Sequence record: OL780484.1 | Reading direction: 5' to 3' (one strand) | DNA from: Escherichia phage vB_EcoM-E33 | Length of the DNA: 64,000 bases | Shown: piece by piece, positions 1-64,000 of the stretch | Layout: the number at the start of each line of letters is the position of its first letter | Position numbering within the stretch: position 1 is the stretch's first letter | Program-made: the position numbers and the translations under genes | The notes under the pieces: generated by a model | The model's input: only the letters and a program-made list of their open reading frames with translations | Told to the model about the DNA's origin: nothing | Database searches by the model: none

Positions 1-254
1 TTCCAGGCTTTAGTAAATTTGTTCTGAAGGTCTTCGCCAAATAGCTGGTCTGGATTAACGTATTCACGCGGTATATAATAAAGCTCAATACCACGCATTT
101 GAATAGACTCAGCAACTAAAGCATCAGCCAATGTTTGGGTATTCTCATGCTTGTAGAAGTTGACGAACGGATTCATTATTTCAGTTTCGTTCGTGTTAGC
201 ATAGCCAGTATTATTTTCCAGCTTGGCAAATAAACTCGAATCGAAAGTAGCCAT
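1..254 (-). CDS. 14: neck protein gp14, N-terminal portion only (gene runs off the window start)
   Basis: Reverse complement from ATG at 254-252 reads [25 protein letters not shown]..., like the T4 gp14 N-terminus as recalled; lies directly downstream of gp13. Confidence 0.8.
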
Positions 255-256
255 AA

Positions 257-1192
257 TTATCCAATTAAAATAGGTGTTGGTGGGTCGAGTAAATCTAATT
301 CTTCGCGAAGGCGTTCTTTTTCTAAACGAGCTTCTTCAATCAATCGAATACCATCTACAGTGGTTCCACCCGCAAGTTGCATGCCTTGGTGTTTGGCCAA
401 AATATTACCATTGACTTCTTTAACCAATGCCGTCGCATAATCTTTGACCCAACGGTTATTATATGAACCATCTTGCAAACCAAGGTCTTCACCTGCCCTC
501 ATACCTGAAATACGACGAGCCGGGTTATCCCAAATAGCTCCGGGGCTCCATTCATTTTCGTCGCACCCGCCAGAGGCATATCCATATCCTGCGGTATTTC
601 CTACCATAGAATCGACCCCATTAAAAGAGCGAGTATAAACTTCAATTACAATAAAATCGCCTTTAACAAAGTTACCCATTACCTTCAACTGTTCAGTGGC
701 ATCGTTATACCAATAATCAGGCAATGGAACCAAAAGGTCCTGCATCATAGAACGATATTGCATTAATTGTGTAAAATACCCGAGGTCAGCACCAAAGGCA
801 TTAGGCCCAAAGCTGTTACAAGAAGTTCCAAGACCGCCGTTAATACCAGCTAGGCCTAATACAAAATCAGTAAACCATGGATAAGTCGCTTGGCCATCCA
901 TAGATGTTAAAGAACCTACATTAGTTCTTAAAATTTGTGTTACTGCAAATATATTACGGCCTTTAAGGTCAAATACGCCGTTACGGAATTTTTCTTCGTC
1001 ATCATGGCCTATATAAAAAGCCTGATAACCTTTGTTATAGCCGTTATAATGATACTCACCGTAGAGCTCCAGGGCGCGCTGGATGCAATCGTATACTTGG
1101 TCTGTAGTTACTTCAATATTCGTAATCGGTGCACCCAGGCGGCGCAGGATTGCGTCCTTGAGTTGCTTAGGGTTATATGATTCACTTGCCAT
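257..1192 (-). CDS. 13: neck protein gp13
   Basis: 311 aa; [29 protein letters not shown] and C-terminal [16 protein letters not shown] match T4 gp13 as recalled; synteny. Confidence 0.9.
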
Positions 1193-1213
1193 GGTTTATT
1201 CCTCTAATAACCG

Positions 1214-1221
1214 TATTTATA
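1214..1221 (-). promoter_or_regulatory. late promoter (TATAAATA on minus strand) upstream of gene 13
   Basis: Plus-strand tatttata is the reverse complement of the T4 late consensus TATAAATA, about 22 nt upstream of the gp13 ATG. Confidence 0.5.
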
Positions 1222-1223
1222 GC

Positions 1224-1241
1224 AAAAAAGGGCCGAAGCCC
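1224..1241 (-). terminator. rho-independent terminator after wac
   Basis: Minus-strand RNA forms GGGC-UUCG-GCCC hairpin followed by UUUUUU, immediately after the wac stop. Confidence 0.55.
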
Positions 1242-1246
1242 TTTTA

Positions 1247-2836
1247 TTATGGTGCTGGGTTTAAAGTCACAAAATCTGACAATAGCACCCACGCATTATT
1301 AACAAGAACATATGGAAGTCCATCAGCAACTGGAGCCACTGGTGGACGTTTAGCAAGTTCAGTTTCTAATGCAGTGATTTTATCTTCTGCTGTAGTAACT
1401 CTAGAAGTTAAAGCTGCCACATTACCATCGGTAACAACTAAATCAGCTTTAACGGTCCCTATTTCAGTAGAAACGTTAGGAACTTCGGTCCACGTAGCAT
1501 TACGACGAGCATAAAGCTTACCATCGGAAGGGGCATCATTCAACTTACCTAACATCCGGGTTTCTAAAGAAGTAACCGCGTTAATAAGACCACGTTCTTC
1601 TACAGTAGTACCGTTAGGGTTTGTCCCGTCAACCTTATTGGTGAGTTTAAGTAAAGTACCCTTAATACCGGATTGGTTATTTCCAATTTCTACTTGAATA
1701 TCCTGGATAGATGAAGTAGATTGGTTTGCTTGGATAATAACGTCATTTAAACGCTTATTAATGGTCCCAGCTGCCGGAGATACTTCACTACCTAAACGGC
1801 GGTTGATATCAGTAACTTGGAAACGTAAGCCATCACTTGAACTAACACCCACTATGGTTTTAAGGTCATTTACATCAGTACGAAGACCGCTTAAACGTCC
1901 ATTAATAGAAGTAGGAGTTGATTCAGAACCTATTTGGGTTTCAATTGATGTTACACGAGGTTTTAAATCAACGTTGACTGAATTTTCTAGGGTAAGAGTT
2001 TTGCTTTCTAAAGTAGTTACTCGGTCCTTTATAGGCATACCGGAGAAATCAATATTAGTCTTAATTTCGTCGATAGATGTATTGAAATTAATTGCAGCCG
2101 TTTCTAATACAGAAATTCGGGTATAAGCCTGTTGTTTACCTACCGTATCGGAATGGGGCCCGAGTTCAGCACGAATTTCATTTAATTTAATACCTAGTTG
2201 CCCGACGTCAGAATCTTCATAATTCCTTTCAAGGGTATCAATGCGAAGACGATGGTCGACCAATTGAGTGGTATTATCAATGATGCGACGTTTCATACCG
2301 GTGGCTTCGCTGGTTTCACCAGGAGGCAACGGATTACCATTTATATCCTGGTTTTCATAATGACCTATTTCGGTTTTAAGAAGAACAATATTTTCACGTA
2401 CAGTTAAATATGGGCCATCTTGTAAAGGGTCATGGTAACCAACGTCTTCTTTTAGGTGGTCTAAATTTATGGTTAAATTGTTTAGCCCAGTAGTGGTTTC
2501 GCCTTCTACTCTCTTAAGCTCTACGATATCAACACGGTTTTTCTCAATTTGTTGGATGACGGAAATATCCGTAGCCATTTCTAAGGCATCATTGATATTA
2601 TTAACGTTTTCTACCAGTTCGTTAACTTTATCTGCGGTTTTCAAATCATTCGCATCAAGAGCTTCAACGTTTTTCTGAACTCCTAAAGCAGCAGCGTTCA
2701 AATTACCTTCATTGCCGTATTTTGTTTTTGCTGCAGACATACAATCACCCTCGCGTATCCATTGGATACGCTTTTGAGGAGCATCAGGTACGCCGTCAAC
2801 AAATGGTAACTCACTAAGTTCCAATTTGTTAATCAT
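1247..2836 (-). CDS. wac: fibritin (whisker, neck collar fibre)
   Basis: 529 aa; N-terminus LPFVDG.P, long heptad-rich middle, C-terminal foldon-like DGLPYVLVNNAWVLLSDF; position between gp12 and gp13. Confidence 0.88.
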   Translation of the reverse strand: MINKLELSELPFVDGVPDAPQKRIQWIREGDCMSAAKTKYGNEGNLNAAALGVQKNVEALDANDLKTADKVNELVENVNNINDALEMATDISVIQQIEKNRVDIVELKRVEGETTTGLNNLTINLDHLKEDVGYHDPLQDGPYLTVRENIVLLKTEIGHYENQDINGNPLPPGETSEATGMKRRIIDNTTQLVDHRLRIDTLERNYEDSDVGQLGIKLNEIRAELGPHSDTVGKQQAYTRISVLETAAINFNTSIDEIKTNIDFSGMPIKDRVTTLESKTLTLENSVNVDLKPRVTSIETQIGSESTPTSINGRLSGLRTDVNDLKTIVGVSSSDGLRFQVTDINRRLGSEVSPAAGTINKRLNDVIIQANQSTSSIQDIQVEIGNNQSGIKGTLLKLTNKVDGTNPNGTTVEERGLINAVTSLETRMLGKLNDAPSDGKLYARRNATWTEVPNVSTEIGTVKADLVVTDGNVAALTSRVTTAEDKITALETELAKRPPVAPVADGLPYVLVNNAWVLLSDFVTLNPAP

Positions 2837-2845
2837 TTTTTACCC

Positions 2846-4372
2846 TTATTCTACTTTAATAATAAAAAGAACGGACATTGTCCATGGACGTGTTTCGTTG
2901 GCAATAAGACCTTCACTATTCAATGTGGTATGTCCATCACGGTTCCAAGGATCGGTGGTCTCAAAACCTTCGTTGGTATAATAACTACGGTTATCCCAGT
3001 CAAGGCCTTTACGAGTACCAACATATCCGGAGTTAGCGGTGTTACCAAAAGCGCCATAGTTATCATGTTCACCAAAACCACCAGCATGTTTATGATAACG
3101 TAATGCTTGGGCTTGAACGGAAGATTGCGGGAAAGAACCAACACCATTACCTAAACGGGCTTTACCTTTACCGTCTTCTCCTCGGTTACCGGCAATATGC
3201 GGGTTAACTTCGCCTTCAGAATATCCACCGACCATGTTAGCGCCACGAGGATATAATCCACGGAAATCTGGAATAGCACCCCACCATCCCCAACGCCCAC
3301 CAACAGCATTTAAATATGCACCACCAGTGTAAGTCCCACCTACACAAGCACGCCATTTACCAGGTATATTACCTTCATTGCCACCCCACATGCAAATAGT
3401 ACCCACCGGAACGCTATCTGATAATTGGTCATGGGTAACAACATCAACACCATTACGACGTAATGCTCCATTAACGTTTAAAGTACCCCATATTTCGCCG
3501 CCTGAAGTAGAAATAACGTTAGCATTATAAGCCAGCGCCGTATTACCATCGCCTTGGCCTACAGTAGTAGATAAACGAACCAACCCAATACGTCCAGTAT
3601 TACCTGTACGAGCTAACAAAGAAGCCGGTGTAACTGCGGCGGTATGGTCGGTACCATTAGATACCATATCCCAACCTGCGAGTTTAATAATACCGCTTCG
3701 TTCTTCGGTGGAAGTTAATGTGGCTAATCCTGCCGGAGAAATAGCGATACCTACCGAAAGACTTCCATTACCAACCTCTGCATTGGTCGCTAAACGAACT
3801 AAACCTTCATTTGTAGTCGTTGCTGTAGAATAAACCGGTAACGCGGCCGTCGCTGCACCAATTGCCTGAGATACTTTAAGTGGGGTCATTGCTGTGGTAT
3901 CATCGGTACCAGCTAATGCGGCAGGTGTAGTTGAAATCTTGATAACGCCTGTGGCGTTCTCTGTTGATAAACGGTTCTCAAATGTATAATCCATTACCGC
4001 TTTCAAAGAGGTTGCTACGATTGCAGCCTGGGGCTCTGTGCCTGCTATGGCTTCAGCGTTAGTAGCATAACGGGTGATACCTACATAAGTTTCTGTTGCC
4101 TGAGTAGGAATATCTAAACGAGCTTTTAAAGTTGCTGGTGTCACTGCACTATAAGCATCCAGACCATCCATTACTTCTTGTGTGGTTGCAAGACGAATAA
4201 TACCTTGGGATGTTTCTGTGGCTGAAGGAACATTACCTGTGACGCCGATTAATGAAATAGTGGCCAATGCTTCTTGAACATTAGTAATATCAGGCGGGAA
4301 ATTCGACCCAGTAGGGTCGAATGATTTGAATTCCGATTTATCACTAATGTGTTTTAGTGTGTTTGTTGACAT
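2846..4372 (-). CDS. 12: short tail fibre gp12
   Basis: 508 aa; KFDPTG.NFPP.IT.VQ N-terminus and C-terminal HKHAGGFGEHDNYGAFGN...GNETRPW match T4 gp12 as recalled. Confidence 0.9.
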   Translation of the reverse strand: MSTNTLKHISDKSEFKSFDPTGSNFPPDITNVQEALATISLIGVTGNVPSATETSQGIIRLATTQEVMDGLDAYSAVTPATLKARLDIPTQATETYVGITRYATNAEAIAGTEPQAAIVATSLKAVMDYTFENRLSTENATGVIKISTTPAALAGTDDTTAMTPLKVSQAIGAATAALPVYSTATTTNEGLVRLATNAEVGNGSLSVGIAISPAGLATLTSTEERSGIIKLAGWDMVSNGTDHTAAVTPASLLARTGNTGRIGLVRLSTTVGQGDGNTALAYNANVISTSGGEIWGTLNVNGALRRNGVDVVTHDQLSDSVPVGTICMWGGNEGNIPGKWRACVGGTYTGGAYLNAVGGRWGWWGAIPDFRGLYPRGANMVGGYSEGEVNPHIAGNRGEDGKGKARLGNGVGSFPQSSVQAQALRYHKHAGGFGEHDNYGAFGNTANSGYVGTRKGLDWDNRSYYTNEGFETTDPWNRDGHTTLNSEGLIANETRPWTMSVLFIIKVE

Positions 4373-5037
4373 TAATATAATCTCTTATAGTAATATAAAG
4401 GAATCGTGCCGTTAACTGTACCACCTGCTAACGATTGGGTAGAGTTACCTAAGTATTCCCACTTACCGTATCCAGCCCTTGGCTGTTGGACTATAGTATG
4501 GGAAATTGTACAACCCGATTGTTTATATGGTGAAAAAATATGATTCTGATAGTCATTGTATTTAATATTCAAGGTAGATTGGTCTAAGGCATCAATAGCA
4601 GTTTCGGCCAAAATATAGCTATTAGCAATAGCGTCTAAAAACACATCATTTACTTTAGATGCAACCAATACAGATGAATCGCCAACTAAGACCTCTACAG
4701 GAAGTCCGAACACTTTAATAATAACCGGGTCGCCAAGTTCACCGCCTGAAGAAATAGAACCGGTAAATGTAATTTTATCAGATTGCTGGATAAATCCAGG
4801 TGCTCTGTTTTCTGTGGTAATAATAACAGAGTTCACAGGAAGCTCTGTTCTAAATGCAATATCATCTATTGCACTTTGGACCGTAGGAAAATAAACACCC
4901 TTCTGAGTTTGGTTTGCAGAAGGACCACCGATAGGACGTTGGTCAGCGACAGCAGTAGGCTTGTCACTAGTGTAAGATAATTCCAAATAATCGGCTAAGC
5001 GGGATTTTAGCCCGCTTTTCATTTCAGTTAAAGTCAT
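4372..5037 (-). CDS. 11: baseplate wedge/short-fibre attachment protein gp11
   Basis: 221 aa; size and position between gp10 and gp12; SRLADYL and FGLPV motifs resemble T4 gp11. Confidence 0.8.
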   Translation of the reverse strand: MTLTEMKSGLKSRLADYLELSYTSDKPTAVADQRPIGGPSANQTQKGVYFPTVQSAIDDIAFRTELPVNSVIITTENRAPGFIQQSDKITFTGSISSGGELGDPVIIKVFGLPVEVLVGDSSVLVASKVNDVFLDAIANSYILAETAIDALDQSTLNIKYNDYQNHIFSPYKQSGCTISHTIVQQPRAGYGKWEYLGNSTQSLAGGTVNGTIPLYYYKRLY

Positions 5038-6848
5038 TATGCAATCCTCATCCAGCGATGAACAGTTAAGTATGGTGGTAGAGTATTAACCGGGATAGGA
5101 GTGGTTCCTTGAGCCTTATTAATACTGGCTTTATCTTCACGATATTTTGTATAAGCCGGTCCTTGTGAATCAGGGTCAACTAAACACCCACCTACAAAAA
5201 TAGGGCCATCGTTATCAGCAATAAGGACTTTATCATCGGTATTAAGTTCAGGGATATTCTCATATTTCAAATTAGCCACATGAGCGCCACCAGTACCGCC
5301 AGCAGTTGACTGTGGAATACCGGCAGAATCCAGATCGTTGTTATTTGCATTAAACAAAGAACTAGCGTCAGGAGACCAACCTACCAAGAACACATCAGAT
5401 AAACGCTTCCATGAACCAAAGCCCATATAAGTTTTAGGGTTATTAGGGTTCACCGTATTCTCATAGATGGTTCCTATTGGATAAACCAAATCAAAAAACG
5501 TTGCTGCTGTATCTATTGTAATATTGGACGCGGCGACCGGTTCAACGTTAGGTGCAAAAGGATTGTCTACATCAGTGATACGAACTTGACCTGTTATATC
5601 GATAGAAGGCCCTTTAGAAATATAGATGTTGTTGGTATAATCCAAAATCTCATCAATTTCCATGGTGGTACCGATATCATTATTGTACCAAATTACTGTA
5701 AGAATATCGCCGTGTTCAAAGTTACGTCCAAATTCAATAGATTCAATCTTGTCTTCAGGAGTCAAATTAAAAATATAATCTGATTTAGATTGGGTCCATT
5801 GACCACCAGCATTAAAACACTCGGTAGCAGTACGACCATCAGCACCTTCACAATAAAACGAAGGAAGTCCTGCTGTACCGGCTTGATGAAGTAATGTGCT
5901 ATTAAGCATGACTTGACAAGCATTTGGGTTGATAGGACTGTTAACAGAAATATTCAAATCAGCGGCTGATATAACATGCGAAGTATTCAAATCGGCTACG
6001 AAGGAAGAACCAGGAACAGAAACGTTTTTAGTCAATTCTGAACTTTGGATTGTTATATCACGGCGGTTATAAGAACTACGCCATTGGGCAAGTCCGTCAT
6101 TATATGATTTGATAATAACAGTATCACCTGCTTCACAAGGATATTTTAAACGGATGTCCTTACCATTCAAAGCTACCAATTCGCCCGGTTGAGCACCTGG
6201 AGAACCGAACTCTGCGGTAGCGGCATCAAAAATATCATCAACACCGTAGAACAAATTGTTACCACGTTGTGAAACGCTTAAACTCGCTACGTTATAAGAA
6301 AGCCCTGGGAAAATGTCTAGAAAATCTGTTTGGCCTTCAGTGGCAATAAACTGCTTAGTTGCTACAGTAGCGAGGTCGTTATTTGGAATACGGTTTACTT
6401 GCTTGTTCTCGACATATTCCCAACGTCCTGGGGCGCAATAAACTAATTCAAGGTCAGAGAAGTTGCGAGCAATTTCTACTTGAGTAGCTGAACCCTTAAT
6501 GGTATCACCCGTGGCAGGGATTAGGGTTACCGGGTTAGCTTGCCATGAAGAATACACGTCGCGTACACGGATAACAAAGTTATATTCTTCAGGAGAGCCT
6601 TTAGGAAGCTGAACGTTAATACGCCCACCTTGAGTATTAAGGGTATAGCTATGACCCATTACAGCGTTCAACAAAGCACCATCTGCAGTAGAATGCTGTT
6701 TCCAAGCGCCTGCTGCATGAGGGTTGTTGCCATCACCTAATTGGTAATAAAGCTCATTGAAGTTGTTATTAATTTTAAGACCACCTGCACGCAGGTAATC
6801 ACCGGACCCGTCATCAACAGCGGAACCTACTTTTAAGTCTTGTTTCAT
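5037..6848 (-). CDS. 10: baseplate wedge protein gp10
   Basis: 603 aa; MKQDLKVGSAVDDGSGDYLR..., ELVYCAPGRWEYV, YENTVNPNNPKTYMGFGSWK, C-terminal YTKYRE..VHRWMRIA match T4 gp10. Confidence 0.9.
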   Translation of the reverse strand: MKQDLKVGSAVDDGSGDYLRAGGLKINNNFNELYYQLGDGNNPHAAGAWKQHSTADGALLNAVMGHSYTLNTQGGRINVQLPKGSPEEYNFVIRVRDVYSSWQANPVTLIPATGDTIKGSATQVEIARNFSDLELVYCAPGRWEYVENKQVNRIPNNDLATVATKQFIATEGQTDFLDIFPGLSYNVASLSVSQRGNNLFYGVDDIFDAATAEFGSPGAQPGELVALNGKDIRLKYPCEAGDTVIIKSYNDGLAQWRSSYNRRDITIQSSELTKNVSVPGSSFVADLNTSHVISAADLNISVNSPINPNACQVMLNSTLLHQAGTAGLPSFYCEGADGRTATECFNAGGQWTQSKSDYIFNLTPEDKIESIEFGRNFEHGDILTVIWYNNDIGTTMEIDEILDYTNNIYISKGPSIDITGQVRITDVDNPFAPNVEPVAASNITIDTAATFFDLVYPIGTIYENTVNPNNPKTYMGFGSWKRLSDVFLVGWSPDASSLFNANNNDLDSAGIPQSTAGGTGGAHVANLKYENIPELNTDDKVLIADNDGPIFVGGCLVDPDSQGPAYTKYREDKASINKAQGTTPIPVNTLPPYLTVHRWMRIA

Positions 6849-7708
6849 TATACTGGAACTCCAATAGTTTGGGTTTCTACGACCTTAATTGCAAGCCTCA
6901 TAGGATTGACAGAAGAAGCGGTCGCGATAATATAGTTTGATGTATCGAATTTAAAATCTAGGGAATAAATTTCGTCATCATCTGAAGTTTGCCCACGTTT
7001 AATAACAGCGTATTCGGTGGAATAAATCTTTTTAGCTTGGTTGTCGATAAACACAAGATATTCTGAAGCTTTGTAAATGGTTTCGTTGGCATTCACTGCC
7101 GTAACTAAAAGTTTGACCAATGAATACTGGCCGGAATAAACCACCGGAATATCACGAGCGACAGAAGATATATTATATGTCTTATTTAATGGAACTCGTT
7201 TATCACCAAACATACTTTCAATTGAATAATCCCATACTGCAATGCCGTTTGTATCTGATACACACCATAAAAGAACTCGTGTATAAGGTGTTACGATACG
7301 CAAAGTCGAAGTTGAATGGCTTGCAAAAGTATCCAATATACGGATTTCAAGATAATTAGTGGAAGAAATACTCCCGTTAGAGTTGATAATCTCGATTCCT
7401 TCACCGACTGCACCTTTTACAGTGGTTAATACGATAGAACCGGTAGAAGCATCGATATCCACCAAAGAGCCTAAATCTACTGAGCTTGCTTGGTCCATAT
7501 CACCAAATTTTTGATAATAACCTGTAGCGTGTAATTTCTGACCGGTTAATTCACCAGTTAAAGCAGTTTTGCGTTGGTCGCCGAAAGTATTATATATGTT
7601 GTTTAAGTCAGTGTTCAGTTTAACACCGCCATCATAAAGAATGTCGCCGGTGCTGGCATTACCAATTTCACCGACGTCAATTAGTTCTTTACCAGTTTGC
7701 TTAATCAT
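6848..7708 (-). CDS. 9: baseplate wedge/long-fibre socket protein gp9
   Basis: 286 aa; IDVGEIGNASTGDILYDGG, HATGYYQK, WDYSIESMFG match T4 gp9. Confidence 0.85.
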   Translation of the reverse strand: MIKQTGKELIDVGEIGNASTGDILYDGGVKLNTDLNNIYNTFGDQRKTALTGELTGQKLHATGYYQKFGDMDQASSVDLGSLVDIDASTGSIVLTTVKGAVGEGIEIINSNGSISSTNYLEIRILDTFASHSTSTLRIVTPYTRVLLWCVSDTNGIAVWDYSIESMFGDKRVPLNKTYNISSVARDIPVVYSGQYSLVKLLVTAVNANETIYKASEYLVFIDNQAKKIYSTEYAVIKRGQTSDDDEIYSLDFKFDTSNYIIATASSVNPMRLAIKVVETQTIGVPV

Positions 7709-7743
7709 AGGTATGCCTCATTATTGATATACTGTATTTATTA

Positions 7744-7766
7744 AACCCGAAAGGGCCTTGCGGCCC
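7744..7766 (-). terminator. terminator-like GC hairpin between gp8 and gp9
   Basis: gggcc-ttgc-ggccc stem-loop just after the gp8 stop, followed on the minus strand by UUUCGGGUUU and a near-consensus late box TAATAAATA. Confidence 0.4.
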
Positions 7767-7769
7767 TTA

Positions 7770-8774
7770 TTAGAATTCGAAGATAATGTTAATTTCTTCT
7801 GTTTGGTCCATGGAACGAATAACCGGAGGACGGTTTTCCATATAAATCATTTCACCTGAATGGCGGGAGAGGTCTATAACATCATAGTACTCTTTTTCGG
7901 CTTTAATGATCGGATCGGATGGGTGAGCTTTAGCTTCTAATGGATTAGAAATTATCGAAAGCTGTCTAAATCCTTTGTTACCAGGAAGACTAAATTCAGG
8001 GAAGTAAACTGAATCTAAGAATGCTTTAAAACGAATGGTATTGCCTTTAATACGATAAATCAATCCATAATCGTCTTGCTGCCAAGTAAGATTATTCTCG
8101 TATCCCCAACGTTCAGGGTCTTCGGCAATTTCTTCTGGCCATGGTACTACAATATATTCATTAGTGCAACGGTTAATACTTACATCAGGTGGAATCTCAT
8201 ACAAATATTCCCAGAGATACCCATCACCCGTATCAACCATACCTTCCGTATCACCTTGACCTGCTGGAGCTTTAACCGACTGTACATTTGAGGTCCATTT
8301 ACCACCAAGTTTAATACACTCAGTTTTATTATCAAGGGACAAAATAGAACATGTACCTGATTCTGGGATATCTACACAACGATAAACCATCCACCCGGCA
8401 CCGACATCAGTACGGTTTTGCGGCTGGCTGTTCGCCACTACAATTTCACCAATCTGGAAAGTAAACGGATTAGGATAAGAGGTATCGCCCCAGTCTTTGC
8501 GCGGGACAACACAATCCAACATGCTCTTATAAACCTTAACGCATCCCATCATGTTTGTCCAGACGTCTTCTACGCCTTCAGAATCATCTACAGGATATGG
8601 CGGGGCAAAACCTGGGTCGTTTTCGTTATCGGCCCATGGTCGGGCCCTTCCGAAAGATACATACATGGTGTTCTGGTCTTCACCATCACCTATTGTTCTG
8701 TAAAAGTTGTACATTTTTTCCGTTCTAAATTTTGAAGTAACAATAGAACGATAAACTACTGTAGAATTAATCAT
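7770..8774 (-). CDS. 8: baseplate wedge protein gp8
   Basis: 334 aa; YRSIVTSKFRTEKM, NRCTNEYIVVPWPEE, GEMIYMENRPP match T4 gp8 closely. Confidence 0.9.
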   Translation of the reverse strand: MINSTVVYRSIVTSKFRTEKMYNFYRTIGDGEDQNTMYVSFGRARPWADNENDPGFAPPYPVDDSEGVEDVWTNMMGCVKVYKSMLDCVVPRKDWGDTSYPNPFTFQIGEIVVANSQPQNRTDVGAGWMVYRCVDIPESGTCSILSLDNKTECIKLGGKWTSNVQSVKAPAGQGDTEGMVDTGDGYLWEYLYEIPPDVSINRCTNEYIVVPWPEEIAEDPERWGYENNLTWQQDDYGLIYRIKGNTIRFKAFLDSVYFPEFSLPGNKGFRQLSIISNPLEAKAHPSDPIIKAEKEYYDVIDLSRHSGEMIYMENRPPVIRSMDQTEEINIIFEF

Positions 8775-11700
8775 TAATTTTTACCTGAGTTGGAACTTTA
8801 GGGTCTCTAGGATTTCCAATATCGTCTTTAAGACGCTTATCAACCAGTGCACGCCAATTGGCAAAGGTCACAGCACTTTGGTCAAACAATGGACTATGCT
8901 TTTTAATACGTTCGTGTGGTAATTGACCTTGGAATACAGAGAAATCATTTTCCGCATCATAATCTGCAGGGATATCAAACGGTTCTCCTGCTTTAGGTCC
9001 AACGTTATAAACCGGAAGTCCTGTTCTAGGGTCTCGTTCTATATTACCATCAAAACCTATTACAGCAACTCTATCATACCATTCAGATGGCAAACCTGAG
9101 TCCCATTTGTAGTTCTTAAGGATATTAATAATAGTTTCTGTATGTTTTAGCGTTAAACCTACGTTAACGAACATAGAAAGCAAAGTTATACCTACAAAGC
9201 CGAAACCTACTGGATGAACAAATCTCAAAACATCGTTGCGATAACGAGAAGTAGGGAGATTAGACTTAATGGTCATCACATAATAAGAACGGTTACGGTT
9301 GATATAGTCGATATTGTTACTCAAAAGCTCTTTACCACGTACGCCCTGAACAATCATACCCTTGAACGAAGTACGTTCAGATTTAATTTCTTGTCCGACT
9401 ATAAAACGACCTAAAAGATTATGAATGGTTAAACGCCATTGCAGTTTACCATCTTTGTAATTTCGTTCTATATAAGTAACATTACTACGACCTGTAGGAG
9501 TATAAATCGTTTGGCCTACGATATCTTCACTGATATTATCAGATTCTACGATGATATCATATTCGATAGAGTTCTTGGACTCGATATCAATTTCTACATC
9601 TTCATTGTAAAGCAATTTAAACAGGAATTTATATGAAGCTTCGGTACCTTTTGTAGACCAAAAATCGGTTTGGCGCGCCTGGAAAAAACGAACTACTTCG
9701 TCGCGTTTTTCTTTCGACAAATAGATATTACGCTTATAGATTTCCGACCACAAATATTCCCATGAATCTTCTTCACGTGGGTATTGGTTACGAATAAGAT
9801 TCAACAAATTATTATAGTGTGTACCTGAGCCATCACTAATAAATTGGAGATAGTATTCACAGAATTTTTCAAAGTTGCTATCTTGAAGCAAATAACTATC
9901 TGGAATCATTTTAACCAGTAAAGGCTGGAGGTCCGGGTCTTGCTCACCAACTTCCTCTTTAGGTTTCCACGGGATTTCATGTTCTTGGTTTTGCAATTCA
10001 GCCGTAAACATAATTTCTTTAGGCTTCCAAATAACACGGACTTCATCGCGTACACGATAGTCGAATTCAAAATATCCAACCAATTCACCTGTAGATTTGT
10101 GAATCATCATTCCGGAAGAATATTTCTTAAAGCCGTTGAACTCTATATTAGGAGATGTGACTTTACAAAAACCTTTATTCCAAATCTCATGAACAATACG
10201 TTCAGGTGAAGAACCACTGTTCAGGTCGATAATTTTCTGGTATAAAGCATCATTATAAACAACCATCGCATGGTCGCTAGTAGTAATCCACGAACGGGTT
10301 CCATCGCGTCGAGACCAACTAAAGAATGGTTCGGCATAATAAGCCATACGCCCAGGTTTAAATTCTTTGAAATCGGATTTAGAGTTAGACCTAAAACTCA
10401 TCATCAAATAATGTTTATCGTGAATCCATTGTTCATCTTTAACATATTTAACGGCGGAGGTGACAATTTCAGGGTATTCCAAAGGAAGCTCAGAATCAAC
10501 CTCTACTTCATATCTAAAGTTGCTTGAACTGAAAAATAATTCCTCTCCATCAGTAGACATGCTGGTATATCCATGCTCTATACGACGACGTTCTTCTTCA
10601 GTGTTTCCAAATACACGGGTCCATGTATCAGTTGAAGTGTCTAACCAATAAACACCTTTGGATTCAGAATCAACCACATTGGATTCGACCGTAGGGTCCA
10701 TTTTTTCTTCTTTAACTTCACCTGTAATTAAAGCAAATGTATGGCCTTGGATAGAATCTAATTTATAACAAACAGCTTTAGGGTTCCCTGTGATAGTCGA
10801 ATATCCGCTTTCAAATATCTTCTCTCCATAAGTCGGAGAACTAGGGTCGGTGTCTATAGGGGCCTCAGATGTTTTTGCTTTATAAACTCTGTCTCTACCT
10901 GCAACATAAATGAAATCATCAGAAGCGCATATAGCTTCAGCAATAGTGGAAATAGGCAAAGGAAGTTTTGCATATGACCCAAATATCTCGATTTCAAATG
11001 GAAGGTCGATATCACTACCTATTTTAGCAAATGTTATATCTTGGGAGCTAAAACGGACATCATCAGCAGACCAACGAATATCACTTGATTTACGTCCGTA
11101 AAATATTTGGTCATAACCTAGAACATACGTAGTAGTTTCAGTTTGGTAATGTGCCGTACGTGAAACAGGGTTACCTACTCGGTCATTAAACAAACGGATA
11201 TAATGCCAGTTCTGCCCTTTATCATTAGAAACCTTAGCGGTACTTTGGAATCTTTCTAAAAGGTAAAGTACACCACCAAGTTCCATTAAAATAGAACGTT
11301 TAGGGTCTTTACAAACCGCTTGGATGCTTCCTTGGATTTCATGGAAACGGTCGGCTTTTAAAACATAATTTGATATAGATGACAAATGCGAATACGCTGG
11401 CGTAAAGTTAAAATCTTCCGTCATTAAGGAAGCCATAATGGCATCGGTATTAAAGTTCACATAATTCTGATTATTTTTTGTGAATTTTTCTTCAATAAAT
11501 TTATTAGACAAAGTGAATTCGCGCATATGCTCAAATGTATATGCGTTGGTAGAGAAAGTTTCAAATTCTTCAGTGTAAACCCATTCGGACTGCTCAAACC
11601 CCTGGGCGGCCACCGCAACTCGCATTTTATAAAATGAATTAGGAGAAATGAATGCCTCTTCAAACCATTCGTTATTAGGGGTGTAACCTAAATTTCTCCA

Positions 11701-11862
11701 AAATAATCTATCGTCGGGAATTTCTACACCCGCATCCTTCGTTTGGGCCAGTTCTACGAAATAATAGAAGTTGGCGCCTACGTCATCCCAAAGAATGCTC
11801 ACATGGTTAGCCGAGAGTTTATCAATTCTCAGACTAGTAACATAAGGCGCTTGTACAGACAT
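8767..11862 (-). CDS. 7: baseplate wedge initiator gp7
   Basis: 1031 aa ORF overlapping the gp8 start by 8 nt; size and position match T4 gp7. Confidence 0.85.
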   Translation of the reverse strand: MSVQAPYVTSLRIDKLSANHVSILWDDVGANFYYFVELAQTKDAGVEIPDDRLFWRNLGYTPNNEWFEEAFISPNSFYKMRVAVAAQGFEQSEWVYTEEFETFSTNAYTFEHMREFTLSNKFIEEKFTKNNQNYVNFNTDAIMASLMTEDFNFTPAYSHLSSISNYVLKADRFHEIQGSIQAVCKDPKRSILMELGGVLYLLERFQSTAKVSNDKGQNWHYIRLFNDRVGNPVSRTAHYQTETTTYVLGYDQIFYGRKSSDIRWSADDVRFSSQDITFAKIGSDIDLPFEIEIFGSYAKLPLPISTIAEAICASDDFIYVAGRDRVYKAKTSEAPIDTDPSSPTYGEKIFESGYSTITGNPKAVCYKLDSIQGHTFALITGEVKEEKMDPTVESNVVDSESKGVYWLDTSTDTWTRVFGNTEEERRRIEHGYTSMSTDGEELFFSSSNFRYEVEVDSELPLEYPEIVTSAVKYVKDEQWIHDKHYLMMSFRSNSKSDFKEFKPGRMAYYAEPFFSWSRRDGTRSWITTSDHAMVVYNDALYQKIIDLNSGSSPERIVHEIWNKGFCKVTSPNIEFNGFKKYSSGMMIHKSTGELVGYFEFDYRVRDEVRVIWKPKEIMFTAELQNQEHEIPWKPKEEVGEQDPDLQPLLVKMIPDSYLLQDSNFEKFCEYYLQFISDGSGTHYNNLLNLIRNQYPREEDSWEYLWSEIYKRNIYLSKEKRDEVVRFFQARQTDFWSTKGTEASYKFLFKLLYNEDVEIDIESKNSIEYDIIVESDNISEDIVGQTIYTPTGRSNVTYIERNYKDGKLQWRLTIHNLLGRFIVGQEIKSERTSFKGMIVQGVRGKELLSNNIDYINRNRSYYVMTIKSNLPTSRYRNDVLRFVHPVGFGFVGITLLSMFVNVGLTLKHTETIINILKNYKWDSGLPSEWYDRVAVIGFDGNIERDPRTGLPVYNVGPKAGEPFDIPADYDAENDFSVFQGQLPHERIKKHSPLFDQSAVTFANWRALVDKRLKDDIGNPRDPKVPTQVKIND

Positions 11863-11889
11863 TAAATCTCCTTAAACCTCCGAAGAGGC

Positions 11890-13848
11890 TTATATTGTAA
11901 TTGGTTCCAACTCTATAGTTGTGTACTGAGGACGAAGGTCATCTTCAAATACGATTAAAGAACCGTCTTTGGTAAAGATGTTGTCTTGGTCTGGCCCTGC
12001 ATAAAGTTCAATAGACTGGACTTCAAAACGGTCGGAAGTAAGGCCTATTGCGGCGATATCCCAGAAAATAAAGTCCGAGTAATAATCAATTTCGCCAATA
12101 ACATAGTAGACCGATTGGTCTGCAGGCGCTGCCATTTTATCGAAGTCATCTCCGGTGTAAGGTTGGATGTATTGGTTTTCAATTACATCGCCAGGTCGGA
12201 AAGGACCTATAACCATTTTACCATCGCCTCGTTCGTCTTTATCTGTGGCAACAATACGTACGTTGTAAGATTTAACAACATCGGATACGTTTGTTGGGAC
12301 GAACTCAAATTCACTAGAAGTTACAGAACGGTTGGTGTATTGATTATAGTATTTAATACCTGCTTCAGGTGTTTTGAAGAAGTTTAATACCTCGCGAACC
12401 ATTGTTACCGTAGCCGAAGAGCCAAGGATACTGTGGTCTGCATTATCAATATAAGTCAGCATTTTAGACTTGGCAAATCCGTGGTTGAATATTTCAACTT
12501 CGTTAATATAATAACGGTCTATTTGGGAAAGGATTTGAGCCGTTAACCATTGTTCGGATTCCTGTAATTTGTTCAGTGCATATGAAACCTTAATTTTATG
12601 CTTCAAGAACAAGTAGTCAGGAGAAATAACCGAAGGGGTAATAGGTGCCAAGTTAAATTCTGAAAGATAATTTTGGATATCTTCGCGTTGAACCGCAGTC
12701 AAATACAATCCTGATTTAGGTTTAATGGTAACAAAGGCATAACCTGGTTTATTTGGGTCTGTAAAGGTTTGTACTGCTTGTACAATAGAACCAAATCGCT
12801 CCGAAACGAATGTATCATAATCTGTACCGGTTACAGCACGCATCTGGGCTTCACGTTTAACTACAGCAAGTTCACGAATACGTTCAATATCTTCAGGGTC
12901 ACCACCACCGTCAGCACCTACATAATCCGGGTTTTCATCGTAGTTTTCTGTAATTTTTTCAACCGTAATATATGCCAAAGAATCCGCATAACTAAAGTCC
13001 ACCGCCCCGTTAGCAACTTCACCGTCTGTACGAAGGTATTCTATAACAATGGTGGCATCTTTAACAGGTTTTAAACCACCAATATAATTAGCTTCTAATA
13101 CCCCACCTGCAACTGATTTTTCAGCAACACCTTCACCAAAGAAGAATTCAGTATTACCATCTACGGTTTCACGCATATAGTAAATTGTTGATGTACTACC
13201 AGCATGAACCATGGATTTATTAGTCCAGTTAGTCCATTCTGCGCCATCGACATAAAGTTTAACTTCCTGTCTATCAATATCCGGGTCACGAATAAGAATA
13301 GGAGTTTTAGGGTCATACTTAAGTTCAGTACGGATAATACGACCTTGTGCTAAAGATACGATAGGAAGATATTGGTTATTAACATCACGTACGGCAATAA
13401 CGTTTTCCGTGGTAACAAAAGCATACGGGTCTGCTGAAGTATCACGGGCATAGGCCAAGAATTTAGTACCACGTGGGATACGAATATTCTTTTCATTCAG
13501 GGCTTGGGTACAGGTCAACATGATACTTGTTTTGGCTGCTGATTTAGAACTTGGCAAATAGCCGTTATCCTGTGCAGCCTGGACGACGGAGGAACGCAAG
13601 TTAGCAGTACCGATGAAAGATTCATATACCGCGGTATTAGCAAACTGCTGCATATACAGGGTGTTGTAAGCTAACATGTCAATCAGGATATTCATTCGCG
13701 AACCAACGAAATCGTAATCCTTAAATTCGTCCTGGCTAGAAAGCCAATCGATAATATTCTTTTTAATCTCTTCAAACGTAGCTCCCACAAATACTTTTGG
13801 GATAGCGTTAACGGTTCTTGTTAATTGGTAATTCGTAGGAGTAGCCAT
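11890..13848 (-). CDS. 6: baseplate wedge protein gp6
   Basis: 652 aa; position upstream of gp7 and length close to T4 gp6 (660 aa). Confidence 0.85.
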   Translation of the reverse strand: MATPTNYQLTRTVNAIPKVFVGATFEEIKKNIIDWLSSQDEFKDYDFVGSRMNILIDMLAYNTLYMQQFANTAVYESFIGTANLRSSVVQAAQDNGYLPSSKSAAKTSIMLTCTQALNEKNIRIPRGTKFLAYARDTSADPYAFVTTENVIAVRDVNNQYLPIVSLAQGRIIRTELKYDPKTPILIRDPDIDRQEVKLYVDGAEWTNWTNKSMVHAGSTSTIYYMRETVDGNTEFFFGEGVAEKSVAGGVLEANYIGGLKPVKDATIVIEYLRTDGEVANGAVDFSYADSLAYITVEKITENYDENPDYVGADGGGDPEDIERIRELAVVKREAQMRAVTGTDYDTFVSERFGSIVQAVQTFTDPNKPGYAFVTIKPKSGLYLTAVQREDIQNYLSEFNLAPITPSVISPDYLFLKHKIKVSYALNKLQESEQWLTAQILSQIDRYYINEVEIFNHGFAKSKMLTYIDNADHSILGSSATVTMVREVLNFFKTPEAGIKYYNQYTNRSVTSSEFEFVPTNVSDVVKSYNVRIVATDKDERGDGKMVIGPFRPGDVIENQYIQPYTGDDFDKMAAPADQSVYYVIGEIDYYSDFIFWDIAAIGLTSDRFEVQSIELYAGPDQDNIFTKDGSLIVFEDDLRPQYTTIELEPITI

Positions 13849-13849
13849 T

Positions 13850-15913
13850 TTAATTCCTAGTAGGAGATTCTAAACAAGGTATGCAAATGGAAAGGGATGG
13901 AAATGCAATCGTTAAACCGAATATTCCCAGCATCTTATTAATCCATTGTACCACCTTACTTAAGGATAATGTTGATATTTGGTTATACATTGATTTGCAC
14001 AAGTCTTTCATTGACCTGGAACCATCAGTAAATTCGTGATATAAAGATTTTGCTTTAGTTACTGAGTTCTCGTATATAACCATGATATCATCTACAGTAG
14101 CTCCGAGCATACCGAGAAGTTCTTCCATTTGAGCCACAATAGGAAGTTTTTTGAATTCTTCTAAAGCCATATCTAATACATCAGAAACGGAGGTTTGACT
14201 TTCGGTAATAGAGTTCTTAATCTGATTATATTTATTCTTTAAAAGTTCGAGTGCAGCTTCAGCTTGTGCTAATGCGGCTTCCTTCTGAGCAGTTAGCTCG
14301 TCTGTAACTTTTTCGTACATTCCTGAAAGATATTGTTTAAATTCAATAGCTTGTTTTTGTACTTCTTGCTTTTTGAGCTTAATCTCATTCCACAGATTGA
14401 GTGCCTGGGTTTTAAGAGCCTCAATCATTGCATAAGCTTCGTCTATTTTCTGGTCTACCTTTTCCATAACCATTTGATAAACATCTGATGCTGTGAATCC
14501 TGGAAAGTTACCGCTCATTATCATGTCCAGTGGTTTAACTTGCTTCATCATTTCCTTGACCGCAGTAATAACGCTCCAAACTGGGTTCGGAACTATAGGA
14601 GGCATACTCCATATTTGAGCGAGGTCTACACACAGTTTTGATAATGCAACACCAGCCATAAGCAATTGAGACCAGGCCCAGTCATACAAGTCTGTAATTG
14701 CATCAATAAGGTCACGCGAATACATCTTGACGCGTTCAACCGAATAATCGTATGCAGACCCAATGGCAGAATAAATCGATTGGATGGTTTCTTCTAAATT
14801 AAAGTTTTTCCATGCTTCTTTTAATTTCTGTACACCATCACCTGAAGTGCAGAGGTCTTCTAGGTCAATAGTCATGCCCATAATAGTAATCGAGGGTAAA
14901 AAGCTTTTAAGTAAGTCCCACCCACCGCCAACAATATTCAAGACCTGTGATATGGCATCTTTAAATGCAAGAAAAGCCATTTGCTGAACATATTGACACA
15001 TAGCAACAGCTGAGTTGCCTAGCTCTTCCATTGCGACCGATAGCTTACTATAACCAGAATCGAAGAATTTTTCCCAATCGGTTCCACCAGATGATGGCCA
15101 TCCAGGGAGCATATCCCAATATAATTTGAATGAATTCCTAGATGTATTCCATGAAGCCATAATCGCATTGGTCAATCCGTTGTAAGGGAATTCCGCTGTA
15201 AAAGGAACACAGCTTATTGCCCTGGCTCGCCCGGTTATTTCTGGCGGTAAAGACCCGATGGATACCGGTCCCGGAATCGGAGTTCCTGGGATACTCATAT
15301 CAACATCTAGATTTAATACCAGTCCAACATAAGTACAAGGTTTTGTCTCATAGTACTTCAAATAAGCCCTGCGGGAGTCACCAAGGCCGTTAAAGTTGAC
15401 ATACATATGATAATCAGCCGTAACTGCAATCATCGTCCTGGGGTCCATTCTGGGGCCTTGTGATGTCCATACACCGCCACAGTTTTCGATGCGATACATA
15501 TCATATTCAATAGATGTTTTATACAATACAGATTTTGATAAATCAGCGCCGTACCAATCATTACCGGGCAAAAGAGTTGCACCAATCGATTCTACATAAT
15601 TTTCTAAATCCAATTGCGTAATAAAGAATATTCCGAGTTTAGCACACCAGATACCTTGACTTGTTCCATCTTCCGGTGGGGGAGGTGCAGGAAAAGTTTC
15701 GGACTTATTACCAAATGGATTTTGTGTGTATAAATGTGTAGCTAGTGGAATAATCTCGGTATCCCATTCAACGCCATTCCCAGGTTGAATAAAAGCACCT
15801 GTTGGGTTATATAATTCCCATTTAACCCGGCGATATTCACCGGGTCCTACTGCGTCATCACAGGGACTTGTTACAGTCCCTACCACTTCATCAACTTTAT
15901 CGTAGTAATTCAT
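13850..15913 (-). CDS. large hypothetical protein in the gene 5.x slot (coiled-coil-rich C-terminal third, hydrophobic C-terminus)
   Basis: ORF track gives 13850-15937 with a GTG start; the ATG at 15913-15911 sits 1 nt after the gp5 stop (TAA-T-ATG) and gives 687 aa; its stop abuts the gp6 start. Confidence 0.7.
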   Translation of the reverse strand: MNYYDKVDEVVGTVTSPCDDAVGPGEYRRVKWELYNPTGAFIQPGNGVEWDTEIIPLATHLYTQNPFGNKSETFPAPPPPEDGTSQGIWCAKLGIFFITQLDLENYVESIGATLLPGNDWYGADLSKSVLYKTSIEYDMYRIENCGGVWTSQGPRMDPRTMIAVTADYHMYVNFNGLGDSRRAYLKYYETKPCTYVGLVLNLDVDMSIPGTPIPGPVSIGSLPPEITGRARAISCVPFTAEFPYNGLTNAIMASWNTSRNSFKLYWDMLPGWPSSGGTDWEKFFDSGYSKLSVAMEELGNSAVAMCQYVQQMAFLAFKDAISQVLNIVGGGWDLLKSFLPSITIMGMTIDLEDLCTSGDGVQKLKEAWKNFNLEETIQSIYSAIGSAYDYSVERVKMYSRDLIDAITDLYDWAWSQLLMAGVALSKLCVDLAQIWSMPPIVPNPVWSVITAVKEMMKQVKPLDMIMSGNFPGFTASDVYQMVMEKVDQKIDEAYAMIEALKTQALNLWNEIKLKKQEVQKQAIEFKQYLSGMYEKVTDELTAQKEAALAQAEAALELLKNKYNQIKNSITESQTSVSDVLDMALEEFKKLPIVAQMEELLGMLGATVDDIMVIYENSVTKAKSLYHEFTDGSRSMKDLCKSMYNQISTLSLSKVVQWINKMLGIFGLTIAFPSLSICIPCLESPTRN

Positions 15914-15914
15914 A

Positions 15915-17702
15915 TTAACCGACCTGTACGTTGCCACCAGATACTTTAGCTAATGAACCGCCATCCATATGCACAGTATTTGATGCGTTTAAATTAATGT
16001 TCGTCGCTGCAAAATTTAAATCTTGTTCGACATTTACATCCATATTTTGAGCATTGATTGTGGCCTTTTGTTTAACGCTTATATCTGCATTCTGGTTGAC
16101 ATTAACTGTTGTATCTTTTTCAACCGTAATATATGCTTCTTGTTCAACAGTTATATCAGCAGTACCCATAATAACTATTTTAACATTTCCTTTAACAAGC
16201 AGAGTTCCATTACCTTCTACAGTTTTGGTTTCATTCCCTCGAATATGAATGCTTTCAGACCCATCAGTTTGACGGCGCACGTTTGCCATATTATAATAGG
16301 TTTCATCGCCACCAACGTTGACTTTATTATTACCACCAACATAAGTATTTGAATCGCCTTGGGTCATATAATAACCATCGGCTACCGTCTTAGAAGTTTT
16401 ACGTCCATCAGGAGCAACTTCTTCATAACTACCGGTAGGATGGATTAAACGGTATCGTTCTTGCCCTGGGGTATTATCGAATTCTTGGATATGCCCGCCT
16501 TCAGTTTGCATGGTTTGGACATATGGATATTCGCCTTTATAACTAGAATCAGGTTCTTTAAAAAGAATCCTTGTGTCTTCTGGAGTCCACGGGTCGGCAG
16601 GGTCTGAATTTGTAGGGGCCACAAAGGTTTGAATCATTCTATACGAACGGCCATTAAATGACCTTTCTTTAGGGGCCATAATACCATATGATTCCATGTT
16701 ACCTGTGAGGATAATCATTGACACCCTTGATGCGCGACCTTTAGTTTGGTTAAACCATACTGAATTACGAGCTTCCTCAAATGCCTTTTTATAATCGCCT
16801 ATTAGCATTGCACTAAGCATTCCACGGAATTTAGCCAATCCACCTAATCCCATTTGGAAAGCCATGTTTTCAAGAGCCATTTGTCTTGAACGGTTTTCTT
16901 TATTGTAAACAGGACCTACAACACTATGCCGACCTATATCGTTTTGGACTTTTTTAAGGTCTTCTTGGAATAATTTAGAAGCCTCATCCATTGATATTGC
17001 ACCAGGGTTGCCTTTAACTTCTCGTCCTACCTGATTAGATAATATTTTGTTTATTCGATTCATATCTCTAATAGGTTGTGGTGTGATAAGGTGGCCTATA
17101 CCTATAGTAGGATAACCTTCGGTATCCCAATATACCTTCAGTCTAAGCCCTTCATCACGATGAAGCATGTTTTCTATTGTGAAATTAGGATTATCGTCTG
17201 GTTTGACTTGACTTAAATCCAACCCGTCAGGATTAATACCTACATCAGTGTTTGCATCTTGTATTACGTTAGAAGTGGCATCGTATCCAACTTCACCACC
17301 TCGGTTTAAAGCAGCAGCATCGTTACCTAAATAAAGCGGATATTGGCCTGTAGGGTCACTAAACCCTTCATTAGGATTAGCCTTCTGTCTTGAAGCGGAA
17401 CCGTATGTACCAAGGACAAGTCCGTTTAATTTCCACTTATCAAGAAAGTGACCATAAACTTGTGTACCGGGGACCATACCAGTCATAGCGGTTTGGATAC
17501 CTGAAACAGAGGCAGAAGATGTAGGCATTAATACCGACATCCATGGTAAATCTTCTGTACGAAGGCCTTTTACAGGGCCTTGTACTTTTTCATATGGATG
17601 CATACCCCATACGCGCACGCGTACTCGGCCTTGTTGGAGTGGGTCCATACGGTCTTCAACCACCCCTACGAACCAACTGACATTATCAGACATGTTAATC
17701 AT
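15915..17702 (-). CDS. 5: baseplate hub/cell-puncturing spike with lysozyme domain gp5
   Basis: 595 aa; N-terminal WFVGVVEDRMDP; lysozyme motif DEGL..WDTEGYPTIGIGH; C-terminal repetitive VxVxQ beta-helix segment. Confidence 0.92.
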   Translation of the reverse strand: MINMSDNVSWFVGVVEDRMDPLQQGRVRVRVWGMHPYEKVQGPVKGLRTEDLPWMSVLMPTSSASVSGIQTAMTGMVPGTQVYGHFLDKWKLNGLVLGTYGSASRQKANPNEGFSDPTGQYPLYLGNDAAALNRGGEVGYDATSNVIQDANTDVGINPDGLDLSQVKPDDNPNFTIENMLHRDEGLRLKVYWDTEGYPTIGIGHLITPQPIRDMNRINKILSNQVGREVKGNPGAISMDEASKLFQEDLKKVQNDIGRHSVVGPVYNKENRSRQMALENMAFQMGLGGLAKFRGMLSAMLIGDYKKAFEEARNSVWFNQTKGRASRVSMIILTGNMESYGIMAPKERSFNGRSYRMIQTFVAPTNSDPADPWTPEDTRILFKEPDSSYKGEYPYVQTMQTEGGHIQEFDNTPGQERYRLIHPTGSYEEVAPDGRKTSKTVADGYYMTQGDSNTYVGGNNKVNVGGDETYYNMANVRRQTDGSESIHIRGNETKTVEGNGTLLVKGNVKIVIMGTADITVEQEAYITVEKDTTVNVNQNADISVKQKATINAQNMDVNVEQDLNFAATNINLNASNTVHMDGGSLAKVSGGNVQVG

Positions 17703-18301
17703 AGCGCTTTTTCCATTTCTCTAATTAAAGCGGAAACAAAGGACTCGATGTCATTAGGGTCTATAATCTTTATTTCGCGCTTATATTCATTTTTACGAAT
17801 GGCGTCCTCGTAAATATCTACTGCAGCCAAAGGACCTTCATATTGAGGATAACGTTTTTCTGTATCACCTTTATCGTACCAAGTATAAGGATTTTCCGGA
17901 GTATTTACTAGATTCCAGAATTTCTCACCCTTTTCATTGACATGATAAAGGACTTGGTTTCCGCCTGCAGTAGCATAACGTTGAATAGCTGCTTGATACG
18001 CAGATTCTTGGCCTGTAATCCAGCCGTAATAAGGGTCATAGATATTGTTACACATTAAAAGGACCCAATATAATTGCACGTTACCATAAAGTTGATGGGC
18101 TAATTCTTCTGGACGAGGGGCCCCACTGATATAATATGTTTTAAGTGTATAATTTTTAGCCACTTTATCAAAATATTCTTTATAGTTTCTAAATATATCA
18201 GTCATCGGTACGCTCAGTACATCGGCATCAGTTAATGAGCCCGAATCCGGCTTGACTGTTTTTGATTCATAATTGATAGGATCGAAAAATGAGAAGAGCA
18301 T
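17699..18301 (-). CDS. 53: baseplate wedge protein gp53
   Basis: 200 aa; MLFSFFDPI..MTDIFRNYKEYF..YWVLLMCNNIYDPYYGWITGQE match T4 gp53. Confidence 0.9.
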   Translation of the reverse strand: MLFSFFDPINYESKTVKPDSGSLTDADVLSVPMTDIFRNYKEYFDKVAKNYTLKTYYISGAPRPEELAHQLYGNVQLYWVLLMCNNIYDPYYGWITGQESAYQAAIQRYATAGGNQVLYHVNEKGEKFWNLVNTPENPYTWYDKGDTEKRYPQYEGPLAAVDIYEDAIRKNEYKREIKIIDPNDIESFVSALIREMEKAL

Positions 18302-18346
18302 AGTGCCTCCGAGTATAAATAATATTAATATTTATAAGGAGGCACT
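18302..18346. promoter_or_regulatory. divergent late promoters (TATAAATA on both strands) inside a palindrome
   Basis: Plus TATAAATA at 18314-18321; minus TATAAATA (plus tatttata) at 18329-18336; flanked by inverted repeat agtgcctcc / ggaggcact that carries the Shine-Dalgarno (SD) sequence of each divergent gene. Confidence 0.6.
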
Positions 18347-18796
18347 ATGGCCTACTCAGGGAAATTTAAACCTACAAACTTACAAAAATATAAAGGTGAT
18401 TGGAAGAAAATCCAATATCGTTCCTCTTGGGAAGCATGGCTTATGCGTTGGCTTGACAACCATCCTAATGTCGTCCAGTGGAACTCGGAAGAGGTTGTGA
18501 TTCCATATTTTAGTAACGCTGATGGAAAGAAACGTCGGTATTTTATGGACTTCTGGGTGAAGTTCGACAATGGTCAACAATTCTTTTTCGAAGTCAAACC
18601 TTTTAAAGAGACCCATCCTCCAGCGGCGCCTGCTAAAATGACTACAGCTGCTAAAAAGAGATATATCAACGAACATTATACATGGAGTGTAAATAAAGAT
18701 AAATGGAAAGCTGCTAAAGCTACAGCAGATAAAATGGGAATTAATTTCAGATTGATTACCGAAAACTCACTGAAAAAATTAGGATGGAAAGGATGA
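18347..18796 (+). CDS. 4: head completion protein gp4
   Basis: 149 aa; [41 protein letters not shown] match T4 gp4. Confidence 0.88.
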
Positions 18797-19620
18797 GTAT
18801 ATTTTCTTACATCAACGAGGCTACTGAAACTACAAAAGGTTCCAAGCCTACTCGTTCAGAACAACAATGGATAACTTTAGGCGTTGAATATGCCAACGCT
18901 AAGGCTAAAGGTGTTTCGGCTAAGAAATTCGCTGAAGATAAAGGCATCAAGTATTCTAGCTTTACATCTGCGATGTCTCGATACTCGAGTCGAATTAAAA
19001 CTGCTGTACAGGTTGAAAAACTTCAGAAGAAACCTGGCAATAAATTAACCAAAGCAGAACGTCAATTAATTTTGGTGAATAGTTTTAGAAAGAGTATTCG
19101 CGATAAGATTGCTAACGAAGGCGCTGCCGTAAACAATAAATCAGCTAAATGGTTTACAGAAACATTAAAGAAAGGAATTCGTGGACACCAGGTATCTAAA
19201 CCGTCTCCTGGTAAGCTTTATGCTTATATCTATGATGCCAAACATAAGGATACCCTACCATACTGGGACAAATATCCTTTAATAATTTATCTTGGGTTAG
19301 GTAAGCATAATTTAATGTACGGACTGAACTTACACTATATTCCACCTAAAGCACGTCAGCAATTTCTGGAAGAATTGCTGAAGCAATACGCGAGTACGCC
19401 TACCATTACGAACTCGACTAAATTAAAAATCGATTGGAGTAAGGTAAAAGGATTCGCTGGCGCCGACGTGATGATTAAGGCTTATATCCCTGGAAATATT
19501 AAGGGACCTTTAGTAGAGATAAAACCGTCTGATTGGGCTAATGTAATAGGATTACCACTTCAGCAATTTGTATCGAAAGGTAAGCGTTATTCAGCTCAGA
19601 AAGTTTGGAAGAAGGCATAA
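18784..19620 (+). CDS. 2: probable gp2 (DNA end protector), assigned by position
   Basis: 278 aa basic protein between gp4 and gp3, size close to T4 gp2; alternative start ATG 18793 overlaps the gp4 stop (ATGA); no motif recognised. Confidence 0.55.
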
Positions 19621-20270
19621 TGAATTACCAGAAAATATATTCTTCATTAATTACACGTGCTCAAGGACGAGCACTATCCTGTTATACCGAATCTCATCAT
19701 ATTTTACCTAGATGTATGGGTGGAGGTGATGAATCTACAAACTTAGTTGATTTAACTCCTGAAGAACATTATTTAGCACATCAACTATTAGTTAAAATGC
19801 ATCCAGGACATCCTGGTCTAACTTTTGCAGCTATGACAATGACTCAAGGCCCTCGTCGTTCTAATAAGCTTTACGGCTGGCTTAAACGTAAGCACTCTGA
19901 GAATATCACAGCAACCCAAACAGGAAAGGTTTATTATAATAATGGCAAGAAGTGTATTAAGCTGTTTCCGGGTGAACCGATTCCTGAAGGATTTGTAAAG
20001 GGACGAGGATGGAGTCCTACAAAAGGAACCACTCATGATAGGAATAATGGCCGTTTTGCCAATAAAGAACTCCAAGCGGAGCTTTCTAAACGGAGATGGG
20101 ATAAAGCCAGAAAGGAAACTTGTGAACAATTTGGTGTGGATACTATAGAAGAGGCCAAGGATATGGTTCGGGCATTTAAAGCTACATGCCACGAAAGATA
20201 CTGGATAAAACCAACTATAGCCAAATGGCCTTTTATGACACCAGTAAGACTACGTGAATTTATAAAATAA
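19620..20270 (+). CDS. HNH homing endonuclease (free-standing), copy 1
   Basis: YTESHHILPRCMGGGDESTNLVDLTPEEHYLAH is an HNH motif; start taken at ATG 19620 overlapping the gp2 stop (TAATG); ORF track start 19605. Confidence 0.8.
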   Translation: MNYQKIYSSLITRAQGRALSCYTESHHILPRCMGGGDESTNLVDLTPEEHYLAHQLLVKMHPGHPGLTFAAMTMTQGPRRSNKLYGWLKRKHSENITATQTGKVYYNNGKKCIKLFPGEPIPEGFVKGRGWSPTKGTTHDRNNGRFANKELQAELSKRRWDKARKETCEQFGVDTIEEAKDMVRAFKATCHERYWIKPTIAKWPFMTPVRLREFIK

Positions 20271-20352
20271 TCTATTATCCCAGCCAGTTATTGAATGGAA
20301 CAGACCTAGGACCATTATACACTGTCTGGGACTTAAGCAATATAGGAACCCT

Positions 20353-20943
20353 ATGAACGGTTTATTTAACCAAACTAACACTACTAACTTTATCTTAGAG
20401 GTTAGTGACGCAGGAATGACACAGGCATTCAAATTGAACGTACAAGATGTAACACTACCGGGTATCCATATTCCGGTCTCAGACGTCCCAGGATCGACCC
20501 AGGGCATACATCGTGCTAAGCTGCCAGGTTCTACTGTAGAATTCGACCCATTGATTGTGAACTTTCTTGTGGACCGTGAATTGAAATCATGGCTTGATGT
20601 TTATAAGTGGATGTTGTCATTAAACAACTATGTAACCCATGATTCAGAAGCCTGGCACCCTAAAGGACAACCGGAAGCTATCACCCTCCACATCCTTGAT
20701 AACAACAAACAAAAAATCGTAATGAGCATTCATTACTACGGTGGTTGGCCATCCGACCTCTCGGAAATCCAGTACTCTTATAAAGAGGATTCTGACCCGG
20801 CGATAATCGCCACAGCAACATTCAACTTCAAATCGTTTGCTGTAGAAATAGATGGTACAATAGTTACAGGTCGTCCACAAATTGATTCGTATGCCGAACA
20901 ACGAGTGGCTCGTATGTCTATGCATCCATCTATGAGAAAATAA
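20353..20943 (+). CDS. 3: probable gp3 (tail tube terminator), assigned by position
   Basis: 196 aa ORF between gp2 and gp1 as in T4; no motif recognised. Confidence 0.5.
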   Translation: MNGLFNQTNTTNFILEVSDAGMTQAFKLNVQDVTLPGIHIPVSDVPGSTQGIHRAKLPGSTVEFDPLIVNFLVDRELKSWLDVYKWMLSLNNYVTHDSEAWHPKGQPEAITLHILDNNKQKIVMSIHYYGGWPSDLSEIQYSYKEDSDPAIIATATFNFKSFAVEIDGTIVTGRPQIDSYAEQRVARMSMHPSMRK

Positions 20944-21693
20944 TGAAACTAATATCAATTGTAGGAATCAAACGTAGCGGTAAGGATACCGTTGCTAACT
21001 ATGTAATCGAAAATATGGATTCGGTAAAATTTCAGCTCGCAGGTCCTATTAAAAAGTATCTGGCTGAAGCCTATGAATACATCTCTGATGACCCTGTATT
21101 CGACCGTAGTTACATGCCTAAACTAGATTTTAACTGTTTTGAAGGTATCGGTTACGACCGTGAAGAAATCCTTCCTTTAAAACCAGATGATGTGATTGAT
21201 ATCTTTGAACATGCTATTGTCAAACTGAATAATATCCTTCCTATTCCAGGAATTGATACCGTAACTACGTATCATTATGGTCCTACCATTCAATATCTGT
21301 CTGAAGAAACAAAAGACCAACTGTTTGAAGTAATAAATAAAAATAACAATTGGTCAGTACGTCGTCTCATGCAGACCCTTGGGACTGATATTATTGTTAA
21401 CCAATTTGATAAGATGTATTGGGTTAAGTTGTTCGCTTTAGACTATTTTGATAAAATATACTCTGATGCGAAATACTATGTCGTACCTGATGTTCGTCAA
21501 ACACACGAAATTGATTCGCTCAGAGCGATGGGTGCTACGATTATTCATGTAGTTCGCGCTGAAACCGGTCAAGTACAAGACTCGCACATCACTGAAGCGG
21601 GTCTACCAATTTTACCCGGTGACGTTGTTATTGAAAATAACGGCACTCTTTCTGAACTATACACCACTATTGATAAATTATTAGGAAATAAAA

Positions 21694-21701
<8 letters not shown>
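20943..21701 (+). CDS. 1: deoxynucleoside monophosphate kinase gp1
   Basis: 252 aa; VGIKRSGKDT, KFQLAGPIKK, WSVRRLMQTLGTDIIVNQFDKMYWVKLFALDY, HITEAGLP match T4 gp1. Confidence 0.92.
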
Positions 21702-22379
<678 letters not shown>

Positions 22380-22386
22380 GAACAAA

Positions 22387-30163: not shown

Positions 30164-31123
30164 ATGATGTTAGTTATTGGTTCTCGTGCACTGCACCACG
30201 CTGGTCTGATTGAAAGTAAGCATATCGAAAATTCTGATTGGGATTTCATTGCCTACCAAGGCTCATGGAATCACTTTAAAGCACGTATGTTCGGCGCCCA
30301 TGTACACGTTGACAATCCTGATGTCCAGGCTTTCAAATGTATGCATAATGGTAAAGAAACCTATTTTGAAGCATATATCGTTCGTGCTCTGACTAACGTA
30401 CGAGAAATCACCGGTGAGCTCCAAGATGAAGATTTCACCTCAAGTTATCGTCTTCTGAAATATGCTGAAAATCATATTAAAAAGGACCGTCTTACAGGTT
30501 TCTATTGGGCAACCCCTGATATCTGTCTGGCTATCAAAACCTCCCATCGTTTCTTGAAGAATAATCCGTTCTTCTTGAAAACCATGTCCCACATCAAATA
30601 CCTTCGTAATAAAGGTATCACCCTTAACGAAGAACTCCAGGAAATTATGTTGCAACGTCAAAAAGAAACGTTGAGCTATTCCCACCCTAAATTGGATGTA
30701 AACAAATCATCGTTCTTTAATGATACCATTTATACCCTAGACCACGACTCTATCCATGAAGCAGTGGCATTGGCAGGGCGCCCTGCATATACCTTTTATA
30801 TGAAGGAAGGTTCTGAAGTCATGACCTCTCGTGAGAAGTTCGAGGCTTTGCCTGAAGCTATTAAACTGGCTGGTGTATATGAAGAAACTTGTGTCCTGGC
30901 ACTAGAACGTTCACAGGTTCCTAATGACTTCAATATTTCACCATCATTAAGTTTCTATATGGCCCTTGAGAAAGTGTGCACCTCAATCACTTCAGGTTGG
31001 TTCCGCACTTATGCATGGGAAAACTACCAAGCTGTGGTTAATATGTACAAGACTTTAGGTGAAAACGACTACATTGAACGGTTTAAGCGTAACCAACATT
31101 TAATTCGTCCTTTCGAAAAATAA
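30164..31123 (+). CDS. putative nucleotidyltransferase-fold protein
   Basis: ATG 30164 after SD gagga; N-terminal LVIGSRALHHAGLIESKHIENSDWDFIA fits the minimal NTase pattern G[SG]x9-13[DE]h[DE]h. Confidence 0.55.
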   Translation: MMLVIGSRALHHAGLIESKHIENSDWDFIAYQGSWNHFKARMFGAHVHVDNPDVQAFKCMHNGKETYFEAYIVRALTNVREITGELQDEDFTSSYRLLKYAENHIKKDRLTGFYWATPDICLAIKTSHRFLKNNPFFLKTMSHIKYLRNKGITLNEELQEIMLQRQKETLSYSHPKLDVNKSSFFNDTIYTLDHDSIHEAVALAGRPAYTFYMKEGSEVMTSREKFEALPEAIKLAGVYEETCVLALERSQVPNDFNISPSLSFYMALEKVCTSITSGWFRTYAWENYQAVVNMYKTLGENDYIERFKRNQHLIRPFEK

Positions 31124-31135
31124 TTGCACAAAACA

Positions 31136-31164
31136 GTGTACAAGGTCTATAGGTGTGATACTAT
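31136..31164 (+). promoter_or_regulatory. early promoter cassette inside a 10-bp inverted repeat
   Basis: -35 GTGTAC 31136-31141, TACTAT 31159-31164; aggtctatag (31143-31152) pairs with ctatagacct (31161-31170). Confidence 0.5.
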
Positions 31165-31201
31165 AGACCTATCAAAACAACAGAGTGAAATGGAGAATAA
31201 A

Positions 31202-31414
31202 ATGAAACTTTCTAACCAAGCAATCAACATGTTAAACGAAGTTCGTGCAGCTGGTGCTAAATGCCTGATGGTTAACACTCGTGACGGTGACCTTCGTCAA
31301 GCATTTGGTGAATTGAAATCTGCTGACCTGGTTAAATGTTCAGTTGGTATTGGTAACGCACTTCGTGTATCCTTATCCCCTAAAGGTAAAATGTACTTTT
31401 TCAACAAAAAGTAA
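31202..31414 (+). CDS. hypothetical small protein
   Basis: ATG 31202 after conserved leader gagtgaaatggagaataaaATG; ORF-track start 31124 would include the promoter. Confidence 0.55.
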   Translation: MKLSNQAINMLNEVRAAGAKCLMVNTRDGDLRQAFGELKSADLVKCSVGIGNALRVSLSPKGKMYFFNKK

Positions 31415-31428
31415 GTGAGGAAAATATT

Positions 31429-32115
31429 ATGAATAGTTCTAAAGTGTTTAATAGTCAAGCTCGTGCAGTAGGCGGTTTTGCTCATGCAATTAAAAACGAC
31501 CAGATTAAAAACGAGCCTATGTTCTTTAACTGTGATTTGAATTTTGCTTTTGATAATGGCAGCCCAATTACTCGTAGCTTTATCCAAAATCTTCCTGACG
31601 ATTGGAAAGACTCGGATGTAGTATTTGATTCCCGTGTACACATGTTAATGCCTGGCTGGTATCCTGCTATCCCAGGTTATCACCATGATGATGTACCACG
31701 TCCGGATATTCCGGTGGGTCAACACTTTATTACCGCAGGGCAACCTGATTATGATAATCCTCGATACCATTCTGAACATATTCTTGGTCTTGTTAACGCT
31801 GATGTGTGTCCTACTCATTTTGCAACCGGAACTGCACAGTTCAGTCAGATTCCTGAAGGCGAACTTATCTATCGCCAGTGGCATAAAGAAGTTCTGGAAA
31901 AAATTGAGTCCAATGAATTAACCAAGTGGGATGCTCCTGACCGCACGTTACTCCAGTTTGATTGGCAGACATGGCATACAGGTTCTCGTGCAGTAAGTAA
32001 CGGTTGGCGCTGGTTTGGTCGTGTGTCTCGTAATACAGACCGTGTTAAAAAGATTACAAATGAAATCCGCGTTAATGCTCAAGTATATCTGGAATTCCCT
32101 ATGGAGGGCTGGTAA
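31429..32115 (+). CDS. hypothetical protein; spacing of HxD...H...RxS reminiscent of 2OG-Fe(II) oxygenases (speculative)
   Basis: 228 aa; HHD at residues 85-87, H183, RVS 198-200; SD gagga then ATG. Confidence 0.5.
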   Translation: MNSSKVFNSQARAVGGFAHAIKNDQIKNEPMFFNCDLNFAFDNGSPITRSFIQNLPDDWKDSDVVFDSRVHMLMPGWYPAIPGYHHDDVPRPDIPVGQHFITAGQPDYDNPRYHSEHILGLVNADVCPTHFATGTAQFSQIPEGELIYRQWHKEVLEKIESNELTKWDAPDRTLLQFDWQTWHTGSRAVSNGWRWFGRVSRNTDRVKKITNEIRVNAQVYLEFPMEGW

Positions 32116-32708
32116 TGGCCCTTTATGAACCTGGTTGTATGGGTATTGATACAAACTTCATCCGTCGGTCGGAAAATGCTGGAATTATTATCCCAAGTGG
32201 TGAGAATATGATTATTAAAAAGTCCTGGCGAAATATCGATGACTGTGATGAAGGAATTTCAGCCAGTACAATAGATTGGTCAGGTTGTACTGCCGAAATG
32301 AAACAGCTTTTAATTGAGGAATATAAAATGGGCTATATTGTAAACGGCTGGCAACCAGTAAAGAAAATCACTCGCACTGACGATAAGTATATTTGTCTCC
32401 AAGATGGAAAGGCCAGGCTCATTGATACTGAATGGCTTACGTTCGGACGATATGTTGTAGCGTATTTTATTACTTTACTTCCAATGTTAGTGCTGAGTTC
32501 ATTTTTAATCGATGCCAACTGGAATGATGCGCTAGAACGAACTATTATTGGCGCTGGATTAATGAACCTTGCCGCCGCTGGCGCTGCTTTAAGTATTTGG
32601 TGCTTGGCTATTGAAATGCCATGGCGTTTACGTCGTCAACAACGTCTTTACGACGAAGGTAAAATCAAACAGAATTTAAATGAGTTTATTGAGGAATGCC
32701 GTAAATGA
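32115..32708 (+). CDS. membrane protein (two C-terminal transmembrane helices)
   Basis: TAATG overlap with the upstream gene; hydrophobic YVVAYFITLLPMLVLSSFLI and IIGAGLMNLAAAGAALSIWCLAI. Confidence 0.55.
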   Translation: MALYEPGCMGIDTNFIRRSENAGIIIPSGENMIIKKSWRNIDDCDEGISASTIDWSGCTAEMKQLLIEEYKMGYIVNGWQPVKKITRTDDKYICLQDGKARLIDTEWLTFGRYVVAYFITLLPMLVLSSFLIDANWNDALERTIIGAGLMNLAAAGAALSIWCLAIEMPWRLRRQQRLYDEGKIKQNLNEFIEECRK

Positions 32709-32941
32709 GTATTGCAATTTATATTAAATCTGAGTCATGTGATTCTTACCTGTATTCCTATGATACCGGAACATCAGAAGAGAAAATTAAAGAAGACTTA
32801 GAAAGCGATATGGATATGTTCTGTCCTATTGGTGACTATATGCTTCAAGTGTCTGATAGTGAAAGTCCATCATCAGAAAATAGACTTCAAATTATTATGC
32901 AAGATATTTTTAAACAATCATGGGAACGAGACGATGAGTAA
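32705..32941 (+). CDS. small acidic hypothetical protein
   Basis: ATGA overlap with the upstream stop; 78 aa. Confidence 0.5.
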   Translation: MSIAIYIKSESCDSYLYSYDTGTSEEKIKEDLESDMDMFCPIGDYMLQVSDSESPSSENRLQIIMQDIFKQSWERDDE

Positions 32942-33383
32942 GAAAGCTAAGGAATTATCGGCAGGTATTTTGTTCATGACCGTTGATAAAGAACTAGTTA
33001 TGGGTCGTGTAACAGGCTCTCGTAATCCAGAGAATATGCGTCATAAATGGGACATTCCTAAGGGTCATGTCGAACCAGGCGAAGAGCCTATTCAAGCGGC
33101 AATGCGCGAAACCGAAGAAGAGATTGGATTCACAGCATACGATCCTGCGTTCCTGAAAGACCTAGGTGAGTTCAAATATTCAAGCAATAAGAATCTACAT
33201 CTGTTCTTATATACAGTGCCTGTGGAACACGAGCAGTTCAAGGATTGCAAATGTACGGCTTACCATACGTTCCCTGATGGTCGTACTATTCCTGAATTCG
33301 ATGCTTTTGCCTTGATTAAACGGCCACAATGGGAATATGTCATGGGCCCGTCGATGTTTAAGGTTTTGGATTCACTCTTTTGA
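32934..33383 (+). CDS. nudE: Nudix hydrolase (NudE-like)
   Basis: Nudix box GHVEPGEEPIQAAMRETEEEIGF; ATG 32934 overlaps the previous stop (ATGAGTAA); ORF-track start 32829 would be a 35-aa extension. Confidence 0.85.
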   Translation: MSKKAKELSAGILFMTVDKELVMGRVTGSRNPENMRHKWDIPKGHVEPGEEPIQAAMRETEEEIGFTAYDPAFLKDLGEFKYSSNKNLHLFLYTVPVEHEQFKDCKCTAYHTFPDGRTIPEFDAFALIKRPQWEYVMGPSMFKVLDSLF

Positions 33384-33413
33384 TATAAATACCTCCTATA
33401 CTCAGGAGGTATT
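33384..33413 (+). promoter_or_regulatory. late promoter TATAAATA plus SD-sequestering hairpin of gene e
   Basis: TATAAATA 33384-33391; atacctcct (33389-33397) pairs perfectly with aggaggtat (33404-33412), which contains the e gene SD. Confidence 0.7.
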
Positions 33414-33908
33414 ATGGATATTTTTGATATGTTACGTCAAGACGAAGGTCTTGATTTAAATCTTTATAAAGACACTGAAGGTTATTGGACTATTGGCATT
33501 GGCCAATTGATTACTAAGAACCCTTCTAAAGATGTTGCTCGTGCTGAACTTGATAAGCTTATGGGTCGAGTTTGTAATGGTCGTATTACTATGGCTGAAG
33601 CTGAACAACTCTTTAACCGATCGGTTGAAAATGCTCGTAGAGCTATTCTGCGTAATCCTAAATTGAAACCTGTTTATGATGTACTGGACGAAGTTCGTCG
33701 TTGTGCTTTAATTAACATGGTCTTCCAAATGGGTGAAGCAGGCGTAGCAGGGTTCACTAACTCTTTACGTATGCTCCAACAGAAACGTTGGAACGATGCG
33801 GCAGTTAACCTGGCTCAATCCCGTTGGTATAAACAAACTCCTAATCGTGCTAAGCGCGTGATTTCAACATTTAAAACAGGTACTTGGAAAGCATATGAAA
33901 ACTTATAA
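33414..33908 (+). CDS. e: endolysin (T4 lysozyme e)
   Basis: 164 aa; [30 protein letters not shown]...[31 protein letters not shown].. near-identical to T4 lysozyme; catalytic E11, D20, T26 present. Confidence 0.95.
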
Positions 33909-34293
33909 TGAATTTATCGCAGAGAATGTAATTCCTGCATCTAAAGAACTTTTGGCGATGTTTGAATCTGAAGAGTTCACTGAAGAACTGAATGAGAACC
34001 TGACCCAGGCCACTCCTCAGGTTATTCGCGTTCGTAATGCCCTTCAGACAGGCATGCAGGCTCGTGTATCTAAGACTATGAAGCTGGCATTCACCACTTC
34101 TAAAAATGAAGACTATGGTGATGGTATTGCAATGAACACTGGGCAGTATTATGTTGAGTGGAATGGTGAAACCGGTACTGCTAAGATTCGCCAAACGAGA
34201 GCAGCGGGTGGCAAAATGTTGGACCTTAAACTGAACGTTAAAGAGAAAGACGTCGCGGCTTTGTTCAAGAATTGGATGAAGACTTACAAATAA
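33895..34293 (+). CDS. internal-protein-like protein with capsid-targeting leader
   Basis: N-terminus [11 protein letters not shown] (identical EFIAE site to the T4 leader); start overlaps the e stop; 132 aa. Confidence 0.7.
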
Positions 34294-34322
34294 GTTTACA
34301 TCTCCTGTAGTCATGATACTAT
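34294..34322 (+). promoter_or_regulatory. early promoter inside stem-loop
   Basis: GTTTAC 34294-34299, 17 nt, TACTAT 34317-34322; arms atctcctgtag / ctacaggagat, the latter containing the denV SD. Confidence 0.6.
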
Positions 34323-34349
34323 AGACCTATCAACTACAGGAGATTAAAA

Positions 34350-34766
34350 ATGACTCGTATCAACCTTACCTTAGTATCTGAATTGGCTGACCAACACTTA
34401 ATGGCTGAATATCGTGAATTACCACGTGTTTTCGGTGCAGTTCGTAAGCATGTTGCTAATGGTAAACGTGTCCGTGATTTCAAAATCAGTCCTACTTTTA
34501 TCCTTGGCACAGGCCATGTTACATTCTTTTACGATAAGCTTGAATTTTTACGTAAGCGACAAATTGAGCTTATAGCCGAATGTTTAAAACGTGGTTTTAA
34601 TATCAAGGATACTACTGTCCAGGACATTAGTGACATTCCTCAGGAATTCCGTGGTGACTATACTCCACACGAAGCTTCTATTGCTATATCTCAGGCCCGT
34701 TTGGACGAAAAAATTGCACAACGCTCTACCTGGTACAAACATTACGGCAAGGCTATTTACGCTTAA
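34350..34766 (+). CDS. denV: endonuclease V (pyrimidine dimer DNA glycosylase)
   Basis: 138 aa; [34 protein letters not shown]... essentially colinear with T4 DenV as recalled. Confidence 0.93.
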
Positions 34767-34808
34767 TTAAATCCGTGATAGAATACTTCTATCAACTTAA
34801 GGAATAAT

Positions 34809-35168
34809 ATGAAAACTTACCAACAATTTATTACTGAATCTACTCAGCGCATTAACGAAGCTATGTCTCCTGAACAATTGGCTAAGGCCAAAGAAGGGCT
34901 GAACCCATCTGAAGTTTTTAAAGTTACAGGTAAAGACTTTGCTTCCATGGCCACTAACCAGAGCTTGGCTAAAGAACTTAAATCTAAATCTAACTTCATT
35001 CATGCTACATGGAATGGTGATTCTCTTACTTCAATAAGTGTGTACAATAAAAAAGGTCTCCTTAAGAGTTCTTATGGCGCGGATGCCATCCGTGTTTCTA
35101 AATCAGATTGGCATAAAAACACTACTAAAGCAGAAAAACCTCATAACCCGGCACTAGACCATCTTTAA
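34809..35168 (+). CDS. internal-protein-like protein with capsid-targeting leader
   Basis: N-terminus MKTYQQFITEST; 119 aa. Confidence 0.7.
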   Translation: MKTYQQFITESTQRINEAMSPEQLAKAKEGLNPSEVFKVTGKDFASMATNQSLAKELKSKSNFIHATWNGDSLTSISVYNKKGLLKSSYGADAIRVSKSDWHKNTTKAEKPHNPALDHL

Positions 35169-35176
35169 GGCTTAAT

Positions 35177-35434
35177 ATGAAAACTTACCAAGAATTTATT
35201 ACAGAATCCACTTTAGTTTCTAAACGTTGGAATATGATTGTAAACGTTAAACCTTCCGGCACTGAAGTTTCTATGGCCGACCCTAATGATGACGAACTTG
35301 AGCACGCTTTTAGCTCTAAAGAAACTGACGAGAAAGTGGTTAAGCAACTGGTTGCTGATGCAGATCAACTTCGTAAAGTAGCAGATGTTGTTAAGCTGTT
35401 TACTAAGAAAGGTTTTAAACACGAAGAACGTTAA
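35177..35434 (+). CDS. internal-protein-like protein with capsid-targeting leader
   Basis: N-terminus MKTYQEFITEST; 85 aa. Confidence 0.7.
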   Translation: MKTYQEFITESTLVSKRWNMIVNVKPSGTEVSMADPNDDELEHAFSSKETDEKVVKQLVADADQLRKVADVVKLFTKKGFKHEER

Positions 35435-35584
35435 TTAGCATTTTTAAATGGGAGCAACCTGGACCTCACAATTCTGTGAGGGACTCCCGCCAACCTGTAA
35501 TAAGGTCGAGCCCAAGTGCGGTAATGGGTAAATGCAGAAAGGGACGAATTAATGTGCCAAGGAACGGCCCTCAAAGGAAATACT

Positions 35585-36112
35585 ATGAAATTTTTAACTC
35601 CCATTTATCTAACCTTAATGCACGCCTTCGCTGAACGCGCCATTGAACGTTTAGACTCAGACCAATATACCTGGTATGAACCTGCTTCAAGAATGCAAGA
35701 GTTTGGTACTCTTCGACTTGATGGCGGACGCCAAACAGGTAAAACAAGTGCCCTTGCTCAGTTCGCCGCTGATTGGGTTTCCAAGGGTAATGATGTGATT
35801 GTTATGTCGAGTTCTTCGCATCGCTCGCGAGAAATTTGTAATGTAATAAAACAGGTTTCTAAGGCACACCCACATCTCCAAGTCGAAGGTCCTGGTTTTG
35901 TTGTCTATGATACTGTGCGCAGTTTCCTTGATGAAGACAATTTCCATAAGTATCGTGGACTATCTGTTACTCGATTATTGATTATTATCGAAGAGCCAAT
36001 GCGCCTTCCAGCGATGGATAAGTTCTATGAAGCTTACCAGGTAATGATTAATAAATTTATGTGCCAAGGCGACAAGCCTTTGCCTCTGTTCTTTGTGATA
36101 GGAATGCAATGA
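35585..36112 (+). CDS. small P-loop NTPase
   Basis: Walker A GGRQTGKTS and Walker B-like LLIIIEEP; start ATG 35585 (SD aagga); alternative ATG 35552 (ORF track). Confidence 0.55.
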   Translation: MKFLTPIYLTLMHAFAERAIERLDSDQYTWYEPASRMQEFGTLRLDGGRQTGKTSALAQFAADWVSKGNDVIVMSSSSHRSREICNVIKQVSKAHPHLQVEGPGFVVYDTVRSFLDEDNFHKYRGLSVTRLLIIIEEPMRLPAMDKFYEAYQVMINKFMCQGDKPLPLFFVIGMQ

Positions 36113-36405
36113 TGACTGATGAAGAACTTTTTGAGTTCTGTTATTTCTCACGTAAGGTTCGAAGAGAGGACCTTACTGCAAATTTCGAATATGCTTATTT
36201 CTACCCATTGGAATATGTATTCATGTCAGGGCCCTTTAAGGGCTCTCGTTTTAGATGTCATGCTCCTAGTATCCGATTAATGAAACAGGTTCCTTACTTC
36301 ACTCTCGAGTTCATCTCAGGGCCTTGTAAGGGTATTATTACTCGTAGTCTCTTGACTTATGACCAAGAGATTCATATGATTTCTGACTGGAAAAAATATG
36401 TCTAA
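36109..36405 (+). CDS. hypothetical protein
   Basis: ATG 36109 overlaps the upstream stop; internal repeat MSGPFKG / ISGPCKG. Confidence 0.5.
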   Translation: MMTDEELFEFCYFSRKVRREDLTANFEYAYFYPLEYVFMSGPFKGSRFRCHAPSIRLMKQVPYFTLEFISGPCKGIITRSLLTYDQEIHMISDWKKYV

Positions 36406-36616
36406 ATTGACAATTGAAGGTTCTGAAGAAGCTCTGAAAAGATTTGTTGAATGGCTTAATGGACCAGGTGAACAAGACTTTCTGGAAGTCTGGGATGGCG
36501 GTCGGTGGAATGGTAAAGAAATGATTTACCCGACTACCTATATCTCCGTGCAAGGTTGGACTGAAGGCCTTCGTTTGGTAGAATATGATATCGCAACTGG
36601 CGAGGAAGTGAAATGA
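36398..36616 (+). CDS. hypothetical protein
   Basis: ATG overlaps the upstream stop; 72 aa. Confidence 0.5.
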   Translation: MSKLTIEGSEEALKRFVEWLNGPGEQDFLEVWDGGRWNGKEMIYPTTYISVQGWTEGLRLVEYDIATGEEVK

Positions 36617-36891
36617 TTGAAGATATCAAGGGTTATAAGCCGCATACCGACGATAAAATCGGTAAAGTAAACGCTATCAAAGATGCTGAAGTTCGTCTTG
36701 GGTTAATGTTTAAAGCTCTGGAAGAAGAACATGTTACTCATTATATGAACTTAGATACCGAAGAGGTTTCTGAACAAGAACTAGACCAGGCTCATGAACG
36801 CATCACCCAGATTCGTAATGCAATTGACCGTCTGAAAGAAGCAAGCATGTGGGCGTGTCGTTCCGTTTTCCAACCCGAGGAAAAATACTGA
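36613..36891 (+). CDS. hypothetical protein
   Basis: ATGA overlap; 92 aa. Confidence 0.5.
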   Translation: MIEDIKGYKPHTDDKIGKVNAIKDAEVRLGLMFKALEEEHVTHYMNLDTEEVSEQELDQAHERITQIRNAIDRLKEASMWACRSVFQPEEKY

Positions 36892-37100
36892 TGAAAATTG
36901 AAAGTTTACAAGATTTCCAGCGTATCATCGGTGAAGCCTGTACTGGCTACCACAAATACTTGCTTGACGACCAAATGGCTTGTCTCGAAGAAGGTGAAGT
37001 ACAGTATGCAGCCCAACGCCTTGAACAAGTGAAAGAGTTTTACCCTGTACTGGTAGAAATTTGTTCAGCTGCTGGAAAACTTACCCCATTCCAAGAATAA
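36891..37100 (+). CDS. hypothetical protein
   Basis: ATG 36891 overlaps the upstream stop (ATGA); ORF-track start 36849. Confidence 0.5.
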   Translation: MKIESLQDFQRIIGEACTGYHKYLLDDQMACLEEGEVQYAAQRLEQVKEFYPVLVEICSAAGKLTPFQE

Positions 37101-37104
37101 AGCA

Positions 37105-37133
37105 GTTTACATCTCCTGTAGACGTGGTACTAT
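37105..37133 (+). promoter_or_regulatory. early promoter inside stem-loop
   Basis: GTTTAC 37105-37110, 17 nt, TACTAT 37128-37133; same arms atctcctgtag / ctacaggagat as the 34294 cassette. Confidence 0.6.
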
Positions 37134-37161
37134 AGACCTATCAACTACAGGAGATTACAAA

Positions 37162-37620
37162 ATGTCAGAAATTAATTCAGAAGTATTCATCCGCCGCAAT
37201 AAATTACGTCGTCAGTTCGAAACCGAATTCCGTGAACTGAATACGTCCATCAAAAAAGCCGCCATCAAGAGCGGAGTCCCAGCCTTCTTTATTAAGTACT
37301 CTAATCACTTGTTGGACCGTGCTATCCAACGTGAAATCGACGAAAAATACGTTTTTGCTTTATTCAAGCAACTCCATAACCATGTTAAAGAAATTCATGA
37401 ATTTTTAATCCAGGAACCTCTACCTGATGTAGAATCCGAAATTGTCCCTGGTAAAGTGTATCGTCCATTGCGTCTCGAAATTACCGATAAAACCTTATGG
37501 CTAGGTATGACAGTAGACCGTAAACATCCTGATAAAGGATATTCCCTTAAATGTCGTATGGCATTTGTTAACTCTAAACGTTTAGAAGGTAAAACCAGCA
37601 CGAAAGTAATCTATCTTTAA
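37162..37620 (+). CDS. hypothetical protein
   Basis: SD aggag inside the hairpin 3' arm, then ATG; 152 aa. Confidence 0.55.
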   Translation: MSEINSEVFIRRNKLRRQFETEFRELNTSIKKAAIKSGVPAFFIKYSNHLLDRAIQREIDEKYVFALFKQLHNHVKEIHEFLIQEPLPDVESEIVPGKVYRPLRLEITDKTLWLGMTVDRKHPDKGYSLKCRMAFVNSKRLEGKTSTKVIYL

Positions 37621-37632
37621 TAATGAGGTCTC

Positions 37633-38172
37633 ATGAAAAAAGTATTAGCCACTTTACTATTGACAGTTAGTATGTCTGCCCATAGCGTAGAGCCTACTTT
37701 CAGTAATGAACAACTCGATAATTTACATTATGCGTATGCTTTCGGTGAACAATACCAAAAGTCGGGAAAGTTCAAAGAAAACCCTAATCAAAAAGGATTA
37801 GGATATATTATGGCCGGATTACTATGGCAGGAATCATCTGCCGGAATTAATCAGGGTTTAAATAAAGATAAGCACCATGCTTATGGCATGTTCCAAAATT
37901 ACTTGCCTACGTTAAGAAGTCGTGTTCAACAGGTAGGTTGGAAGATGTCTGACAAAGAAATAATTCGTATGGTCCAAAAACGACAGAACAGTGCCTCTTG
38001 GGCCTACATTGAACTGTCTTATTGGATTGATGTTCACAAAGGTGACCTGAGAAAAGCGATTGCTTCTTATAATGCGGGCTGGAACGCCAAAGCAGGCAGT
38101 AAATATGCTTCTGAAGTTCTAGAAAAGGCCAATTACCTAAAATCTAAAAAGATGTTTGAGGCGGTGTATTAA
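37633..38172 (+). CDS. secreted lytic-transglycosylase-like protein
   Basis: Signal peptide MKKVLATLLLTVSMSAHS; SLT-like motifs LLWQESSAG, AYGMFQ, ASYNAG. Confidence 0.6.
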   Translation: MKKVLATLLLTVSMSAHSVEPTFSNEQLDNLHYAYAFGEQYQKSGKFKENPNQKGLGYIMAGLLWQESSAGINQGLNKDKHHAYGMFQNYLPTLRSRVQQVGWKMSDKEIIRMVQKRQNSASWAYIELSYWIDVHKGDLRKAIASYNAGWNAKAGSKYASEVLEKANYLKSKKMFEAVY

Positions 38173-38529
38173 ATGATTAAGCAGATGACTATAGCGCTTA
38201 TGTTGATTGCTCCGGGAGTATTAGCGTCACAAGTTGGTGATAGTAATAATTCAATTGTCGAGTATGCTACCCGTACAGCAAAAGATTATTGTCATCCGAG
38301 TAATACTGAATGCATTATCGAATTCAGTTCAAAAATCACAGCTGCTTTTAAAGATGGGCAGAACGACGTAGAGCATCGTCGAATGAAAGAGAAAACTCTT
38401 TCTAAAAGATACGAGCAACGTCTAAACGTTACTGAATGTATTCCATCTGATAAAAAGTACAAAGAAATGTGCGCGTCTATGGTAGACAGACTCGTTGACT
38501 CTTACAACCGAGGATTAAACTCTAAATGA
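38173..38529 (+). CDS. small secreted Cys-containing protein
   Basis: Signal peptide MIKQMTIALMLIAPGVLAS; four Cys; ATG one nt after the upstream stop. Confidence 0.5.
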   Translation: MIKQMTIALMLIAPGVLASQVGDSNNSIVEYATRTAKDYCHPSNTECIIEFSSKITAAFKDGQNDVEHRRMKEKTLSKRYEQRLNVTECIPSDKKYKEMCASMVDRLVDSYNRGLNSK

Positions 38530-38993
38530 TTATTGATTATATTAAGGGCGATATTGTCGCCCTATTTCTTCAAGGTAATAATGTTGCACACGGGTGCAAC
38601 TGTTTCCACACAATGGGTTCAGGTGTAGCTGGACAATTAGCTAAGGCTTATCCGCCTATTCTCGCTATCGATAAAACTACTTATTTAGGTAATTTGGCAA
38701 AACTTGGCACGTTTACTCAAGCCACAGGTAATAATGGCCAAATTTGCTATAATTTATATACCCAATACGAACCAGGCCCTAATCTTGATTATGGTGCTTT
38801 AGTAAACTGTATGATAGAATTAAATCAACAAGCAAAAGGTCTTTTGTTTAAACCAAGAATTTATATCCCTCGCATTGGTTGTGGTATTGCTGGTGGTGAT
38901 TGGGACAAGGTTTATCAATTGATTAATTTGTTTACTCCTGATATTAATTTAGTGGTGGTAGATTATGAAAGCCCATTACCCGCATCCGTTTGA
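38526..38993 (+). CDS. macro-domain protein (ADP-ribose binding/hydrolase fold)
   Basis: GNNVAHGCNCFHTMGSGVAGQL and IPRIGCGIAGGDWDKV match the two macro-domain signature blocks (N-x6-GxGVA and P-x-IG-x-GI-x-G); ATGA overlap with upstream gene. Confidence 0.65.
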   Translation: MIIDYIKGDIVALFLQGNNVAHGCNCFHTMGSGVAGQLAKAYPPILAIDKTTYLGNLAKLGTFTQATGNNGQICYNLYTQYEPGPNLDYGALVNCMIELNQQAKGLLFKPRIYIPRIGCGIAGGDWDKVYQLINLFTPDINLVVVDYESPLPASV

Positions 38994-39177
38994 CCCTAAA
39001 AACAAAGCGGAAATTATTCGACGCTGGACCGAAACACGAGTAACTAAATGCCCTATAAAAAGTCAACACAACACCGATAAATGGTATATTGGTGAATATG
39101 TTGAGTATACTTTTATAGATAAAAATAAACGTAAACAGCATGTAGAAGAATATTGCTTAAAGGTGCAATGGTTATGA
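38965..39177 (+). CDS. hypothetical protein
   Basis: 70 aa; overlaps the macro-domain gene end by 29 nt; its stop overlaps the next ATG (ATGA). Confidence 0.45.
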   Translation: MKAHYPHPFDPKNKAEIIRRWTETRVTKCPIKSQHNTDKWYIGEYVEYTFIDKNKRKQHVEEYCLKVQWL

Positions 39178-39347
39178 GTCTGAGTAAAGAACAGAAAGAT
39201 AAATTGTTTGAGCTTATCCATGAGCTTATGGAACTCAACATAGAATGTGAATTTGATAACTCTCTGGATTGGGATTGGAGAGGTGGTGAAGAGGATGAGT
39301 TTTCTAAAAAGGAAAATGAATTAATTGCTTATGTAAATAGTCTTTAA
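39174..39347 (+). CDS. small acidic hypothetical protein
   Basis: ATG 39174 (MSLSKEQ...); ORF-track start 39153. Confidence 0.5.
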   Translation: MSLSKEQKDKLFELIHELMELNIECEFDNSLDWDWRGGEEDEFSKKENELIAYVNSL

Positions 39348-39356
39348 GAAGGTAAT

Positions 39357-39929
39357 ATGGCTCAACTTTATTTTCATTATGCGGCGATGAATTCCGGGAA
39401 AACCGCTTCATTGCTAACGGCAGCTCATAACTACAAAGAACGTGGTATGGGCGTACTCCTTTTAAAGCCTGCGATAGACAATAGAGAATCAAGCCATAGC
39501 ATTTCGTCTCGTATAGGGATTAGTCAAGAGGCTAATGCCGTGACTCCGGATATGGACCTATACGAGTTCTATCGTTGGGCTGAATCTCAAAAAGATATCC
39601 ACTGCGTATTTGTGGATGAAGCACAGTTCTTAGAACCTGCACAGATAAAACAACTGGCAAAGATAGTAGACAATTATAATGTTCCGGTTATGTGCTATGG
39701 GCTAAGAACTGATTTTCAGGGTAAACTGTTTCCTGGCTCTGCTGAATTACTCGCTACGGCAGATAAACTCGTTGAGTACAAAGGTGTGTGCCATTGTGGC
39801 CGTAAAGCTACTATGACTGCTAGGGTCCAGGATGGTATCGCAATTAAGGACGGCGCCCAAGTTTCTATAGGTGGCAACGATTCTTACGTGTCATTGTGCA
39901 GGAAGCACTGGATAGAAATAACGAGTTGA
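39357..39929 (+). CDS. tk: thymidine kinase
   Basis: 190 aa; YAAMNSGKTASLLTAAHNYKERGM, DIHCVFVDEAQFL, VSLCRKHW match T4 Tk. Confidence 0.93.
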   Translation: MAQLYFHYAAMNSGKTASLLTAAHNYKERGMGVLLLKPAIDNRESSHSISSRIGISQEANAVTPDMDLYEFYRWAESQKDIHCVFVDEAQFLEPAQIKQLAKIVDNYNVPVMCYGLRTDFQGKLFPGSAELLATADKLVEYKGVCHCGRKATMTARVQDGIAIKDGAQVSIGGNDSYVSLCRKHWIEITS

Positions 39930-39936
39930 GGGTATT

Positions 39937-40215
39937 ATGGACCTAAATTCAAAGATTTTAATTCTAGCGTTCGCTGTGGCTATTTCTTATATTGTTCTTT
40001 CGCCTATCATGGATGATGTGGCTTACAAAAGAGAGATAGAGGTTGTAGCAGCGACGTATAATGCTAATAATAAAGAGTGTCCTAATAAAAACGGGATGGA
40101 TTTAATTAAAGCGCATTATATGCTTTCCATTACCTCGCCTATACAGAGGAATTGGGTTGAATATAATTTTAACGACGTGTTCTATTCTTATTGTCGTAAG
40201 CTTAAAAAGCTATAA
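39937..40215 (+). CDS. membrane-anchored hypothetical protein
   Basis: N-terminal hydrophobic helix ILILAFAVAISYIVLSPI; 92 aa. Confidence 0.5.
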   Translation: MDLNSKILILAFAVAISYIVLSPIMDDVAYKREIEVVAATYNANNKECPNKNGMDLIKAHYMLSITSPIQRNWVEYNFNDVFYSYCRKLKKL

Positions 40216-40218
40216 ATA
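40211..40218 (+). promoter_or_regulatory. possible late promoter TATAAATA
   Basis: Exact TATAAATA overlapping the upstream stop, about 90 nt before the rI-like gene. Confidence 0.35.
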
Positions 40219-40307
40219 ATAATACTAACCGTAGAGCTTTAGCTTTTGGTAATCGCTATCGGTTAAGGCCGAAAGGCAAATAGTATAAAACAACAAAGGA
40301 CTTTTGT

Positions 40308-40601
40308 ATGGATATTTTCCGTACAGCGGCTTGTATCCTTATGGCGGGATGTTTAAGCCCTACAGTTTCACTAGCAAATGGTGCCAATGATAAATTGATG
40401 GATGCATTTGCTAGTAGTGCGATGCCTGTTTATGCGCAAATGAGTAGACCCAGCGTAAAGGCCTCCGAAGACTATTGGGCCTATGTTACGGCTTCCTGGA
40501 AGATTTCAAGTTGTCGGACTATAGAAGCGTGCTCAATTGAAGGTCGGGCCATCGGAGAGCGTTATGTAAAACTAATGAAGGTGGAAGATGAAGTTCAATG
40601 A
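40308..40601 (+). CDS. rI: rI-like lysis-inhibition regulator (periplasmic, signal-anchored)
   Basis: 97 aa, same length as T4 RI; N-terminal hydrophobic segment with LSP; C-terminal Cys pair region C..IEACSIEGRA resembles T4 RI C..FECIERGA as recalled. Confidence 0.5.
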   Translation: MDIFRTAACILMAGCLSPTVSLANGANDKLMDAFASSAMPVYAQMSRPSVKASEDYWAYVTASWKISSCRTIEACSIEGRAIGERYVKLMKVEDEVQ

Positions 40602-40971
40602 TTTCGTACCCAGTCGAGGGTCTGAAGTGGATTCTTATATTGGTTGGCTACTGGTTTCTTTAGCCTATTTTAAGTCAGCCCATTTAGAAACCAAAAGCTA
40701 TGCAAGACACAAAGCGTATGACTTCTATTATGTAGAAGTTCAAGGACCACTGGACCAATTTAGTGAGCAATATCTTGGATTCAGTGGCAAAGAATATAAA
40801 GCATCATTACCGTCTGCTTCAGACTTGCCTAAGGACCCTGTAGATTTCCTTGACGAGCTTCTTAAAGCATCTGATAAAATCTATGATACCCTTCCCAAGG
40901 CCATCCAGTCGACTTTGGACGATATCACTGGCGTCTTTTACCAGACTAAGTATTTGCTGACGTTAGAATAA
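40588..40971 (+). CDS. hypothetical protein
   Basis: 127 aa; overlaps the upstream gene end; followed by a terminator. Confidence 0.5.
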   Translation: MKFNDFVPSRGSEVDSYIGWLLVSLAYFKSAHLETKSYARHKAYDFYYVEVQGPLDQFSEQYLGFSGKEYKASLPSASDLPKDPVDFLDELLKASDKIYDTLPKAIQSTLDDITGVFYQTKYLLTLE

Positions 40972-40976
40972 TCAAA

Positions 40977-41002
40977 GGTCTCACTTCGGTGGGACCTTTT
41001 TT
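40977..41002 (+). terminator. rho-independent terminator
   Basis: ggtctcac-ttcg-gtgggacc hairpin followed by tttttt. Confidence 0.7.
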
Positions 41003-41011
41003 CGTTTAGGT

Positions 41012-41040
41012 GTTTACATCCTCTAGGAACATGATACTAT
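41012..41040 (+). promoter_or_regulatory. early promoter cassette
   Basis: GTTTAC 41012-41017, 17 nt, TACTAT 41035-41040, then agacctatcaa. Confidence 0.6.
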
Positions 41041-41068
41041 AGACCTATCAACTAATGAGGAGAACAGT

Positions 41069-41305
41069 ATGAAACTTACAAGTACTACGGTTTCATTAGA
41101 ATATGAAATCAACGGTCGTATCCTTGAGATTAAGATATTCGACGACCGAAGTATCTTCGCTGATTATCGAGGATACAGAATTCGTCTAGAAAAGGACGAG
41201 CTCAAGGAACCGTGGCTCCTTAAAGACACATTAAAGGGATGTGGATGTAAACTGAATACAGCCCAGGCCCAGGAATTGATTTCTAACATTAACAAATATT
41301 GGTGA
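41069..41305 (+). CDS. hypothetical protein
   Basis: SD gaggag then ATG; 78 aa. Confidence 0.5.
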   Translation: MKLTSTTVSLEYEINGRILEIKIFDDRSIFADYRGYRIRLEKDELKEPWLLKDTLKGCGCKLNTAQAQELISNINKYW

Positions 41306-41309
41306 TATT

Positions 41310-41492
41310 ATGTTAACTACTGAACAGATTGAACAAATCCTTAAACTCGCTACTGCTATTGAACGGGATTCTTATGATATTGCAGTAGAACATTGCGAAG
41401 GCTATTCATATTCCGGAATAGAGCAGTGTAAACGAGATTTGGCTAACTCTAAAGCAGCATTGGTTGAGTATCTTAATGAGTTGAAAGCATAA
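41310..41492 (+). CDS. hypothetical protein
   Basis: 60 aa, tightly packed. Confidence 0.45.
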   Translation: MLTTEQIEQILKLATAIERDSYDIAVEHCEGYSYSGIEQCKRDLANSKAALVEYLNELKA

Positions 41493-41749
41493 TGGCTGTC
41501 GGTTTTGCGAAGGATGGAGCCGAACAGCTCGAAATGGAAGCTGTTGTACAAGCCGCTATCACCCATGCGAGAGCACAAGTGGCTGTTGAACGTGAATCCT
41601 CTGAATTCTGTTTTGACTGCGACGAAAAAATTCCTGAAGCGCGGAGACAAGCGATTAAAGGTGTGATATATTGTGTTGGTTGTCAATCAATGCATGATAA
41701 AATTTTTAAACGTGAGCCACGAAATTGTTGGCACAGGAGCATGAGATGA
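41492..41749 (+). CDS. TraR/DksA-like C4 zinc-finger protein
   Basis: CFDC-x5-IPEARRQAIKGVIY-CVGC: C-x2-C-x17-C-x2-C with the IPEARR motif typical of the TraR/DksA zinc finger. Confidence 0.6.
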   Translation: MAVGFAKDGAEQLEMEAVVQAAITHARAQVAVERESSEFCFDCDEKIPEARRQAIKGVIYCVGCQSMHDKIFKREPRNCWHRSMR

Positions 41750-41840
41750 TTTACTATCTTGAACCTTGGGCTTGGTTAACAATGACCGTAGGGCCTGTTT
41801 TAATTGGTTTATTCTTTTCGTGGTTGGCGAGGAAACTGTA
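41746..41840 (+). CDS. possible 31-aa hydrophobic peptide (not in ORF track)
   Basis: ATG 41746 overlaps the upstream stop (ATGA); MIYYLEPWAWLTMTVGPVLIGLFFSWLARKL; its TAA is followed immediately by the next ATG. Confidence 0.35.
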
Positions 41841-42038
41841 ATGTTATATGACCCGAGTGGTAATTCTGAAGATGGTATTATTGTCCTCTTGGCAGATGTT
41901 GAAGAATCCGACGATGACATCTTTGTTAAAGATTGGGAAGAAAAAGGTGGAATCACGCTCCAACAAGAAAATGATATGATTTGTCTGAATGCAAGCCAAG
42001 TTGAAGAGCTTTATAGTATTTTAAAACATAACCGTTGA
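41841..42038 (+). CDS. small acidic hypothetical protein
   Basis: ATG 41841 after ggcgaggaaactgta (MLYDPSGN...); ORF-track start 41766. Confidence 0.5.
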   Translation: MLYDPSGNSEDGIIVLLADVEESDDDIFVKDWEEKGGITLQQENDMICLNASQVEELYSILKHNR

Positions 42039-42048
42039 GGAATAGAAA

Positions 42049-42609
42049 ATGATTATTGAAACAACTGAATTGTTTGGCGAACTGTCCGCTGAAGTAGTTA
42101 ATAACGCAATTGAGCTTTCACAAGAAGACGATAAAATCGTACTGACTATCGCTGATATTAAACCGCTTTATGATTTAATGGTTTTGGATAGACACGATTA
42201 TCTTAATGGTCGTGCTAGTGCTCCTATTGATATCAATGATGATATGTATGCCTATATCTATAAAAACGAAAACGGGTTTAATCTGGAAAATGGTATTGAA
42301 TGTCTGAGCATCAGCGATTCTGATAAATTCTTTGATTGTATTTTCAAACTGTTCCAGGAAGAATGTAAGCCGGAAGTTGAATGGAAAGTCCCAGGCCAAG
42401 ATGCTGTGATTCGTTCTAGTGAAACGTTTGAAGGCACTGAAGAGGAATTAGATTATAATACTGAACTGACTGTGCTTCAACATAACGGCCGTGATTTGCT
42501 ATCCTTGACCCAAAGACACGACGGTGAAAATGAAGTGGTATTTACTAAGGACGAGCTCAAAGCTTTAGTCTCTTATCTGAACTCTGTTATCCCAACTATG
42601 AACTCTTAA
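42049..42609 (+). CDS. acidic hypothetical protein
   Basis: 186 aa; SD gagga then ATG. Confidence 0.55.
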   Translation: MIIETTELFGELSAEVVNNAIELSQEDDKIVLTIADIKPLYDLMVLDRHDYLNGRASAPIDINDDMYAYIYKNENGFNLENGIECLSISDSDKFFDCIFKLFQEECKPEVEWKVPGQDAVIRSSETFEGTEEELDYNTELTVLQHNGRDLLSLTQRHDGENEVVFTKDELKALVSYLNSVIPTMNS

Positions 42610-42619
42610 GGAAAATATT

Positions 42620-43078
42620 ATGATTATCAATGCAAACTCTTGGCATGTTAAACTACATGACCGTTTTTATGCCAGTTATTCACGTCCGCGCTCATTATGC
42701 GCATACTTCTGGAAAATGGTTTGGGCGTGCTTTATATGTTCTGTGCTTGCAGGTAGTACTATTTTCGGCTTAACTGTTGCAGGTGCCGGTATATTGGAGC
42801 AGTTCTTTGTATTGAGTACTCCTGTTGGTTTAAGTTTAGGTTTTATTTTAGGACTGGTTACACTAGCTCTTATTCTAGCGGTAGCCGTTGGTATTGTGTA
42901 TTGTATAATGAATTTATGGTCCTGGTATGATTTACGTAAAGAAGAAAAGGAATGGCTACTAATTAAAGCTAAACGTGAAGGAAAGGAAATTAAAGAAAAT
43001 ATCGTTATTCAATATATCAAAGCTCGTAAATCTAAGGTCTGCCCTGTAATCCACTTCGAGAACAAAACAAACCCATAA
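42620..43078 (+). CDS. integral membrane protein
   Basis: Several hydrophobic helices (FWKMVWACFICSVLAGSTIFGLTVAG, PVGLSLGFILGLVTLALILAVAVGIVYCI). Confidence 0.55.
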   Translation: MIINANSWHVKLHDRFYASYSRPRSLCAYFWKMVWACFICSVLAGSTIFGLTVAGAGILEQFFVLSTPVGLSLGFILGLVTLALILAVAVGIVYCIMNLWSWYDLRKEEKEWLLIKAKREGKEIKENIVIQYIKARKSKVCPVIHFENKTNP

Positions 43079-43842
43079 TGAATTATACCAAGCTTTATGA
43101 TAGTCTAATCCAAAGAGGTAAACTTAGAGGATTAGACAAATCCAAATTAAATTTTTATACAGAGTCCCATCATATACTCCCATCATGTATTGGTGGGAGT
43201 GATGAACCTAATAATTTAGTTCTGTTGACAGCCAGAGAACATTTTATAGCACACTGGCTTCTAGCTAGAATTCATTCTGATTCTTCTGGACTAATTTATG
43301 CTTGGTGGTCGTTTTATAGCTTCGGTGAGGATTCTCTAGGAAGAAATCTTAAACTAACTTCTAGAGGATACCAATTAGTTAGAGAAAAATTTTCAGAAAT
43401 TCATTCAAATGCGATGAAAGAAATATGGAAGACTGAAGAGTATAGAAATAAACGTTCTATAACTATGAGTCTACCGGAAATAAAAGATAAAATGTCTGCC
43501 GCTCAAATAGAAGCTCAAAACCGTCCTGAAGTTAAAGAGAAAATTTCTAAAGCTATTAAAGAAGCATTTAAACGCCCTGATGTTAGAGAAAGGCATTCTA
43601 ATGCTGTTAAGAAATCTCTAAATAATCCGGAAACTAAAAAGAGGCAATCTGATGCTTCTAAAGCAAAGCAAAGAATAGGAAAACATTGGCAAGATTATGA
43701 TTTGCTTTATTCTTTATGGGTTAAATTAAATAGGCCTAAGCGTGGGGCTTTTGGTACTTATATTAGTAAATTAGGATATCCCAAATCTAACTACCAACGT
43801 TTAATTATGCAATTTATTGAAGACTATGAAAGAGGTGAATAA
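43078..43842 (+). CDS. HNH homing endonuclease (free-standing), copy 2
   Basis: YTESHHILPSCIGGSDEPNNLVLLTAREHFIAH HNH motif; N-terminal ~60 aa paralogous to the 19620 endonuclease; C-terminal repeats NRPEVKEKISKAIK / RPDVRERHSNAVKK / NPETKKRQSDASK. Confidence 0.8.
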   Translation: MNYTKLYDSLIQRGKLRGLDKSKLNFYTESHHILPSCIGGSDEPNNLVLLTAREHFIAHWLLARIHSDSSGLIYAWWSFYSFGEDSLGRNLKLTSRGYQLVREKFSEIHSNAMKEIWKTEEYRNKRSITMSLPEIKDKMSAAQIEAQNRPEVKEKISKAIKEAFKRPDVRERHSNAVKKSLNNPETKKRQSDASKAKQRIGKHWQDYDLLYSLWVKLNRPKRGAFGTYISKLGYPKSNYQRLIMQFIEDYERGE

Positions 43843-44852
43843 TGAGAACAGTTATGAAGGGATATTTTGGCTCCCACCTTTATGGAACAAGTACTCCGGA
43901 ATCTGATGTCGATTTTAAAGAAATCTTTGTTCCACATCCGCGTGATATTCTGTTAGGTACGGCTATGAACCATACCAACCTGAATACGAATAACACTGCT
44001 TCCAAAAACACTAAAGATGATGTTGACCACGAGCTTTACAGTCTGAAATATTTCTTTAAACTAGCGGCTGATGGCGAAACAGTTGCTTTGGATATGCTCC
44101 ACACTCCACCTGAACTGGTGGTTAAATCTGATTTACCTGATGTATGGAAATTTATCCAGGATAACCGTTCTCGGTTCTATACAACCAACATGAAAGCCTA
44201 TTTAGGGTACGTCCGTAAGCAAGCTTCTAAATATGGTGTTAAGGGTTCTCGTCTGGCTGCTCTGCGTGGTGTACTGGCAATCGTTAACCAGATTCCTGAA
44301 CAGTGGGTTGACTATCAAGAAGGAATCCCTGATAGACTTCGTCGTACTAAGGTAGAAGATATCAAACACAGACTCCCTGAAAATGAGTTCTGTGAATGGG
44401 TATTCCATAACCATGAGAAAACAGGCCCTCAAACGTTCTATACTGTTCTAGGACGTAAGTACCAAACTACTTTGTCTTTAATCGAGCTCAAGCAATCTCT
44501 GAATAAGCTCGATGCTGAATATGGTGAACGTGCCCGTAAAGCTGAAGCTAACGAAGGTATTGACTGGAAAGCTCTGAGCCATGCTTATCGGGCTGGGTAT
44601 CAATTGTTGGAAATCTACCAAACAGGCGACCTGGTATTCCCATTGCGCGAAGCCTCTATCATTAAGCTGATTAAGGCCGGTGAACTTCCATTTAAAGAGG
44701 TCCAAGAACTTCTTGAAGACACTGTTGATTTAGTCGAAGTACTGGCTATCCAGGCTCATAAGAACGGTATGCCTGCTAAGGTAGATATGAAGTTCTGGGA
44801 CAAGTTTGTTGAAGAGGTATACCTTGACAACCACAACTCTTATTATCGATAA
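43842..44852 (+). CDS. nucleotidyltransferase-fold protein (RNA-repair-associated family?)
   Basis: N-terminus KGYFGSHLYGTSTPESDVDF fits NTase G[SG]x9-13DhD; 336 aa; ATGA overlap with the HNH gene. Confidence 0.6.
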   Translation: MRTVMKGYFGSHLYGTSTPESDVDFKEIFVPHPRDILLGTAMNHTNLNTNNTASKNTKDDVDHELYSLKYFFKLAADGETVALDMLHTPPELVVKSDLPDVWKFIQDNRSRFYTTNMKAYLGYVRKQASKYGVKGSRLAALRGVLAIVNQIPEQWVDYQEGIPDRLRRTKVEDIKHRLPENEFCEWVFHNHEKTGPQTFYTVLGRKYQTTLSLIELKQSLNKLDAEYGERARKAEANEGIDWKALSHAYRAGYQLLEIYQTGDLVFPLREASIIKLIKAGELPFKEVQELLEDTVDLVEVLAIQAHKNGMPAKVDMKFWDKFVEEVYLDNHNSYYR

Positions 44853-44859
44853 CGAAGAA

Positions 44860-45048
44860 ATGAAGGTCTTTTTATCATATGGAAGACCCCATAAAACCCG
44901 ACGTTGGTATCTTGAAGCTGTCTGTAAAGAAACCGGACGTCGAGTCAATATCAAGTACGCATGCAAACCTACGCCTAAACAGACAAGACGATTTGTTAAC
45001 TGGGCTGTAAATGATATCCGCTTCTATAATTTTTGGAGCGCAATTTAG
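44860..45048 (+). CDS. small basic hypothetical protein
   Basis: ATG 44860 (MKVFLSYGRPHK...) just after the upstream stop; ORF-track start 44806. Confidence 0.45.
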   Translation: MKVFLSYGRPHKTRRWYLEAVCKETGRRVNIKYACKPTPKQTRRFVNWAVNDIRFYNFWSAI

Positions 45049-45069
45049 GAACCTTCGGGTTCCTTTTTT
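45048..45069 (+). terminator. rho-independent terminator
   Basis: ggaacc-ttcg-ggttcc hairpin followed by tttttt. Confidence 0.75.
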
Positions 45070-45088
45070 GGGTTTAGTGCAAAAAGGT

Positions 45089-45117
45089 GTTTACAACCTC
45101 GTAGAGCATGATACTAT
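45089..45117 (+). promoter_or_regulatory. early promoter cassette
   Basis: GTTTAC 45089-45094, 17 nt, TACTAT 45112-45117, then agacctatcaa. Confidence 0.6.
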
Positions 45118-45165
45118 AGACCTATCAAATAAATGAACTGAAACAACTTAAAACGGAGATACAAA

Positions 45166-45420
45166 ATGAATATTAAAGCACCTTTCGCCGGTAATGTTAT
45201 TCGTGAAGATTCAATCGAAATCAACGGTGTGGTAGTTAAAGCGGTTTTAACTGATATCAAAACCTTGGTTAAAGTTGATTACTTAACCTTTAATTTCGAA
45301 AACATTGAAGGTTATATTAATTTCCCACCAAGCATTAAAATGCATGTACGCCATGAAACTTGGTCTAAAGCAGATCAGCAAAAAGCAGTAGATTTTATTA
45401 TTGAGTTCTTCTCAAAATAA
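45166..45420 (+). CDS. hypothetical protein
   Basis: 84 aa downstream of promoter. Confidence 0.5.
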   Translation: MNIKAPFAGNVIREDSIEINGVVVKAVLTDIKTLVKVDYLTFNFENIEGYINFPPSIKMHVRHETWSKADQQKAVDFIIEFFSK

Positions 45421-45422
45421 GT

Positions 45423-45451
45423 GTGTACATATGCTTTAAACGTGTTATTAT
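45423..45451 (+). promoter_or_regulatory. early promoter variant (GTGTAC, 17 nt, TATTAT)
   Basis: Followed by agacctatcaaatctactgagtgaaatggagaatataATG, the same leader module as at 31170-31204. Confidence 0.5.
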
Positions 45452-45488
45452 AGACCTATCAAATCTACTGAGTGAAATGGAGAATATA

Positions 45489-46469
45489 ATGTTAACTATC
45501 AAAATCAACAAAGGTATCTATCGCGGTAATGAAATCTCTGGTACGTTCATGAGTTCAGGTAAAACCTGGTTCCCTAATAAAATTCATGAATCCGAAGCTC
45601 ACCTCGGTGATGGCAAGGTATTCGTACAGATTGATGGTGTTGAACGTGGTGTATGGGTGTTCAAATGTGACGTTGAAATGGAAGGTGCTGAAGCTCCTGC
45701 AGTTGTTACTGAATCCGCTGAAGAAATGAAACATCGCATTAACAAACGTTTTAAAGTAATGAACATGATGACTAATGGAATCATCGATGGTAAAATTCGT
45801 TCCCTTATCATCTCTGGTGCCGCAGGTATTGGTAAAACGTATTCTTTGGATAAAGCATTACAGAATGCCCACGAAAATGAAACTATCGAATATAAATCAA
45901 TCAACGGAAAGATTAGTGGAATCGGTCTTTACGAGCAGCTTTGGAATAACCGCGGCCCTAATAGTGTTCTTCTTATTGATGATGTTGATGTATTCTCTGA
46001 TATGGATATCCTGAACCTGTTAAAAGCAGCATTGGATACTGGTGAAAAACGTAAGGTGTGCTGGAGCACTTCAAGTTCTTATCTTGATGATAAAAATATC
46101 GATAAAGAATTTGAGTATGAAGGCACCATCGTGTTCATCACCAACGTTGATATTGACCGTGAATTAGAGCGTGGAACTAAACTTGCTCCACACCTCCAGG
46201 CTTTAGTATCGCGTTCAGTTTACTTAGACCTCGGAGTTCACTCGAACGAAGAGATTATGGTTCGTGTTGAAGACGTTATCCTGTCCACTGATATGATGCA
46301 AAACCGTGGTCTGACTGATGCCGAGACTTACCAAGCTTTAGCATGGATGAAGGCTAATGTATCTCGTCTTCGTAACGTATCATTACGTACAGCTCTTTAT
46401 CTGGCGGACTTCATTGCCACCGATAAAAATGACTGGAGCGAAATCGCTGAAGTTACACTTCTGAAATAA
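45489..46469 (+). CDS. AAA+-type ATPase with extra N-terminal domain
   Basis: Walker A ISGAAGIGKTY and Walker B VLLIDDVDVF; start ATG 45489 after SD ggaga; ORF-track start 45423 lies inside the promoter. Confidence 0.6.
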   Translation: MLTIKINKGIYRGNEISGTFMSSGKTWFPNKIHESEAHLGDGKVFVQIDGVERGVWVFKCDVEMEGAEAPAVVTESAEEMKHRINKRFKVMNMMTNGIIDGKIRSLIISGAAGIGKTYSLDKALQNAHENETIEYKSINGKISGIGLYEQLWNNRGPNSVLLIDDVDVFSDMDILNLLKAALDTGEKRKVCWSTSSSYLDDKNIDKEFEYEGTIVFITNVDIDRELERGTKLAPHLQALVSRSVYLDLGVHSNEEIMVRVEDVILSTDMMQNRGLTDAETYQALAWMKANVSRLRNVSLRTALYLADFIATDKNDWSEIAEVTLLK

Positions 46470-46478
46470 GGGTGAATT

Positions 46479-46820
46479 ATGTTTGAACAATTTATTTACA
46501 ATCTTTATAACGCAGGTCAGACTTTTTCCAAAGCTATGAAACAGTCCGTCGAGGACTATGATAAAGAACTTATCGATGGATATACTAATAGAGTTTATAA
46601 AACTGATTGTGAAGAAGGAGACTACAAGAGACTGCTCTTGGCCGCGAAGACCCAGGCCTTAATAAATCTAGACCATAAGCAGGTAAAGTTGGCAGGCGAC
46701 TTCCGAGATGAACTCTGCGCCATCAGGAATGAATATCGCATTCGTATTGAACACCAACGGAAAGAGAACACCCAATCCGCCTGGTTTAGTGGTCAAGCCG
46801 GTGAAAAAAGTTTCTATTAG
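46479..46820 (+). CDS. hypothetical protein
   Basis: 113 aa. Confidence 0.5.
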   Translation: MFEQFIYNLYNAGQTFSKAMKQSVEDYDKELIDGYTNRVYKTDCEEGDYKRLLLAAKTQALINLDHKQVKLAGDFRDELCAIRNEYRIRIEHQRKENTQSAWFSGQAGEKSFY

Positions 46821-46822
46821 TT

Positions 46823-46851
46823 GTTTACATCTCCAGTAGAAATGATACTAT
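46823..46851 (+). promoter_or_regulatory. early promoter inside stem-loop
   Basis: GTTTAC 46823-46828, 17 nt, TACTAT 46846-46851; arms ctccagtag / ctactggag, the latter containing the SD. Confidence 0.6.
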
Positions 46852-46877
46852 AGACCTATCAACTACTGGAGGTTAAC

Positions 46878-47402
46878 ATGAACGCTAAAGATATTTTTTC
46901 ACTCATCAATTATAACAATGGTAATTTCAAATCCGAAAAACAAAGCAAGTTCTTTAACGACGTTGCTTGTGGTAATGAGATTACTGTATCTGGAGGAGAG
47001 ATTTACAAAAGCCGTTGGAACTGGATTGTTGTCATCGATTCAGTTGGTATTGTAGAGCTCTATAAAAACACTAACAAAAAACGTACTCTTCACTGGAGTC
47101 GTGAAACCAATCAAGCTTATCAAGCTGAACGTAACAAACGTTTAATGCCTACCGAATCTGACCTGGCAAACGTTAAATCTGATATCGCTTATTTCGATAA
47201 TCTGATTGCTGAACAACAAGCTGTTATTGATAAGTTTGACGAAATCAAAGCTTGTAAAGAGATTCCTGAATTCATGCGGGAATCAGTAAACGAACAGTAC
47301 GCCCTCACTTCAGGTCGTATCGAGCAGTACAAATCACAACGAGCTGAACGCCAAGCTCTGCTTCAGAAATTTGAAGAGCGTTTAAAGACGGTTCTCGCAT
47401 AA
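46878..47402 (+). CDS. hypothetical protein
   Basis: 174 aa. Confidence 0.5.
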   Translation: MNAKDIFSLINYNNGNFKSEKQSKFFNDVACGNEITVSGGEIYKSRWNWIVVIDSVGIVELYKNTNKKRTLHWSRETNQAYQAERNKRLMPTESDLANVKSDIAYFDNLIAEQQAVIDKFDEIKACKEIPEFMRESVNEQYALTSGRIEQYKSQRAERQALLQKFEERLKTVLA

Positions 47403-47403
47403 A

Positions 47404-47428
47404 CGCTTTATACCAAGGATGGTATAAT
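47404..47428 (+). promoter_or_regulatory. promoter with MotA-box-like element (middle-promoter-like)
   Basis: aaaCGCTTTA about 12 nt upstream of an extended -10 tgGTATAAT; no GTTTAC at -35. Confidence 0.4.
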
Positions 47429-47465
47429 GGTTCTAGGTTCTTAATTACTTACTGAGGAAATTATT

Positions 47466-48308
47466 ATGTCACAGGCAATTAATCAAATTCGTTCTGAAGT
47501 TAAAAAAGTTGTTAAATTTGGTCGTATTCCGAGTTCTAAAGAAGTGGTTGAAAAGGTTCTATATATGATGTGGGACAAGTTCAATGTTTGTACTGTTAAA
47601 GATGACTTCACTAAAATCTTTGATAAGACCAGGTCGTTTACCTTAGAAGACCGGGTCATGAAAACTCTTCGTAAAACAGGTATGTTGTCTCGTGCTAATG
47701 CCAAAATTATTCTTAAAAATTATAACAAAGGCTACGACCTCTATGGTCGTTTAATCCCGGCGATGTCATTTGACGAAGTGGTTCAAGACCTTCATGCCAA
47801 CCAACGACGTCTACTAGCACTAGGTGCTCGCCTTGCAAAAGGTCAAGATAAACAAATGACCTTTAAGACTAATGGTTCAGGTGATTGGATTATCTTTAGT
47901 ATTGTTAACCACCCCAGAAATGAAAATGAGTATACCATTTCAACTTTTAGTGGTTGTCAATATGACAACTGGAAGTTCCATCTCCGATTAGCCTTGTCCG
48001 AATTAGAACAGCACGGTGTTCTTAGTTTTGGTGATGCCGAAACTGGGGTGGGTCAGCGTATTAAACTTTATAAAATTAAAGACCTGGCTGAAGAGCATTC
48101 AGAACAAGCTCCTAAACCGGAACCTGTGCCAGTGCGCAGCAATGAGAAGCACCAAGCTCAAATCGAGTATTTTAGCAATTTGCTTACTTGTCTTAATGTT
48201 ACAATTCAACAACAAGATGATGAGATTTTCCGACTCTCTGGTCTGAATGCTAAAGCCAAGGCTGAACGTCAAAAATATATCGATATCCTAAATCTTCTTA
48301 AGGATTAA
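47466..48308 (+). CDS. hypothetical protein
   Basis: 280 aa; SD gagga then ATG. Confidence 0.55.
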   Translation: MSQAINQIRSEVKKVVKFGRIPSSKEVVEKVLYMMWDKFNVCTVKDDFTKIFDKTRSFTLEDRVMKTLRKTGMLSRANAKIILKNYNKGYDLYGRLIPAMSFDEVVQDLHANQRRLLALGARLAKGQDKQMTFKTNGSGDWIIFSIVNHPRNENEYTISTFSGCQYDNWKFHLRLALSELEQHGVLSFGDAETGVGQRIKLYKIKDLAEEHSEQAPKPEPVPVRSNEKHQAQIEYFSNLLTCLNVTIQQQDDEIFRLSGLNAKAKAERQKYIDILNLLKD

Positions 48309-48310
48309 TT

Positions 48311-48526
48311 ATGGAAATTATTGGTTTTATTCTTGCTTATCTTGTGATAGGATTTATTACTGCTTTGATTGCGCATAAAACAGGCGCGTGGAACCCGGTT
48401 AAAATTGAATCAAGCTATGATGCGGTATTCATTACATTTGTATGGCCAGTATTTTGCTTTGCCTGGTTATGTATGCTAATTCTGTGGCCTATCGCTAAAC
48501 TCTATGAAAAATTATTTGGACTCTGA
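48311..48526 (+). CDS. small membrane protein
   Basis: 71 aa, two hydrophobic helices. Confidence 0.5.
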   Translation: MEIIGFILAYLVIGFITALIAHKTGAWNPVKIESSYDAVFITFVWPVFCFAWLCMLILWPIAKLYEKLFGL

Positions 48527-48527
48527 T

Positions 48528-49397
48528 ATGAACATTAAAACACGTAAAGAATATTCCATCTATGACCATGACACGACTCGTCGTATCGCTATCGATCGGC
48601 TGGCAGACTTTGGCCATATTTGTAATGGTAATTATACTTATGGTGTAGGTCGTAAAGGGACTTATATTAGTTCTTTGAACGATTATTGCCGTTGCCCTGC
48701 TCATTTATTTGGTGCAACACTGCGAGCTAATATCAAAGACCTCTTGGCTACCGCAGGACGTATTTCTACGGTTCCTGTCAATATCAAGAATATTAATTTT
48801 ACGGCTCGTAACCTAGTCATTAATATTCTGCCTGACGGTATTCAAGTTCGTTTCCGTCCTACCTCAAAAGGTAATAAGGCCCTTCGTGAAGCATTCGAAA
48901 CCTTATTCAGAGAGGCAATGACCCGTATTAAGGCAGTAGAATCATATAAAGTTACAACCGATGAATATGCTGATTGTTTTGAGCGGGCTGATGCAGTGTA
49001 TTTTAATGTTAAACTAACTCGTGAATATCTTTTGTCTTATGCCCCTTATCAATCCCAACAAAAGGACCCACAAATGGAACGTCGTATCTCTGCAGTATCA
49101 TGTGACAGTGTAGGCCAGTATGCGGCCTATGACAAATTCAAAACCACTGCTGTACCAAGCCCATTCAATTCCGAACCGTATCATTGGAAAATTAAACCCG
49201 AGAATTCTTTGGTGGTTACTAACCCTACGATGAAACCTATCGAGAAGTATCATGAGGACCACCTCCAGGAATCAATCCACCGTTTAAACGGCCAGATCGA
49301 AGATGAGAAAAAGAGTATCCAAGACGTATTGATTCGCATCAAGAACATGGAACTCCAGCGTGACAAGCTCCGCGCGGCAGTATTAGCTCTAAAATAA
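48528..49397 (+). CDS. hypothetical protein
   Basis: ATG 48528 two nt after the upstream stop; ORF-track start 48504. Confidence 0.5.
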   Translation: MNIKTRKEYSIYDHDTTRRIAIDRLADFGHICNGNYTYGVGRKGTYISSLNDYCRCPAHLFGATLRANIKDLLATAGRISTVPVNIKNINFTARNLVINILPDGIQVRFRPTSKGNKALREAFETLFREAMTRIKAVESYKVTTDEYADCFERADAVYFNVKLTREYLLSYAPYQSQQKDPQMERRISAVSCDSVGQYAAYDKFKTTAVPSPFNSEPYHWKIKPENSLVVTNPTMKPIEKYHEDHLQESIHRLNGQIEDEKKSIQDVLIRIKNMELQRDKLRAAVLALK

Positions 49398-49398
49398 T

Positions 49399-49428
49399 GT
49401 TTACATCCAAGGATGGATGGAGTATAAT
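49399..49428 (+). promoter_or_regulatory. early promoter
   Basis: GTTTAC 49399-49404, 18 nt, TATAAT 49423-49428; short catcc/ggatg repeat in spacer. Confidence 0.6.
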
Positions 49429-49454
49429 CTTTTAAATCTACTGAGGAGAATATC

Positions 49455-50465
49455 ATGACTCGTACTGAATACATCAATGCCTTTACTACGTATATCACTA
49501 CCAACACCCCTCCGTTAACCCCATACGAGGTAATAGTTTCTAATATCAATAAATGGGTCGACCAAATTGATGATGCATTATCGCGCTGTTTCAAAGCTGA
49601 AATCGAAAAGATTGCAGGCCGTTTGTGCATTCATGATATCATTAAAACATTTAAAGGTTCTCGACTGCTTTCGCGCCTGGTCAATAAGGACATCCTTTCT
49701 GAGTTCGGTAAAGAGAAATATCCAGGTTCCAACCGTGTTGTTAGCTACAAATGGTTTGGTGATACCATAAAAGGTTATATCAAAATTAAAGGTATGGACC
49801 CTAATAGTTTATTTCCGCAACGTTGGGTTAGCGAATTCAAGGCTAACTCTGCATTAATTCTCAAAGCGGCCTCTAAAACTATAGTTTCCGGTGATTGTCG
49901 TACTATTCACCCGATGGCTAATTGCATGATTAAAACAAATAGTTATAAAGGAAAAGCTATTATTTCTGTTATTTGGTCACCTAATAGGAAACCTAAAGAT
50001 GATGCGGAAGTTGTAAAGTATCAAGATATTGCTTACGATACCTTGAATACTATCGAACAAGCTTTAGCTCTGATGGATACCGTAGAGAAATATGAGACCC
50101 AAGAAGTTAAACACCACTTAGGCTGGAAAGGATATGAGGTCTTAGTAACAGTCCGTGAAATCAAATGTACCGTTCCAAAAACTGATGCTGAAATTTACAA
50201 AGAAAAATGTGAGGAAATTGTGAACACTGATAAAGAGCCTGCTACATTAGAAGATTTGATTAACGACTTGAACAGCCCTATCATGGCCCCTACACCAATT
50301 ACTAAATCCAAGTTACCGGAAGTCGTTGCCTTGGAAAAAGCGTATAAAGACGCCCTTGCTATCAACAAAAAACTGACTGGCCAATATACTGCTGCCAAGA
50401 AACTTTGGGAAGAGTCTACCAATCGTTTAGACCGTCTTGAACAGGCTCTGGAGCTGCTGAAATGA
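49455..50465 (+). CDS. hypothetical protein
   Basis: 336 aa; SD gaggag then ATG. Confidence 0.55.
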   Translation: MTRTEYINAFTTYITTNTPPLTPYEVIVSNINKWVDQIDDALSRCFKAEIEKIAGRLCIHDIIKTFKGSRLLSRLVNKDILSEFGKEKYPGSNRVVSYKWFGDTIKGYIKIKGMDPNSLFPQRWVSEFKANSALILKAASKTIVSGDCRTIHPMANCMIKTNSYKGKAIISVIWSPNRKPKDDAEVVKYQDIAYDTLNTIEQALALMDTVEKYETQEVKHHLGWKGYEVLVTVREIKCTVPKTDAEIYKEKCEEIVNTDKEPATLEDLINDLNSPIMAPTPITKSKLPEVVALEKAYKDALAINKKLTGQYTAAKKLWEESTNRLDRLEQALELLK

Positions 50466-50773
50466 AACAACGTTTAGCTGAAGATATTGCTTCAGCATCT
50501 AATACTGGTTTATTGAAATTTATTAAAGCCGCGGATGTTGAAGTTGAATTGGTTGGTAAAATTCATGGTTGTGATGATTATGATGATGCCGTTAATTGGG
50601 ATGCTGTAATGGCTATGGTCGCACGACGAGAACAAGCTTCTAAGAATGTTCCTAACTGTCCTAAGTGCGGCACAGAACAGGTTCAATTGGTCCATTGGCA
50701 GACTAGTAATCTTCGTTACAAATGCCGCCATTGTAAACATAAATTTGAGCGAGAAGAAAATGGCAAAGCGTAA
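50462..50773 (+). CDS. small C4 zinc-ribbon protein
   Basis: CPKC-x16-CRHC near the C-terminus; ATGA overlap with upstream gene. Confidence 0.5.
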
Positions 50774-50996
50774 AGAATATGTAGAGGCTGCCGATAAGGC
50801 AGTCCGCGAACTTACTTTAGCTTATTATAAAGAGCATGGTAAATTTCCGGACAGTTATTCAGTATTGAAATCTGCTTTAACTCGCTCGTATAATAATATA
50901 CTATCTGATGTGTATAATTTAAAATATGAGCACATGGAAAAATATGGAACAGAACTTGACCGTTCTGAAGCATTCAAACAAATATTAGGAATTTAA
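50760..50996 (+). CDS. hypothetical protein
   Basis: ATG 50760 overlapping the upstream gene end; ORF-track start 50646. Confidence 0.45.
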
Positions 50997-50997
50997 A

Positions 50998-51261
50998 ATG
51001 TTTAAAGTTTATGGTTATGATTCAAATATTCACCGTTGTGTTTTCTGTGATAATGCCAAACGTCTGCTTGATGTTAAGAAACAACCTTACGAATTCATTA
51101 ACGTGATGCCGGAAAAAGGCGTATTTGATGATGAGAAGATTGCTCAACTCCTGGCTGCGCTTGGTCGCGAATCTCAAATCGGTTTGACCATGCCGCAAGT
51201 ATTTGCCCCTGATGGAAGTCATATTGGTGGCTTTGACCAACTGCGAGCGTATTTCAAATGA
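50998..51261 (+). CDS. nrdC: glutaredoxin/thioredoxin (NrdC)
   Basis: 87 aa; MFKVYGYDSNIH.CV.CDNAKRLL..KKQP.EFIN.MPEKGVFDDEKIA.LL..LGR..QIGLTMPQVFAPDGSHIGGFDQLR.YFK nearly identical to T4 NrdC. Confidence 0.93.
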   Translation: MFKVYGYDSNIHRCVFCDNAKRLLDVKKQPYEFINVMPEKGVFDDEKIAQLLAALGRESQIGLTMPQVFAPDGSHIGGFDQLRAYFK

Positions 51262-51419
51262 TTGAATTAATGTTGGTTGTTTTGTATCTTATCATCGGTA
51301 TTGGTTATGCTAAGACCCTAGCTAAATTAGATGATTCAGGTGACTTTTGTTGGTGGTTGACGTCTATGATTTGTTGGCCTTTATTTCTGGTTGGTGCTTC
51401 ATTCTGGAACTTCAAATGA
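51258..51419 (+). CDS. possible 53-aa membrane peptide (not in ORF track)
   Basis: ATG overlaps the nrdC stop (ATGA); MIELMLVVLYLIIGIGYAKTLAKLDDSGDFCWWLTSMICWPLFLVGASFWNFK; its stop overlaps the next ATG. Confidence 0.4.
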   Translation: MIELMLVVLYLIIGIGYAKTLAKLDDSGDFCWWLTSMICWPLFLVGASFWNFK

Positions 51420-51724
51420 TTGAATTAAACGAACAAACCATTTTTCTAGGTGATGGTACCGAAGATGACCTGGAATATAAACTATACGAATATATGGTTT
51501 GGTTGGCTAAAGCAGAAGGTATAGACTTTGCTGTAGCCCATCCATATGGCGAGAACACTGTTGTAATCGGCGGCACCGCTTACGAAGTCCAATGGCAATA
51601 CGTTGGCCTTGAATCTGAAGAATTTGAAGAAGATGAACACGGTGATTGGCATCCAGTCGGTCCTTGGTACTGGGAACACGGTGAACCTGATTTTGAAGTA
51701 AGTAGTTGGTGGTGTGACCGTTAA
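51416..51724 (+). CDS. acidic hypothetical protein
   Basis: ATG 51416 (MIELNEQTIF...); ORF-track start 51347. Confidence 0.5.
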   Translation: MIELNEQTIFLGDGTEDDLEYKLYEYMVWLAKAEGIDFAVAHPYGENTVVIGGTAYEVQWQYVGLESEEFEEDEHGDWHPVGPWYWEHGEPDFEVSSWWCDR

Positions 51725-51779
51725 GCCATGGTATGTCGCTCGGTGGGATACGATAGAACCTACCGAGCCAGAGGAACCC

Positions 51780-51809
51780 GTTTACAACGATTCCGAAATA
51801 GAGTATAAT
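51780..51809 (+). promoter_or_regulatory. early promoter
   Basis: GTTTAC 51780-51785, 18 nt, TATAAT 51804-51809; preceded by a 10-bp stem hairpin at 51738-51768. Confidence 0.55.
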
Positions 51810-51855
51810 GAACCTTCAAACAATGATTTAATTGATATGGAATATGGGTTTTACT

Positions 51856-52032
51856 ATGAAAACTGAACTGATTTATACTGAAAAGTTAAATGGCGGTAAA
51901 GTCTGGAAACTTCTTATTAAAGGAAGTCCTACTGATCAGTTTATGGCCACTTGTGTAGGGTTATACACCCGTCCTACCAAAAAGATGATTCGTCAATTTA
52001 AACGGTTGCATCGCTCATTTTATAATGTTTAA
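51856..52032 (+). CDS. small basic hypothetical protein
   Basis: ATG 51856 (MKTELIY...); ORF-track start 51832. Confidence 0.45.
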   Translation: MKTELIYTEKLNGGKVWKLLIKGSPTDQFMATCVGLYTRPTKKMIRQFKRLHRSFYNV

Positions 52033-52070
52033 TAAATACCTATATCTAATTATTATTAAAGGTATAGGTC

Positions 52071-53144
52071 ATGCAAGATTTCGGACATTGGGCGGTATTT
52101 GAAGAAACCGATATTAAAAACCATATTGGATTTGTATACGTAATCACTTTTGAAGATGGCAAAAAATATGTGGGTGCTAAAAAGATTTGGAAACGAATTA
52201 AAGCTGCACCTTGCACATTTAAACGCGGCCCTAAAAAAGGATTTGAAGAATCTGATTGGAAAACCTATACCTCATCATCTAATGAACTAAACGCAATGAT
52301 AGAAAAGGGTATAAGTCCTAAAGAGTACCTTATTGTAGGATGGTATCCTACTTGGGGTAAAACTCTTATGGCAGAAATGGAAATGCAATTAGCCAATGAT
52401 GTTTTACGAGACCCTATGTGGCTTAACAAGCAAATTGGCGGACATTTCAACCCTAACTGCTTTGACGATTTAACCGAAGATGATATTGCAAGATGGATGG
52501 AATTTGATAAAGGGAACGAACATGTTTCCTGGCCTATGATGTACAAAATCGGTCAGAAAACCAAATATGTTAAACCTGACGAAGTTGGCAAGTATATTAA
52601 ATCTGGGTGGCAATTTGGTCGTTCTAAAACAGAAAAACATTCTGTTACCTATAATTGCTCTAAATTTACTATATGGGACTATCAAGAAAATAAAGCAGTG
52701 GAAGTTCTAAATCAAAATGAGTTTGCTCGTAATAATGATTTAAGTAGCAACCATCTAACTAGACTACTTCAAGGAACTCTCGACCTTATTAAAGATCGCT
52801 GGGGACTTCCACCAGATATTGCTCGTCAGCGTTATAAATTTCAGGACGTTTCTTCAGGAACAAAATTTTTATCTAATTCTGAGTTAGAAGAATTTTACGG
52901 TATGACTCGCGGTCAGGCTAACAAAGCCGTTAAAGATGGAAGAGCCGTTAAATTGGTAGTCGAAAGCAAAGAAGACCACATTAAAAAACTTGGCTCTATC
53001 GAATTGGTAAAAACCGAAAAGACAAAAGTTACGTCTCAAGTAATGCTTAACAGTTTTAAAGATATAGTTAATCCTATGACCACTGCCGAAAAATCAGAAA
53101 TGATTGAATGGTTGGAAAGTTATATAACTTATTTGAAATCTTAA
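52071..53144 (+). CDS. GIY-YIG homing endonuclease (Seg-like)
   Basis: N-terminal GFVYVITFEDGKKYVGAKK GIY-YIG motif; 357 aa with long C-terminal putative DNA-binding region. Confidence 0.75.
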   Translation: MQDFGHWAVFEETDIKNHIGFVYVITFEDGKKYVGAKKIWKRIKAAPCTFKRGPKKGFEESDWKTYTSSSNELNAMIEKGISPKEYLIVGWYPTWGKTLMAEMEMQLANDVLRDPMWLNKQIGGHFNPNCFDDLTEDDIARWMEFDKGNEHVSWPMMYKIGQKTKYVKPDEVGKYIKSGWQFGRSKTEKHSVTYNCSKFTIWDYQENKAVEVLNQNEFARNNDLSSNHLTRLLQGTLDLIKDRWGLPPDIARQRYKFQDVSSGTKFLSNSELEEFYGMTRGQANKAVKDGRAVKLVVESKEDHIKKLGSIELVKTEKTKVTSQVMLNSFKDIVNPMTTAEKSEMIEWLESYITYLKS

Positions 53145-53285
53145 TGAGGAAATCGCTTAAATGATTAATTTTTATGGCTACACATTTTATGCTTTAGCCG
53201 AATCTCTGAATGATGCGGTGCGTATTATGGGTGTTGAGTATCCTGCTCAATGGTTATTTGTTGTAACTAACATGTGGGTTCTTTA

Positions 53286-53501
53286 ATGAATAAATTTCGT
53301 AATGCTGTTTCTGATATCCTGGCTAATATAACATTGGTTCTGTTTATCGTATGCCTTTTAATCCTGGCTATTCCGTTTGGATTGCTGTTCATGATTATTG
53401 GTGCTCTGAGTACTGAAAAAGGTCTTGAAGGGTCCGAGTTCGACAAACGAATCCAGGCTGTTCATAGTGTTATTGCAAAAATGATGAAGGTGAAAGAATG
53501 A
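53286..53501 (+). CDS. small membrane protein
   Basis: ATG 53286 (MNKFRNAVSDILANITLVLFIVCLLILAIPFGLLFMIIGAL...); ORF-track GTG start 53274. Confidence 0.5.
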   Translation: MNKFRNAVSDILANITLVLFIVCLLILAIPFGLLFMIIGALSTEKGLEGSEFDKRIQAVHSVIAKMMKVKE

Positions 53502-53794
53502 AACGTTTTGAAGAATATGTAGCTTTGAATTGGACCGCTTGGGACAAGTTTGGTGATGATTGGTACTTCCATGACTGTGACCTGAACCCTGAATTCTTTA
53601 AAGGTAAGGAAGACGACCTCAAGGACATCTATGCTCTGTCAGAGATTCATGGTATTAAACCTACTGTCTATTTCTCTTTTGATGATACCGGGTTCCTTAT
53701 CCAGATTTACGTCCCATACGGAACTAATGAAGACGAAGTTCTAAAAACTTGGGACTACCAAGGAGTTATTTCCTGTGGACCAAAAGTTAACTAA
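53498..53794 (+). CDS. hypothetical protein
   Basis: ATGA overlap; 98 aa. Confidence 0.5.
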   Translation: MKRFEEYVALNWTAWDKFGDDWYFHDCDLNPEFFKGKEDDLKDIYALSEIHGIKPTVYFSFDDTGFLIQIYVPYGTNEDEVLKTWDYQGVISCGPKVN

Positions 53795-54092
53795 AATTGA
53801 GATTTACGGTATCCCTGAGACAGTCATGCGCTGTCCAGGGTGCATTGCTGTTCTATCGCTCCTAAATTCCCTTTCTATCCCACATACTTTCTATCCTGTG
53901 ATTAACCAGACGCCGTCAGGCGCAGTATACGACAAGCCTCTTATAGTATCATTGGCCAAACGTGCAGGCTTCAAGAGCTTAGCGATACGCTATCCTGTCA
54001 TATTTGTCGATAATAAGAAAATAGAAAATATTCCTGCCTTCAAATCGCTTTTGATTGAACTTGGTTATGACCAAGATTTAATTGAAGATTAG
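53775..54092 (+). CDS. thioredoxin-fold CxxC protein (glutaredoxin-like)
   Basis: KIEIYGIPETVMRCPGCIAV: beta-strand then CPGC as in glutaredoxins; apparent GTG start at 53775, since the first ATG would delete the strand preceding CPGC. Confidence 0.45.
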   Translation: MDQKLTKIEIYGIPETVMRCPGCIAVLSLLNSLSIPHTFYPVINQTPSGAVYDKPLIVSLAKRAGFKSLAIRYPVIFVDNKKIENIPAFKSLLIELGYDQDLIED

Positions 54093-54093
54093 T

Positions 54094-54122
54094 ATTTACT
54101 TCCTCTCCTCACGTGTTATAGT
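54094..54122 (+). promoter_or_regulatory. early promoter variant inside stem-loop
   Basis: -35 ATTTAC 54094-54099, -10 TATAGT 54117-54122; arms cctcacgtgtt / aacacatgagg, the latter overlapping SD gaggag. Confidence 0.5.
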
Positions 54123-54151
54123 CTATCCTATCAACACATGAGGAGAACATT

Positions 54152-54334
54152 ATGACTATCCAAGATAAAGAAATTAAAGCCGACCAGTATTATTTGGTAA
54201 ATGGCTACCCTGTTCAAGTAACAAAGGTAACAAATCTCGATGTATGGTATCAACCTTTGACTCACCCTGATGCTCCATTGATGGTGTGCGACCGTTCTTT
54301 ATTTTGTTCAGTAGCTAAGGAAATTAAATCATGA
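54152..54334 (+). CDS. hypothetical protein
   Basis: 60 aa. Confidence 0.45.
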   Translation: MTIQDKEIKADQYYLVNGYPVQVTKVTNLDVWYQPLTHPDAPLMVCDRSLFCSVAKEIKS

Positions 54335-54585
54335 GTCTGAAATTACATTCAATGAAAAATATCATTACCCTTAATCTGGATGATGAGCGCCTGATTTTTC
54401 TCACCGTCACTGATAAGAATATTGAAATTGCAAATGGTCCTAAGACTTATTGTTGCCCAGTGAAGAATTGGAAACATGTAACCTTTTTGACCCTGTGCGA
54501 CCGTCTGAAAGATATTAAGTTAGATTTGGATGTCAAAGATGTCCAATACATTAAAAATCTTATTGGATACAAACTGCTGAGGTAA
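54331..54585 (+). CDS. hypothetical protein
   Basis: ATGA overlap; 84 aa. Confidence 0.45.
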   Translation: MSLKLHSMKNIITLNLDDERLIFLTVTDKNIEIANGPKTYCCPVKNWKHVTFLTLCDRLKDIKLDLDVKDVQYIKNLIGYKLLR

Positions 54586-54587
54586 CT

Positions 54588-54881
54588 ATGGGTAAAACTA
54601 TTCGTCGTAAAGAATTGTCTGTAAAAGATTTTTATTATTCCGGACGTCGTAAAGCACCTGACGGCGTAAGTCAGGAACTGGTTGAAGAAAATATATTCCG
54701 TTCCGACAAGTGGAAACGTATGCGCGGTGTTGATTCTGAAGTTAAGAATGAAATGAATCGCCAACTTCGTAAAGAAGTGAGAAAGCTGAAAAAAGATGTT
54801 TACAACGACGATGAACCTGATTACAATACTTCTCATCGAGTTGCAAAACGTAAATCAAACGAATGTTATCGTTATAGCTGA
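54588..54881 (+). CDS. basic hypothetical protein
   Basis: 97 aa, Arg/Lys-rich. Confidence 0.45.
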   Translation: MGKTIRRKELSVKDFYYSGRRKAPDGVSQELVEENIFRSDKWKRMRGVDSEVKNEMNRQLRKEVRKLKKDVYNDDEPDYNTSHRVAKRKSNECYRYS

Positions 54882-54888
54882 GGAAAAT

Positions 54889-55020
54889 ATGAATATCAAA
54901 CGAATGCTTTTTAAGCAAGGACTATACACTTTAAATGTTAGTCCAAAGGGCGATACAACCACGTGGTCAGTAAATGACTGGATTAAATTCATTGATAAAC
55001 ACGGAAACTGGAAAATTTAA
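54889..55020 (+). CDS. small hypothetical protein
   Basis: ATG 54889 after SD gaggaa; 43 aa; ORF-track start 54796. Confidence 0.4.
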   Translation: MNIKRMLFKQGLYTLNVSPKGDTTTWSVNDWIKFIDKHGNWKI

Positions 55021-55221
55021 ATGAATCCTGAATCTAAATTATCACAGCGAATTGCTGAAGCTCGTCGTCAGTTCTTTGAAAATATGATAGCCCAAGGTAT
55101 TGATGACGAAGTTTTTCTGAACTGGTTTTGGAACCACAAATATTCAAGTTGTTCAGGCGCTTTATTAATTTCAGCTGCATCTATGTACGAAGGCTGGAAA
55201 GGTGCAATGAGTCAAAAATAG
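55021..55221 (+). CDS. hypothetical protein
   Basis: 66 aa. Confidence 0.45.
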   Translation: MNPESKLSQRIAEARRQFFENMIAQGIDDEVFLNWFWNHKYSSCSGALLISAASMYEGWKGAMSQK

Positions 55222-55250
55222 TTTACAAACTCTTGGGACCAGAGTATAAT
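55221..55250 (+). promoter_or_regulatory. early promoter inside stem-loop
   Basis: GTTTAC 55221-55226 (overlaps the upstream stop), 18 nt, TATAAT 55245-55250; gggacca / tggtcc repeat flanks the -10. Confidence 0.6.
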
Positions 55251-55289
55251 GGTCCTACGGATTATAACTTTAAAACTGAGGAAATTATT

Positions 55290-55619
55290 ATGTCACAAGC
55301 TATTAAAAACGTACTGAACTCTTTCGCTTTCGATAAAGTAAACGAACTGATGAAAACAGGTTTTGTAACTCCTCAGGTTCTTGACCAATGGGTTGCTGAA
55401 CTGTTACCAATCATGCACTCTAAAGACCAGAAAATTGGTAAGAACGGTATTCGTGAAATCCTGGTTCAATATATCCTTGATGAATTCGATGTCGCTGCCT
55501 TTGGTGTTGAATCCAAAGCTTGGTGCCCTGGCGAAATCACGGATAAAACTATCCGTCGTATGAAAAACCAACGTAAGAAAAAATTCGTTGACCTGAAAAT
55601 TGTTAAGGCAGCGAAATGA
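55290..55619 (+). CDS. hypothetical protein
   Basis: ATG 55290 after SD gagga; ORF-track start 55128 would include the promoter. Confidence 0.5.
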   Translation: MSQAIKNVLNSFAFDKVNELMKTGFVTPQVLDQWVAELLPIMHSKDQKIGKNGIREILVQYILDEFDVAAFGVESKAWCPGEITDKTIRRMKNQRKKKFVDLKIVKAAK

Positions 55620-55882
55620 TTAAAATAAAACTCTCTAATTACGATAAAAACTTGGAAATGATTGCTATGAAAGAAGAACTCTTGAATGATGTCCGCTTTA
55701 CCGGTTATGCAGTTCAATTTAATGGTGATGGGGCTCTCCAGATTGAGGGTGACCACTTCATCATCGAATACGAATTTAAACAGTACTGGCTTTATGCGAA
55801 GGACGAAGTTGGTGGTGTTGATTACGTCGACGAGTTCGATAACCTGGATGATGCCTTAGAAGGAGCTCGATTCCTACAATGA
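55616..55882 (+). CDS. hypothetical protein
   Basis: ATGA overlap; 88 aa. Confidence 0.45.
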   Translation: MIKIKLSNYDKNLEMIAMKEELLNDVRFTGYAVQFNGDGALQIEGDHFIIEYEFKQYWLYAKDEVGGVDYVDEFDNLDDALEGARFLQ

Positions 55883-56142
55883 AACCCATATCCACCACCC
55901 TCGCCTACGAAGGTCTCGGATTTTTCTTAATAGATAACTGTATGGATGTTGAGTTTGTTTGTGGTGAGACTTCTTTAGTATGGAAGTCTCATATTTCCAA
56001 ATACAACCATCGCGAATATCCAAGTCTTTTTAAAGAATTTTGTGGATATATGTCTGAACACGGGTGTACTGATACAATTTCTTATTCCGAGTTCACACAA
56101 ATCCTTGAAACAGTATTTCAGGCTTATTGCTTACTCCGTTGA
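55879..56142 (+). CDS. hypothetical protein
   Basis: ATGA overlap; 87 aa. Confidence 0.45.
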   Translation: MKPISTTLAYEGLGFFLIDNCMDVEFVCGETSLVWKSHISKYNHREYPSLFKEFCGYMSEHGCTDTISYSEFTQILETVFQAYCLLR

Positions 56143-56177
56143 TGCTTTAAAAGGGTCTTCAAATACTATGATATAAT
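56143..56177 (+). promoter_or_regulatory. promoter-like cassette (MotA-box-like TGCTTTA and TATAAT)
   Basis: gaTGCTTTA 56141-56149; TATAAT 56172-56177 followed by agacctatga (degenerate copy of the conserved block); no GTTTAC. Confidence 0.4.
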
Positions 56178-56208
56178 AGACCTATGATTTGAGTTATCTG
56201 AGGTAACA

Positions 56209-56766
56209 ATGACCGAAATTAAACTGACTAAAAATAACTATGTAAATAATAAGGAGCTTCTGAAAGCTATCACCCAATGGAAAACAGAACTCAGAGAAAA
56301 TACCGATCCTAATAAAATAGTTCGCCAGAACGACGTTATCGGCTTGGCTATTATGCTCATTGCTGAAGGACTAAGTAAACGTTTCAACTTCTCAGGATAT
56401 ACCCAATCTTGGAAGCAAGAAATGATTGCTGATGGAATCGAAGCTTCGATTAAAGGTCTTCACAACTTCGACGAAACAAAATACGACAACCCACATGCAT
56501 ATATCACTATGGCTTGTTTTAATGCCTTCGTTCAGCGTATCAAAAAAGAACGTAAAGAAATGGCAAAGAAATATAGCTACTTCGTCCATAATGTCTATGA
56601 CAGTAATGATGACGACATGGTAGGTATTGCAGATGAAACCTTTATCCAAGATATCTACGACAAAATGACTCAGTATGAAACCTCTTTAACTAAAGCACCA
56701 GGGTCTGATAAGAGTGCCGAACCTAAAGTTGGTGAACTGGATTTTTTATATGGAACATCAGATTAA
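56209..56766 (+). CDS. 55: late-transcription sigma factor gp55
   Basis: 185 aa; [71 protein letters not shown] match T4 gp55. Confidence 0.9.
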
Positions 56767-56980
56767 TATCACTCCACTTTTAGATGGAATGGAAGACTTC
56801 GAAGCACTCCCTTATTTTATTAAATTGATATTACGGGATGTTAAAGGTCTTCCTATTGATATTGACCCACTTAACGTCAGGAATATTGAATTCACTTCTC
56901 CTGACAATAACGTAGATTACCGTTATCATGTTGAGAACGCTAATTTCTACTTCACTATTGAATTGACTCCAAAGGATTAA
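56750..56980 (+). CDS. hypothetical protein
   Basis: ATG 56750 overlapping the gp55 end; ORF-track start 56714. Confidence 0.4.
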
Positions 56981-56981
56981 T

Positions 56982-57293
56982 ATGCAAAGCCATGACATTT
57001 CTCAATTGACTGATGAGCAAATTGAAGAAGCCCAGCAACGTTTAGAAGAGCACAATATTAAAGAAGCTAATTCTCAAGCGGCTAAGATTCTTAAGAAGAA
57101 TGCTCGTGAAATCCGTCGTTTAAATCTCCATGCCCAAGGCGCTGTACTTGAAAACAACTTTGAAGCATATAAGTACGCTTTAATTAAATTACGTGGTATT
57201 TACCGTCAACCTGTTACTGATGAACTTGTTCAATTGATGTGGGAATCTACCCGCAAACAAATTTGGGAAATCGTCAATGGCCCTAGTAAATAA
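56982..57293 (+). CDS. hypothetical protein
   Basis: 103 aa. Confidence 0.45.
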   Translation: MQSHDISQLTDEQIEEAQQRLEEHNIKEANSQAAKILKKNAREIRRLNLHAQGAVLENNFEAYKYALIKLRGIYRQPVTDELVQLMWESTRKQIWEIVNGPSK

Positions 57294-57477
57294 ACCCTTT
57301 AAACGGCTTCTTATTGGAGCCGCCTTTAGACTTCGCTCATACGGTAATATCTGTATTAAGCAGTCCGAAACCGAATATAAAATGGTCGGCCAGTATTCCG
57401 ATGGAATTTTTCGGATTGAGCCTGTAGCCAAGGTTTGGGTAGATTCTCATCAACTTAAGAAATGGTGGCAACGATGA
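57277..57477 (+). CDS. hypothetical protein
   Basis: 66 aa. Confidence 0.4.
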   Translation: MALVNKPFKRLLIGAAFRLRSYGNICIKQSETEYKMVGQYSDGIFRIEPVAKVWVDSHQLKKWWQR

Positions 57478-57536
57478 TAACGTGGACAGGCGGCTAATGA
57501 AAGACGAATACGAAAAAGTTTAAGAGGTTGTATGAA

Positions 57537-57710
57537 TGACGAATTCGATGGATTTTGATAAGATTAAATCTGACAAAAATGAGATGATACTTCAATTTGA
57601 AGCCGCTCGTATTAAAGCAGAAAATGAAGGTACTATTACCTATAAGCCTATCAAGTTCAGGTCTAATCACGAACCTCTGTACGGTGTATTAGTTGGTAAA
57701 GGAGCTTAGG
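57537..57710 (+). CDS. possible 57-aa protein (not in ORF track)
   Basis: SD aagagg then ATG 57537 (MTNSMDFDKIKSDKNEMILQFEAARIK...); stop codon tag lies inside the terminator stem. Confidence 0.35.
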
Positions 57711-57720
57711 CTCCTTTTTT
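57701..57720 (+). terminator. rho-independent terminator
   Basis: ggagc-ttag-gctcc hairpin followed by tttttt. Confidence 0.7.
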
Positions 57721-57774
57721 GCTTTCTGAATGGATGATAAAATAAATCTATGAAATACATTATAAAGGTAGATT

Positions 57775-58797
57775 ATGAAAATTTTGAATATAGGTGATTT
57801 GCATATCGGAGTAAAAGCCGATGACCCTTGGATTCAGGAAATCCAGCTTAACGGTATTAAACAGGCTGTAGAATATTCTAAAGCAAACAATATTGATACA
57901 TGGATTCAATATGGTGATTGGTTCGATGTACGCAAGGCTATCACCCATAAATGTATGGAATTTAATCGTGGTCTGGTGGAAATTATCAGCGATGCAGGTA
58001 TTAAAGTCCATGTTATAATTGGTAACCATGATGCAACGTTTAAAAATAGCATAACTCCTAATGCGGTTTCTGAACTTCTTACTCAGTATGAAAATTTTAC
58101 TGTTTACGAGAAACCTACTACGGTTAATTTTGATGGCACCGAAATTGATTTGATTCCATGGATGTGTGAAGAAAACACGACCGATATCATGGACCATATC
58201 AAAAATACTACAGCAGATTTCTGCATTGGCCACTGGGAATTAAATGGTTTCTATTTCTATAAAGGAATGAAATCACATGGTTTAGAACCTGATTTCCTTA
58301 AGAAGTATAAGCAAGTATGGTCTGGTCACTTCCACACCATTTCTGATGCAGCAAACGTCAAGTATATTGGTACGCCATGGACCCTGACTGCAGGTGATGA
58401 GAACGACCCTCGTGGCTTCTGGATTTTCGATACAGAAACCCATAAAATGGATTTCATCATCAATGAAACTTGTTGGCACCGTAAGATTCATTATCCAAAC
58501 GCGACTATCGATTACAAAGATTTTACAAATATCGCAGTTCGTGTTATAGTCGATAAAATTGATGACGGTCTTACTAAGTTCGAATCAGAGCTTGAAAAGG
58601 TTGTCCACTCTTTACGTATCGTGTCTAAGGTAGATAACAGTGTTGATATCGATGATTCTGAAGAGGAAGATGAAGTTAAGTCCCTCTTGGATATAATGTA
58701 TGATTATATCGATGCCCTTCCTGATGGCCACACTGAAGACGATGTTAAAGCCCTTAAGACTATGGCCGCACAACTTTATAATGAGGTTACACGATGA
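57775..58797 (+). CDS. 47: recombination endonuclease subunit gp47 (Mre11/SbcD-like)
   Basis: 340 aa; LNIGDLHIG, GDWFD, IIGNHD, GHWE, SGHFH phosphoesterase motifs; T4 gp47 size. Confidence 0.9.
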   Translation: MKILNIGDLHIGVKADDPWIQEIQLNGIKQAVEYSKANNIDTWIQYGDWFDVRKAITHKCMEFNRGLVEIISDAGIKVHVIIGNHDATFKNSITPNAVSELLTQYENFTVYEKPTTVNFDGTEIDLIPWMCEENTTDIMDHIKNTTADFCIGHWELNGFYFYKGMKSHGLEPDFLKKYKQVWSGHFHTISDAANVKYIGTPWTLTAGDENDPRGFWIFDTETHKMDFIINETCWHRKIHYPNATIDYKDFTNIAVRVIVDKIDDGLTKFESELEKVVHSLRIVSKVDNSVDIDDSEEEDEVKSLLDIMYDYIDALPDGHTEDDVKALKTMAAQLYNEVTR

Positions 58798-59057
58798 CTT
58801 TAGATGAATTCAAAAAATCAGGCCTTGAACTAGAACACGACTGCATCGTTATTGATGACGATAACCAAACGAATATCATTAAGTTCTGGTTTGAAGCCGT
58901 GAGCACTCGCGATACCAACGAGCTTATTAAAGTTTATGTTGCTACTGATTGGGCTGTAGAATTTAGCTTTAATGTAATGGTAGATGATACTCCAGAAACA
59001 TTAATTCATATGGCTGAATCATGCATCAAGGATGCTTATAATGACGAAAATGTATAA
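58794..59057 (+). CDS. hypothetical protein
   Basis: ATGA overlap with gp47; 87 aa. Confidence 0.45.
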   Translation: MTLDEFKKSGLELEHDCIVIDDDNQTNIIKFWFEAVSTRDTNELIKVYVATDWAVEFSFNVMVDDTPETLIHMAESCIKDAYNDENV

Positions 59058-59256
59058 ACATGATTTTCATATTGGCGATGGCTGGTTCGGTAATGTAGAA
59101 TGGGACGTGGATGGTTCTTGGTATACCGGAACTATGTATGTCACTTCTGGATATTCTGAAGGTGTTTCATGGGCCATGGAACTTGACGACGTGTTTGCTT
59201 CTTCCGAAGAAATGCTAGAATATGCCGAACAAACAATTCGTGAGAACAATACATGA
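59041..59256 (+). CDS. hypothetical protein
   Basis: ATG 59041 (alternatives 59032, 59050); its stop overlaps the gp46 ATG. Confidence 0.45.
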   Translation: MTKMYKHDFHIGDGWFGNVEWDVDGSWYTGTMYVTSGYSEGVSWAMELDDVFASSEEMLEYAEQTIRENNT

Positions 59257-60935
59257 AGACTTTTAAGTTAAAGAAAGTAACGTATAAAAATATCATGTCA
59301 GTAGGCCAGCAACCTATTACAATCCAACTTGATAAGGTCCAAAAGACCTTAGTCACCGGTAAAAACGGCGCTGGTAAATCTACGTTCCTTGAAGCCGTTA
59401 CATTTGCTCTGTTCGGTAAGCCTTTTCGTGATGTTAAGAAAGGGCAGTTGATTAACTCAAGTAATAAGAAAGACCTTTTGGTCGAACTGTGGATGGAATA
59501 TGATGGCAAAGAATACTATATCAAGCGCGGGCAAAAACCCAATATTTTTGAAATCTCTTGTGGCGGTGAACGTCTTGATGAATCTGCCAGCAGTAAAGAC
59601 TTCCAAGCAGAATTTGAACAGCTTATCGGAATGTCATATACCAGTTTCAAACAGATTGTCGTACTTGGTACAGCAGGGTATACCCCTTTCATGGGTTTGT
59701 CGACCCCTGCGCGCCGAAAGCTTGTGGAAGACCTCTTAGAGGTTTCTGTATTAGCGGATATGGATAAGTTGAACAAATCTTTGATTCGTGAGACTAATAG
59801 CCAAATCCAAGTAATCGACGTTAAGCAGGATTCTATTACCCAACAGATTAAAATTTATAATGACAACGAAGAACGTCAGCGTAAATTATCCGGCGAGAAC
59901 GCAGCACGTCTACAAGTAATGTATGACGAGCTAGTTAAAGAAGCCAGGACTGCGAAGGGCAATATAGAAAAACTAACTGATGAATTACTCAATGTCATCG
60001 TCGATGATGACCCTAGCAACTCTATGAGTGACCTGAGCAATAAAGGATTTGCAATCAAGAATGATATGGCAACCTTTACTAAGGTCGTGAAATTATACGA
60101 AACTGGCGGTAGCTGTCCTACGTGTATGCAAGGGTTAGAAGAGCATGGGAACATCCTTACTAAAATTAAGGACAAGAACTTTGAACTTCAAAAATCTTTG
60201 GATAAGATTAATGAGCAGTACCAAGAACTCAAGCTCATTAAGGACCAAGTAACCGAACAACGTAATAAAGCGCTGGCTATTAAATCTCAGATAGCTACTC
60301 ATAAGCAACAAGCCATTACTGCCGTAGAGAAAGCTAAAAAAGTTAAAGTATTAATAGACCAAGCCGCTGCTGAGTTCGTAAGTAATGCCGAAGAGATTGC
60401 CACGCTTCAAGCAGAGCTTGATAAAATCGTCTCTACCAAATCGTCCTTAGTAATGGAAAAATATCATCGTGGAATTCTGACAGAAATGTTGAAGGATACC
60501 GGTATTAAAGGTTCCATTATTAAGAAATACATTCCTATCTTTAATAAGCAGATAAATTCTTATTTGAAGATTATGGAAGCCGACTACGTCTTTACCCTAG
60601 ACGAAGAATTCAATGAGACGATTAAATCACGTGGACGTGAAGACTTTAGTTATGCTTCATTTTCACAGGGTGAGAAAGCACGTATTGATATCGCACTACT
60701 TTTTACCTGGCGTGATATTGCTTCAAAGGTATCCGGTGTTAATATCAGCACATTAATTCTTGATGAAGTTTTTGACAGTGCTACTGACGCCGAGGGTGTT
60801 AAGAGCATTGCAACCATCTTGAATAGCCTTGAAGATACGAACGTGTTCATTATCTCTCACCGAGACCATGACCCACAAGCTTATGGCCAACATCTTCAAA
60901 TGAAGAAAGTTGGACGATTCACGGTGATGGAATGA
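59253..60935 (+). CDS. 46: recombination endonuclease subunit gp46 (Rad50/SbcC-like)
   Basis: 560 aa; Walker A GKNGAGKST, central coiled coil with CPTC zinc hook, signature FSQGEKARIDIALL, Walker B LILDEVFD. Confidence 0.92.
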   Translation: MKTFKLKKVTYKNIMSVGQQPITIQLDKVQKTLVTGKNGAGKSTFLEAVTFALFGKPFRDVKKGQLINSSNKKDLLVELWMEYDGKEYYIKRGQKPNIFEISCGGERLDESASSKDFQAEFEQLIGMSYTSFKQIVVLGTAGYTPFMGLSTPARRKLVEDLLEVSVLADMDKLNKSLIRETNSQIQVIDVKQDSITQQIKIYNDNEERQRKLSGENAARLQVMYDELVKEARTAKGNIEKLTDELLNVIVDDDPSNSMSDLSNKGFAIKNDMATFTKVVKLYETGGSCPTCMQGLEEHGNILTKIKDKNFELQKSLDKINEQYQELKLIKDQVTEQRNKALAIKSQIATHKQQAITAVEKAKKVKVLIDQAAAEFVSNAEEIATLQAELDKIVSTKSSLVMEKYHRGILTEMLKDTGIKGSIIKKYIPIFNKQINSYLKIMEADYVFTLDEEFNETIKSRGREDFSYASFSQGEKARIDIALLFTWRDIASKVSGVNISTLILDEVFDSATDAEGVKSIATILNSLEDTNVFIISHRDHDPQAYGQHLQMKKVGRFTVME

Positions 60936-61123
60936 GTGATTTTATAACAGGCCAGCATTTGTTGGCCGTTCCTGAACTAAAGCGGTATGTTTTAGTTAAC
61001 AACTTCTCTGGAGACGAACATCTTGTTACTGAAGATTATCTCCGAAATGCTTTTAAGTCAGAGTATGATAGAATCATGTCGAACAGGAACCCTGCCTGGT
61101 TCGTTTATGAATACTTTGATTAA
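60932..61123 (+). CDS. hypothetical protein
   Basis: ATGA overlap with gp46; 63 aa. Confidence 0.45.
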   Translation: MSDFITGQHLLAVPELKRYVLVNNFSGDEHLVTEDYLRNAFKSEYDRIMSNRNPAWFVYEYFD

Positions 61124-61185
61124 ACGTTAAGTGCTTTAAAATATTGATTTATAATACATCTACCAACCAAATGAGAGAAAATATT

Positions 61186-61599
61186 ATGTTTGCTAACGCT
61201 ATTACTGTTAAAGATATCCAAGTTAAAACCATTCGTACTGACTCCAACCCACACAATCAAAACCGTATCCGTAAATCATGGGTACTGAATATTGATACCG
61301 ACTCTGCACGTCGTCTGCAGTCTCTTCCACAAGAAACTAAGTTCATGCTCTACGGTATCATTGATAACGACGTATCTGATAAGTGGGTAGAAATTATGCG
61401 TCGCCATTATAATGATTCATTGGCCGCAGGTGCTAAACTGGTTATCGACCGTGATGGTTCTGAACGTCTCGAAGATGATTATTGCGTAGATTTTGACGAA
61501 CAACTGCTTGAAGCCGGTGCTATTGTTGCTTCCCAGATTCCAGAGTATATTGAATCTCTGCCTGAATCCATTCGTAAACAAATGATCGTTATTGCTTAA
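61186..61599 (+). CDS. hypothetical protein in the position of T4 rpbA, upstream of gene 45
   Basis: ATG 61186 after SD gagag; 137 aa; assignment by position only. Confidence 0.4.
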   Translation: MFANAITVKDIQVKTIRTDSNPHNQNRIRKSWVLNIDTDSARRLQSLPQETKFMLYGIIDNDVSDKWVEIMRRHYNDSLAAGAKLVIDRDGSERLEDDYCVDFDEQLLEAGAIVASQIPEYIESLPESIRKQMIVIA

Positions 61600-61623
61600 T
61601 TTTTGACTTGATAAGGAAACATT

Positions 61624-62322
61624 ATGAAATTCTCTAAAGAAACTCTGAACATTCTGAAAAACTTCTCCAGTATTAACCCAGGTATCATGCTTAAGCCTGG
61701 TAACACTATTCTAACTCGTTCAGTAACGGGTGCAAGTTATGGTGAAGCTACTGTAAGTGATACCTTTGATATCGAAGCCGCAATCTATGATTTGAACGGC
61801 TTCTTAAGTATTCTGTCATTGGTATCTGATAGTGCTGAAGTTTCGGTAAGTGAAGACCAAACCACTCTAATTATTAAAGACCAACGTTCAACTATTAAGT
61901 GGCCTATTGCCGACCCAAGTACAATTGCATTCCCAAGCAAAGCTATTCCGTTCCCGGTGGCTGAAGTTATTTTTGACCTTAAAGCCGAAGATTACCAACA
62001 GTTGATGCGTGTGTCCTCTGGACTGAGTATTGACACATTTGCTATTACTGTAGACAATGGTAAAATTGTAATCAATGGCTACAAACAAGTTGATGATAAG
62101 GACCTGGCACGTCCATTGTATTCCTTAGTGGTTGCAGACCATGATGGCCCTGAATTCAAATTCATTATCAACAAAACTAATATGAAAATGATGCCTGCCG
62201 ATTACCATGTACTGTTATGGGCTCGTGGTGAAGGTCAGGACGCTCGTTTCGCAGCCAAGTTTGAAGGTTCACAAGCTTCTTATGTATTGGCTATGGAAGC
62301 AGGCTCAAGCCACTCGTTCTAA
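61624..62322 (+). CDS. 45: sliding clamp gp45
   Basis: 232 aa; LKNF..IN.GIMLK, AIYDLNGFL.ILSLV.D.AE, GKIVINGY, FIINKTNMKM match T4 gp45. Confidence 0.92.
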   Translation: MKFSKETLNILKNFSSINPGIMLKPGNTILTRSVTGASYGEATVSDTFDIEAAIYDLNGFLSILSLVSDSAEVSVSEDQTTLIIKDQRSTIKWPIADPSTIAFPSKAIPFPVAEVIFDLKAEDYQQLMRVSSGLSIDTFAITVDNGKIVINGYKQVDDKDLARPLYSLVVADHDGPEFKFIINKTNMKMMPADYHVLLWARGEGQDARFAAKFEGSQASYVLAMEAGSSHSF

Positions 62323-62328
62323 AGCATA

Positions 62329-62358
62329 GGGAGGAATATTCCTCCCTTGGAGTATAAT
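62329..62358 (+). promoter_or_regulatory. palindromic hairpin followed by a -10-like TATAAT between genes 45 and 44
   Basis: gggaggaatattcctccc perfect 18-nt palindrome 62329-62346, then ttggagTATAATg. Confidence 0.4.
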
Positions 62359-62384
62359 GTAAAAACAAACCTGAGGAAATTAAT

Positions 62385-63344
62385 ATGCTTACAGTAAACA
62401 ATAATGAATTCATGTTCGAACAGAAATATCGTCCAGGTACTTTATCTGAGTGTATTCTGCCTGCGCATGATAAAGAAACCCTCCAAGCCATTGTTAATAA
62501 GGGCCTAATCCCTAACATTATCCTAGTCTCTGCTTCACCAGGCACAGGTAAAACTACCGTAGCTAAAGCATTGTGTGCTGATACAAATTCAGACATGTTG
62601 TTTGTTAACGGTTCTGACTGCCGTATTGATTTCGTTCGTAATGAACTTACTCGTTTTGCATCTTCCAAATCTATCGAAGGTAAACGTAAGGTAATTGTTA
62701 TCGACGAATTCGACCGCGCCGGTGTTGCTGAAGCTCAACGTCACCTTCGTTCGTTCTTAGAAGCCTATTCCTCAAACTGTTCTGTAATTATTACAGCAAA
62801 CAATATTGATGGTATTATCGGTCCACTTCAATCCCGTTGTCGTGTTATTAAATTTGGTGAAGCCACTCCGGCCGACCAAACATCCATGATGAAAGAAATG
62901 ATTCATCGTGCTGTAGCAATCTGTAAAAACGAAAATATCGAAGTCGAAGACCTTAAAGTTATTGCTGCCTTAGTTAAACAAAACTTTCCTGACTTCCGTA
63001 AAACAGTTAACCAACTAGACCGTTACTCATCCAGTGGTAAAATCGATACAGGCATTTTGAGTATTGTAATGAATACCAATTCGCCTATTGATGAAGTAGT
63101 GGCTGCACTTAAAGATAAAAACTTTAAAGAACTCCGTGCATTAGCTCCACGCCATGTCAATGACTATTCCAACTTTATTATGTCACTGGCTAACGAACTC
63201 TATGGTAAATTGCCTGGGCCAAGCATTGTTAGAATGTATGAAATTGTCGGTGAAAATAACCAATACCACGGTATTGCGGCTAACCCAGAAATTCACATGA
63301 CTTATCTGTTCATCCAACTTGCTCTGGAGCTCCAATGGCTATAA
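62385..63344 (+). CDS. 44: clamp loader large subunit gp44
   Basis: 319 aa; EQKYRP, SPGTGKTTVAKALC, VIVIDEFDR, ITANNIDGIIGPLQSRCRVIKFG, MYEIVGENNQYHGIAANPE match T4 gp44. Confidence 0.93.
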   Translation: MLTVNNNEFMFEQKYRPGTLSECILPAHDKETLQAIVNKGLIPNIILVSASPGTGKTTVAKALCADTNSDMLFVNGSDCRIDFVRNELTRFASSKSIEGKRKVIVIDEFDRAGVAEAQRHLRSFLEAYSSNCSVIITANNIDGIIGPLQSRCRVIKFGEATPADQTSMMKEMIHRAVAICKNENIEVEDLKVIAALVKQNFPDFRKTVNQLDRYSSSGKIDTGILSIVMNTNSPIDEVVAALKDKNFKELRALAPRHVNDYSNFIMSLANELYGKLPGPSIVRMYEIVGENNQYHGIAANPEIHMTYLFIQLALELQWL

Positions 63345-63907
63345 GTCTTTTTGATGATGACGTTGAACTGAACGAACATGAAGTTGCTTGGAAATCACGT
63401 AACGACGCTGCAATTCAAGCCTTGGCCGATTCATTTAAAGAAAAGGCTGAAAACGAACTGTTCGCCATTATGAATGATATCACATATGGTAAGAACCAAC
63501 GTAACTTGGCTCAGTCGGAAAACTACAATCAATTTTGGCTCGATAATAGTTTGAGCCAACATGTGGATTGTATTATGCAGGCTGCAATGGTTAACTGTCT
63601 GAAACTTGATGACCAAAGTCATTTCAACTATCTTTTACACGCTGTTCCTAAGGGTAAGAGGTTTGGTAAATGGGCTAAGGCCCATGATGATGAAGTTAGT
63701 GTAGTTTTTATTACTCGTTTATTGATGAAATACCATTCAATTAATAATGATGACGCTTATCGTTATCTCGAGACTTATAAAATTAAAGGCCATCTTCCTG
63801 CAGTGCTTAAGAAGATGAAAGGGTTGGTTACGGACGAATTCCTGAAATCCGTAACTAAAAATGTTAAAGAACAAAAAGACTTGAAAAAGAAAGCATTGGA
63901 ATGGTAA
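63335..63907 (+). CDS. 62: clamp loader small subunit gp62
   Basis: 190 aa; LNEHEVAW, DSFKEKAENE, GKRFGKWAK, GLVTDEFLKSVTKNVKEQK..KKKALEW match T4 gp62. Confidence 0.9.
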   Translation: MAISLFDDDVELNEHEVAWKSRNDAAIQALADSFKEKAENELFAIMNDITYGKNQRNLAQSENYNQFWLDNSLSQHVDCIMQAAMVNCLKLDDQSHFNYLLHAVPKGKRFGKWAKAHDDEVSVVFITRLLMKYHSINNDDAYRYLETYKIKGHLPAVLKKMKGLVTDEFLKSVTKNVKEQKDLKKKALEW

Positions 63908-63913
63908 ATTAAA

Positions 63914-64000
63914 ATGATTGAAATTACTCTGAAACAACCTGAAGACTTCTTGAAAGTGAAAGAGACCCTAACTCGTATGGGTATCGCTAATAATAAAGAA
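63914..64000 (+). CDS. regA: translational repressor RegA, N-terminal portion (runs off window end)
   Basis: MIEITLKQPEDFLKVKETLTRMGIANNK matches the T4 RegA N-terminus; ORF runs past the window end. Confidence 0.85.
   Translation, partial: MIEITLKQPEDFLKVKETLTRMGIANNKE

Follow-up and report, generated by a model that had tools for sequence, protein, structure and literature searches.

A 254-aa open reading frame, mobD, lies between a membrane-protein gene and an nrdC.11-like gene in the window, i.e. the whole 64-kb stretch of DNA that was analysed. The features of this locus, together with a distant paralog, are as follows.

42620..43078, + strand: upstream membrane-protein gene, PHROG 944, 96.7% identical to the allele of the mobD-less Dhakavirus C6
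43067..43841, + strand: inserted cassette of ~775 bp that replaces 2 bp of mobD-less relatives, from IME281 junction alignments
43078..43842, + strand: mobD, 254 aa, ATG start, PHROG 655, in the same slot as T4 mobD
43078..43359, + strand: N-terminal nuclease domain, residues 1-94, from the HNH core and paralog identity
43159..43272, + strand: HNH beta-beta-alpha core, residues 28-65, with H31/H32, N46 and H55/H59
43363..43464, + strand: two degenerate NUMOD3-like units, residues 96-129, with Ser106 and Ser127, from periodicity, weak HMM matches and the family profile
43465..43668, + strand: four clean 17-aa units, residues 130-197, from lag-17 periodicity, AF2 helices and HMM domains
43669..43839, + strand: three-helix module, residues 198-254, presumed DNA-binding, from AF2, no Pfam family
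43831..43838, + strand: Shine-Dalgarno-like AGAGGTGA for nrdC.11, within the last mobD codons, read from the sequence
43842..43910, + strand: donor-like re-coded 5' end of nrdC.11, proposed as a co-conversion tract and as a portion of the MobD target, from comparison with TH40 and IME281
43842..44852, + strand: nrdC.11-like nucleotidyltransferase (RlaP family), the likely target gene (Pfam RlaP, E 1.8e-11; PHROG 388, E 5e-132)
19620..20270, + strand: paralogous Mob-type HNH homing endonuclease without a NUMOD3-like array, in the slot after the gp2 DNA end protector gene

The mobD product matched PHROG 655 ('homing endonuclease') with an E-value of 6e-56. At the amino acid level, it is 96.1% identical to the TH40 protein, 95.7% to the annotated VR26 MobD and 79.8% to RB6 MobD over 99% of the length; the nucleotide identity to TH40 and VR26 is 92.5-95%. 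T4 MobD is similar over the full length (~79-80% amino acid and 78.7% nucleotide identity), and mobD is located directly 5' of nrdC.11 in T4, VR26, a20 and the window, with NrdC.11 itself annotated in VR26, T4 and IME281. Full-length similarity and the slot upstream of nrdC.11 place the window copy in the T4 MobD orthologous group. The gene is of a kind already known, as T4 mobD has long been annotated and a 95%-identical copy is annotated in VR26. In a 2010 review, the activity of MobD was given as 'ND' and its target as 'unknown' (PMC2988022). Taken together, the sequence comparisons point to an intact, probably active ortholog of T4 MobD, a free-standing HNH homing endonuclease that a Dhakavirus-like T-even phage carries on a promoter-less cassette separating the membrane-protein gene from nrdC.11, and we consider this explanation the best and a likely one.

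Homology to C6 ends at 43066, and TAATG stop/start overlaps are present at both cassette ends (43076-43080 and 43840-43844). No Shine-Dalgarno site comparable with that of nrdC.11 was seen in the sequence before mobD itself, and neither a late promoter (TATAAATA) nor a convincing sigma-70 match was found near mobD. Expression of mobD might be low and depend on termination-reinitiation at TAATG, without its own Shine-Dalgarno site, and the 3' end of mobD would supply that of nrdC.11.

The HNH reading of the original prediction was supported at several levels. First, residues E29, H31, H32, N46, H55 and H59 are invariant in the family alignment of 53 sequences. Second, the AF2 model of the window MobD (mean pLDDT 91) contains the beta-beta-alpha core, with strands at 29-32 and 47-50 and a helix at 52-65, each with pLDDT >93. 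Third, the family profile matched the HNH domain of a group II intron maturase (6me0, E 6e-6) and McrA (E 0.003) in the PDB, besides the PHROG match given above. The window protein scored below the gathering cut-off of Pfam HNH PF01844 (14.1 vs 21.4 bits), and three homologs (P0005, P0006 and P0041) were narrowly above this cut-off; the PF01844 model is insensitive to the Mob subtype. A Foldseek search with the full AF2 model against the PDB returned only non-significant HNH-domain matches, and neither I-HmuI nor I-TevI.

The enzyme at 19620 had been expected to have the same N-terminal catalytic region and a different C-terminal half, consistent with the results obtained here: residues 1-75 of the window MobD are 53% identical (40/75, E 2e-24) to it, nothing aligns past residue 75, and the C-terminal halves are unrelated. 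By tblastn, these two are the only Mob-type HNH genes in the window. The paralogs occupy different slots, one adjacent to gp2 and the other to nrdC.11, and are independently present or absent. The earlier suggestion that their target sites differ is strengthened by these separate slots, and we infer that this is the case.

For the C-terminal half, three repeats of roughly 17 aa had been predicted. The three peptides quoted were found at residues 148-165, 166-182 and 183-198, and the periodicity was clear: the lag-17 BLOSUM62 autocorrelation gave z = 7.2 (residues 147-197), 9.2 (130-197) and 7.1 (96-197), with a harmonic at lag 34, and in each of the three ranges the observed periodicity was matched at any lag by 0/3000 composition-preserving shuffles. 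The number of repeats had to be revised to four clean and two degenerate units. The clean units follow the pattern x-P-[ED]-[IVT]-[KR]-x-[KR]-[MIHQ]-S-x-A-x-K, and AF2 gives each a 15-residue helix (133-147, 150-164, 167-181 and 184-198) with a Pro-containing turn at its start; the Ser conserved among the repeats is found at 106, 127, 140, 157, 174 and 191. The repeats are also conserved in orthologs, in which they are under purifying selection (dN/dS 0.04-0.12 in each of three protein regions, compared with TH40, VR26 and T4).

The assignment of these repeats to a NUMOD-type module was supported by indirect evidence and not by a direct search. Neither the whole protein nor its fragments 98-201 and 98-254 matched Pfam NUMOD3 (PF07460, cut-off 20.4 bits) at E <= 10; this direct domain test fails because the Pfam model does not reach the window protein. 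Nevertheless, three results argue for NUMOD3. First, full-length homologs at 35-39% identity score above the gathering threshold of NUMOD3 over the corresponding region, at 27-60 bits. Second, the family profile aligns the repeat region to the NUMOD3 helix of I-TevI in 1i3j (E 0.008). Third, an HMM of canonical units, collected by regex from other family members, scored 19.0 bits on the repeat region, compared with a maximum of 11.1 bits in 1000 shuffles (0/1000), and 0.8 bits on the 19620 enzyme. This HMM matched 5/6 units, all in register on the core positions, with domains at 136-142, 151-162 (13.7 bits) and 184-197 (9.6 bits) in the clean units and weak matches at 102-107 and 119-125 in the degenerate ones. 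The helix with the tandem NUMOD3 core E-[TS]-[KR]-x-K-[IM]-S is present in the repeats. The G-x-x-H-S that precedes the helix is absent in the units, the equivalents being N148-R149-P150, K165-R166-P167 and N182-N183-P184, and the MobD units lack a counterpart of I-TevI H182, a base-contacting His (PMC2853131). These findings support the reading of the 17-aa repeats as divergent NUMOD3 motifs. Among the other candidates, GerD, THUMP and IscB-HNH were sub-threshold noise in Pfam/NCBIfam scans of the whole protein and fragments, and matches of the GerD/YkyA type were judged to be artefacts of K/E-rich helices. An iterative HMM seeded with five perfect 17-aa units of one homolog (P0017) did not spread beyond this protein because the model was too short.

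The missing canonical His might also suggest that the repeats do not read sequence but form a helical spacer or oligomerisation region, such as a coiled coil or rope-like bundle, which would set the distance between nuclease and anchor or dimerise two HNH domains for a double-strand break. AF2 gives six near-contiguous 15-residue helices and not short helices with extended linkers, the sub-threshold GerD helical core matches had E-values of 0.002-0.02, one GenBank annotator named a T4-type protein 'HNHc and YkyA domain containing', and RB3 I-TevIII works as a dimer (PMC2988022). However, a long coiled coil could not accommodate the Pro-containing turn that breaks the helix at 17-residue intervals, and the conserved positions are NUMOD3-like ([ED]-[TV]-[KR]-x-[KR]-[IM]-S) without a heptad pattern. 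Moreover, bona fide NUMOD3 occurs at the same place in homologs, and the I-TevI helix to which the family profile aligns the repeats is DNA-contacting. A spacer or oligomerisation role is thus unlikely, and divergent NUMOD3 motifs are the preferred reading.

A separate conserved module after the repeats had been overlooked in the description of the C-terminal half. It carries the motif W-x2-YD-x-LY-x-LW ... GYP-x2-NY, and AF2 gives three helices (pLDDT 86-96) with an HTH-like topology. No Pfam family was matched at E <= 1, except by one member at E 0.19; against the PDB, the best profile match had E 0.5 and the best Foldseek match E 5.5. Neither NUMOD1 and the known HTH families, as curated models, nor any solved fold was matched. 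Among 1.84 billion proteins, the module has 138 representatives, often with 2-3 tandem copies; NUMOD3, HNH and GIY-YIG domains co-occur with it, and both HNH and GIY-YIG endonucleases carry it. It is shuffled among homing endonucleases of the HNH and GIY-YIG types and may therefore represent an additional, as yet unnamed DNA-binding module associated with nucleases.

The distribution of mobD is sporadic. Among the 386 flank-matching phage records, mobD is present in only 3, and in Tequatrovirus in 47/593 records, while mobD-less relatives with otherwise collinear genomes have precise empty sites. In the closest backbone relatives (Dhakavirus), no carrier was found in the phage collection. The flanking genes are ~50-90% identical to TH40/VR26, compared with 94-100% to IME281. 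The switch from TH40/VR26-like to IME281-like sequence lies between 43911 and 43943, and the window is 100% IME281-like beyond 43911; over the initial 70 nt of nrdC.11, the window has 10 differences from IME281 and 2 from TH40. From these alignments, the mobD cassette and ~70 nt of nrdC.11 look like Gaprivervirus donor DNA. The membrane-protein gene diverges from its IME281 counterpart, and a long left-hand co-conversion tract was considered as the cause; this was rejected because the window allele is 96.7% identical to that of the mobD-less Dhakavirus C6. Sporadic presence with precise empty sites, a phylogeny discordant with the flanks and a putative co-conversion tract, all seen here, are the marks of a free-standing homing endonuclease gene. 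The GC3 of mobD is 0.20, compared with 0.31-0.39 in the neighbouring genes; together with dN/dS of 0.05-0.12, this indicates that the element appears active and horizontally moved.

Strong purifying selection in four genera, in an identical slot in every case, would also fit a nuclease or DNA-binding protein that has been domesticated or put to another use, is kept for the benefit of the phage and is not currently mobile. Its role might be exclusion of co-infecting phages, attack on satellites or repression of the nrdC.11 operon, as I-TevI, which represses itself, doubles as a repressor (PMC2988022), and the Shine-Dalgarno site that the mobD 3' end gives to nrdC.11 could be another reason for retention. 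However, few of the genomes that are otherwise collinear carry mobD, its phylogeny does not agree with that of the flanks, and its GC3 is deviant; such signatures point to horizontal spread rather than to a host function inherited vertically. As for marker exclusion, homing produces it as a side effect in any case. We therefore give domestication a low probability. Less probable still, and very unlikely, is that the homing endonuclease gene in the window has lost its activity and is decaying, persisting only because its deletion would damage the translation of nrdC.11. The Pfam HNH score below threshold and the lack of an own ribosome-binding site or promoter could be read in this way; T4 has the defunct endonuclease I-TevIII (PMC2988022), and phage G8 retains a piece of the mobD 3' end, joined to a different ORF. 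In the window, however, the mobD ORF has its full length and retains every HNH residue that does not vary among the 53 relatives, and dN/dS is 0.05-0.12 in every domain with both close and distant orthologs. In addition, the gene seems to have entered a new backbone recently, which implies recent activity. An intact and probably active homing endonuclease therefore remains the preferred reading.

The differences between mobD-carrying and mobD-less genomes suggest where such an enzyme might act. In three genus pairs, the mismatches cluster within the 36 nt at the start of nrdC.11 (P 2e-6 to 2e-3). Codons 3-11 contain a cluster of mostly synonymous differences, including Ser AGY<->TCN switches, and this synonymous cluster is found at 43859-43874 in the window. 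Past the first 21 nt of nrdC.11, that is from nt 22 on, the sequences of mobD-less Tequatroviruses and T4 are 100% identical. A strict association between the nrdC.11 allele and mobD is contradicted by two mobD-less contigs, L013 (= phage G8) and L014, which carry the T4-type or a20-type 5' allele, and the change of codon 6 from AAA to AAG was rejected as a universal immunity marker, as the mobD-less contig L015 has AAG. The alleles of these three contigs mean that the cluster could be only a scar of co-conversion or recombination and not an immunity determinant. A scan of IMG/VR for the window-type nrdC.11 allele returned VR26 alone.

On the basis of these comparisons and of related enzymes, we propose the following mechanism. 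A single MobD molecule would bind a long, asymmetric site, and each of its NUMOD3-like helices would lie within or follow the minor groove, as those of I-TevI and I-HmuI do; a phosphate contact would be made by the conserved Ser, and residues of the Pro-containing turn may replace the base-reading His. The C-terminal module would anchor the far end of the site, and the HNH domain would nick one strand, as shown for MobA and MobE (PMC2988022). The putative target is the mobD-less junction, comprising the 3' end of the upstream gene and approximately the first 20-35 nt of nrdC.11, with the consensus ...ATGAAARGCTAYTTYGGTAGY... In free-standing T4 endonucleases, the conserved neighbouring gene is the one that is cut (PMC2988022). 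In mobD-carrying genomes, the insertion would divide this target and synonymous changes would re-code it, so that these genomes might be immune; a co-infecting genome with mobD would serve as the template when the nick or break is repaired, and the cassette and a short flank would be copied.

For biology at large, this copy of mobD matters little. For the homing endonuclease field, the re-coded 5' end of nrdC.11 offers a concrete candidate substrate of MobD. The repeat array illustrates how NUMOD3 may drift below Pfam detection with its core retained, and the uncurated, shuffled C-terminal module could enter the domain databases and the toolbox of modular DNA binders. The mosaic provides sequence-level evidence of a mob gene crossing a genus boundary among T-even phages; if the MobD target is indeed the junction with the start of nrdC.11, the window records a recent cross-genus homing event from a Gaprivervirus-like donor to a Dhakavirus-like recipient, with a co-conversion tract of ~70 nt. 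What may be undescribed, although we hold this only tentatively, is the MobD tail, with its Pro-capped, His-less 17-aa variant of NUMOD3 and a three-helix module of ~50 aa, together with a target at the junction and the first 20-35 nt of nrdC.11.

MobD resembles I-TevI, I-BmoI and I-HmuI, whose DNA-binding domains have NUMOD3 minor-groove helices and then a helix-turn-helix, in its beads-on-a-string design, in which a nuclease is followed by tandem short helical units with the core E-T-K-x-K-I-S and by a terminal helical module. The family profile aligns to H-S-D-I-T-K-S-K-I-S of I-TevI in 1i3j, and the conserved Ser of MobD corresponds to the phosphate-contacting S191. In contrast to these enzymes, the MobD units are contiguous, 17 aa long and start with [RNL]-P instead of G-x-x-H-S, MobD has no Zn finger, and its terminal module is neither NUMOD1 nor any Pfam HTH. 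With MobE and MobA of T4, MobD has in common the HNH subtype MNYxKIY...YTExHHIxP...GGxD...N...EH...H, and these are likewise free-standing, polycistronic genes inserted beside a conserved gene, which they target (PMC2988022); they differ in their C-terminal regions, slots and targets (nrdB for MobE and gene 39 for MobA). The enzyme at 19620..20270 also belongs to PHROG 655 and is present or absent among close relatives, but has no C-terminal module in common with MobD. The nearest known system is T4 MobD; aligned with the window protein, it shows the same three parts, the repeats and the C-terminal module among them. T4 mobD lies between mobD.1 and nrdC.11, whereas the window copy follows a membrane-protein gene that T4 lacks; the window copy is also 5 residues shorter at its end, overlaps nrdC.11 by 1 nt compared with 17 nt in T4, and belongs to the VR26/TH40 allele group, in a Dhakavirus-like backbone.

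The ORF at 43078..43842 (+ strand, 254 aa), located exactly in the original prediction, is on sequence comparison a mobD ortholog of T-even phage source, because the identities to homologs, the nrdC.11 slot and the neighbouring genes all match. The product shares 96.1% amino acid identity with a phage TH40 gene, 95.7% with the annotated mobD of phage VR26 and 79.8% with RB6 mobD, with T4 in the same range, and the ORF matches PHROG 655 'homing endonuclease' (E 6e-56). In VR26, T4 and a20, mobD lies immediately 5' of nrdC.11, the same slot as in the window. The neighbouring genes and the regions of the product are as follows.

42049-42609, MobD.1 / y05I-like protein
42620-43078, small membrane protein
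43842-44852, NrdC.11, RlaP-type nucleotidyltransferase
Residues 1-94 of the mobD product, nuclease domain
Residues 96-197, repeat array
Residues 198-254, C-terminal module

A 2010 review of T4 mobile elements listed mobD as a free-standing HNH gene with activity 'ND' and target 'unknown', and described Mob proteins as an HNH domain with distinct C-terminal regions, presumably DNA-binding (PMC2988022). Apart from the Pfam HNH score, the features of HNH and MobD membership that are open to computation are present in the product. Elements of this kind have been described before; what is mildly new is limited to how the tail is built, a C-terminal module that no curated family includes, a candidate target and transfer between genera. 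T4 mobD.4 (175-357 of the T4 contig) and related small ORFs bear the RefSeq name 'molybdopterin-guanine dinucleotide biosynthesis protein MobD', evidently a collision with the gene symbol mobD that has spread to many T-even phage records, and nrdC.11 is similarly often labelled 'thioredoxin'.

In the nuclease domain, E29, H31, H32, P35, N46, H55 and H59 are invariant among 53 relatives, and a beta-beta-alpha core (E29-32, E47-50, H52-65) is predicted by AF2 with a mean pLDDT of 91. The Pfam HNH score of the product is under the model's cut-off; in the PDB, the family profile matches HNH domains, including those of McrA, Cas8-HNH and, at E 6e-6, a group II intron maturase. The window holds only two Mob-type HNH genes, the second at 19620..20270, placed after the gp2 DNA end protector gene. 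As predicted, the N-terminal region is common to both proteins (first 75 residues 53% identical, E 2e-24 in pairwise alignment) and the C-terminal halves differ, with no alignment past these residues. The 19620-20270 gene is present in QL01, LQ5 and C6 and absent from LHE83, PSD2002, IME540 and WG01, and this polymorphism among near-identical Dhakaviruses marks it as a second independent homing-endonuclease cassette. It is reasonable to expect different targets for the two paralogs, as originally suggested, since the C-terminal regions are unrelated and the slots are distinct and independently polymorphic.

The 17-aa repeat of the tail is genuine, as the BLOSUM62 autocorrelation is maximal at lag 17, with z = 7.2 over the three units originally proposed, 9.2 over residues 130-197 and 7.1 over residues 96-197, and 0/3000 shuffles matched the signal at any lag for each region. 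The three quoted peptides all fall within residues 148-198; counted in a 17-residue register, however, the array comprises four clean units (130-197) after two degenerate ones, with the invariant-position Ser at 106, 127, 140, 157, 174 and 191. Six helices are predicted by AF2 (95-117, 120-131, 133-147, 150-164, 167-181 and 184-198), parted by two-residue turns carrying the Pro of each unit. The proposed NUMOD character failed the curated search, in which Pfam NUMOD3 matched neither the whole product nor its fragments, but is supported by indirect evidence. Six full-length homologs of 35-39% identity (protein handles P0006, P0007, P0009, P0013, P0017 and P0041) reach the gathering score of NUMOD3 over the aligned part of the sequence. 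An HMM of canonical units, 34 in number and taken from 23 relatives outside MobD, scored residues 96-200 at 19.0 bits, compared with a maximum of 11.1 in 1000 shuffles, with in-register matches to five of the six; it scored the 19620 paralog at 0.8 bits. The K/E-rich helical repeats (43369-43680, residues 98-201) also gave a sub-threshold GerD match (E 0.002), and one GenBank record names the T4-type protein 'HNHc and YkyA domain containing' owing to them; a GerD/YkyA relationship was rejected as an annotation pitfall of K/E-rich helices.

The C-terminal module, absent from the original prediction, is a confidently predicted three-helix unit (AF2) that is covered by no Pfam family and matches nothing in the PDB by sequence or fold. 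Its profile found only 138 representatives among 1.84 billion proteins, almost always at the C-terminus and frequently in two or three tandem copies. Among 60 proteins with the module, NUMOD3 is present in 19 and HNH-type domains in 10, with 9 hits to the two models of GIY-YIG type, GIY-YIG and SegE. In phage genomes, it occurs at several different endonuclease loci. The 50-aa module appears as 2-3 tandem copies in some proteins and linked to GIY-YIG/SegE in others (P0058 and P0121 among the matched proteins). A role in DNA binding is likely.

Several observations provide evidence for mobD as a mobile element that recently moved across genera. Of the 386 phage records matched by megablast of 42000-45000, one of TH40 and two of VR26 are the only ones with the gene. 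The closest backbones, IME281, QL01, LQ5 and IME540, align over 74% of the query, all but the ORF, and junction alignments delimit a precise insertion of ~775 bp (43067-43841). MobD is found in 47 of the 593 Tequatrovirus records that match the T4 region. Its occurrence is sporadic and spans four genera, namely Tequatrovirus, Mosigvirus, Gaprivervirus and that of the Dhakavirus-like window, and it adjoins nrdC.11 in every case. Its GC3 is 0.20, compared with 0.31-0.39 for the neighbours. The window is a mosaic. To the left of 42630 and to the right of 43911, it shares 94-100% identity with Dhakavirus IME281, against just 45-90% or so with VR26/TH40, and the membrane gene shares 96.7% identity with that of Dhakavirus C6, whereas mobD (92.5-95% nt) and nrdC.11 nt 1-69 are TH40/VR26-like. 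Because dN/dS stays at 0.04-0.12 in each of the three regions of the protein, against close and distant orthologs alike, mobD is under functional selection and shows no decay. In the window, VR26 and a20, a membrane-protein gene stands before mobD; T4 has no such gene, so there the cassette appears to have displaced it rather than inserted beside it. In mobD-less Tequatroviruses, this gene is annotated 'replaces mobD' (1162-1623 of RB14). Within nrdC.11, window 44631-44730 is 52-54% identical to VR26/TH40 and 100% to IME281, and short segments at nt ~480-510 and ~750-930 in C6, dhaeg and RZ fall to about 50% identity between lineages, which suggests further patches of mosaic recombination.

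TAATG stop/start overlaps occur at each end of mobD, no late or sigma-70-like promoter was found nearby, and no Shine-Dalgarno site was seen 5' of the gene; the last mobD codons, AGAGGTGA (43831-43838), form the Shine-Dalgarno site of nrdC.11. These predicted signals fit the 'promoter-less cassette, weakly translated by coupling' pattern of several T4 free-standing endonucleases (PMC2988022).

In three independent mobD+/mobD- comparisons, nrdC.11 differences cluster in the first 36 nt, with 8 mismatches for the window against IME281 (background 2.4%, P 2e-6), 7 for T4 against RB14 (P 3e-4) and 6 for a20 against RB69 (P 2e-3). Nearly all are synonymous, including Ser AGY<->TCN switches, and the identity of mobD-less Tequatroviruses to T4 is 100% from nt 22 onward. 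At the nrdC.11 start, ATGAAARGCTAYTTYGGTAGY is shared by seven phages without mobD, drawn from four genera. Most simply, the recognition site would span the insertion point and the nrdC.11 start, and insertion and re-coding would destroy it in mobD+ genomes. Alternatively, the cluster may be a recombination scar from gain and loss of the cassette, because two mobD-less contigs, one of them phage G8, carry a T4-type or a20-type allele and a third has AAG at codon 6. In phage vB_EcoM_G8 (IMG/VR 2974742932), mobD itself is absent, nrdC.11 begins with the T4-type re-coded allele, and a 66-aa ORF directly upstream (13168-13368, - strand) ends in WNNENCS, the T4 MobD C-terminus; the locus resembles a trace left when mobD was lost or replaced.

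Overall, the original interpretation of an HNH enzyme with N-terminal-only paralogy and NUMOD-type repeats is supported. In I-TevI and I-HmuI, NUMOD3 forms the alpha-helix that lies in the minor groove; in I-TevI, bases are read by H182 just before the helix and a phosphate is contacted by S191 (PMC2853131, PMC3664794). The MobD units retain the S191-equivalent Ser and an [ED]-[TV]-[KR]-x-[KR] core, whereas the canonical G-x-x-H-S is swapped for [NK]-[RN]-P. They are best described as a divergent variant of NUMOD3 that is Pro-capped and lacks the His. The term NUMOD3-like suits them better than membership of Pfam NUMOD3, because the curated threshold is failed and the His-Ser half of the motif is absent. 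Like I-TevI, I-BmoI and I-HmuI, the mobD product would join a nuclease to a beads-on-a-string DNA-binding tail.

Follow-up and report, generated by a model that had tools for sequence, protein, structure and literature searches.

NrdC.11 of Escherichia phage vB_EcoM-E33, a long-form RlaP-family nucleotidyltransferase with a putative role in phage tRNA repair, and the apparently independent insertion of mobD beside it

We propose, with a probability that we put at about 60%, that NrdC.11 of Escherichia phage vB_EcoM-E33 is a long-form RlaP Pol-beta nucleotidyltransferase that adds nucleotides to RNA ends in phage tRNA repair, and that the mobD gene directly upstream is an independent insert. 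The window analysed is a stretch of 64,000 nucleotides from sequence record OL780484.1, in which nrdC.11 occupies positions 43842..44852; this gene and every other gene and motif located below lie on the plus strand. The proposal builds on the orthology of the protein, its fold, its conserved acidic residues and the link of its clade to cellular RNA-repair genes. The gene itself is already known, and earlier authors have predicted a tRNA-repair role for RlaP (Burroughs & Aravind 2016, as cited in PMC12776372; Iyer et al. 2021; Carruthers et al. 2025); the E33 window therefore brings no system of a new kind.

By its sequence and its position, the 43842..44852 open reading frame is the resident nrdC.11 of a T4-type (Dhakavirus-like) phage, an ordinary and widely conserved gene. 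Its 336-residue product begins MRTVMKGYFGSHLYGTSTPESDVDF, and its ribosome-binding site, AGAGGTG, lies within the 3' end of the upstream HNH gene. The alternative start at M5, which is the RefSeq choice for phages QL01 and IME341, was rejected because an MxTVMK N-terminus is conserved in T2, T4 and phages of Klebsiella and Serratia. We assigned the protein to the T4 NrdC.11 orthologous group on high full-length identity combined with position in the tk - mobD.x - nrdC.11 - nrdC.10 - nrdC block, and the E33 gene shows both: T4 NrdC.11, annotated as 'nucleotidyltransferase' under NP_049709, has the same length, is 82% identical over all 336 residues, and is likewise encoded between the mobD/mobD.1 block and nrdC.10. 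Synteny around NrdC.11 is common to E33, T4, IME341 and VR26, and the order MobD.1 - membrane protein - (mobD) - NrdC.11 - NrdC.10 - NrdC.8 - NrdC.6 matches IME341, QL01, VR26 and T4, except that in T4 the genes mobD.1 and mobD have no membrane-protein gene between them. Homologues are found in 1,548 phage records, where the annotation is already 'nucleotidyltransferase'. Downstream, a small open reading frame of 62 codons (44860..45048; DUF7279, Pfam 6.6e-9, PHROG 8921 4.9e-32) is the final gene in the nrdC.11 transcription unit, and it is followed at 45047..45072 by a hairpin resembling an intrinsic terminator, AGGAACCTTCGGGTTCCT, and then a T-run.

The original prediction, made from the sequence alone, had read a Pol-beta nucleotidyltransferase signature in the N-terminus and had guessed at a family associated with RNA repair. 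Profile searches bear this out and point to no unrelated fold. Pfam RlaP (PF10127) matches with E=1.8e-11 and 44.7 bits, above the gathering cut-off of 23, although only residues 8-135 are matched, to profile positions 25-143 of 249; PHROG 388 'nucleotidyltransferase' matches over the full length with E=5e-132; and a precomputed PF10127 match accompanies 120 of 120 NrdC.11 homologues among the matches listed. A 2025 preprint places T4 NrdC.11 in cluster 5 of the PF10127 network, i.e. calls it an RlaP (PMC12776372). Taken with the T4 orthology and the activity of Pseudomonas RlaPs, PF10127 membership means that both the guessed family and the connection to RNA repair stand.

The signature reads G10-S11-x10-D22-V-D24 (43869..43913), with D22 and D24 as the predicted metal-binding Asp pair, and it is followed at 44019..44093 by D60, D62 and D84, of which D62, in the strand formed by residues 61-67, is the predicted third catalytic Asp by alignment, hhalign and the AF2 model. 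When conservation was scored in 67 diverse relatives with identities down to 34%, G10, D22, D24, D60 and D84 were present in 67/67, S11 was kept in 66, and D62 was kept in 66 and replaced by Glu in the remaining one; the acidic residues sought as a catalytic triad in the original prediction are thus in place. These motifs also fall in register with those of canonical RlaPs. In an hhalign comparison (probability 91%, E=1e-6), the GS, DxD and third-Asp motifs correspond, with GS and D22/D24 placed onto the invariant GS and D39xD41 of the canonical proteins, D62 paired with the invariant D72, and D84 with the invariant E94.

How far does the likeness to canonical RlaPs extend? The AF2 model (pLDDT 93.3) has a nucleotidyltransferase core followed by helices at 118-150, a beta-rich segment at about 154-208 (44301..44465, by DSSP of the model) and helices at 213-335, so that NrdC.11 may share with the Pseudomonas enzymes the arrangement of a nucleotidyltransferase domain and then a helical domain. 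PfRlaP, for which there is a crystal structure, has this N-terminal nucleotidyltransferase and C-terminal helical domain, its final helix being packed onto the nucleotidyltransferase domain (PMC12776372). The sequence match to canonical RlaPs, however, is restricted to residues 4-178; the C-terminal half, including the beta-rich segment, gave no sequence alignment to canonical RlaP in hhalign. NrdC.11, which belongs to cluster 5 where the P. fluorescens and P. aeruginosa enzymes of the same Pfam family belong to cluster 1a (Carruthers, Fatma & Huang, bioRxiv 2025, PMC12776372), is about 70-80 residues longer than these, can be aligned with them over only its N-terminal ~175 residues, and differs in having the beta-rich segment, which is the most variable part of the protein among T4-type phages, and a different conserved C-terminal motif. 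That motif, YGERA...N.G.DWKA.SHA.RAG (44520..44591), is the most conserved part of the C-terminal region, with conserved G228, R230, D241, K243, H247 and R250, and we infer that it forms the RNA/NTP-binding face of the helical domain. A HEPN RNase role for the C-terminal bundle was considered and rejected: there is no Rx4-6H motif, and the conserved residues are H247-x2-R250. A sequence search of the PDB, with the single protein and with the 67-sequence profile, returned no meaningful match, and the nearest fold neighbours of the model in the PDB are nucleotidyltransferases.

The genomic setting of cellular relatives supports the family's connection to RNA repair. We examined 80 cellular loci carrying full-length NrdC.11 relatives at 34-53% identity. 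RtcB, Pnkp (with ligase domain), Hen1, RtcA or Ro60 lies within 6 kb in 19/80, mostly adjacent to and co-oriented with the NrdC.11-like gene. A canonical short RlaP is present in 24/80, usually directly downstream; one locus (L035), for example, reads Ro60-RtcB-RtcA-NrdC.11-like-RlaP-Hen1. In 45/80, no RNA-repair marker and no canonical RlaP occurs in the retrieved DNA. Apparent NrdC.11-like/RlaP fusions in L069 and L083 were rejected as open reading frames running through in different frames. The long-form clade, in other words, sits in bacterial RNA-repair operons and, like RlaP, is linked genomically to RtcB/RtcA or Pnkp/Hen1. That the long and short forms usually stand in tandem in bacteria suggests that they are non-redundant.

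The phage neighbourhoods are of a different kind. No RNA-repair gene accompanies nrdC.11 within the 64-kb window; in T4, an RNA ligase is annotated as rnlA, about 80 kb from nrdC.11; and next to the homologues in Vibrio phage K567, Bacillus phage BC-T25 and Shewanella phage Thanatos-2 neither an RNA ligase nor a kinase-phosphatase is annotated. Counted genus by genus, NrdC.11 and RnlA homologues are nearly equal in number, a match that is uninformative because both genes are widespread in Straboviridae and may reflect shared ancestry only. Iyer et al. (2021, PMC7824862) report that, among jumbo phages, RlaP follows the distribution of the RNA ligases.

Immediately upstream, 43078..43842 encodes a 254-residue protein that we identify, by homology, its HNH core and an occupied/empty-site polymorphism, as the orthologue of MobD, a predicted free-standing HNH homing endonuclease. 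It is 79% identical to T4 MobD over 252 residues, inserted likewise beside nrdC.11, and 96% identical to the MobD that VR26 carries in this position; it matches the homing endonuclease family PHROG 655 (6e-56) and, weakly, Pfam HNH (E=0.054), with the core HH..N..N..H within ESHHILPSCIGGSDEPNNLVLLTAREH. The gene has the layout of T4 mobD, a promoter-less cassette overlapping its neighbours (PMC2988022). At the junction gaaTAATGaga, the stop TAA of mobD and the start ATG of nrdC.11 share one base, where the overlap in T4 is 17 nt. In E33, mobD likewise overlaps, via TAATG, the preceding gene, which encodes a 152-residue membrane protein (42620..43078; PHROG 944, 3e-53); in T4 the upstream neighbour is mobD.1.

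This overlap had led to the suggestion that the nucleotidyltransferase was cargo of a mobile HNH element, moving with its endonuclease. The one-base overlap is real, and mobD also stands directly upstream of nrdC.11 in T4 and VR26; joint arrival, however, is refuted by the pattern of presence and absence, and we give it practically no chance. A segment of about 770 nt (43067..43837) is absent from the closest relatives, QL01 and IME341, with blastn flanks stopping at 43066 and restarting at 43838 and junction alignments in agreement, and these empty sites retain a full nrdC.11, whose start is overlapped by the membrane-protein stop (QL01 junction, GAATGAGAACAG). Moreover, the nucleotidyltransferase has homologues in 1,548 records against 53 for MobD (at ≥60% identity), and its relatives in bacterial RNA-repair operons have no HNH endonuclease family among their listed neighbour families. 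Sliding 100-nt identities appear to record the event itself: within 42700..43900, E33 is 84-98% identical to VR26 and 74-85% to QL01, whereas outside this interval it is mostly 91-100% identical to QL01, with one bin (42400-42499) at 82%. We read the interval as a co-conversion tract flanking mobD, from a VR26-like (Gaprivervirus) donor into a QL01-like backbone. The tract takes in the first ~60 nt of nrdC.11, as a cargo might be expected to show, but from 43900 on the gene is QL01-like backbone and not that of the mobD donor. On these comparisons, mobD is best described as an independently mobile homing-endonuclease cassette that entered between the membrane-protein gene and nrdC.11.

RNA repair has its founding example in the Pnkp/Rnl1 pathway of T4, which nucleases of the RloC type, by excising the wobble nucleotide, have been proposed to frustrate. 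What would a nucleotidyltransferase contribute to such a pathway? In the mechanism that we envisage, two divalent metal ions (probably Mn2+) and an NTP would be bound by D22, D24 and D62, and the RNA would lie against the conserved basic face of the C-terminal helical domain. Phage Pnkp would first heal the ends of the host-cleaved tRNA, and NrdC.11 would then act before sealing by RNA ligase, restoring nucleotides lost to excising anticodon nucleases such as RloC. RNA 3'-end addition has been shown for distant Pseudomonas RlaPs; for NrdC.11 it is a prediction, as is a part in phage tRNA repair. The Pseudomonas enzymes add 1-2 NMP onto an RNA 3'-OH with a preference for Mn2+, favour cleaved-tRNA mimics as substrates, and allow a tRNA lacking one anticodon-loop nucleotide to regain aminoacylation in part (PMC12776372). 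The 3'-OH product of RlaP would also fit the 5'-phosphate ligases Rnl1/Rnl2 of T4-type phages, which we count in favour of a repair role.

Other nucleotidyltransferase activities have to be weighed against this proposal. Repair of the tRNA 3'-terminal CCA, raised in the original prediction, is attractive in so far as NrdC.11 is a template-independent Pol-beta nucleotidyltransferase and RlaPs extend RNA 3' ends, including those of full-length tRNAs (PMC12776372). No specific support for it emerged, and we assign it a very small probability: NrdC.11 has no CCA-adding/PolyA_pol family match in Pfam or NCBIfam at E≤0.1, and no CCA-adding enzyme is among its top PDB fold matches. The host, moreover, already has its own CCA-adding enzyme. 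The RlaPs characterised so far discriminate little among NTPs and act on the 3' end at an anticodon-loop break in preference to that of the acceptor (PMC12776372), and CCA-adding enzymes form a separate phage family (Iyer et al., PMC7824862).

Among solved structures, the best matches to the nucleotidyltransferase core are Hailong HalB (PDB 9dbh/9dbj) and the kanamycin nucleotidyltransferase ANT(4') (1kny), and these bring two further activities to mind. HalB polymerises dATP in a protein-primed reaction, and KNTase, which shares the two-domain layout of NrdC.11, modifies aminoglycosides, but both are only 10-14% identical to NrdC.11, have no significant sequence match to it and occur in other genomic contexts. 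The first of these activities corresponds to a nucleotide-signal or oligonucleotide synthase in phage-host conflict (compare the oligo-dA of HalB) or a disruptor of host nucleotide signalling, as the original prediction had also entertained. Its chances look slim. The likeness to HalB is that of the general fold, at 11% identity and with no Foldseek match at E≤1e-3; PADLOC returned just an 18-residue motif match to PDC-S09 (E=0.004, 15 bits), which does not place NrdC.11 among CD-NTases or defence-signalling nucleotidyltransferases; no conserved HalA-like or effector partner lies beside NrdC.11; and the cellular relatives sit in RNA-repair operons, not defence islands. The second, nucleotidylylation of a protein or small molecule, for example MNT-antitoxin-like AMPylation of a HEPN-type RNase toxin or kanamycin-type adenylylation, is improbable. 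The match to MntA covers the 18-residue GS...D motif only and is far under cut-off, and the genomic association of NrdC.11 is with enzymes of RNA end-healing and sealing. Pseudomonas RlaPs, furthermore, label RNA but not protein or DNA (PMC12776372), which argues against a protein-modifying NrdC.11. Overall, the original prediction is partly supported, and nucleotide addition in tRNA repair is the reading that we prefer.

The present analysis adds to the earlier predictions for RlaP a quantified neighbourhood test of the long-form clade in bacterial RNA-repair operons, the finding that these operons usually pair the long form with the short one, and the recognition of mobD as an independent, apparently recent homing event. 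A more speculative extension, which we hold as doubtful, is that the long form, on this view nearly always a separate bacterial gene just upstream of a canonical short RlaP within Pnkp/Hen1 or RtcB/RtcA/Ro60 operons, is functionally distinct, the two forms performing two non-redundant nucleotide-adding steps or forming a heteromeric enzyme, and that T4-type phages kept the long form only, as the missing counter, with Pnkp and Rnl1/Rnl2, to RloC-like excision. Under laboratory conditions, T4 can do without the nrdC.11-mobD.3 segment (PMC9825161). Should NrdC.11 replace excised nucleotides, phage tRNA repair would have a third enzyme, and the retention of nrdC.11 in more than 1,500 sequenced T4-type phages despite laboratory dispensability would be explained.

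The nrdC.11 ORF (43842..44852, + strand; 336 aa, N-terminus MRTVMKGYFGSHLYGTSTPESDVDF) has the coordinates, strand, length and N-terminus first described for it, and its product carries the motif G10-S11-x10-D22-V-D24. The original prediction took this motif for a polymerase-beta-type nucleotidyltransferase (NTase) signature and pointed to a family associated with RNA repair; profile searches bear out both points. The protein matches PF10127 (RlaP, 'RNA repair pathway DNA polymerase beta family') with 44.7 bits (E=1.8e-11; gathering score 23) in a match limited to residues 8-135, and it matches PHROG 388 'nucleotidyltransferase' over its entire length (E 5e-132). Given a Pfam score above the gathering threshold and a full-length PHROG match, the motif is no chance pattern. 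In an alignment of 67 relatives, with identity down to 34%, conserved acidic residues are present: D22, D24, D60 and D84 are invariant, as are G10, G15, S21, N56, Y131, G228, R230, D241, H247, R250, P267 and K278, and S11, D62 and K243 each differ in just one relative (66/67). An AlphaFold2 model built from this alignment is confident (pLDDT 93.3, pTM 0.81) and predicts an alpha/beta NTase core over residues 1-112, helices at 118-150, a beta-rich segment at 154-208 and, from 213 to 335, a helical C-terminal domain.

How does this protein relate to canonical RlaPs? Profile-profile comparison of the NrdC.11 clade with the canonical RlaPs encoded beside its cellular relatives gives a probability of 91% (E=1e-6) over residues 4-178 only, and in this register GS aligns with GS, D22xD24 with D39xD41, D62 with invariant D72 and D84 with invariant E94, whereas the C-terminal half cannot be aligned. 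For these reasons, NrdC.11 is best described, from sequence comparison, as a diverged, long-form member of the RlaP family.

The surrounding DNA is 92-95% identical to that of the Dhakavirus phages IME341, QL01, IME281 and WG01, which are T4-type Straboviridae, and the locus is the T4 tk-to-nrdC early region. A MobD.1 homologue (42049-42609; Pfam T4_y05I_N and T4_y05I_C, 'putative transcription factor') is followed by a membrane-protein gene, the HNH gene, the NTase gene, a small conserved ORF (62 aa, within 44860-45117; DUF7279, phrog_8921) and homologues of NrdC.10, NrdC.8 and NrdC.6. A clean hairpin-plus-T-run terminator (45047-45072) follows the DUF7279 ORF, and an early-promoter-like site, TTTACA-16-TACTAT, lies at 45090-45117. 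The NrdC.10 homologue (45423-46469) is a P-loop ATPase; its AAA/STAND-like matches are weak, and it has a full-length match to PHROG 1250, a family without assigned function. Because the PHROG alignment begins at residue 23, translation probably begins at the ATG near 45489 and not at the GTG at 45423. Tandem phage tRNA genes, tRNA-Met (CAT) and tRNA-Arg (TCT), are found at 24136-24292.

The window NTase is 82% identical to T4 NrdC.11 over all 336 residues, and RefSeq names the T4 protein 'nucleotidyltransferase'. Homologues occur in 1,548 phage records by tblastn, copies with 99% identity are present in a large protein collection, and 1.84 billion cluster representatives searched with a profile yielded 3,909 clusters at E<=1e-3, the best 150 of which are nearly all full length (~300-390 aa), with a few fragments. 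Synteny, T4 orthology, the number of records and the full-length clusters argue that nrdC.11 is a resident, conserved gene of the T4-type phage group; as the orthologue of T4 NrdC.11, the window gene is already annotated and discussed. Many GenBank/UniRef entries call homologues 'thioredoxin' and one is called 'HNH homing endonuclease'; Pfam finds only the RlaP/NTase domain. The 'thioredoxin' label was apparently inherited from the gene label nrdC.x.

From its coupling to the upstream HNH gene, the NTase gene had been proposed to have come in with a mobile unit. The basis for coupling is real: the HNH ORF (43078..43842, +) shares a one-base TAATG overlap with nrdC.11, and an AGAGGTG ribosome-binding site lies inside its 3' end. 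This ORF shares 79% identity with T4 MobD and 96% with the MobD of phage VR26, which lies at the equivalent position. In a review of T4 mobile elements, mobD appears among the free-standing HNH genes, with 'nrdC.11/mobD.1' given as its insertion site (PMC2988022). The mobile-unit proposal fails, however, on the evidence of empty sites, a short reach of co-conversion, and record numbers. Flank comparison finds mobD missing from the corresponding junction in QL01 and IME341, which keep nrdC.11; their flanks align to the window until 43066 and resume at 43838, leaving an insert of ~770 nt. At this empty site, the membrane-protein gene stop already overlaps the nrdC.11 start (GAATGA); thus nrdC.11 overlaps whichever gene precedes it, and the mobD cassette only re-creates the overlap on both its sides. 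In a 100-nt sliding comparison, the window is mostly 91-100% identical to QL01 before 42700 (one bin, 82%) and 91-100% after 43900, but from ~42700 to ~43900 it is 84-98% identical to VR26 versus 74-85% to QL01. A QL01-like (Dhakavirus) backbone with a ~1.2-kb tract around mobD nearer to Gaprivervirus VR26 is what homing accompanied by co-conversion of flanking markers should leave behind; only ~60 nt of nrdC.11 fall within the tract. No mobD was found at this site in any best-matching Dhakavirus record, and records with a MobD at >=60% identity number 53, versus 1,548 for the NTase. The mobD gene is a mobile insert separate from nrdC.11, apparently the product of recent homing. The 5' end of nrdC.11 is the sole flank common to the window and T4 mobD sites, which hints that the MobD target may lie there.

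The association with RNA repair is found in cellular genomes. Among prokaryotes, with a single genome scanned for each species, 156 NrdC.11-like relatives were found; 80 of them, full length and 34-53% identical, were examined in their loci. By Pfam on immediate neighbours, 14/55 loci have a full-length canonical RlaP as the next gene downstream (E down to 6e-81), and genes on the upstream side code for, among others, RtcA, a T4-type RNA ligase and bacterial Pnkp (kinase-phosphatase-ligase); neighbour clusters that recur are represented by RtcB, Pnkp, Hen1, Ro60/TROVE and RtcA. HMM searches of all ORFs in the 80 loci recovered RtcB (9), Pnkp (8), Hen1 (9), Ro60 (4) and RtcA (2), with at least one of these in 19/80 loci, mostly adjacent and co-oriented, canonical short RlaP in 24/80, and a marker or short RlaP in 35/80. 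These counts show that the NrdC.11 clade has the association that defines RlaP, which upholds the predicted link to RNA-repair operons at the level of the clade. In bacteria the long form (~310-330 aa) typically has a canonical short RlaP (~255-290 aa) directly behind it, in Pnkp/Hen1 or RtcB/RtcA/Ro60 operons, with pairs at cellular loci L012, L015, L021, L035, L036, L049, L056, L063, L066, L071, L076, L077 and others; in L035 (Nitrosospira) the order is Ro60-RtcB-RtcA-[NrdC.11-like]-RlaP-Hen1. Apparent long-form/short-RlaP fusion ORFs were ORF-calling artefacts. The frequent tandem arrangement suggests that the two forms are not redundant; T4-type phages carry the long form only.

In phages, nrdC.11 is not clustered with RNA-repair genes: none were found in the 64-kb window, T4 rnlA is ~80 kb away from nrdC.11, and the neighbours of distant phage homologues are unrelated. 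Counts of RnlA and NrdC.11 homologues per genus are near-equal, which fits co-occurrence and common descent equally well.

What might the enzyme do? The CHARACTERISED RlaPs are two Pseudomonas enzymes whose genes lie between rtcB and rtcA and whose structure combines an NTase domain with a helical domain (Carruthers, Fatma & Huang, preprint December 2025, PMC12776372). In their hands RNA becomes labelled, whereas DNA and protein do not, and they discriminate little among NTPs when they attach one or two NMP (or dNMP) to RNA 3'-OH ends. Their preferred metal is Mn2+ or Co2+, their preferred substrate is the 3' end where a cleaved-tRNA mimic is broken, and they partly restore aminoacylation of tRNA-Asp minus one anticodon-loop nucleotide (PMC12776372). 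In a PF10127 similarity network, T4 NrdC.11 is placed explicitly in cluster 5 and the Pseudomonas enzymes in cluster 1a, and RlaP is proposed as an antidote to nucleases like RloC that excise a nucleotide after cutting (PMC12776372). The same prediction was made for jumbo phages by Iyer et al. 2021, with RlaP distribution mirroring that of RNA ligases (PMC7824862).

The fold and motifs of NrdC.11 and the operon association of its clade are shown by this analysis; RNA 3'-end nucleotide addition would follow by analogy with chemistry shown for distant relatives only, and from these we infer a tRNA-repair role in vivo. A host anticodon nuclease would cut, and in some cases also trim, a tRNA; phage Pnkp would then turn the 2',3'-cyclic phosphate into a 3'-OH and phosphorylate the 5'-OH, an end-healing established for T4. 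NrdC.11 would come in at this point, putting back nucleotides lost to excising anticodon nucleases such as RloC. Rnl1 or Rnl2, which require 3'-OH and 5'-phosphate ends, would then close the gap, and some of the joined tRNAs would be functional again. Other activities appear unlikely. CCA-end repair, raised in the original prediction, is improbable for a protein that has no match to CCA-adding families in Pfam or NCBIfam, and an MNT- or KNTase-like enzyme acting on protein or a small molecule is doubtful, its sole support being a motif match far under the cut-off. We likewise give little weight to a HalB-like oligonucleotide synthase, to which the likeness is at the level of fold only and for which no defence-profile match with the NTase was found. 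T4 is viable after loss of nrdC.11-mobD.3 (PMC9825161).

What the first reader, a model, noticed from the sequence alone, without database searches (positions are those of the whole stretch)
51249..51432. Duplicated gene-junction sequence creates a small membrane ORF after nrdC
The 17-mer ttcaaatgattgaatta occurs at the nrdC stop (51253) and again at 51411. Each copy provides ...F-K-stop overlapping ATG-ATT-GAA-TTA (M-I-E-L). Between the copies lies an unannotated 53-codon ORF encoding a two-helix hydrophobic peptide. The arrangement looks like a junction duplication that inserted a small membrane gene while preserving translational coupling.
Basis: seen in the sequence. Interest (0 to 1): 0.35.

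Follow-up and report, generated by a model that had tools for sequence, protein, structure and literature searches.

The report
Optional small membrane gene after nrdC
A T4-like coliphage carries a conserved but dispensable 53-codon membrane-protein gene between nrdC and gene 49.3, bounded by an identical 18-base stop/start junction that also marks where close relatives lack the gene; this is an ordinary accessory-gene polymorphism and not evidence of a new insertion mechanism.

Summary
TTCAAATGATTGAATTAA (18 nt) occurs exactly twice, at 51253 and 51411, each time as F-K-stop overlapping ATG-ATT-GAA-TTA. The copies flank an intact 53-codon ORF (51258-51419) that is predicted to form a two-helix hairpin.

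The window is a Dhakavirus, identical to phage WG01 over this stretch. WG01 already annotates the ORF (ORF82, hypothetical protein), and it belongs to phrog_6756.

The gene is not a recent insertion. Homologues of 52-62 aa sit in the nrdC–49.3 interval in at least five T4-like genera and in distant metagenomic contigs. The C-terminal FWNFK motif belongs to the family itself. pN/pS is about 0.17.

T4 and five Dhakaviruses (JS10, MX01, AnYang, CUA3, 005) join nrdC directly to 49.3 through a single copy of the junction. Others (JS98, IME08) carry a second small gene after it.

My reading is that the repeat is made of the native ends of three neighbouring genes. In the WG01 type it was completed when that second gene was lost at ATGA. 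It marks the breakpoints of deletion or allele exchange, and coupling is preserved in every state. The direction of the oldest event cannot be proved. The protein's function is unknown. Interest is low to moderate.

The parts
50998..51261 (+). nrdC (phage thioredoxin/glutaredoxin, 87 aa). It ends ...YFK-TGA.
   Evidence: ORF list. Pfam Glutaredoxin and phrog_22. Annotated NrdC in WG01. The same C-terminus YFK is found in T4.
51253..51270 (+). Junction repeat copy 1 (TTCAAATGATTGAATTAA). It holds the last two nrdC codons and the stop, overlapping the ATG and first four codons of the small ORF.
51258..51419 (+). Small ORF of 53 aa (WG01 ORF82, phrog_6756). It is a predicted two-helix membrane hairpin with conserved Y10, G14-I15-G16, K19, W40-P41 and F49-W50-N51-F52.
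51411..51428 (+). Junction repeat copy 2. It holds the last two codons and stop of the small ORF, overlapping the ATG and first four codons of 49.3.
   Evidence: In JS98 and IME08 this copy is split by an extra gene.
51416..51724 (+). Gene 49.3 homologue (102 aa, phrog_4203). It starts MIELNEQ, as in T4. Its homologues in distant contigs are recorded as Pfam Phage_T4_Y04L.

Best explanation
The 53-codon ORF is an old, conserved but dispensable accessory gene of T4-like phages. It encodes a two-helix inner-membrane hairpin protein of unknown function. It lies in one transcription unit with nrdC and 49.3. It is most likely translated by termination-reinitiation at AUGA overlaps, because neither AUG has more than a 3-nt Shine-Dalgarno-like match upstream (this step is inferred). 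The 18-nt repeat is not an insertion footprint. It is built from native gene ends: NrdC ends YFK, the small protein ends FWNFK, and both the small protein and gp49.3 begin MIEL. In the WG01 type, copy 2 became contiguous when an intervening small gene (RB69 orf092c-like, still present in JS98 and IME08) was lost exactly between two ATGA overlaps. The repeat then serves as the breakpoint for precise loss of the small gene, by recombination or replication slippage between short direct repeats. Relatives also exchange alleles with breakpoints at or near these junctions. This produces the polymorphic series: empty (T4, JS10, MX01), small only (WG01, Bp7), small plus second gene (JS98, IME08), and small plus remnant (VR7). 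The reading frame and coupling are preserved in every state. Shown: anatomy, conservation, purifying selection, exact empty sites, mosaic alleles. Inferred: coupling, deletion as the direction of change, membrane location, any function.
For: Age and authenticity of the gene. phrog_6756 matches at E 8e-30. tblastn finds it in 110 phage records across several genera, always beside nrdC/49.3. An exhaustive profile search found 14 credible clusters at 50% identity, all 52-62 aa (a fifteenth hit, a 1585-aa protein matched in 8 short stretches, I set aside as a low-complexity match), with an invariant set of residues. Distant contigs keep the order nrdC ... small-ATGA-49.3. pN/pS is 0.17, against 0.12 and 0.14 for the flanking genes. 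The AlphaFold2 model is a hairpin. Native termini. FWNFK is present in all genera, although NrdC ends YLK in EcS1 and CHI14 and TYK in Marfavirus. The N-termini read MIEG, MVEG or MTEL in the nearest clusters. T4 NrdC ends YFK and T4 gp49.3 starts MIELNEQ, with no small gene between them. Copy 2 arose by deletion. In JS98 and IME08 the sequence reads ...TTCAAATGA|CCGAATTTG...[second gene]...GGAATTATGA|TTGAATTAAAC. VR7 keeps a 9-codon remnant of that gene. Exact empty sites. The JS10-JS98 flanks are 97.1% and 97.5% identical and the alignments overlap by the 12-nt ATGATTGAATTA. MX01 and WG01 overlap by the 18-mer. Empty alleles sit on at least two flank haplotypes: JS10 and CUA3 resemble JS98, while MX01, AnYang and 005 group together. 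The pattern is partly general. Of 7 clean indels between the window and MX01 over 33 kb, four have junction-type overlaps of 5-18 nt (two of them imperfect) at start-codon regions, and this one is the longest. Allele exchange. P479 carries a Dhakavirus-type allele (98.7% identical to IME341) inside flanks that are 85-90% identical, and the tract ends within about 10 nt of both junctions. IME08 has the 55-aa allele typical of Gaprivervirus within Dhakavirus-like flanks.
Against: The direction of change was not observed, and phage mosaicism weakens parsimony arguments. The identity of 4 N-terminal codons plus 2 C-terminal codons between neighbouring genes is unlikely to be pure chance. Among 24 ATGA junctions in the window, 8 are K-stop and 8 start ATGAT (7 of these ATGATT), but none approaches 17-nt identity. 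Some homogenising or duplicative event in the deeper past therefore cannot be excluded. No expression data exist for this ORF, and translational coupling is inferred from sequence only. Function is unknown: there are no Pfam or NCBIfam families.
Confidence: 0.62

Rival explanations
1. An ancestor had nrdC-ATGA-49.3, as T4 does now. The small gene entered by an event that duplicated the junction, so that its first four and last two codons are copies of the 49.3 start and the nrdC end. Later divergence blurred this in other genera.
For: T4, EcNP1 and several Dhakaviruses show the predicted single-copy 'empty' junction. The 17-18-nt identity is far beyond chance and beyond the similarity among other ATGA junctions. 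The three successive genes in JS98 all start ATGAnnGAATT.
Against: The FWNFK-stop ending is conserved across the whole family, including genera whose NrdC ends differently. In CHI14 the gene starts MVEG while separated from nrdC by 122 nt. The gene occurs in lineages far more distant from WG01 than T4 is, with divergence like its neighbours, so T4 most likely lost it. An empty junction looks the same whether it arose by deletion or was never occupied.
Confidence: 0.15
2. The stop/start junction acts as a minimal, promoter-less linker sequence. On this view it is maintained because it lets small genes be excised, re-inserted and reordered within a translationally coupled operon, in the manner of PeSL cassettes or the boundary sequences of lambdoid phages.
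For: All four occupancy states exist. The order of the small gene and the orf092c-like gene differs between lineages (JS98, contig L029, Mosigvirus). The small and second genes form a low-diversity island (pi 0.042-0.046) between flanks at 0.10-0.12. That low synonymous divergence is not seen in other lineages. The P479 mosaic tract ends at both junctions.
Against: The small gene is never found outside the nrdC-49.x interval. The junction motif occurs nowhere else in the window with up to 2 mismatches. The repeat is degraded in Bp7 (15/18) and P479 (14/18) without loss of the gene. Breakpoints at gene boundaries are also expected from selection against chimeric proteins. Flank diversity may be inflated by introgression from phages that lack the insert.
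Confidence: 0.18
3. The ORF is a chance open frame and the repeat is a coincidence or an assembly artefact.
For: The ORF is short and hydrophobic, has no known function, and is missing from some GenBank annotations.
Against: It is intact in the 14 carriers I read in full, and all 110 tblastn matches but one (Esco_phi_B-01, a possible 1-nt frameshift) gave a single unbroken alignment, 95 of them over at least 80% of the protein. It is under purifying selection, it is conserved to 33% aa identity with invariant motifs, and an identical sequence occurs in independently sequenced phages.
Confidence: 0.02

Closest known systems
PeSL + ORFan cassettes of T4-type phages (Arbiol et al. 2010, PMC2839356; Comeau et al. 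2014, PMC4122927)
   Same: A small accessory gene in a plastic region is flanked by a repeated sequence, and close relatives differ by its precise presence or absence. Recombination between the flanking repeats is the proposed route of excision and insertion.
   Different: PeSLs are intergenic, tens of bases long, and contain an early promoter plus a stem-loop. Here there is no intergenic DNA. The 18-nt repeat lies inside overlapping coding sequence, has no promoter and has no significant structure.
Deletions between short direct repeats in T4 (rII system; Pribnow et al. 1981, Singer and Westlye 1988; cited from memory)
   Same: One repeat copy is retained in the shorter allele and the segment between the copies is lost. 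The repeat length here (12-18 nt) is, as I recall, in the range reported for T4.
   Different: Those deletions were selected in the laboratory within genes. Here the end points are gene junctions, so the product is a clean, still-coupled operon that persists in nature.
T-even internal-protein (IP) locus polymorphism with repeated capsid-targeting-sequence codons (Repoila et al. 1994; cited from memory)
   Same: Neighbouring small genes share identical 5' codons, and the locus is polymorphic among relatives. The only other close direct repeat of 17 nt or more in this window is exactly such a case (34805/35173, MKTYQQ/EFITEST).
   Different: There the shared N-terminus has a known function (capsid targeting and protease cleavage). 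No function is known for MIEL.
Boundary or linker sequences at module junctions in lambdoid phages (Susskind and Botstein 1978; Clark et al. 2001; cited from memory)
   Same: Short conserved sequences at gene boundaries coincide with mosaic breakpoints.
   Different: That is a different phage group. Those sequences lie between genes and are not stop/start overlaps.
Small T4 membrane proteins made before late gene expression (Imm, Sp, Ac, RI; from general knowledge)
   Same: Similar size class, hydrophobic helices, non-essential status and location among pre-replicative genes.
   Different: There is no detectable sequence relationship: the only PHROG hit is phrog_6756 of unknown function, and there is no Pfam or NCBIfam family. 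No phenotype is known.

Membership tests
phrog_6756 (unnamed small membrane protein family of T4-like phages) | Significant full-length match to the family profile | tested here: met
   E 7.7e-30, residues 1-53 against profile positions 1-55 of 56
phrog_6756 (unnamed small membrane protein family of T4-like phages) | Conserved residues Y10, G14-I15-G16, K19, W40-P41, F49-W50-N51-F52 and a length of 52-62 aa | tested here: met
   Alignment of 16 representatives down to 33% identity
phrog_6756 (unnamed small membrane protein family of T4-like phages) | Position in the nrdC-49.x interval, usually overlapping the start of 49.3 | tested here: met
   Dhakavirus, Gaprivervirus, Kagamiyamavirus, Winklervirus, Marfavirus and three metagenomic contigs
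PeSL + ORFan cassette | The flanking repeat contains a sigma-70-type early promoter | tested here: not met
   There is only a 9/12 consensus hit overlapping copy 1 (51233-51262) and none at copy 2. The nearest strong hits are upstream of nrdC and downstream of 49.3.
PeSL + ORFan cassette | The flanking repeat contains a stem-loop (attenuator or terminator) | tested here: not met
   Folding z-scores are -0.42, +1.02 and -0.13. There is only a weak 5-bp A/U stem, TTCAA/TTGAA. No terminator-like site lies between nrdC and 49.3.
PeSL + ORFan cassette | Repeats bound an indel between close relatives | tested here: met
   MX01 vs WG01 (18 nt) and JS10 vs JS98 (12 nt)
Transposon or homing-element insertion with target-site duplication | The element encodes a transposase or endonuclease, or has terminal inverted repeats | tested here: not met
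   The 140 nt between the repeat copies encode only the 53-aa hairpin. No inverted repeat lies at the ends.
Translationally coupled gene pair (AUGA stop/start overlap) | Stop codon of the upstream gene overlaps the start codon of the downstream gene | tested here: met
   ATGA at 51258-51261 and 51416-51419. This is one of 24 such junctions in the window.
Translationally coupled gene pair (AUGA stop/start overlap) | Downstream translation depends on upstream translation | not testable with these tools
   Only indirect evidence: 3-nt SD-like matches (GAG at -13 to -11; GGA at -10 to -8), read from the sequence
Deletion mediated by a short direct repeat | The shorter allele keeps exactly one repeat copy and lacks the interval | tested here: met
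Deletion mediated by a short direct repeat | Deletion observed to arise from the longer allele | not testable with these tools
   This needs PCR or deep sequencing of lysates

The most novel reading that the evidence does not exclude
Stop/start overlap junctions with a few shared flanking codons act as promoter-less recombination linkers. On this reading they let T4-like phages gain, lose, exchange and reorder single small genes inside translationally coupled operons without disturbing expression. That would be a minimal coding-sequence analogue of PeSL cassettes. The nrdC-49.3 interval would be a natural example in which all occupancy states and at least one junction-bounded allele transfer (P479) are visible.
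Probability: 0.18. Interest if true: 0.5.

Novelty: new member of a known kind. Interest (0 to 1): 0.25.

Why it matters
The finding gives a clean, sequence-level example of how T4-like phages shed or swap single accessory genes at gene boundaries while keeping downstream translation intact. It also shows that a small membrane-protein family with very conserved motifs has been kept next to nrdC/49.3 across many genera, yet is dispensable in T4 itself. That makes the protein a reasonable candidate for a host-specific envelope or exclusion function. It also corrects the JS98 and IME08 annotations. It does not reveal a new mechanism.

Tried and rejected
1. Chance. Rejected: two exact copies against 0.14 expected even with 2 mismatches, and no close repeat of 17 nt or more in 100 simulations.
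2. General junction consensus. Rejected: 24 ATGA junctions in the window share at most AAATGATT with this one.
3. RNA structure or a hidden element explaining the invariant 3' half of the ORF. No significant fold was found. By eye there is a TGCTTCA MotA-box-like heptamer, but no -10 element at the right spacing. Synonymous divergence is normal in EcS1/CHI14 and Marfa/Potts1, which argues against an intrinsic nucleotide-level constraint.
4. Pfam DUF5504 (E 0.011). Rejected: below the cutoff and matched by only 1 of 16 family members. NCBIfam gave nothing.
5. Word-indexed protein search. It returned only close relatives. The exhaustive profile search was needed.
6. The search for related loci in IMG/VR with gp49.3. 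It gave only 10 loci, mostly genomes already known.
7. Scan of viral contigs for the 14-mer AAATGATTGAATTA. It returned over 120 unrelated contigs and was uninformative.
8. Transposon-like insertion. Rejected: no inverted repeats and no enzyme gene.
9. Fold search with the AlphaFold2 hairpin. Not run: a 53-residue hairpin at pLDDT 70 would give meaningless matches.

Full report
**Observation.** TTCAAATGATTGAATTA occurs at 51253 and 51411 and nowhere else in the window with up to 2 mismatches, where 0.14 matches were expected. The exact identity extends to 18 nt, with 158 nt from start to start. Across the 64-kb window only two loci carry an exact direct repeat of 17 nt or more within 500 nt, and 100 Markov-1 simulations gave none. 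Copy 1 covers the end of nrdC (50998-51261...YFK-TGA) and the ATG of a 53-codon ORF (51258-51419, MIELMLVV...). Copy 2 covers that ORF's end (...FWNFK-TGA) and the ATG of the gene 49.3 homologue (51416-51724, MIELNEQ...). The peptide has two hydrophobic segments. AlphaFold2 models helices at residues 2-25 and 30-50, with mean pLDDT 70.

**Identity of the region.** Window 50900-51900 is 100% identical to Escherichia phage WG01, a T4-like Dhakavirus. In WG01 the ORF is annotated as ORF82, a hypothetical protein. It is likewise annotated in Bp7 and VR7. It matches phrog_6756, a family of unknown function, at E 8e-30. It has no Pfam or NCBIfam family. A DUF5504 hit is below the cutoff and is seen in only 1 of 16 family members. 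In the JS98 and IME08 records the ORF is intact but not annotated, because a TTG-extended version of the next gene was called across its 3' half.

**The gene is old and under selection.** tblastn finds it in 110 phage records. These include Dhakavirus, Gaprivervirus, Kagamiyamavirus (EcS1), Winklervirus (CHI14, X20) and Marfavirus, along with phages of Erwinia, Pectobacterium and Kosakonia whose genus I did not check. It lies next to nrdC/49.3 in every record I inspected.
- An exhaustive profile search of 1.8 billion representative proteins found 15 clusters. All but one spurious hit are 52-62 aa.
- The family alignment has invariant Y10, G14-I15-G16, K19, W40-P41 and W50-N51, and nearly invariant F49 and F52.
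- Contigs encoding the most distant members still show the order nrdC.1 – glutaredoxin – (one variable ORF) – small gene – ATGA – 49.3.
- Among 12 Dhakavirus and Gaprivervirus genomes, pN/pS is 0.17, comparable to nrdC (0.12) and 49.3 (0.14).
- gp49.3 of T4 is 79% identical to the window's, whereas Marfavirus and the other outgroups are 58% or less. The simplest history is therefore that the gene predates the T-even group and that T4 lost it.

**Origin of the repeat.** Each component is a native gene end.
- NrdC ends YFK in T4 as well.
- FWNFK is the hallmark C-terminus of the small family in every genus, including those whose NrdC ends YLK or TYK.
- gp49.3 starts MIELNEQ in T4.
- The small protein starts MIEL, MIEG, MVEG or MTEL in its nearest clusters.
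- In JS98, IME08 and UPEC07 a further small gene (RB69 orf092c-like, 58-62 aa) lies between the small gene and 49.3. There the sequence reads ...TTCAAATGA|CCGAATTTG ... GGAATTATGA|TTGAATTAAAC, so copy 2 does not exist as a unit.
- VR7 keeps a 9-codon remnant of that gene.
- The WG01/Bp7 arrangement equals the JS98 arrangement minus that gene, cut between the two ATGA overlaps.

Copy 2 was therefore assembled by a deletion and was not copied from copy 1. The remaining coincidence, four identical N-terminal codons in the small gene and 49.3, is more than the general junction style explains. Of 24 ATGA junctions in the window, 8 are K-stop and 8 start ATGAT (7 of these ATGATT), but none comes close to 17-nt identity. 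I cannot exclude an older homogenising or duplicative event.

**Presence/absence polymorphism.** T4 and EcNP1 (Tequatrovirus) and the Dhakaviruses JS10, MX01, AnYang, CUA3 and vB_EcoM_005 join nrdC directly to 49.3 through ATGA, with one copy of the junction.
- MX01 aligned to WG01 overlaps by exactly the 18-mer.
- JS10 aligned to JS98 overlaps by the 12-nt ATGATTGAATTA, with flanks 97.1% and 97.5% identical.
- Empty alleles occur on at least two flank haplotypes. JS10 and CUA3 are closest to JS98. MX01, AnYang and 005 are closest to each other.

This is the pattern expected from loss between short direct repeats, or from allele exchange. It is partly general. Of 7 clean indels between the window and MX01 over 33 kb, the overlaps are 1, 2, 2, 18, 12, 13 and 5 nt. 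The four longer ones lie at start-codon regions, two of them as imperfect repeats, and this case is the longest.

**Signs of exchange.**
- Across the same genomes, the small gene (pi 0.046) and the second gene (pi 0.042) are about 2.5 times less diverse than nrdC and 49.3 (0.10-0.12).
- Synonymous divergence is 0.14 against 0.34-0.39 in the flanks.
- This gap is not seen in EcS1 vs CHI14 or Marfa vs Potts1, so it is not an intrinsic nucleotide constraint.
- P479 carries a small-gene allele 98.7% identical to that of IME341, inside flanks that are 85-90% identical. The high-identity tract ends within about 10 nt of both junctions.
- IME08 has Dhakavirus flanks but the 55-aa allele typical of Gaprivervirus.
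- The order of the two small genes differs between lineages: JS98 has nrdC-small-second-49.3, contig L029 has nrdC-second-small-49.3, and Mosigvirus appears to have nrdC-49.3-second.

These facts fit either ordinary T-even mosaicism, with selection against chimeric genes, or a weak linker role for the junction. The small gene is never found at another locus, and the motif occurs nowhere else in the window. Both points argue against a freely mobile cassette.

**Expression.** No terminator-like site and no strong promoter-like site lies between nrdC and 49.3. The 11/12 promoter-like hits sit at 50865-50894 and 51781-51809. Only 3-nt SD-like matches precede the two AUGs, read from the sequence. 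No significant RNA structure is predicted. Translation by coupling at AUGA is therefore plausible but inferred.

**Comparison with known systems.** The logic resembles PeSL + ORFan cassettes (PMC2839356). However, the defining promoter and stem-loop are absent, so this is not a PeSL. It is a natural counterpart of the short-repeat deletions known in T4 and of the shared-5'-codon polymorphism of the IP locus (both cited from memory). The IP locus supplies the only other comparable repeat in this window.

**Verdict.** The feature is an already annotated, conserved accessory gene of unknown function whose boundaries coincide with an unusually long junction repeat. It is a new member of a known kind, and interest is about 0.25.

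Noticed in passing
window 52025-53144 (ORF 52071-53144, + strand): A 357-aa GIY-YIG (SegE-like) homing-endonuclease-type ORF occupies the place where WG01 has gene 49 (endonuclease VII). tblastn with WG01 endo VII finds no copy anywhere in the 64-kb window. Phages 04086, ABTNLS3, Bp7, LQ5, PSD9, FB and 005 match this segment at 91-99% identity. I did not check whether gene 49 lies elsewhere in those genomes or has been functionally displaced.
   Followed up: partly
window 34805-34823 and 35173-35191: This is the only other exact close direct repeat of 17 nt or more in the window (19 nt, TAATATGAAAACTTACCAA). It lies at the starts of two adjacent genes that both begin MKTYQ(Q/E)FITEST. From memory this is the capsid-targeting sequence of T-even internal proteins. 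The window and MX01 also differ by a replacement here.
   Followed up: partly
L002 (JS98) 1859-2020 and L004 (IME08) 650-817: In the public JS98 and IME08 records the small membrane gene is intact but unannotated. The neighbouring 'RB69 orf092c-like' CDS is started at an upstream TTG inside it. The ATG that overlaps the small gene's stop gives a 58-62-aa product, as annotated in UPEC07.
   Followed up: yes
window 51258-51419 and the homologous segments of L002-L005, L014-L022: The small gene and the second small gene form a low-diversity island (pi about 0.045) between flanks at about 0.11. The last 50 nt or so of the small gene are almost invariant across two genera. P479 and IME08 carry alleles that do not match their flanks.
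   Followed up: partly
window 51253-51266 and 51411-51424: The junction contains a 5-bp A/U-rich inverted repeat (TTCAA ... TTGAA) that would present AUGA as a 4-nt hairpin loop. It is kept with a G-U wobble in Bp7 and JS10 but not in T4 (TTTAA ... TAGAA). The fold is not significant.
   Followed up: partly
window 54882-55022, 51856-51867 and 59049-59257, compared with MX01 (L030): Three further gene-sized indels between the window and MX01 have overlaps of 13, 12 and 5 nt at ribosome-binding-site or start-codon regions; the 13- and 12-nt ones are imperfect repeats.
   Followed up: partly
L028 1298-1501 (metagenomic T4-like contig): Directly upstream of the small-gene homologue lies a 67-aa hydrophobic ORF that contains LLWPISLVIF. 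This resembles the WP helix of the family and may be a diverged tandem paralogue.
   Followed up: no
OP292222.1 (phage Esco_phi_B-01) 101411-101568: The small-gene match spans 158 nt in two tblastn pieces instead of 159 nt. This suggests a 1-nt frameshift or a sequencing error in this one record.
   Followed up: no

Follow-up and report, generated by a model that had tools for sequence, protein, structure and literature searches.

Within the window, the 64-kb stretch of DNA analysed here, positions 51262 to 57770 hold 22 plus-strand genes between nrdC and gene 47, of which one encodes gp55 (185 aa), one is a 357-codon GIY-YIG gene and the remaining 20 are small (41 to 109 codons), in line with the roughly 20 ORFs of 40 to 110 codons counted in the original prediction. 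The genes and their two anchors are as follows, with percentages denoting amino acid identity.

50998..51261 (+), nrdC thioredoxin, left anchor (87% to T4 NrdC; Pfam Glutaredoxin)
51258..51419 (+), 53-aa ORF, no T4 counterpart (phrog_6756 full length; also in WG01 and Bp7)
51416..51724 (+), 49.3 orthologue (79% over 102 aa)
51714..51866 (+), 49.1 orthologue (66%; phrog_2382)
51844..52032 (+), 62-aa ORF, phrog_3272 (faint similarity to the T4 Pin C-terminus; tblastn, residues 144-160, E 0.003)
52071..53144 (+), GIY-YIG nuclease gene, 357 aa, gene-49 slot (Pfam SegE_GIY-YIG 1e-33; phrog_7363 full length)
53161..53286 (+), 41-aa ORF (phrog_3350; also in WG01)
53274..53501 (+), 55.8 orthologue, membrane protein (41%; phrog_1930)
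53498..53794 (+), 98-aa ORF like RB69 orf082c, no T4 counterpart (JS98 annotation; no Pfam or NCBIfam match)
53775..54092 (+), nrdH glutaredoxin, the CPGC protein (60% to T4 NrdH residues 2-102)
54152..54334 (+), 55.6 orthologue (56%)
54331..54585 (+), 84-aa ORF like RB69 ORF079c (phrog_4968; JS98 annotation)
54588..54881 (+), 55.5 orthologue, DUF5499 (75%; Pfam 4e-46)
54889..55020 (+), 55.4 orthologue (88%)
55021..55221 (+), 55.3 orthologue (74%)
55290..55619 (+), 55.2 orthologue, DUF7570 (65%; Pfam)
55616..55882 (+), 55.1 orthologue (48%)
55879..56142 (+), 87-aa DUF7200 ORF like RB69 orf072c (Pfam 8e-33)
56209..56766 (+), gene 55, late sigma factor (79% to T4 gp55 over 185 aa)
56750..56980 (+), a-gt.5 orthologue (41%)
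56982..57293 (+), a-gt.4 orthologue, DUF2654 (Pfam and T4 a-gt.4 match)
57277..57477 (+), a-gt.3 orthologue (46%)
57536..57709 (+), a-gt.2 orthologue (57%)
57775..58797 (+), gene 47, right anchor (70% to T4 gp47; 99.7% to Bp7, PSD9 and LQ5)

Gene content and DNA modification

In T4 (NC_000866), the corresponding order is nrdC, 49.3, 49.2, 49.1, pin, 49, nrdD (with the I-TevII intron), mobC, nrdG, 55.8, nrdH, 55.6 to 55.1, 55, a-gt.5 to a-gt.2, mobB, a-gt, 47.1 and 47, which includes the large genes that the original prediction placed there, and spans 11.7 kb, compared with 6.5 kb in the window. Approximately 14 to 16 of the 20 small ORFs are orthologues of T4 small genes in T4 order, and 14 share 40-88% identity with the T4 genes of the same name (49.3, 49.1, 55.8, nrdH, 55.6, 55.5, 55.4, 55.3, 55.2, 55.1, a-gt.5, a-gt.4, a-gt.3 and a-gt.2), so that gp55 is far from the only recognisable product; the CPGC thioredoxin-fold protein is indeed present, but is readily assigned to NrdH. 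Between a-gt.2 and gene 47, the T4 genes 47.1, a-gt and mobB are absent, and mobC and the I-TevII intron are likewise missing from the interval. Apart from the gene-49 slot, the interval is the ordinary, already described JS98/Bp7/WG01-type (Dhakavirus) form of the T4 region.

The original prediction held that the large T4 genes (49, the anaerobic ribonucleotide reductase genes nrdD and nrdG, and the alpha-glucosyltransferase gene a-gt) were missing and suggested a search for them elsewhere; T4 and WG01 queries, run by tblastn and tblastx, gave no match to gp49, nrdD, nrdG, a-gt or b-gt in the 64-kb window, and none in the related phage LQ5, whose complete genome was searched in the same way. 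The further proposal, that the region is hyperplastic and its small ORFs mostly novel, with a content reflecting a different modification status at this site, is now improbable. The content of the interval does vary among Dhakaviruses (members differ in whether they carry 49.1, 47.1, or a Pin-like ORF plus two others), five of the small ORFs lack a counterpart in T4, and a-gt and b-gt are missing from the lineage. However, the small ORFs are mostly T4's own conserved small genes, nothing in 51262-57770 resembled a modification enzyme in the Pfam, PHROG and NCBIfam comparisons, and this lineage has its modification genes at other sites, between imm and uvsX and past the right end of the window. 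In ABTNLS3, this imm-uvsX interval (genes 42 and b-gt in T4) includes an annotated phosphoheptose isomerase gene among unnamed ORFs, and the gene-42 slot of LQ5 contains only a 25%-identical thymidylate-synthase homologue. A different modification status thus applies to the lineage, as JS98-type phages are documented without glucosyltransferases (Petrov et al. 2010, PMC2993671), but is not a property of the window, the absence of a-gt being genus-wide and published. Arabinosylated 5-hydroxycytosine has been predicted for Dhakaviruses (Lee et al. 2026, PMC13326640).

The GIY-YIG gene at the gene-49 position

The close relatives JS98, WG01 and IME08 carry gene 49 in this interval. Window positions 52054-53144 take the place of positions 2664-3131 of WG01 L002, in which gene 49 occupies 2678-3151, and the flanks of the swapped segment are 98.6% and 99.2% identical; because this relative is 99% identical yet gene-49-bearing, the boundaries of the swap are resolved to single-base precision. 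The 357-codon GIY-YIG gene is an ORF-for-ORF replacement of gene 49 (endonuclease VII), and is therefore not an incidental endonuclease in a region from which gene 49 is simply missing, as first supposed. The following features were recognised in and around the gene.

52031..52038 (+), AATAAATA, T4 late promoter-like, read from the sequence, overlapping the start of the hairpin 5' arm
52038..52069 (+), RNA hairpin, 3' arm holding the Shine-Dalgarno of the GIY-YIG gene (MFE -10.3 kcal/mol, z -1.5)
52098..52436 (+), GIY-YIG catalytic domain, residues 10-122
52443..53102 (+), non-catalytic region, residues 125-344, like the modular DNA-binding region of homing endonucleases
53103..53141 (+), last 13 codons of the GIY-YIG gene (IEWLESYITYLKS), from gene 49 codons 86-98 (tblastn gp49 match; residue and DNA alignments)
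53145..53164 (+), last 20 nt of gene 49 (TGAGGAAATCGCTTAAATGA), left over, overlapping the next ORF start and identical to the WG01 gene 49 3' end

The GIY-YIG domain appears active, as judged from the residues Y23, Y33, E102 and N119, which are invariant, and from a fold matching I-TevI, UvrC and EndoII (AF2 model of the 357-aa protein, pLDDT 82), and the non-catalytic region resembles the DNA-binding region of I-HmuI/I-TevI. NCBIfam holds no model for this GIY-YIG family, a profile search of PDB sequences returned no solved relative, and the gene is annotated in RefSeq as a homing endonuclease.

The motif AATAAATA may function as a promoter; gene 49 of T4 and of WG01 is preceded by the same late-promoter-like motif, and the S16 GIY-YIG homologue by an exact TATAAATA. 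An equivalent hairpin precedes gene 49 in T4 (z -3.5) and WG01 (z -3.1), as well as the GIY-YIG genes of phiR1-RT (z -4.5), S16 and L015; the stems differ in sequence but compensate before both kinds of gene. The overlap of the motif with a hairpin sequestering the ribosome-binding site suggests that the GIY-YIG protein would be made late, with the hairpin hiding that site on longer early transcripts. T4 gene 49 is reported to have this hairpin-plus-late-promoter design, but T4 homing endonuclease genes share it (PMC2988022), and it therefore does not discriminate between a substitute for endonuclease VII and a selfish homing endonuclease.

Descent, selection and distribution

In alignments that took in T4 and WG01 gene 49 and the chimeras described below, the C-terminal IEWLESYITYLKS matches gp49 LEWLENLLTYLKS at both the protein and the DNA level. 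Three metagenomic relatives (P0023, P0024 and P0025) are in-frame fusions of the GIY-YIG protein to the endonuclease VII dimerisation domain (Pfam PF09124 Endonuc-dimeris, 45-59 bits against a cut-off of 22) and in a crude NJ tree they fall basal to every 357-aa form; the domain is missing from the 357-aa forms, apparently having been lost twice. The dN/dS of the gene is 0.035 against LQ5 (dS 0.35), over the whole length and in all domains, and 0.11-0.14 against other genera, indicative of strongly purifying selection. Given the gene-49 C-terminal codons, the in-frame fusions in relatives and this selection, the sequences identify the GIY-YIG gene as a remodelled gene 49. Codons 1-85 of gene 49, encoding the zinc-binding nuclease domain, have been exchanged for the GIY-YIG domain and a homing-type DNA-binding region, with codons 86-98 kept as the C-terminal helix of the new protein and the last 20 nt kept downstream.

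A reading of the ORF as a pseudogene in decay or an artefact of assembly is effectively refuted by its dN/dS and by intact ORFs in the window, 04086, ABTNLS3, PSD9, LQ5 and FB, and likewise in the listed homologues checked other than Bp7. Such decay could be read from the Bp7 record, in which three 1-nt deletions split the ORF into 271 and 35 codons, and from a vB_EcoM_005 copy shortened by 33 codons; however, the Bp7 deletions look like sequencing errors, since the three jointly bring the ORF back into frame and at least two of them fall within A-runs.

Members of the GIY-YIG family occupy the gene-49 slot in RB16 (in the order nrdC, GIY-YIG, nrdD), S16 (49.2, 49.1, intervening small ORFs, GIY-YIG, nrdD, nrdG, nrdH), phiR1-RT, metagenomic T4-like contigs and others; in S16, the GIY-YIG gene and nrdD share a 4-nt stop/start overlap, as do T4 gene 49 and nrdD. 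A concatenated GIY-YIG and gp49 tblastn query, run against 50,697 phage records, matched 1566 records in 1570 places. In all 45 GIY-YIG-bearing records among the matches listed, the GIY-YIG gene was the only full match, and no intact gene 49 was found beside it. PSD2001 was the single such record with any gp49 match, a 46-codon gene-49 stump, and its scar marks a transfer between genera with 84 nt of donor flank carried along. Part of this lack of co-occurrence is automatic, the GIY-YIG gene being written over gene 49 itself, and it does not on its own prove functional substitution. Among Dhakaviruses the distribution is sporadic, with the GIY-YIG gene in seven phages and gene 49 in many, whereas every S16-type (Gelderlandvirus-like) record listed carries the GIY-YIG gene. 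The sporadic distribution in the genus and the transfer scar point to additional movement of the cassette from phage to phage during co-infection.

Proposed substitution for endonuclease VII and homing

The most likely explanation for these observations, with a probability of about 0.58, is that the remodelled gene 49 combines late, endonuclease VII-type debranching with spread as a homing cassette. The protein would cut branched replication and recombination intermediates and so let packaging proceed, the role of endonuclease VII in T4, and the cassette would probably have travelled by homing-type double-strand-break repair converting gene 49 alleles. In T4, gp49 is described as essential (PMC2993671) and, in its portal-bound form, as a resolvase releasing branched DNA that has stalled (PMC9958956). 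Several observations count against a substitute. The sporadic Dhakavirus distribution is as expected of a selfish element, and the split Bp7 ORF, if the disruption is genuine, speaks against an essential function. In addition, I-TevI and similar GIY-YIG homing enzymes are reported to be monomeric, and the 357-aa forms are without a dimerisation domain.

A possible but less probable alternative is a purely selfish Seg-type homing endonuclease that invaded and destroyed gene 49, cuts this gene in co-infecting phages and is propagated through gene conversion, with debranching either dispensable or performed by another enzyme (the terminase nuclease, host RuvC or an unrecognised phage protein). 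The SegE-type GIY-YIG domain joined to an I-HmuI/I-TevI-like DNA-binding region is a homing architecture, in agreement with the RefSeq label, and the patchy presence among relatives otherwise 99% identical, the cross-genus PSD2001 scar and a late-promoter/hairpin control typical of T4 homing endonuclease genes all fit this explanation. However, phages of several genera without an intact gene 49 are ordinary lab isolates although gp49 is reported as essential in T4, the constraint extends over all domains, and identity to the RB16-type members (~57%) is like that of core proteins (61-70% for gp43, gp46 and gp47 between T4 and LQ5). The presence in every S16-type record listed points the same way, as do three diverged chimeras whose intact, in-frame dimerisation domains would be unexpected in dead remnants, and even short family members hold a position within the nrdC-to-47 interval of very distant T4-like contigs.

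Among known systems, the remodelled gene 49 shares the genomic slot and the upstream hairpin/late-promoter design with T4 endonuclease VII (gp49; PF02945 and PF09124), and homology to gene 49 extends over 13 C-terminal residues and 20 nt downstream. The window protein lacks both the zinc-binding nuclease domain and the dimerisation domain, the latter kept in the related chimeras, and catalysis is predicted at the GIY-YIG site, whereas endonuclease VII differs in fold and chemistry. With T4 SegA to SegG and I-TevI, it has in common the SegE-type domain, a modular DNA-binding tail, late-promoter/hairpin control, patchy distribution and a transfer scar, but it replaces a gene, whereas Seg genes lie between genes, and it is larger (357 aa, compared with 221 aa for SegA); strong purifying selection, presence in all S16-type records listed and the lack of an intact gene 49 alongside also set the family apart.

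A close parallel is RB16, for which Petrov et al. 2006 (J Mol Biol 361:46) reportedly made an 'alternative nuclease' proposal. Such a nuclease has been proposed for the Endo VII role in the form of RB16ORF270c (RB16) and 65ORF061w (Aeromonas phage 65; Petrov et al. 2010, PMC2993671), the former probably being GenBank RB16p243. RB16p243 is 57% identical to the window protein over the full 357 aa, lies in the gene-49 slot between nrdC and nrdD in a genome likewise without a gp49 match, and ends with the same gene-49-derived helix, ILWLEQYISYLK. RB16 differs in retaining nrdD, which is absent from the window, and in its 3' junction, which is in-frame, as in S16, whereas that of the window is of the out-of-frame type, as in phiR1-RT and PSD2001. 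The eukaryotic GIY-YIG Holliday-junction nucleases SLX1 and At-HIGLE (PMC9071465) show that a GIY-YIG domain can be a structure-selective junction nuclease, the activity proposed for the window protein.

Gene content of the nrdC-to-gene-47 interval

The anchor genes nrdC and 47 lie 6.5 kb apart in the window versus 11.7 kb in T4, and between them are 22 plus-strand genes, comprising 20 of 41-109 codons, the gene for gp55 and a GIY-YIG gene of 357 codons. The T4 record agrees with the gene order assumed in the original prediction, namely nrdC, 49.3, 49.2, 49.1, pin, 49, nrdD (containing the I-TevII intron), mobC, nrdG, 55.8 and nrdH, followed by 55.6 to 55.1, 55, a-gt.5 to a-gt.2, mobB, a-gt, 47.1 and 47. 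The large T4 genes reported as missing are indeed missing: gp49 (endonuclease VII), nrdD, nrdG, a-gt and b-gt of T4 and of WG01, a Dhakavirus relative bearing gene 49, are unmatched throughout the 64-kb window, with no diverged copies detected elsewhere in it by tblastn or tblastx, and they also have no match in the complete genome of the related Dhakavirus LQ5. The statement that only gp55 is recognisable did not hold, with 14 further genes (49.3, 49.1, 55.8, nrdH, 55.6, 55.5, 55.4, 55.3, 55.2, 55.1, a-gt.5, a-gt.4, a-gt.3 and a-gt.2) matching their T4 namesakes at 40-88% identity and in T4 order. Five small ORFs have no T4 counterpart, all of which belong to known phage families of unknown function or are RB69-like in the JS98 annotation; no NCBIfam model was found for the orphan small ORFs.

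Features of the window, in order of position
19620-19916 (+), ORF resembling the N-terminal HNH part of T4 MobB and MobC
43078-43536 (+), ORF resembling the N-terminal HNH part of T4 MobB and MobC
51258-51419 (+), small ORF without a T4 counterpart
52071-53144 (+), GIY-YIG gene, in the gene-49 slot
53161-53286 (+), small ORF without a T4 counterpart
53498-53794 (+), small ORF without a T4 counterpart
53775-54092 (+), nrdH
54331-54585 (+), small ORF without a T4 counterpart
55879-56142 (+), small ORF without a T4 counterpart

Given the T4 namesakes in T4 order and the five already known ORFs, the interval represents T4's own backbone stripped of the large and mobile genes, rather than the novel filling that had been proposed. 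It is a plastic region in that its content varies among close relatives with the flanking core genes fixed: JS98, Bp7, WG01 and the window differ in a Pin-like ORF and two further ORFs, in 49.1, in 47.1 and in the presence of gene 49 versus the GIY-YIG gene, the remainder being collinear with T4. The initial finding is accurate but unremarkable: the absence of a-gt, nrdD and nrdG and the abundance of small ORFs were already established as traits of the lineage and add nothing new. The GIY-YIG gene, mentioned there only in passing, is the interesting part of the interval.

The different DNA modification deduced from this gene content was right as such, but was already known, and the genes responsible are located outside this interval, past the right end of the window. 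For JS98-type phages, gene 42 and gene 56 homologues but no glucosyltransferase are on record (Petrov et al. 2010, PMC2993671). The imm-uvsX interval, the site of genes 42 and b-gt in T4, contains in the related Dhakavirus ABTNLS3 (L018 8858-13569) a gene annotated as phosphoheptose isomerase among unnamed ORFs, and the gene-42 slot of LQ5 (L009 1301-1741) contains merely a thymidylate-synthase homologue, 25% identical. RB69 makes arabinosylated 5-hydroxycytosine via such a homologue, and the same modification has been predicted for Dhakaviruses (Lee et al. 2026, PMC13326640), a pathway with which the LQ5 and ABTNLS3 loci fit.

Two minor observations concern annotation. The T4 NrdH alignment begins at 53784, so the start of nrdH in the window is probably the GTG at 53775, giving 105 aa, and the 88-aa RefSeq NrdH calls in Bp7 and WG01, which start with MRCPGC, appear to truncate the first beta strand. 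The ORFs at 19620-19916 and 43078-43536, respectively 48% and 40% identical to MobB, probably encode free-standing HNH homing endonucleases.

Exchange of gene 49 for the GIY-YIG gene

The region 50900-58000 matched 820 phage records by megablast, the top matches being the Dhakavirus members Bp7, PSD9, ABTNLS3, WG01, JS98 and IME08 at 91-99% identity, and the closest relative over 25 kb in the phage collection was ABTNLS3 (95% identity, 84% coverage). The window is a mosaic of WG01-like and Bp7-like sequence: identity to WG01 is 99% leftward of about 57746, and to the right of the joint gp47 is 99.7% identical to that of Bp7, PSD9 and LQ5, versus only 73% DNA identity to WG01. The joint falls at 57746-57775, where the 47.1 ORF of T4, JS98 and WG01 is absent.

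Gene 49 is present in this interval in JS98, WG01, IME08 and many more Dhakaviruses. In the alignment with WG01, positions 50900-52053 are 98.6% identical and positions 53145-57746 are 99.2% identical; between them, 52054-53144 has no WG01 counterpart, and WG01 2664-3131 (on L002) is missing from the window. The lost piece is gene 49 (2678-3151) minus its final 20 nt and the gained piece is the GIY-YIG ORF with a 17 nt leader, i.e. the replacement is an ORF-for-ORF swap.

The slot is that of endonuclease VII, downstream of nrdC, 49.3 and 49.1 and provided with a ribosome-binding-site hairpin and a late-promoter-like motif. The motif, AATAAATA, overlaps the start of the 5' arm of the hairpin, the 3' arm of which holds the Shine-Dalgarno sequence. 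Both elements precede gene 49 in T4 and WG01 as well as the GIY-YIG genes of the window, phiR1-RT, S16, PSD2001 and locus L015, with stems that vary among phages and pairing that is kept. This design has been described for T4 late genes (PMC2988022; Barth et al. 1988 on gene 49 in its references), and it would limit translation to late transcripts. It has also been described for the homing endonuclease genes of T4 (PMC2988022), and since both classes use it, the hairpin fits either a takeover of the endonuclease VII role or a selfish element, and was set aside as evidence of an endonuclease VII-like function.

The GIY-YIG family and its descent from gene 49

The GIY-YIG protein has the GIY-YIG fold, matches Pfam SegE_GIY-YIG (PF19835) over residues 10-122 (1e-33, 116.7 bits against a curated cut-off of 25 bits), and matches PHROG 7363 over its full length. 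Residues Y23, Y33, E102 and N119 are invariant in 39 homologues and, by motif order rather than superposition, are predicted to be the GIY and YIG tyrosines and the catalytic Glu and Asn, respectively. In the protein the nuclease domain is followed by an extended, modular DNA-binding region, as in Seg-type homing endonucleases. The zinc-binding nuclease domain of endonuclease VII (PF02945) had no Pfam match in the protein, and its dimerisation domain (PF09124) was not found there even at E up to 1. Solved structures searched with the family profile contained no relative, NCBIfam contained no matching model, and literature searches returned no biochemical study of any family member, no characterised phage GIY-YIG resolvase and nothing on phiR1-RT and endonuclease VII.

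Full-length homologues at 53-100% identity were found by tblastn in 85 phage records across several hosts and genera. The carriers include seven Dhakavirus phages, the S16 group (Gelderlandvirus), phiR1-RT and TG1 (Tegunavirus), PSD2001 (Gaprivervirus), RB16 (Pseudotevenvirus), further Klebsiella and Cronobacter phages, Acinetobacter phage Ac42, and Aeromonas and Vibrio phages. The gene order is nrdC, GIY-YIG, nrdD in RB16; 49.2, 49.1, intervening small ORFs, GIY-YIG, nrdD, nrdG, nrdH in S16, where the GIY-YIG gene overlaps nrdD by 4 nt as does T4 gene 49; and pin followed by the GIY-YIG gene in phiR1-RT. A single tblastn search, its query a concatenation of the GIY-YIG protein and WG01 gp49, matched 1566 records at 1570 places, and the GIY-YIG gene was the sole full match in all 45 GIY-YIG carriers among the matches listed. 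This non-co-occurrence is partly automatic, because the GIY-YIG gene overwrites gene 49. Records bearing gp47 compared with records matching GIY-YIG or gp49 numbered 640 versus 610 for Escherichia, 80 versus 79 for Aeromonas and 73 versus 69 for Acinetobacter, an approximate count given that cyanophages and other phages matching neither gene have gp47 homologues too, which suggests that nearly all T4-like phages of enterobacteria, Aeromonas and Acinetobacter carry one gene or the other.

The sole similarity to gp49 in the window (tblastn) is a stretch of 13 residues at 53103-53141, the very end of the GIY-YIG ORF, where IEWLESYITYLKS aligns with gp49 residues 86-98, LEWLENLLTYLKS; the DNA likewise agrees (GAATGGTTGGAAAGTTATATAACTTATTTGAAATCT in the window, GAATGGTTAGAAAATTTACTTACTTATTTAAAATCC in T4). 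By itself this match has an E of 0.2-0.45, and chance was rejected as its explanation given the agreement of the DNA and the existence of metagenomic chimeras that bridge it to the remaining gp49. Within the family, for which a search of 5.8 billion proteins gave 44 clusters, the chimeras P0023 (427 aa), P0024 (432 aa) and P0025 (499 aa) extend in frame across a complete endonuclease VII dimerisation domain, scoring 45-59 bits on PF09124 (cut-off 22), with two copies of the domain after the GIY-YIG region in P0025 (L014 6001-7500). The chimeras adjoin nrdC and nrdD on T4-like contigs, and in a crude neighbour-joining tree without support values they branch off below every 357-aa form. P0025 overlaps the nrdD start by 4 nt, and the downstream nrdD is split by an I-HmuI-like ORF.

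The 357-aa forms have two kinds of deletion joint. In S16 and RB16, YLK runs in frame to the final three or four codons of gene 49, whereas the forms of the window, phiR1-RT and PSD2001 have a stop after YLK, and beyond it GGAAATCGCTTAAATG, the end of gene 49 out of frame. In PSD2001 (L013 3561-3776) a Dhakavirus-type 3' flank of 84 nt, 94% identical and corresponding to the end of gene 49 and the start of the next ORF, comes after the GIY-YIG gene and is fused to resident gene 49 codons about 113-157 (the last 46 or so), with nrdD next, a junction that is the scar of an inter-genus cassette transfer. A history in which the nuclease half of gene 49 was replaced in frame, the dimerisation domain was subsequently lost and the gene passed from phage to phage is well supported. 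Short family members of 269-326 aa (L019 7001-7810, L020 7001-7873, L017 3501-4481) are without the gene-49-derived helix, two of them lying between nrdC and 47 on distant T4-like contigs, and the copy in KVP40-like Vibrio phages is located elsewhere, on the strand opposite to its neighbours.

Role of the GIY-YIG protein

Endonuclease VII is a textbook example of a junction-resolving enzyme, regarded as close to core in T4-type phages. The reading favoured here, at a probability of about 0.58, is that the GIY-YIG gene functionally replaces it with mobility retained, as argued from the essentiality of gp49 described in T4 (PMC2993671), the lack of an intact gene 49 in carriers, strong constraint on the protein and the preservation of the dimerisation domain in the diverged chimeras. 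In addition, gp49 has been described as a portal-bound resolvase that releases stalled branched DNA (PMC9958956). Compared with LQ5, dN is 0.012, dS is 0.35 and dN/dS is 0.035, a ratio that is low in every domain, and against other genera dN/dS is 0.11-0.14. Together with the lack of intact gene 49, this constraint and the occurrence of the GIY-YIG gene in every S16-type record among the matches listed argue for a needed function. The annotation of the gene as two ORFs (271 and 35 codons) in the Bp7 RefSeq record (L001 3138-4075) is unlikely to be a sign of decay, as it stems from three 1-nt deletions that restore the frame, at least two of them in A-runs, and these are probably read errors in the 2012 record.

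Counting against a takeover are the partly automatic nature of the non-co-occurrence, the homing-endonuclease-like tail, the lost dimerisation domain and the patchy distribution within Dhakavirus, in which seven phages have the GIY-YIG gene and many have gene 49 instead. Such patchiness among close relatives, along with signs of lateral movement such as the PSD2001 scar, is what characterises Seg-type elements. A purely selfish element is considered less likely than a takeover, with the constraint and the domain kept in the chimeras counting against it. A more detailed version of functional replacement, put forward tentatively and at somewhat less than even odds, is that gene 49 was invaded, in frame, by a homing-type GIY-YIG enzyme, which initially borrowed the endonuclease VII dimerisation domain, then came to serve the phage itself as its late debranching and packaging nuclease in several T4-like genera, and continued to spread by converting gene 49 alleles. 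It would thus be a domesticated selfish nuclease replacing an essential resolvase, and a phage counterpart of SLX1.

An "alternative nuclease" standing in for endonuclease VII has already been proposed in RB16 and in Aeromonas phage 65 (Petrov et al. 2010, PMC2993671). The idea of substitution is on record for this family in that RB16 has a member in the slot and no gp49 match, with ORF270c presumably being RB16p243, and the GIY-YIG gene is a further member of a known, uncharacterised kind. The 2010 paper cites Petrov et al. 2006 for this idea. In the searchable literature, no description was found of the base-precise swap relative to a 99%-identical phage, of the gene-49-derived C-terminus or of the chimeras that include the dimerisation domain. 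WG01 and the window type constitute a natural, nearly isogenic pair, with gene 49 in the former and the GIY-YIG gene in the latter, a clean natural experiment that would allow direct tests of whether a GIY-YIG nuclease can perform debranching and whether a mobile nuclease can supplant an essential gene by assuming its role. In these genomes, the RefSeq label "homing endonuclease" masks the absence of endonuclease VII.
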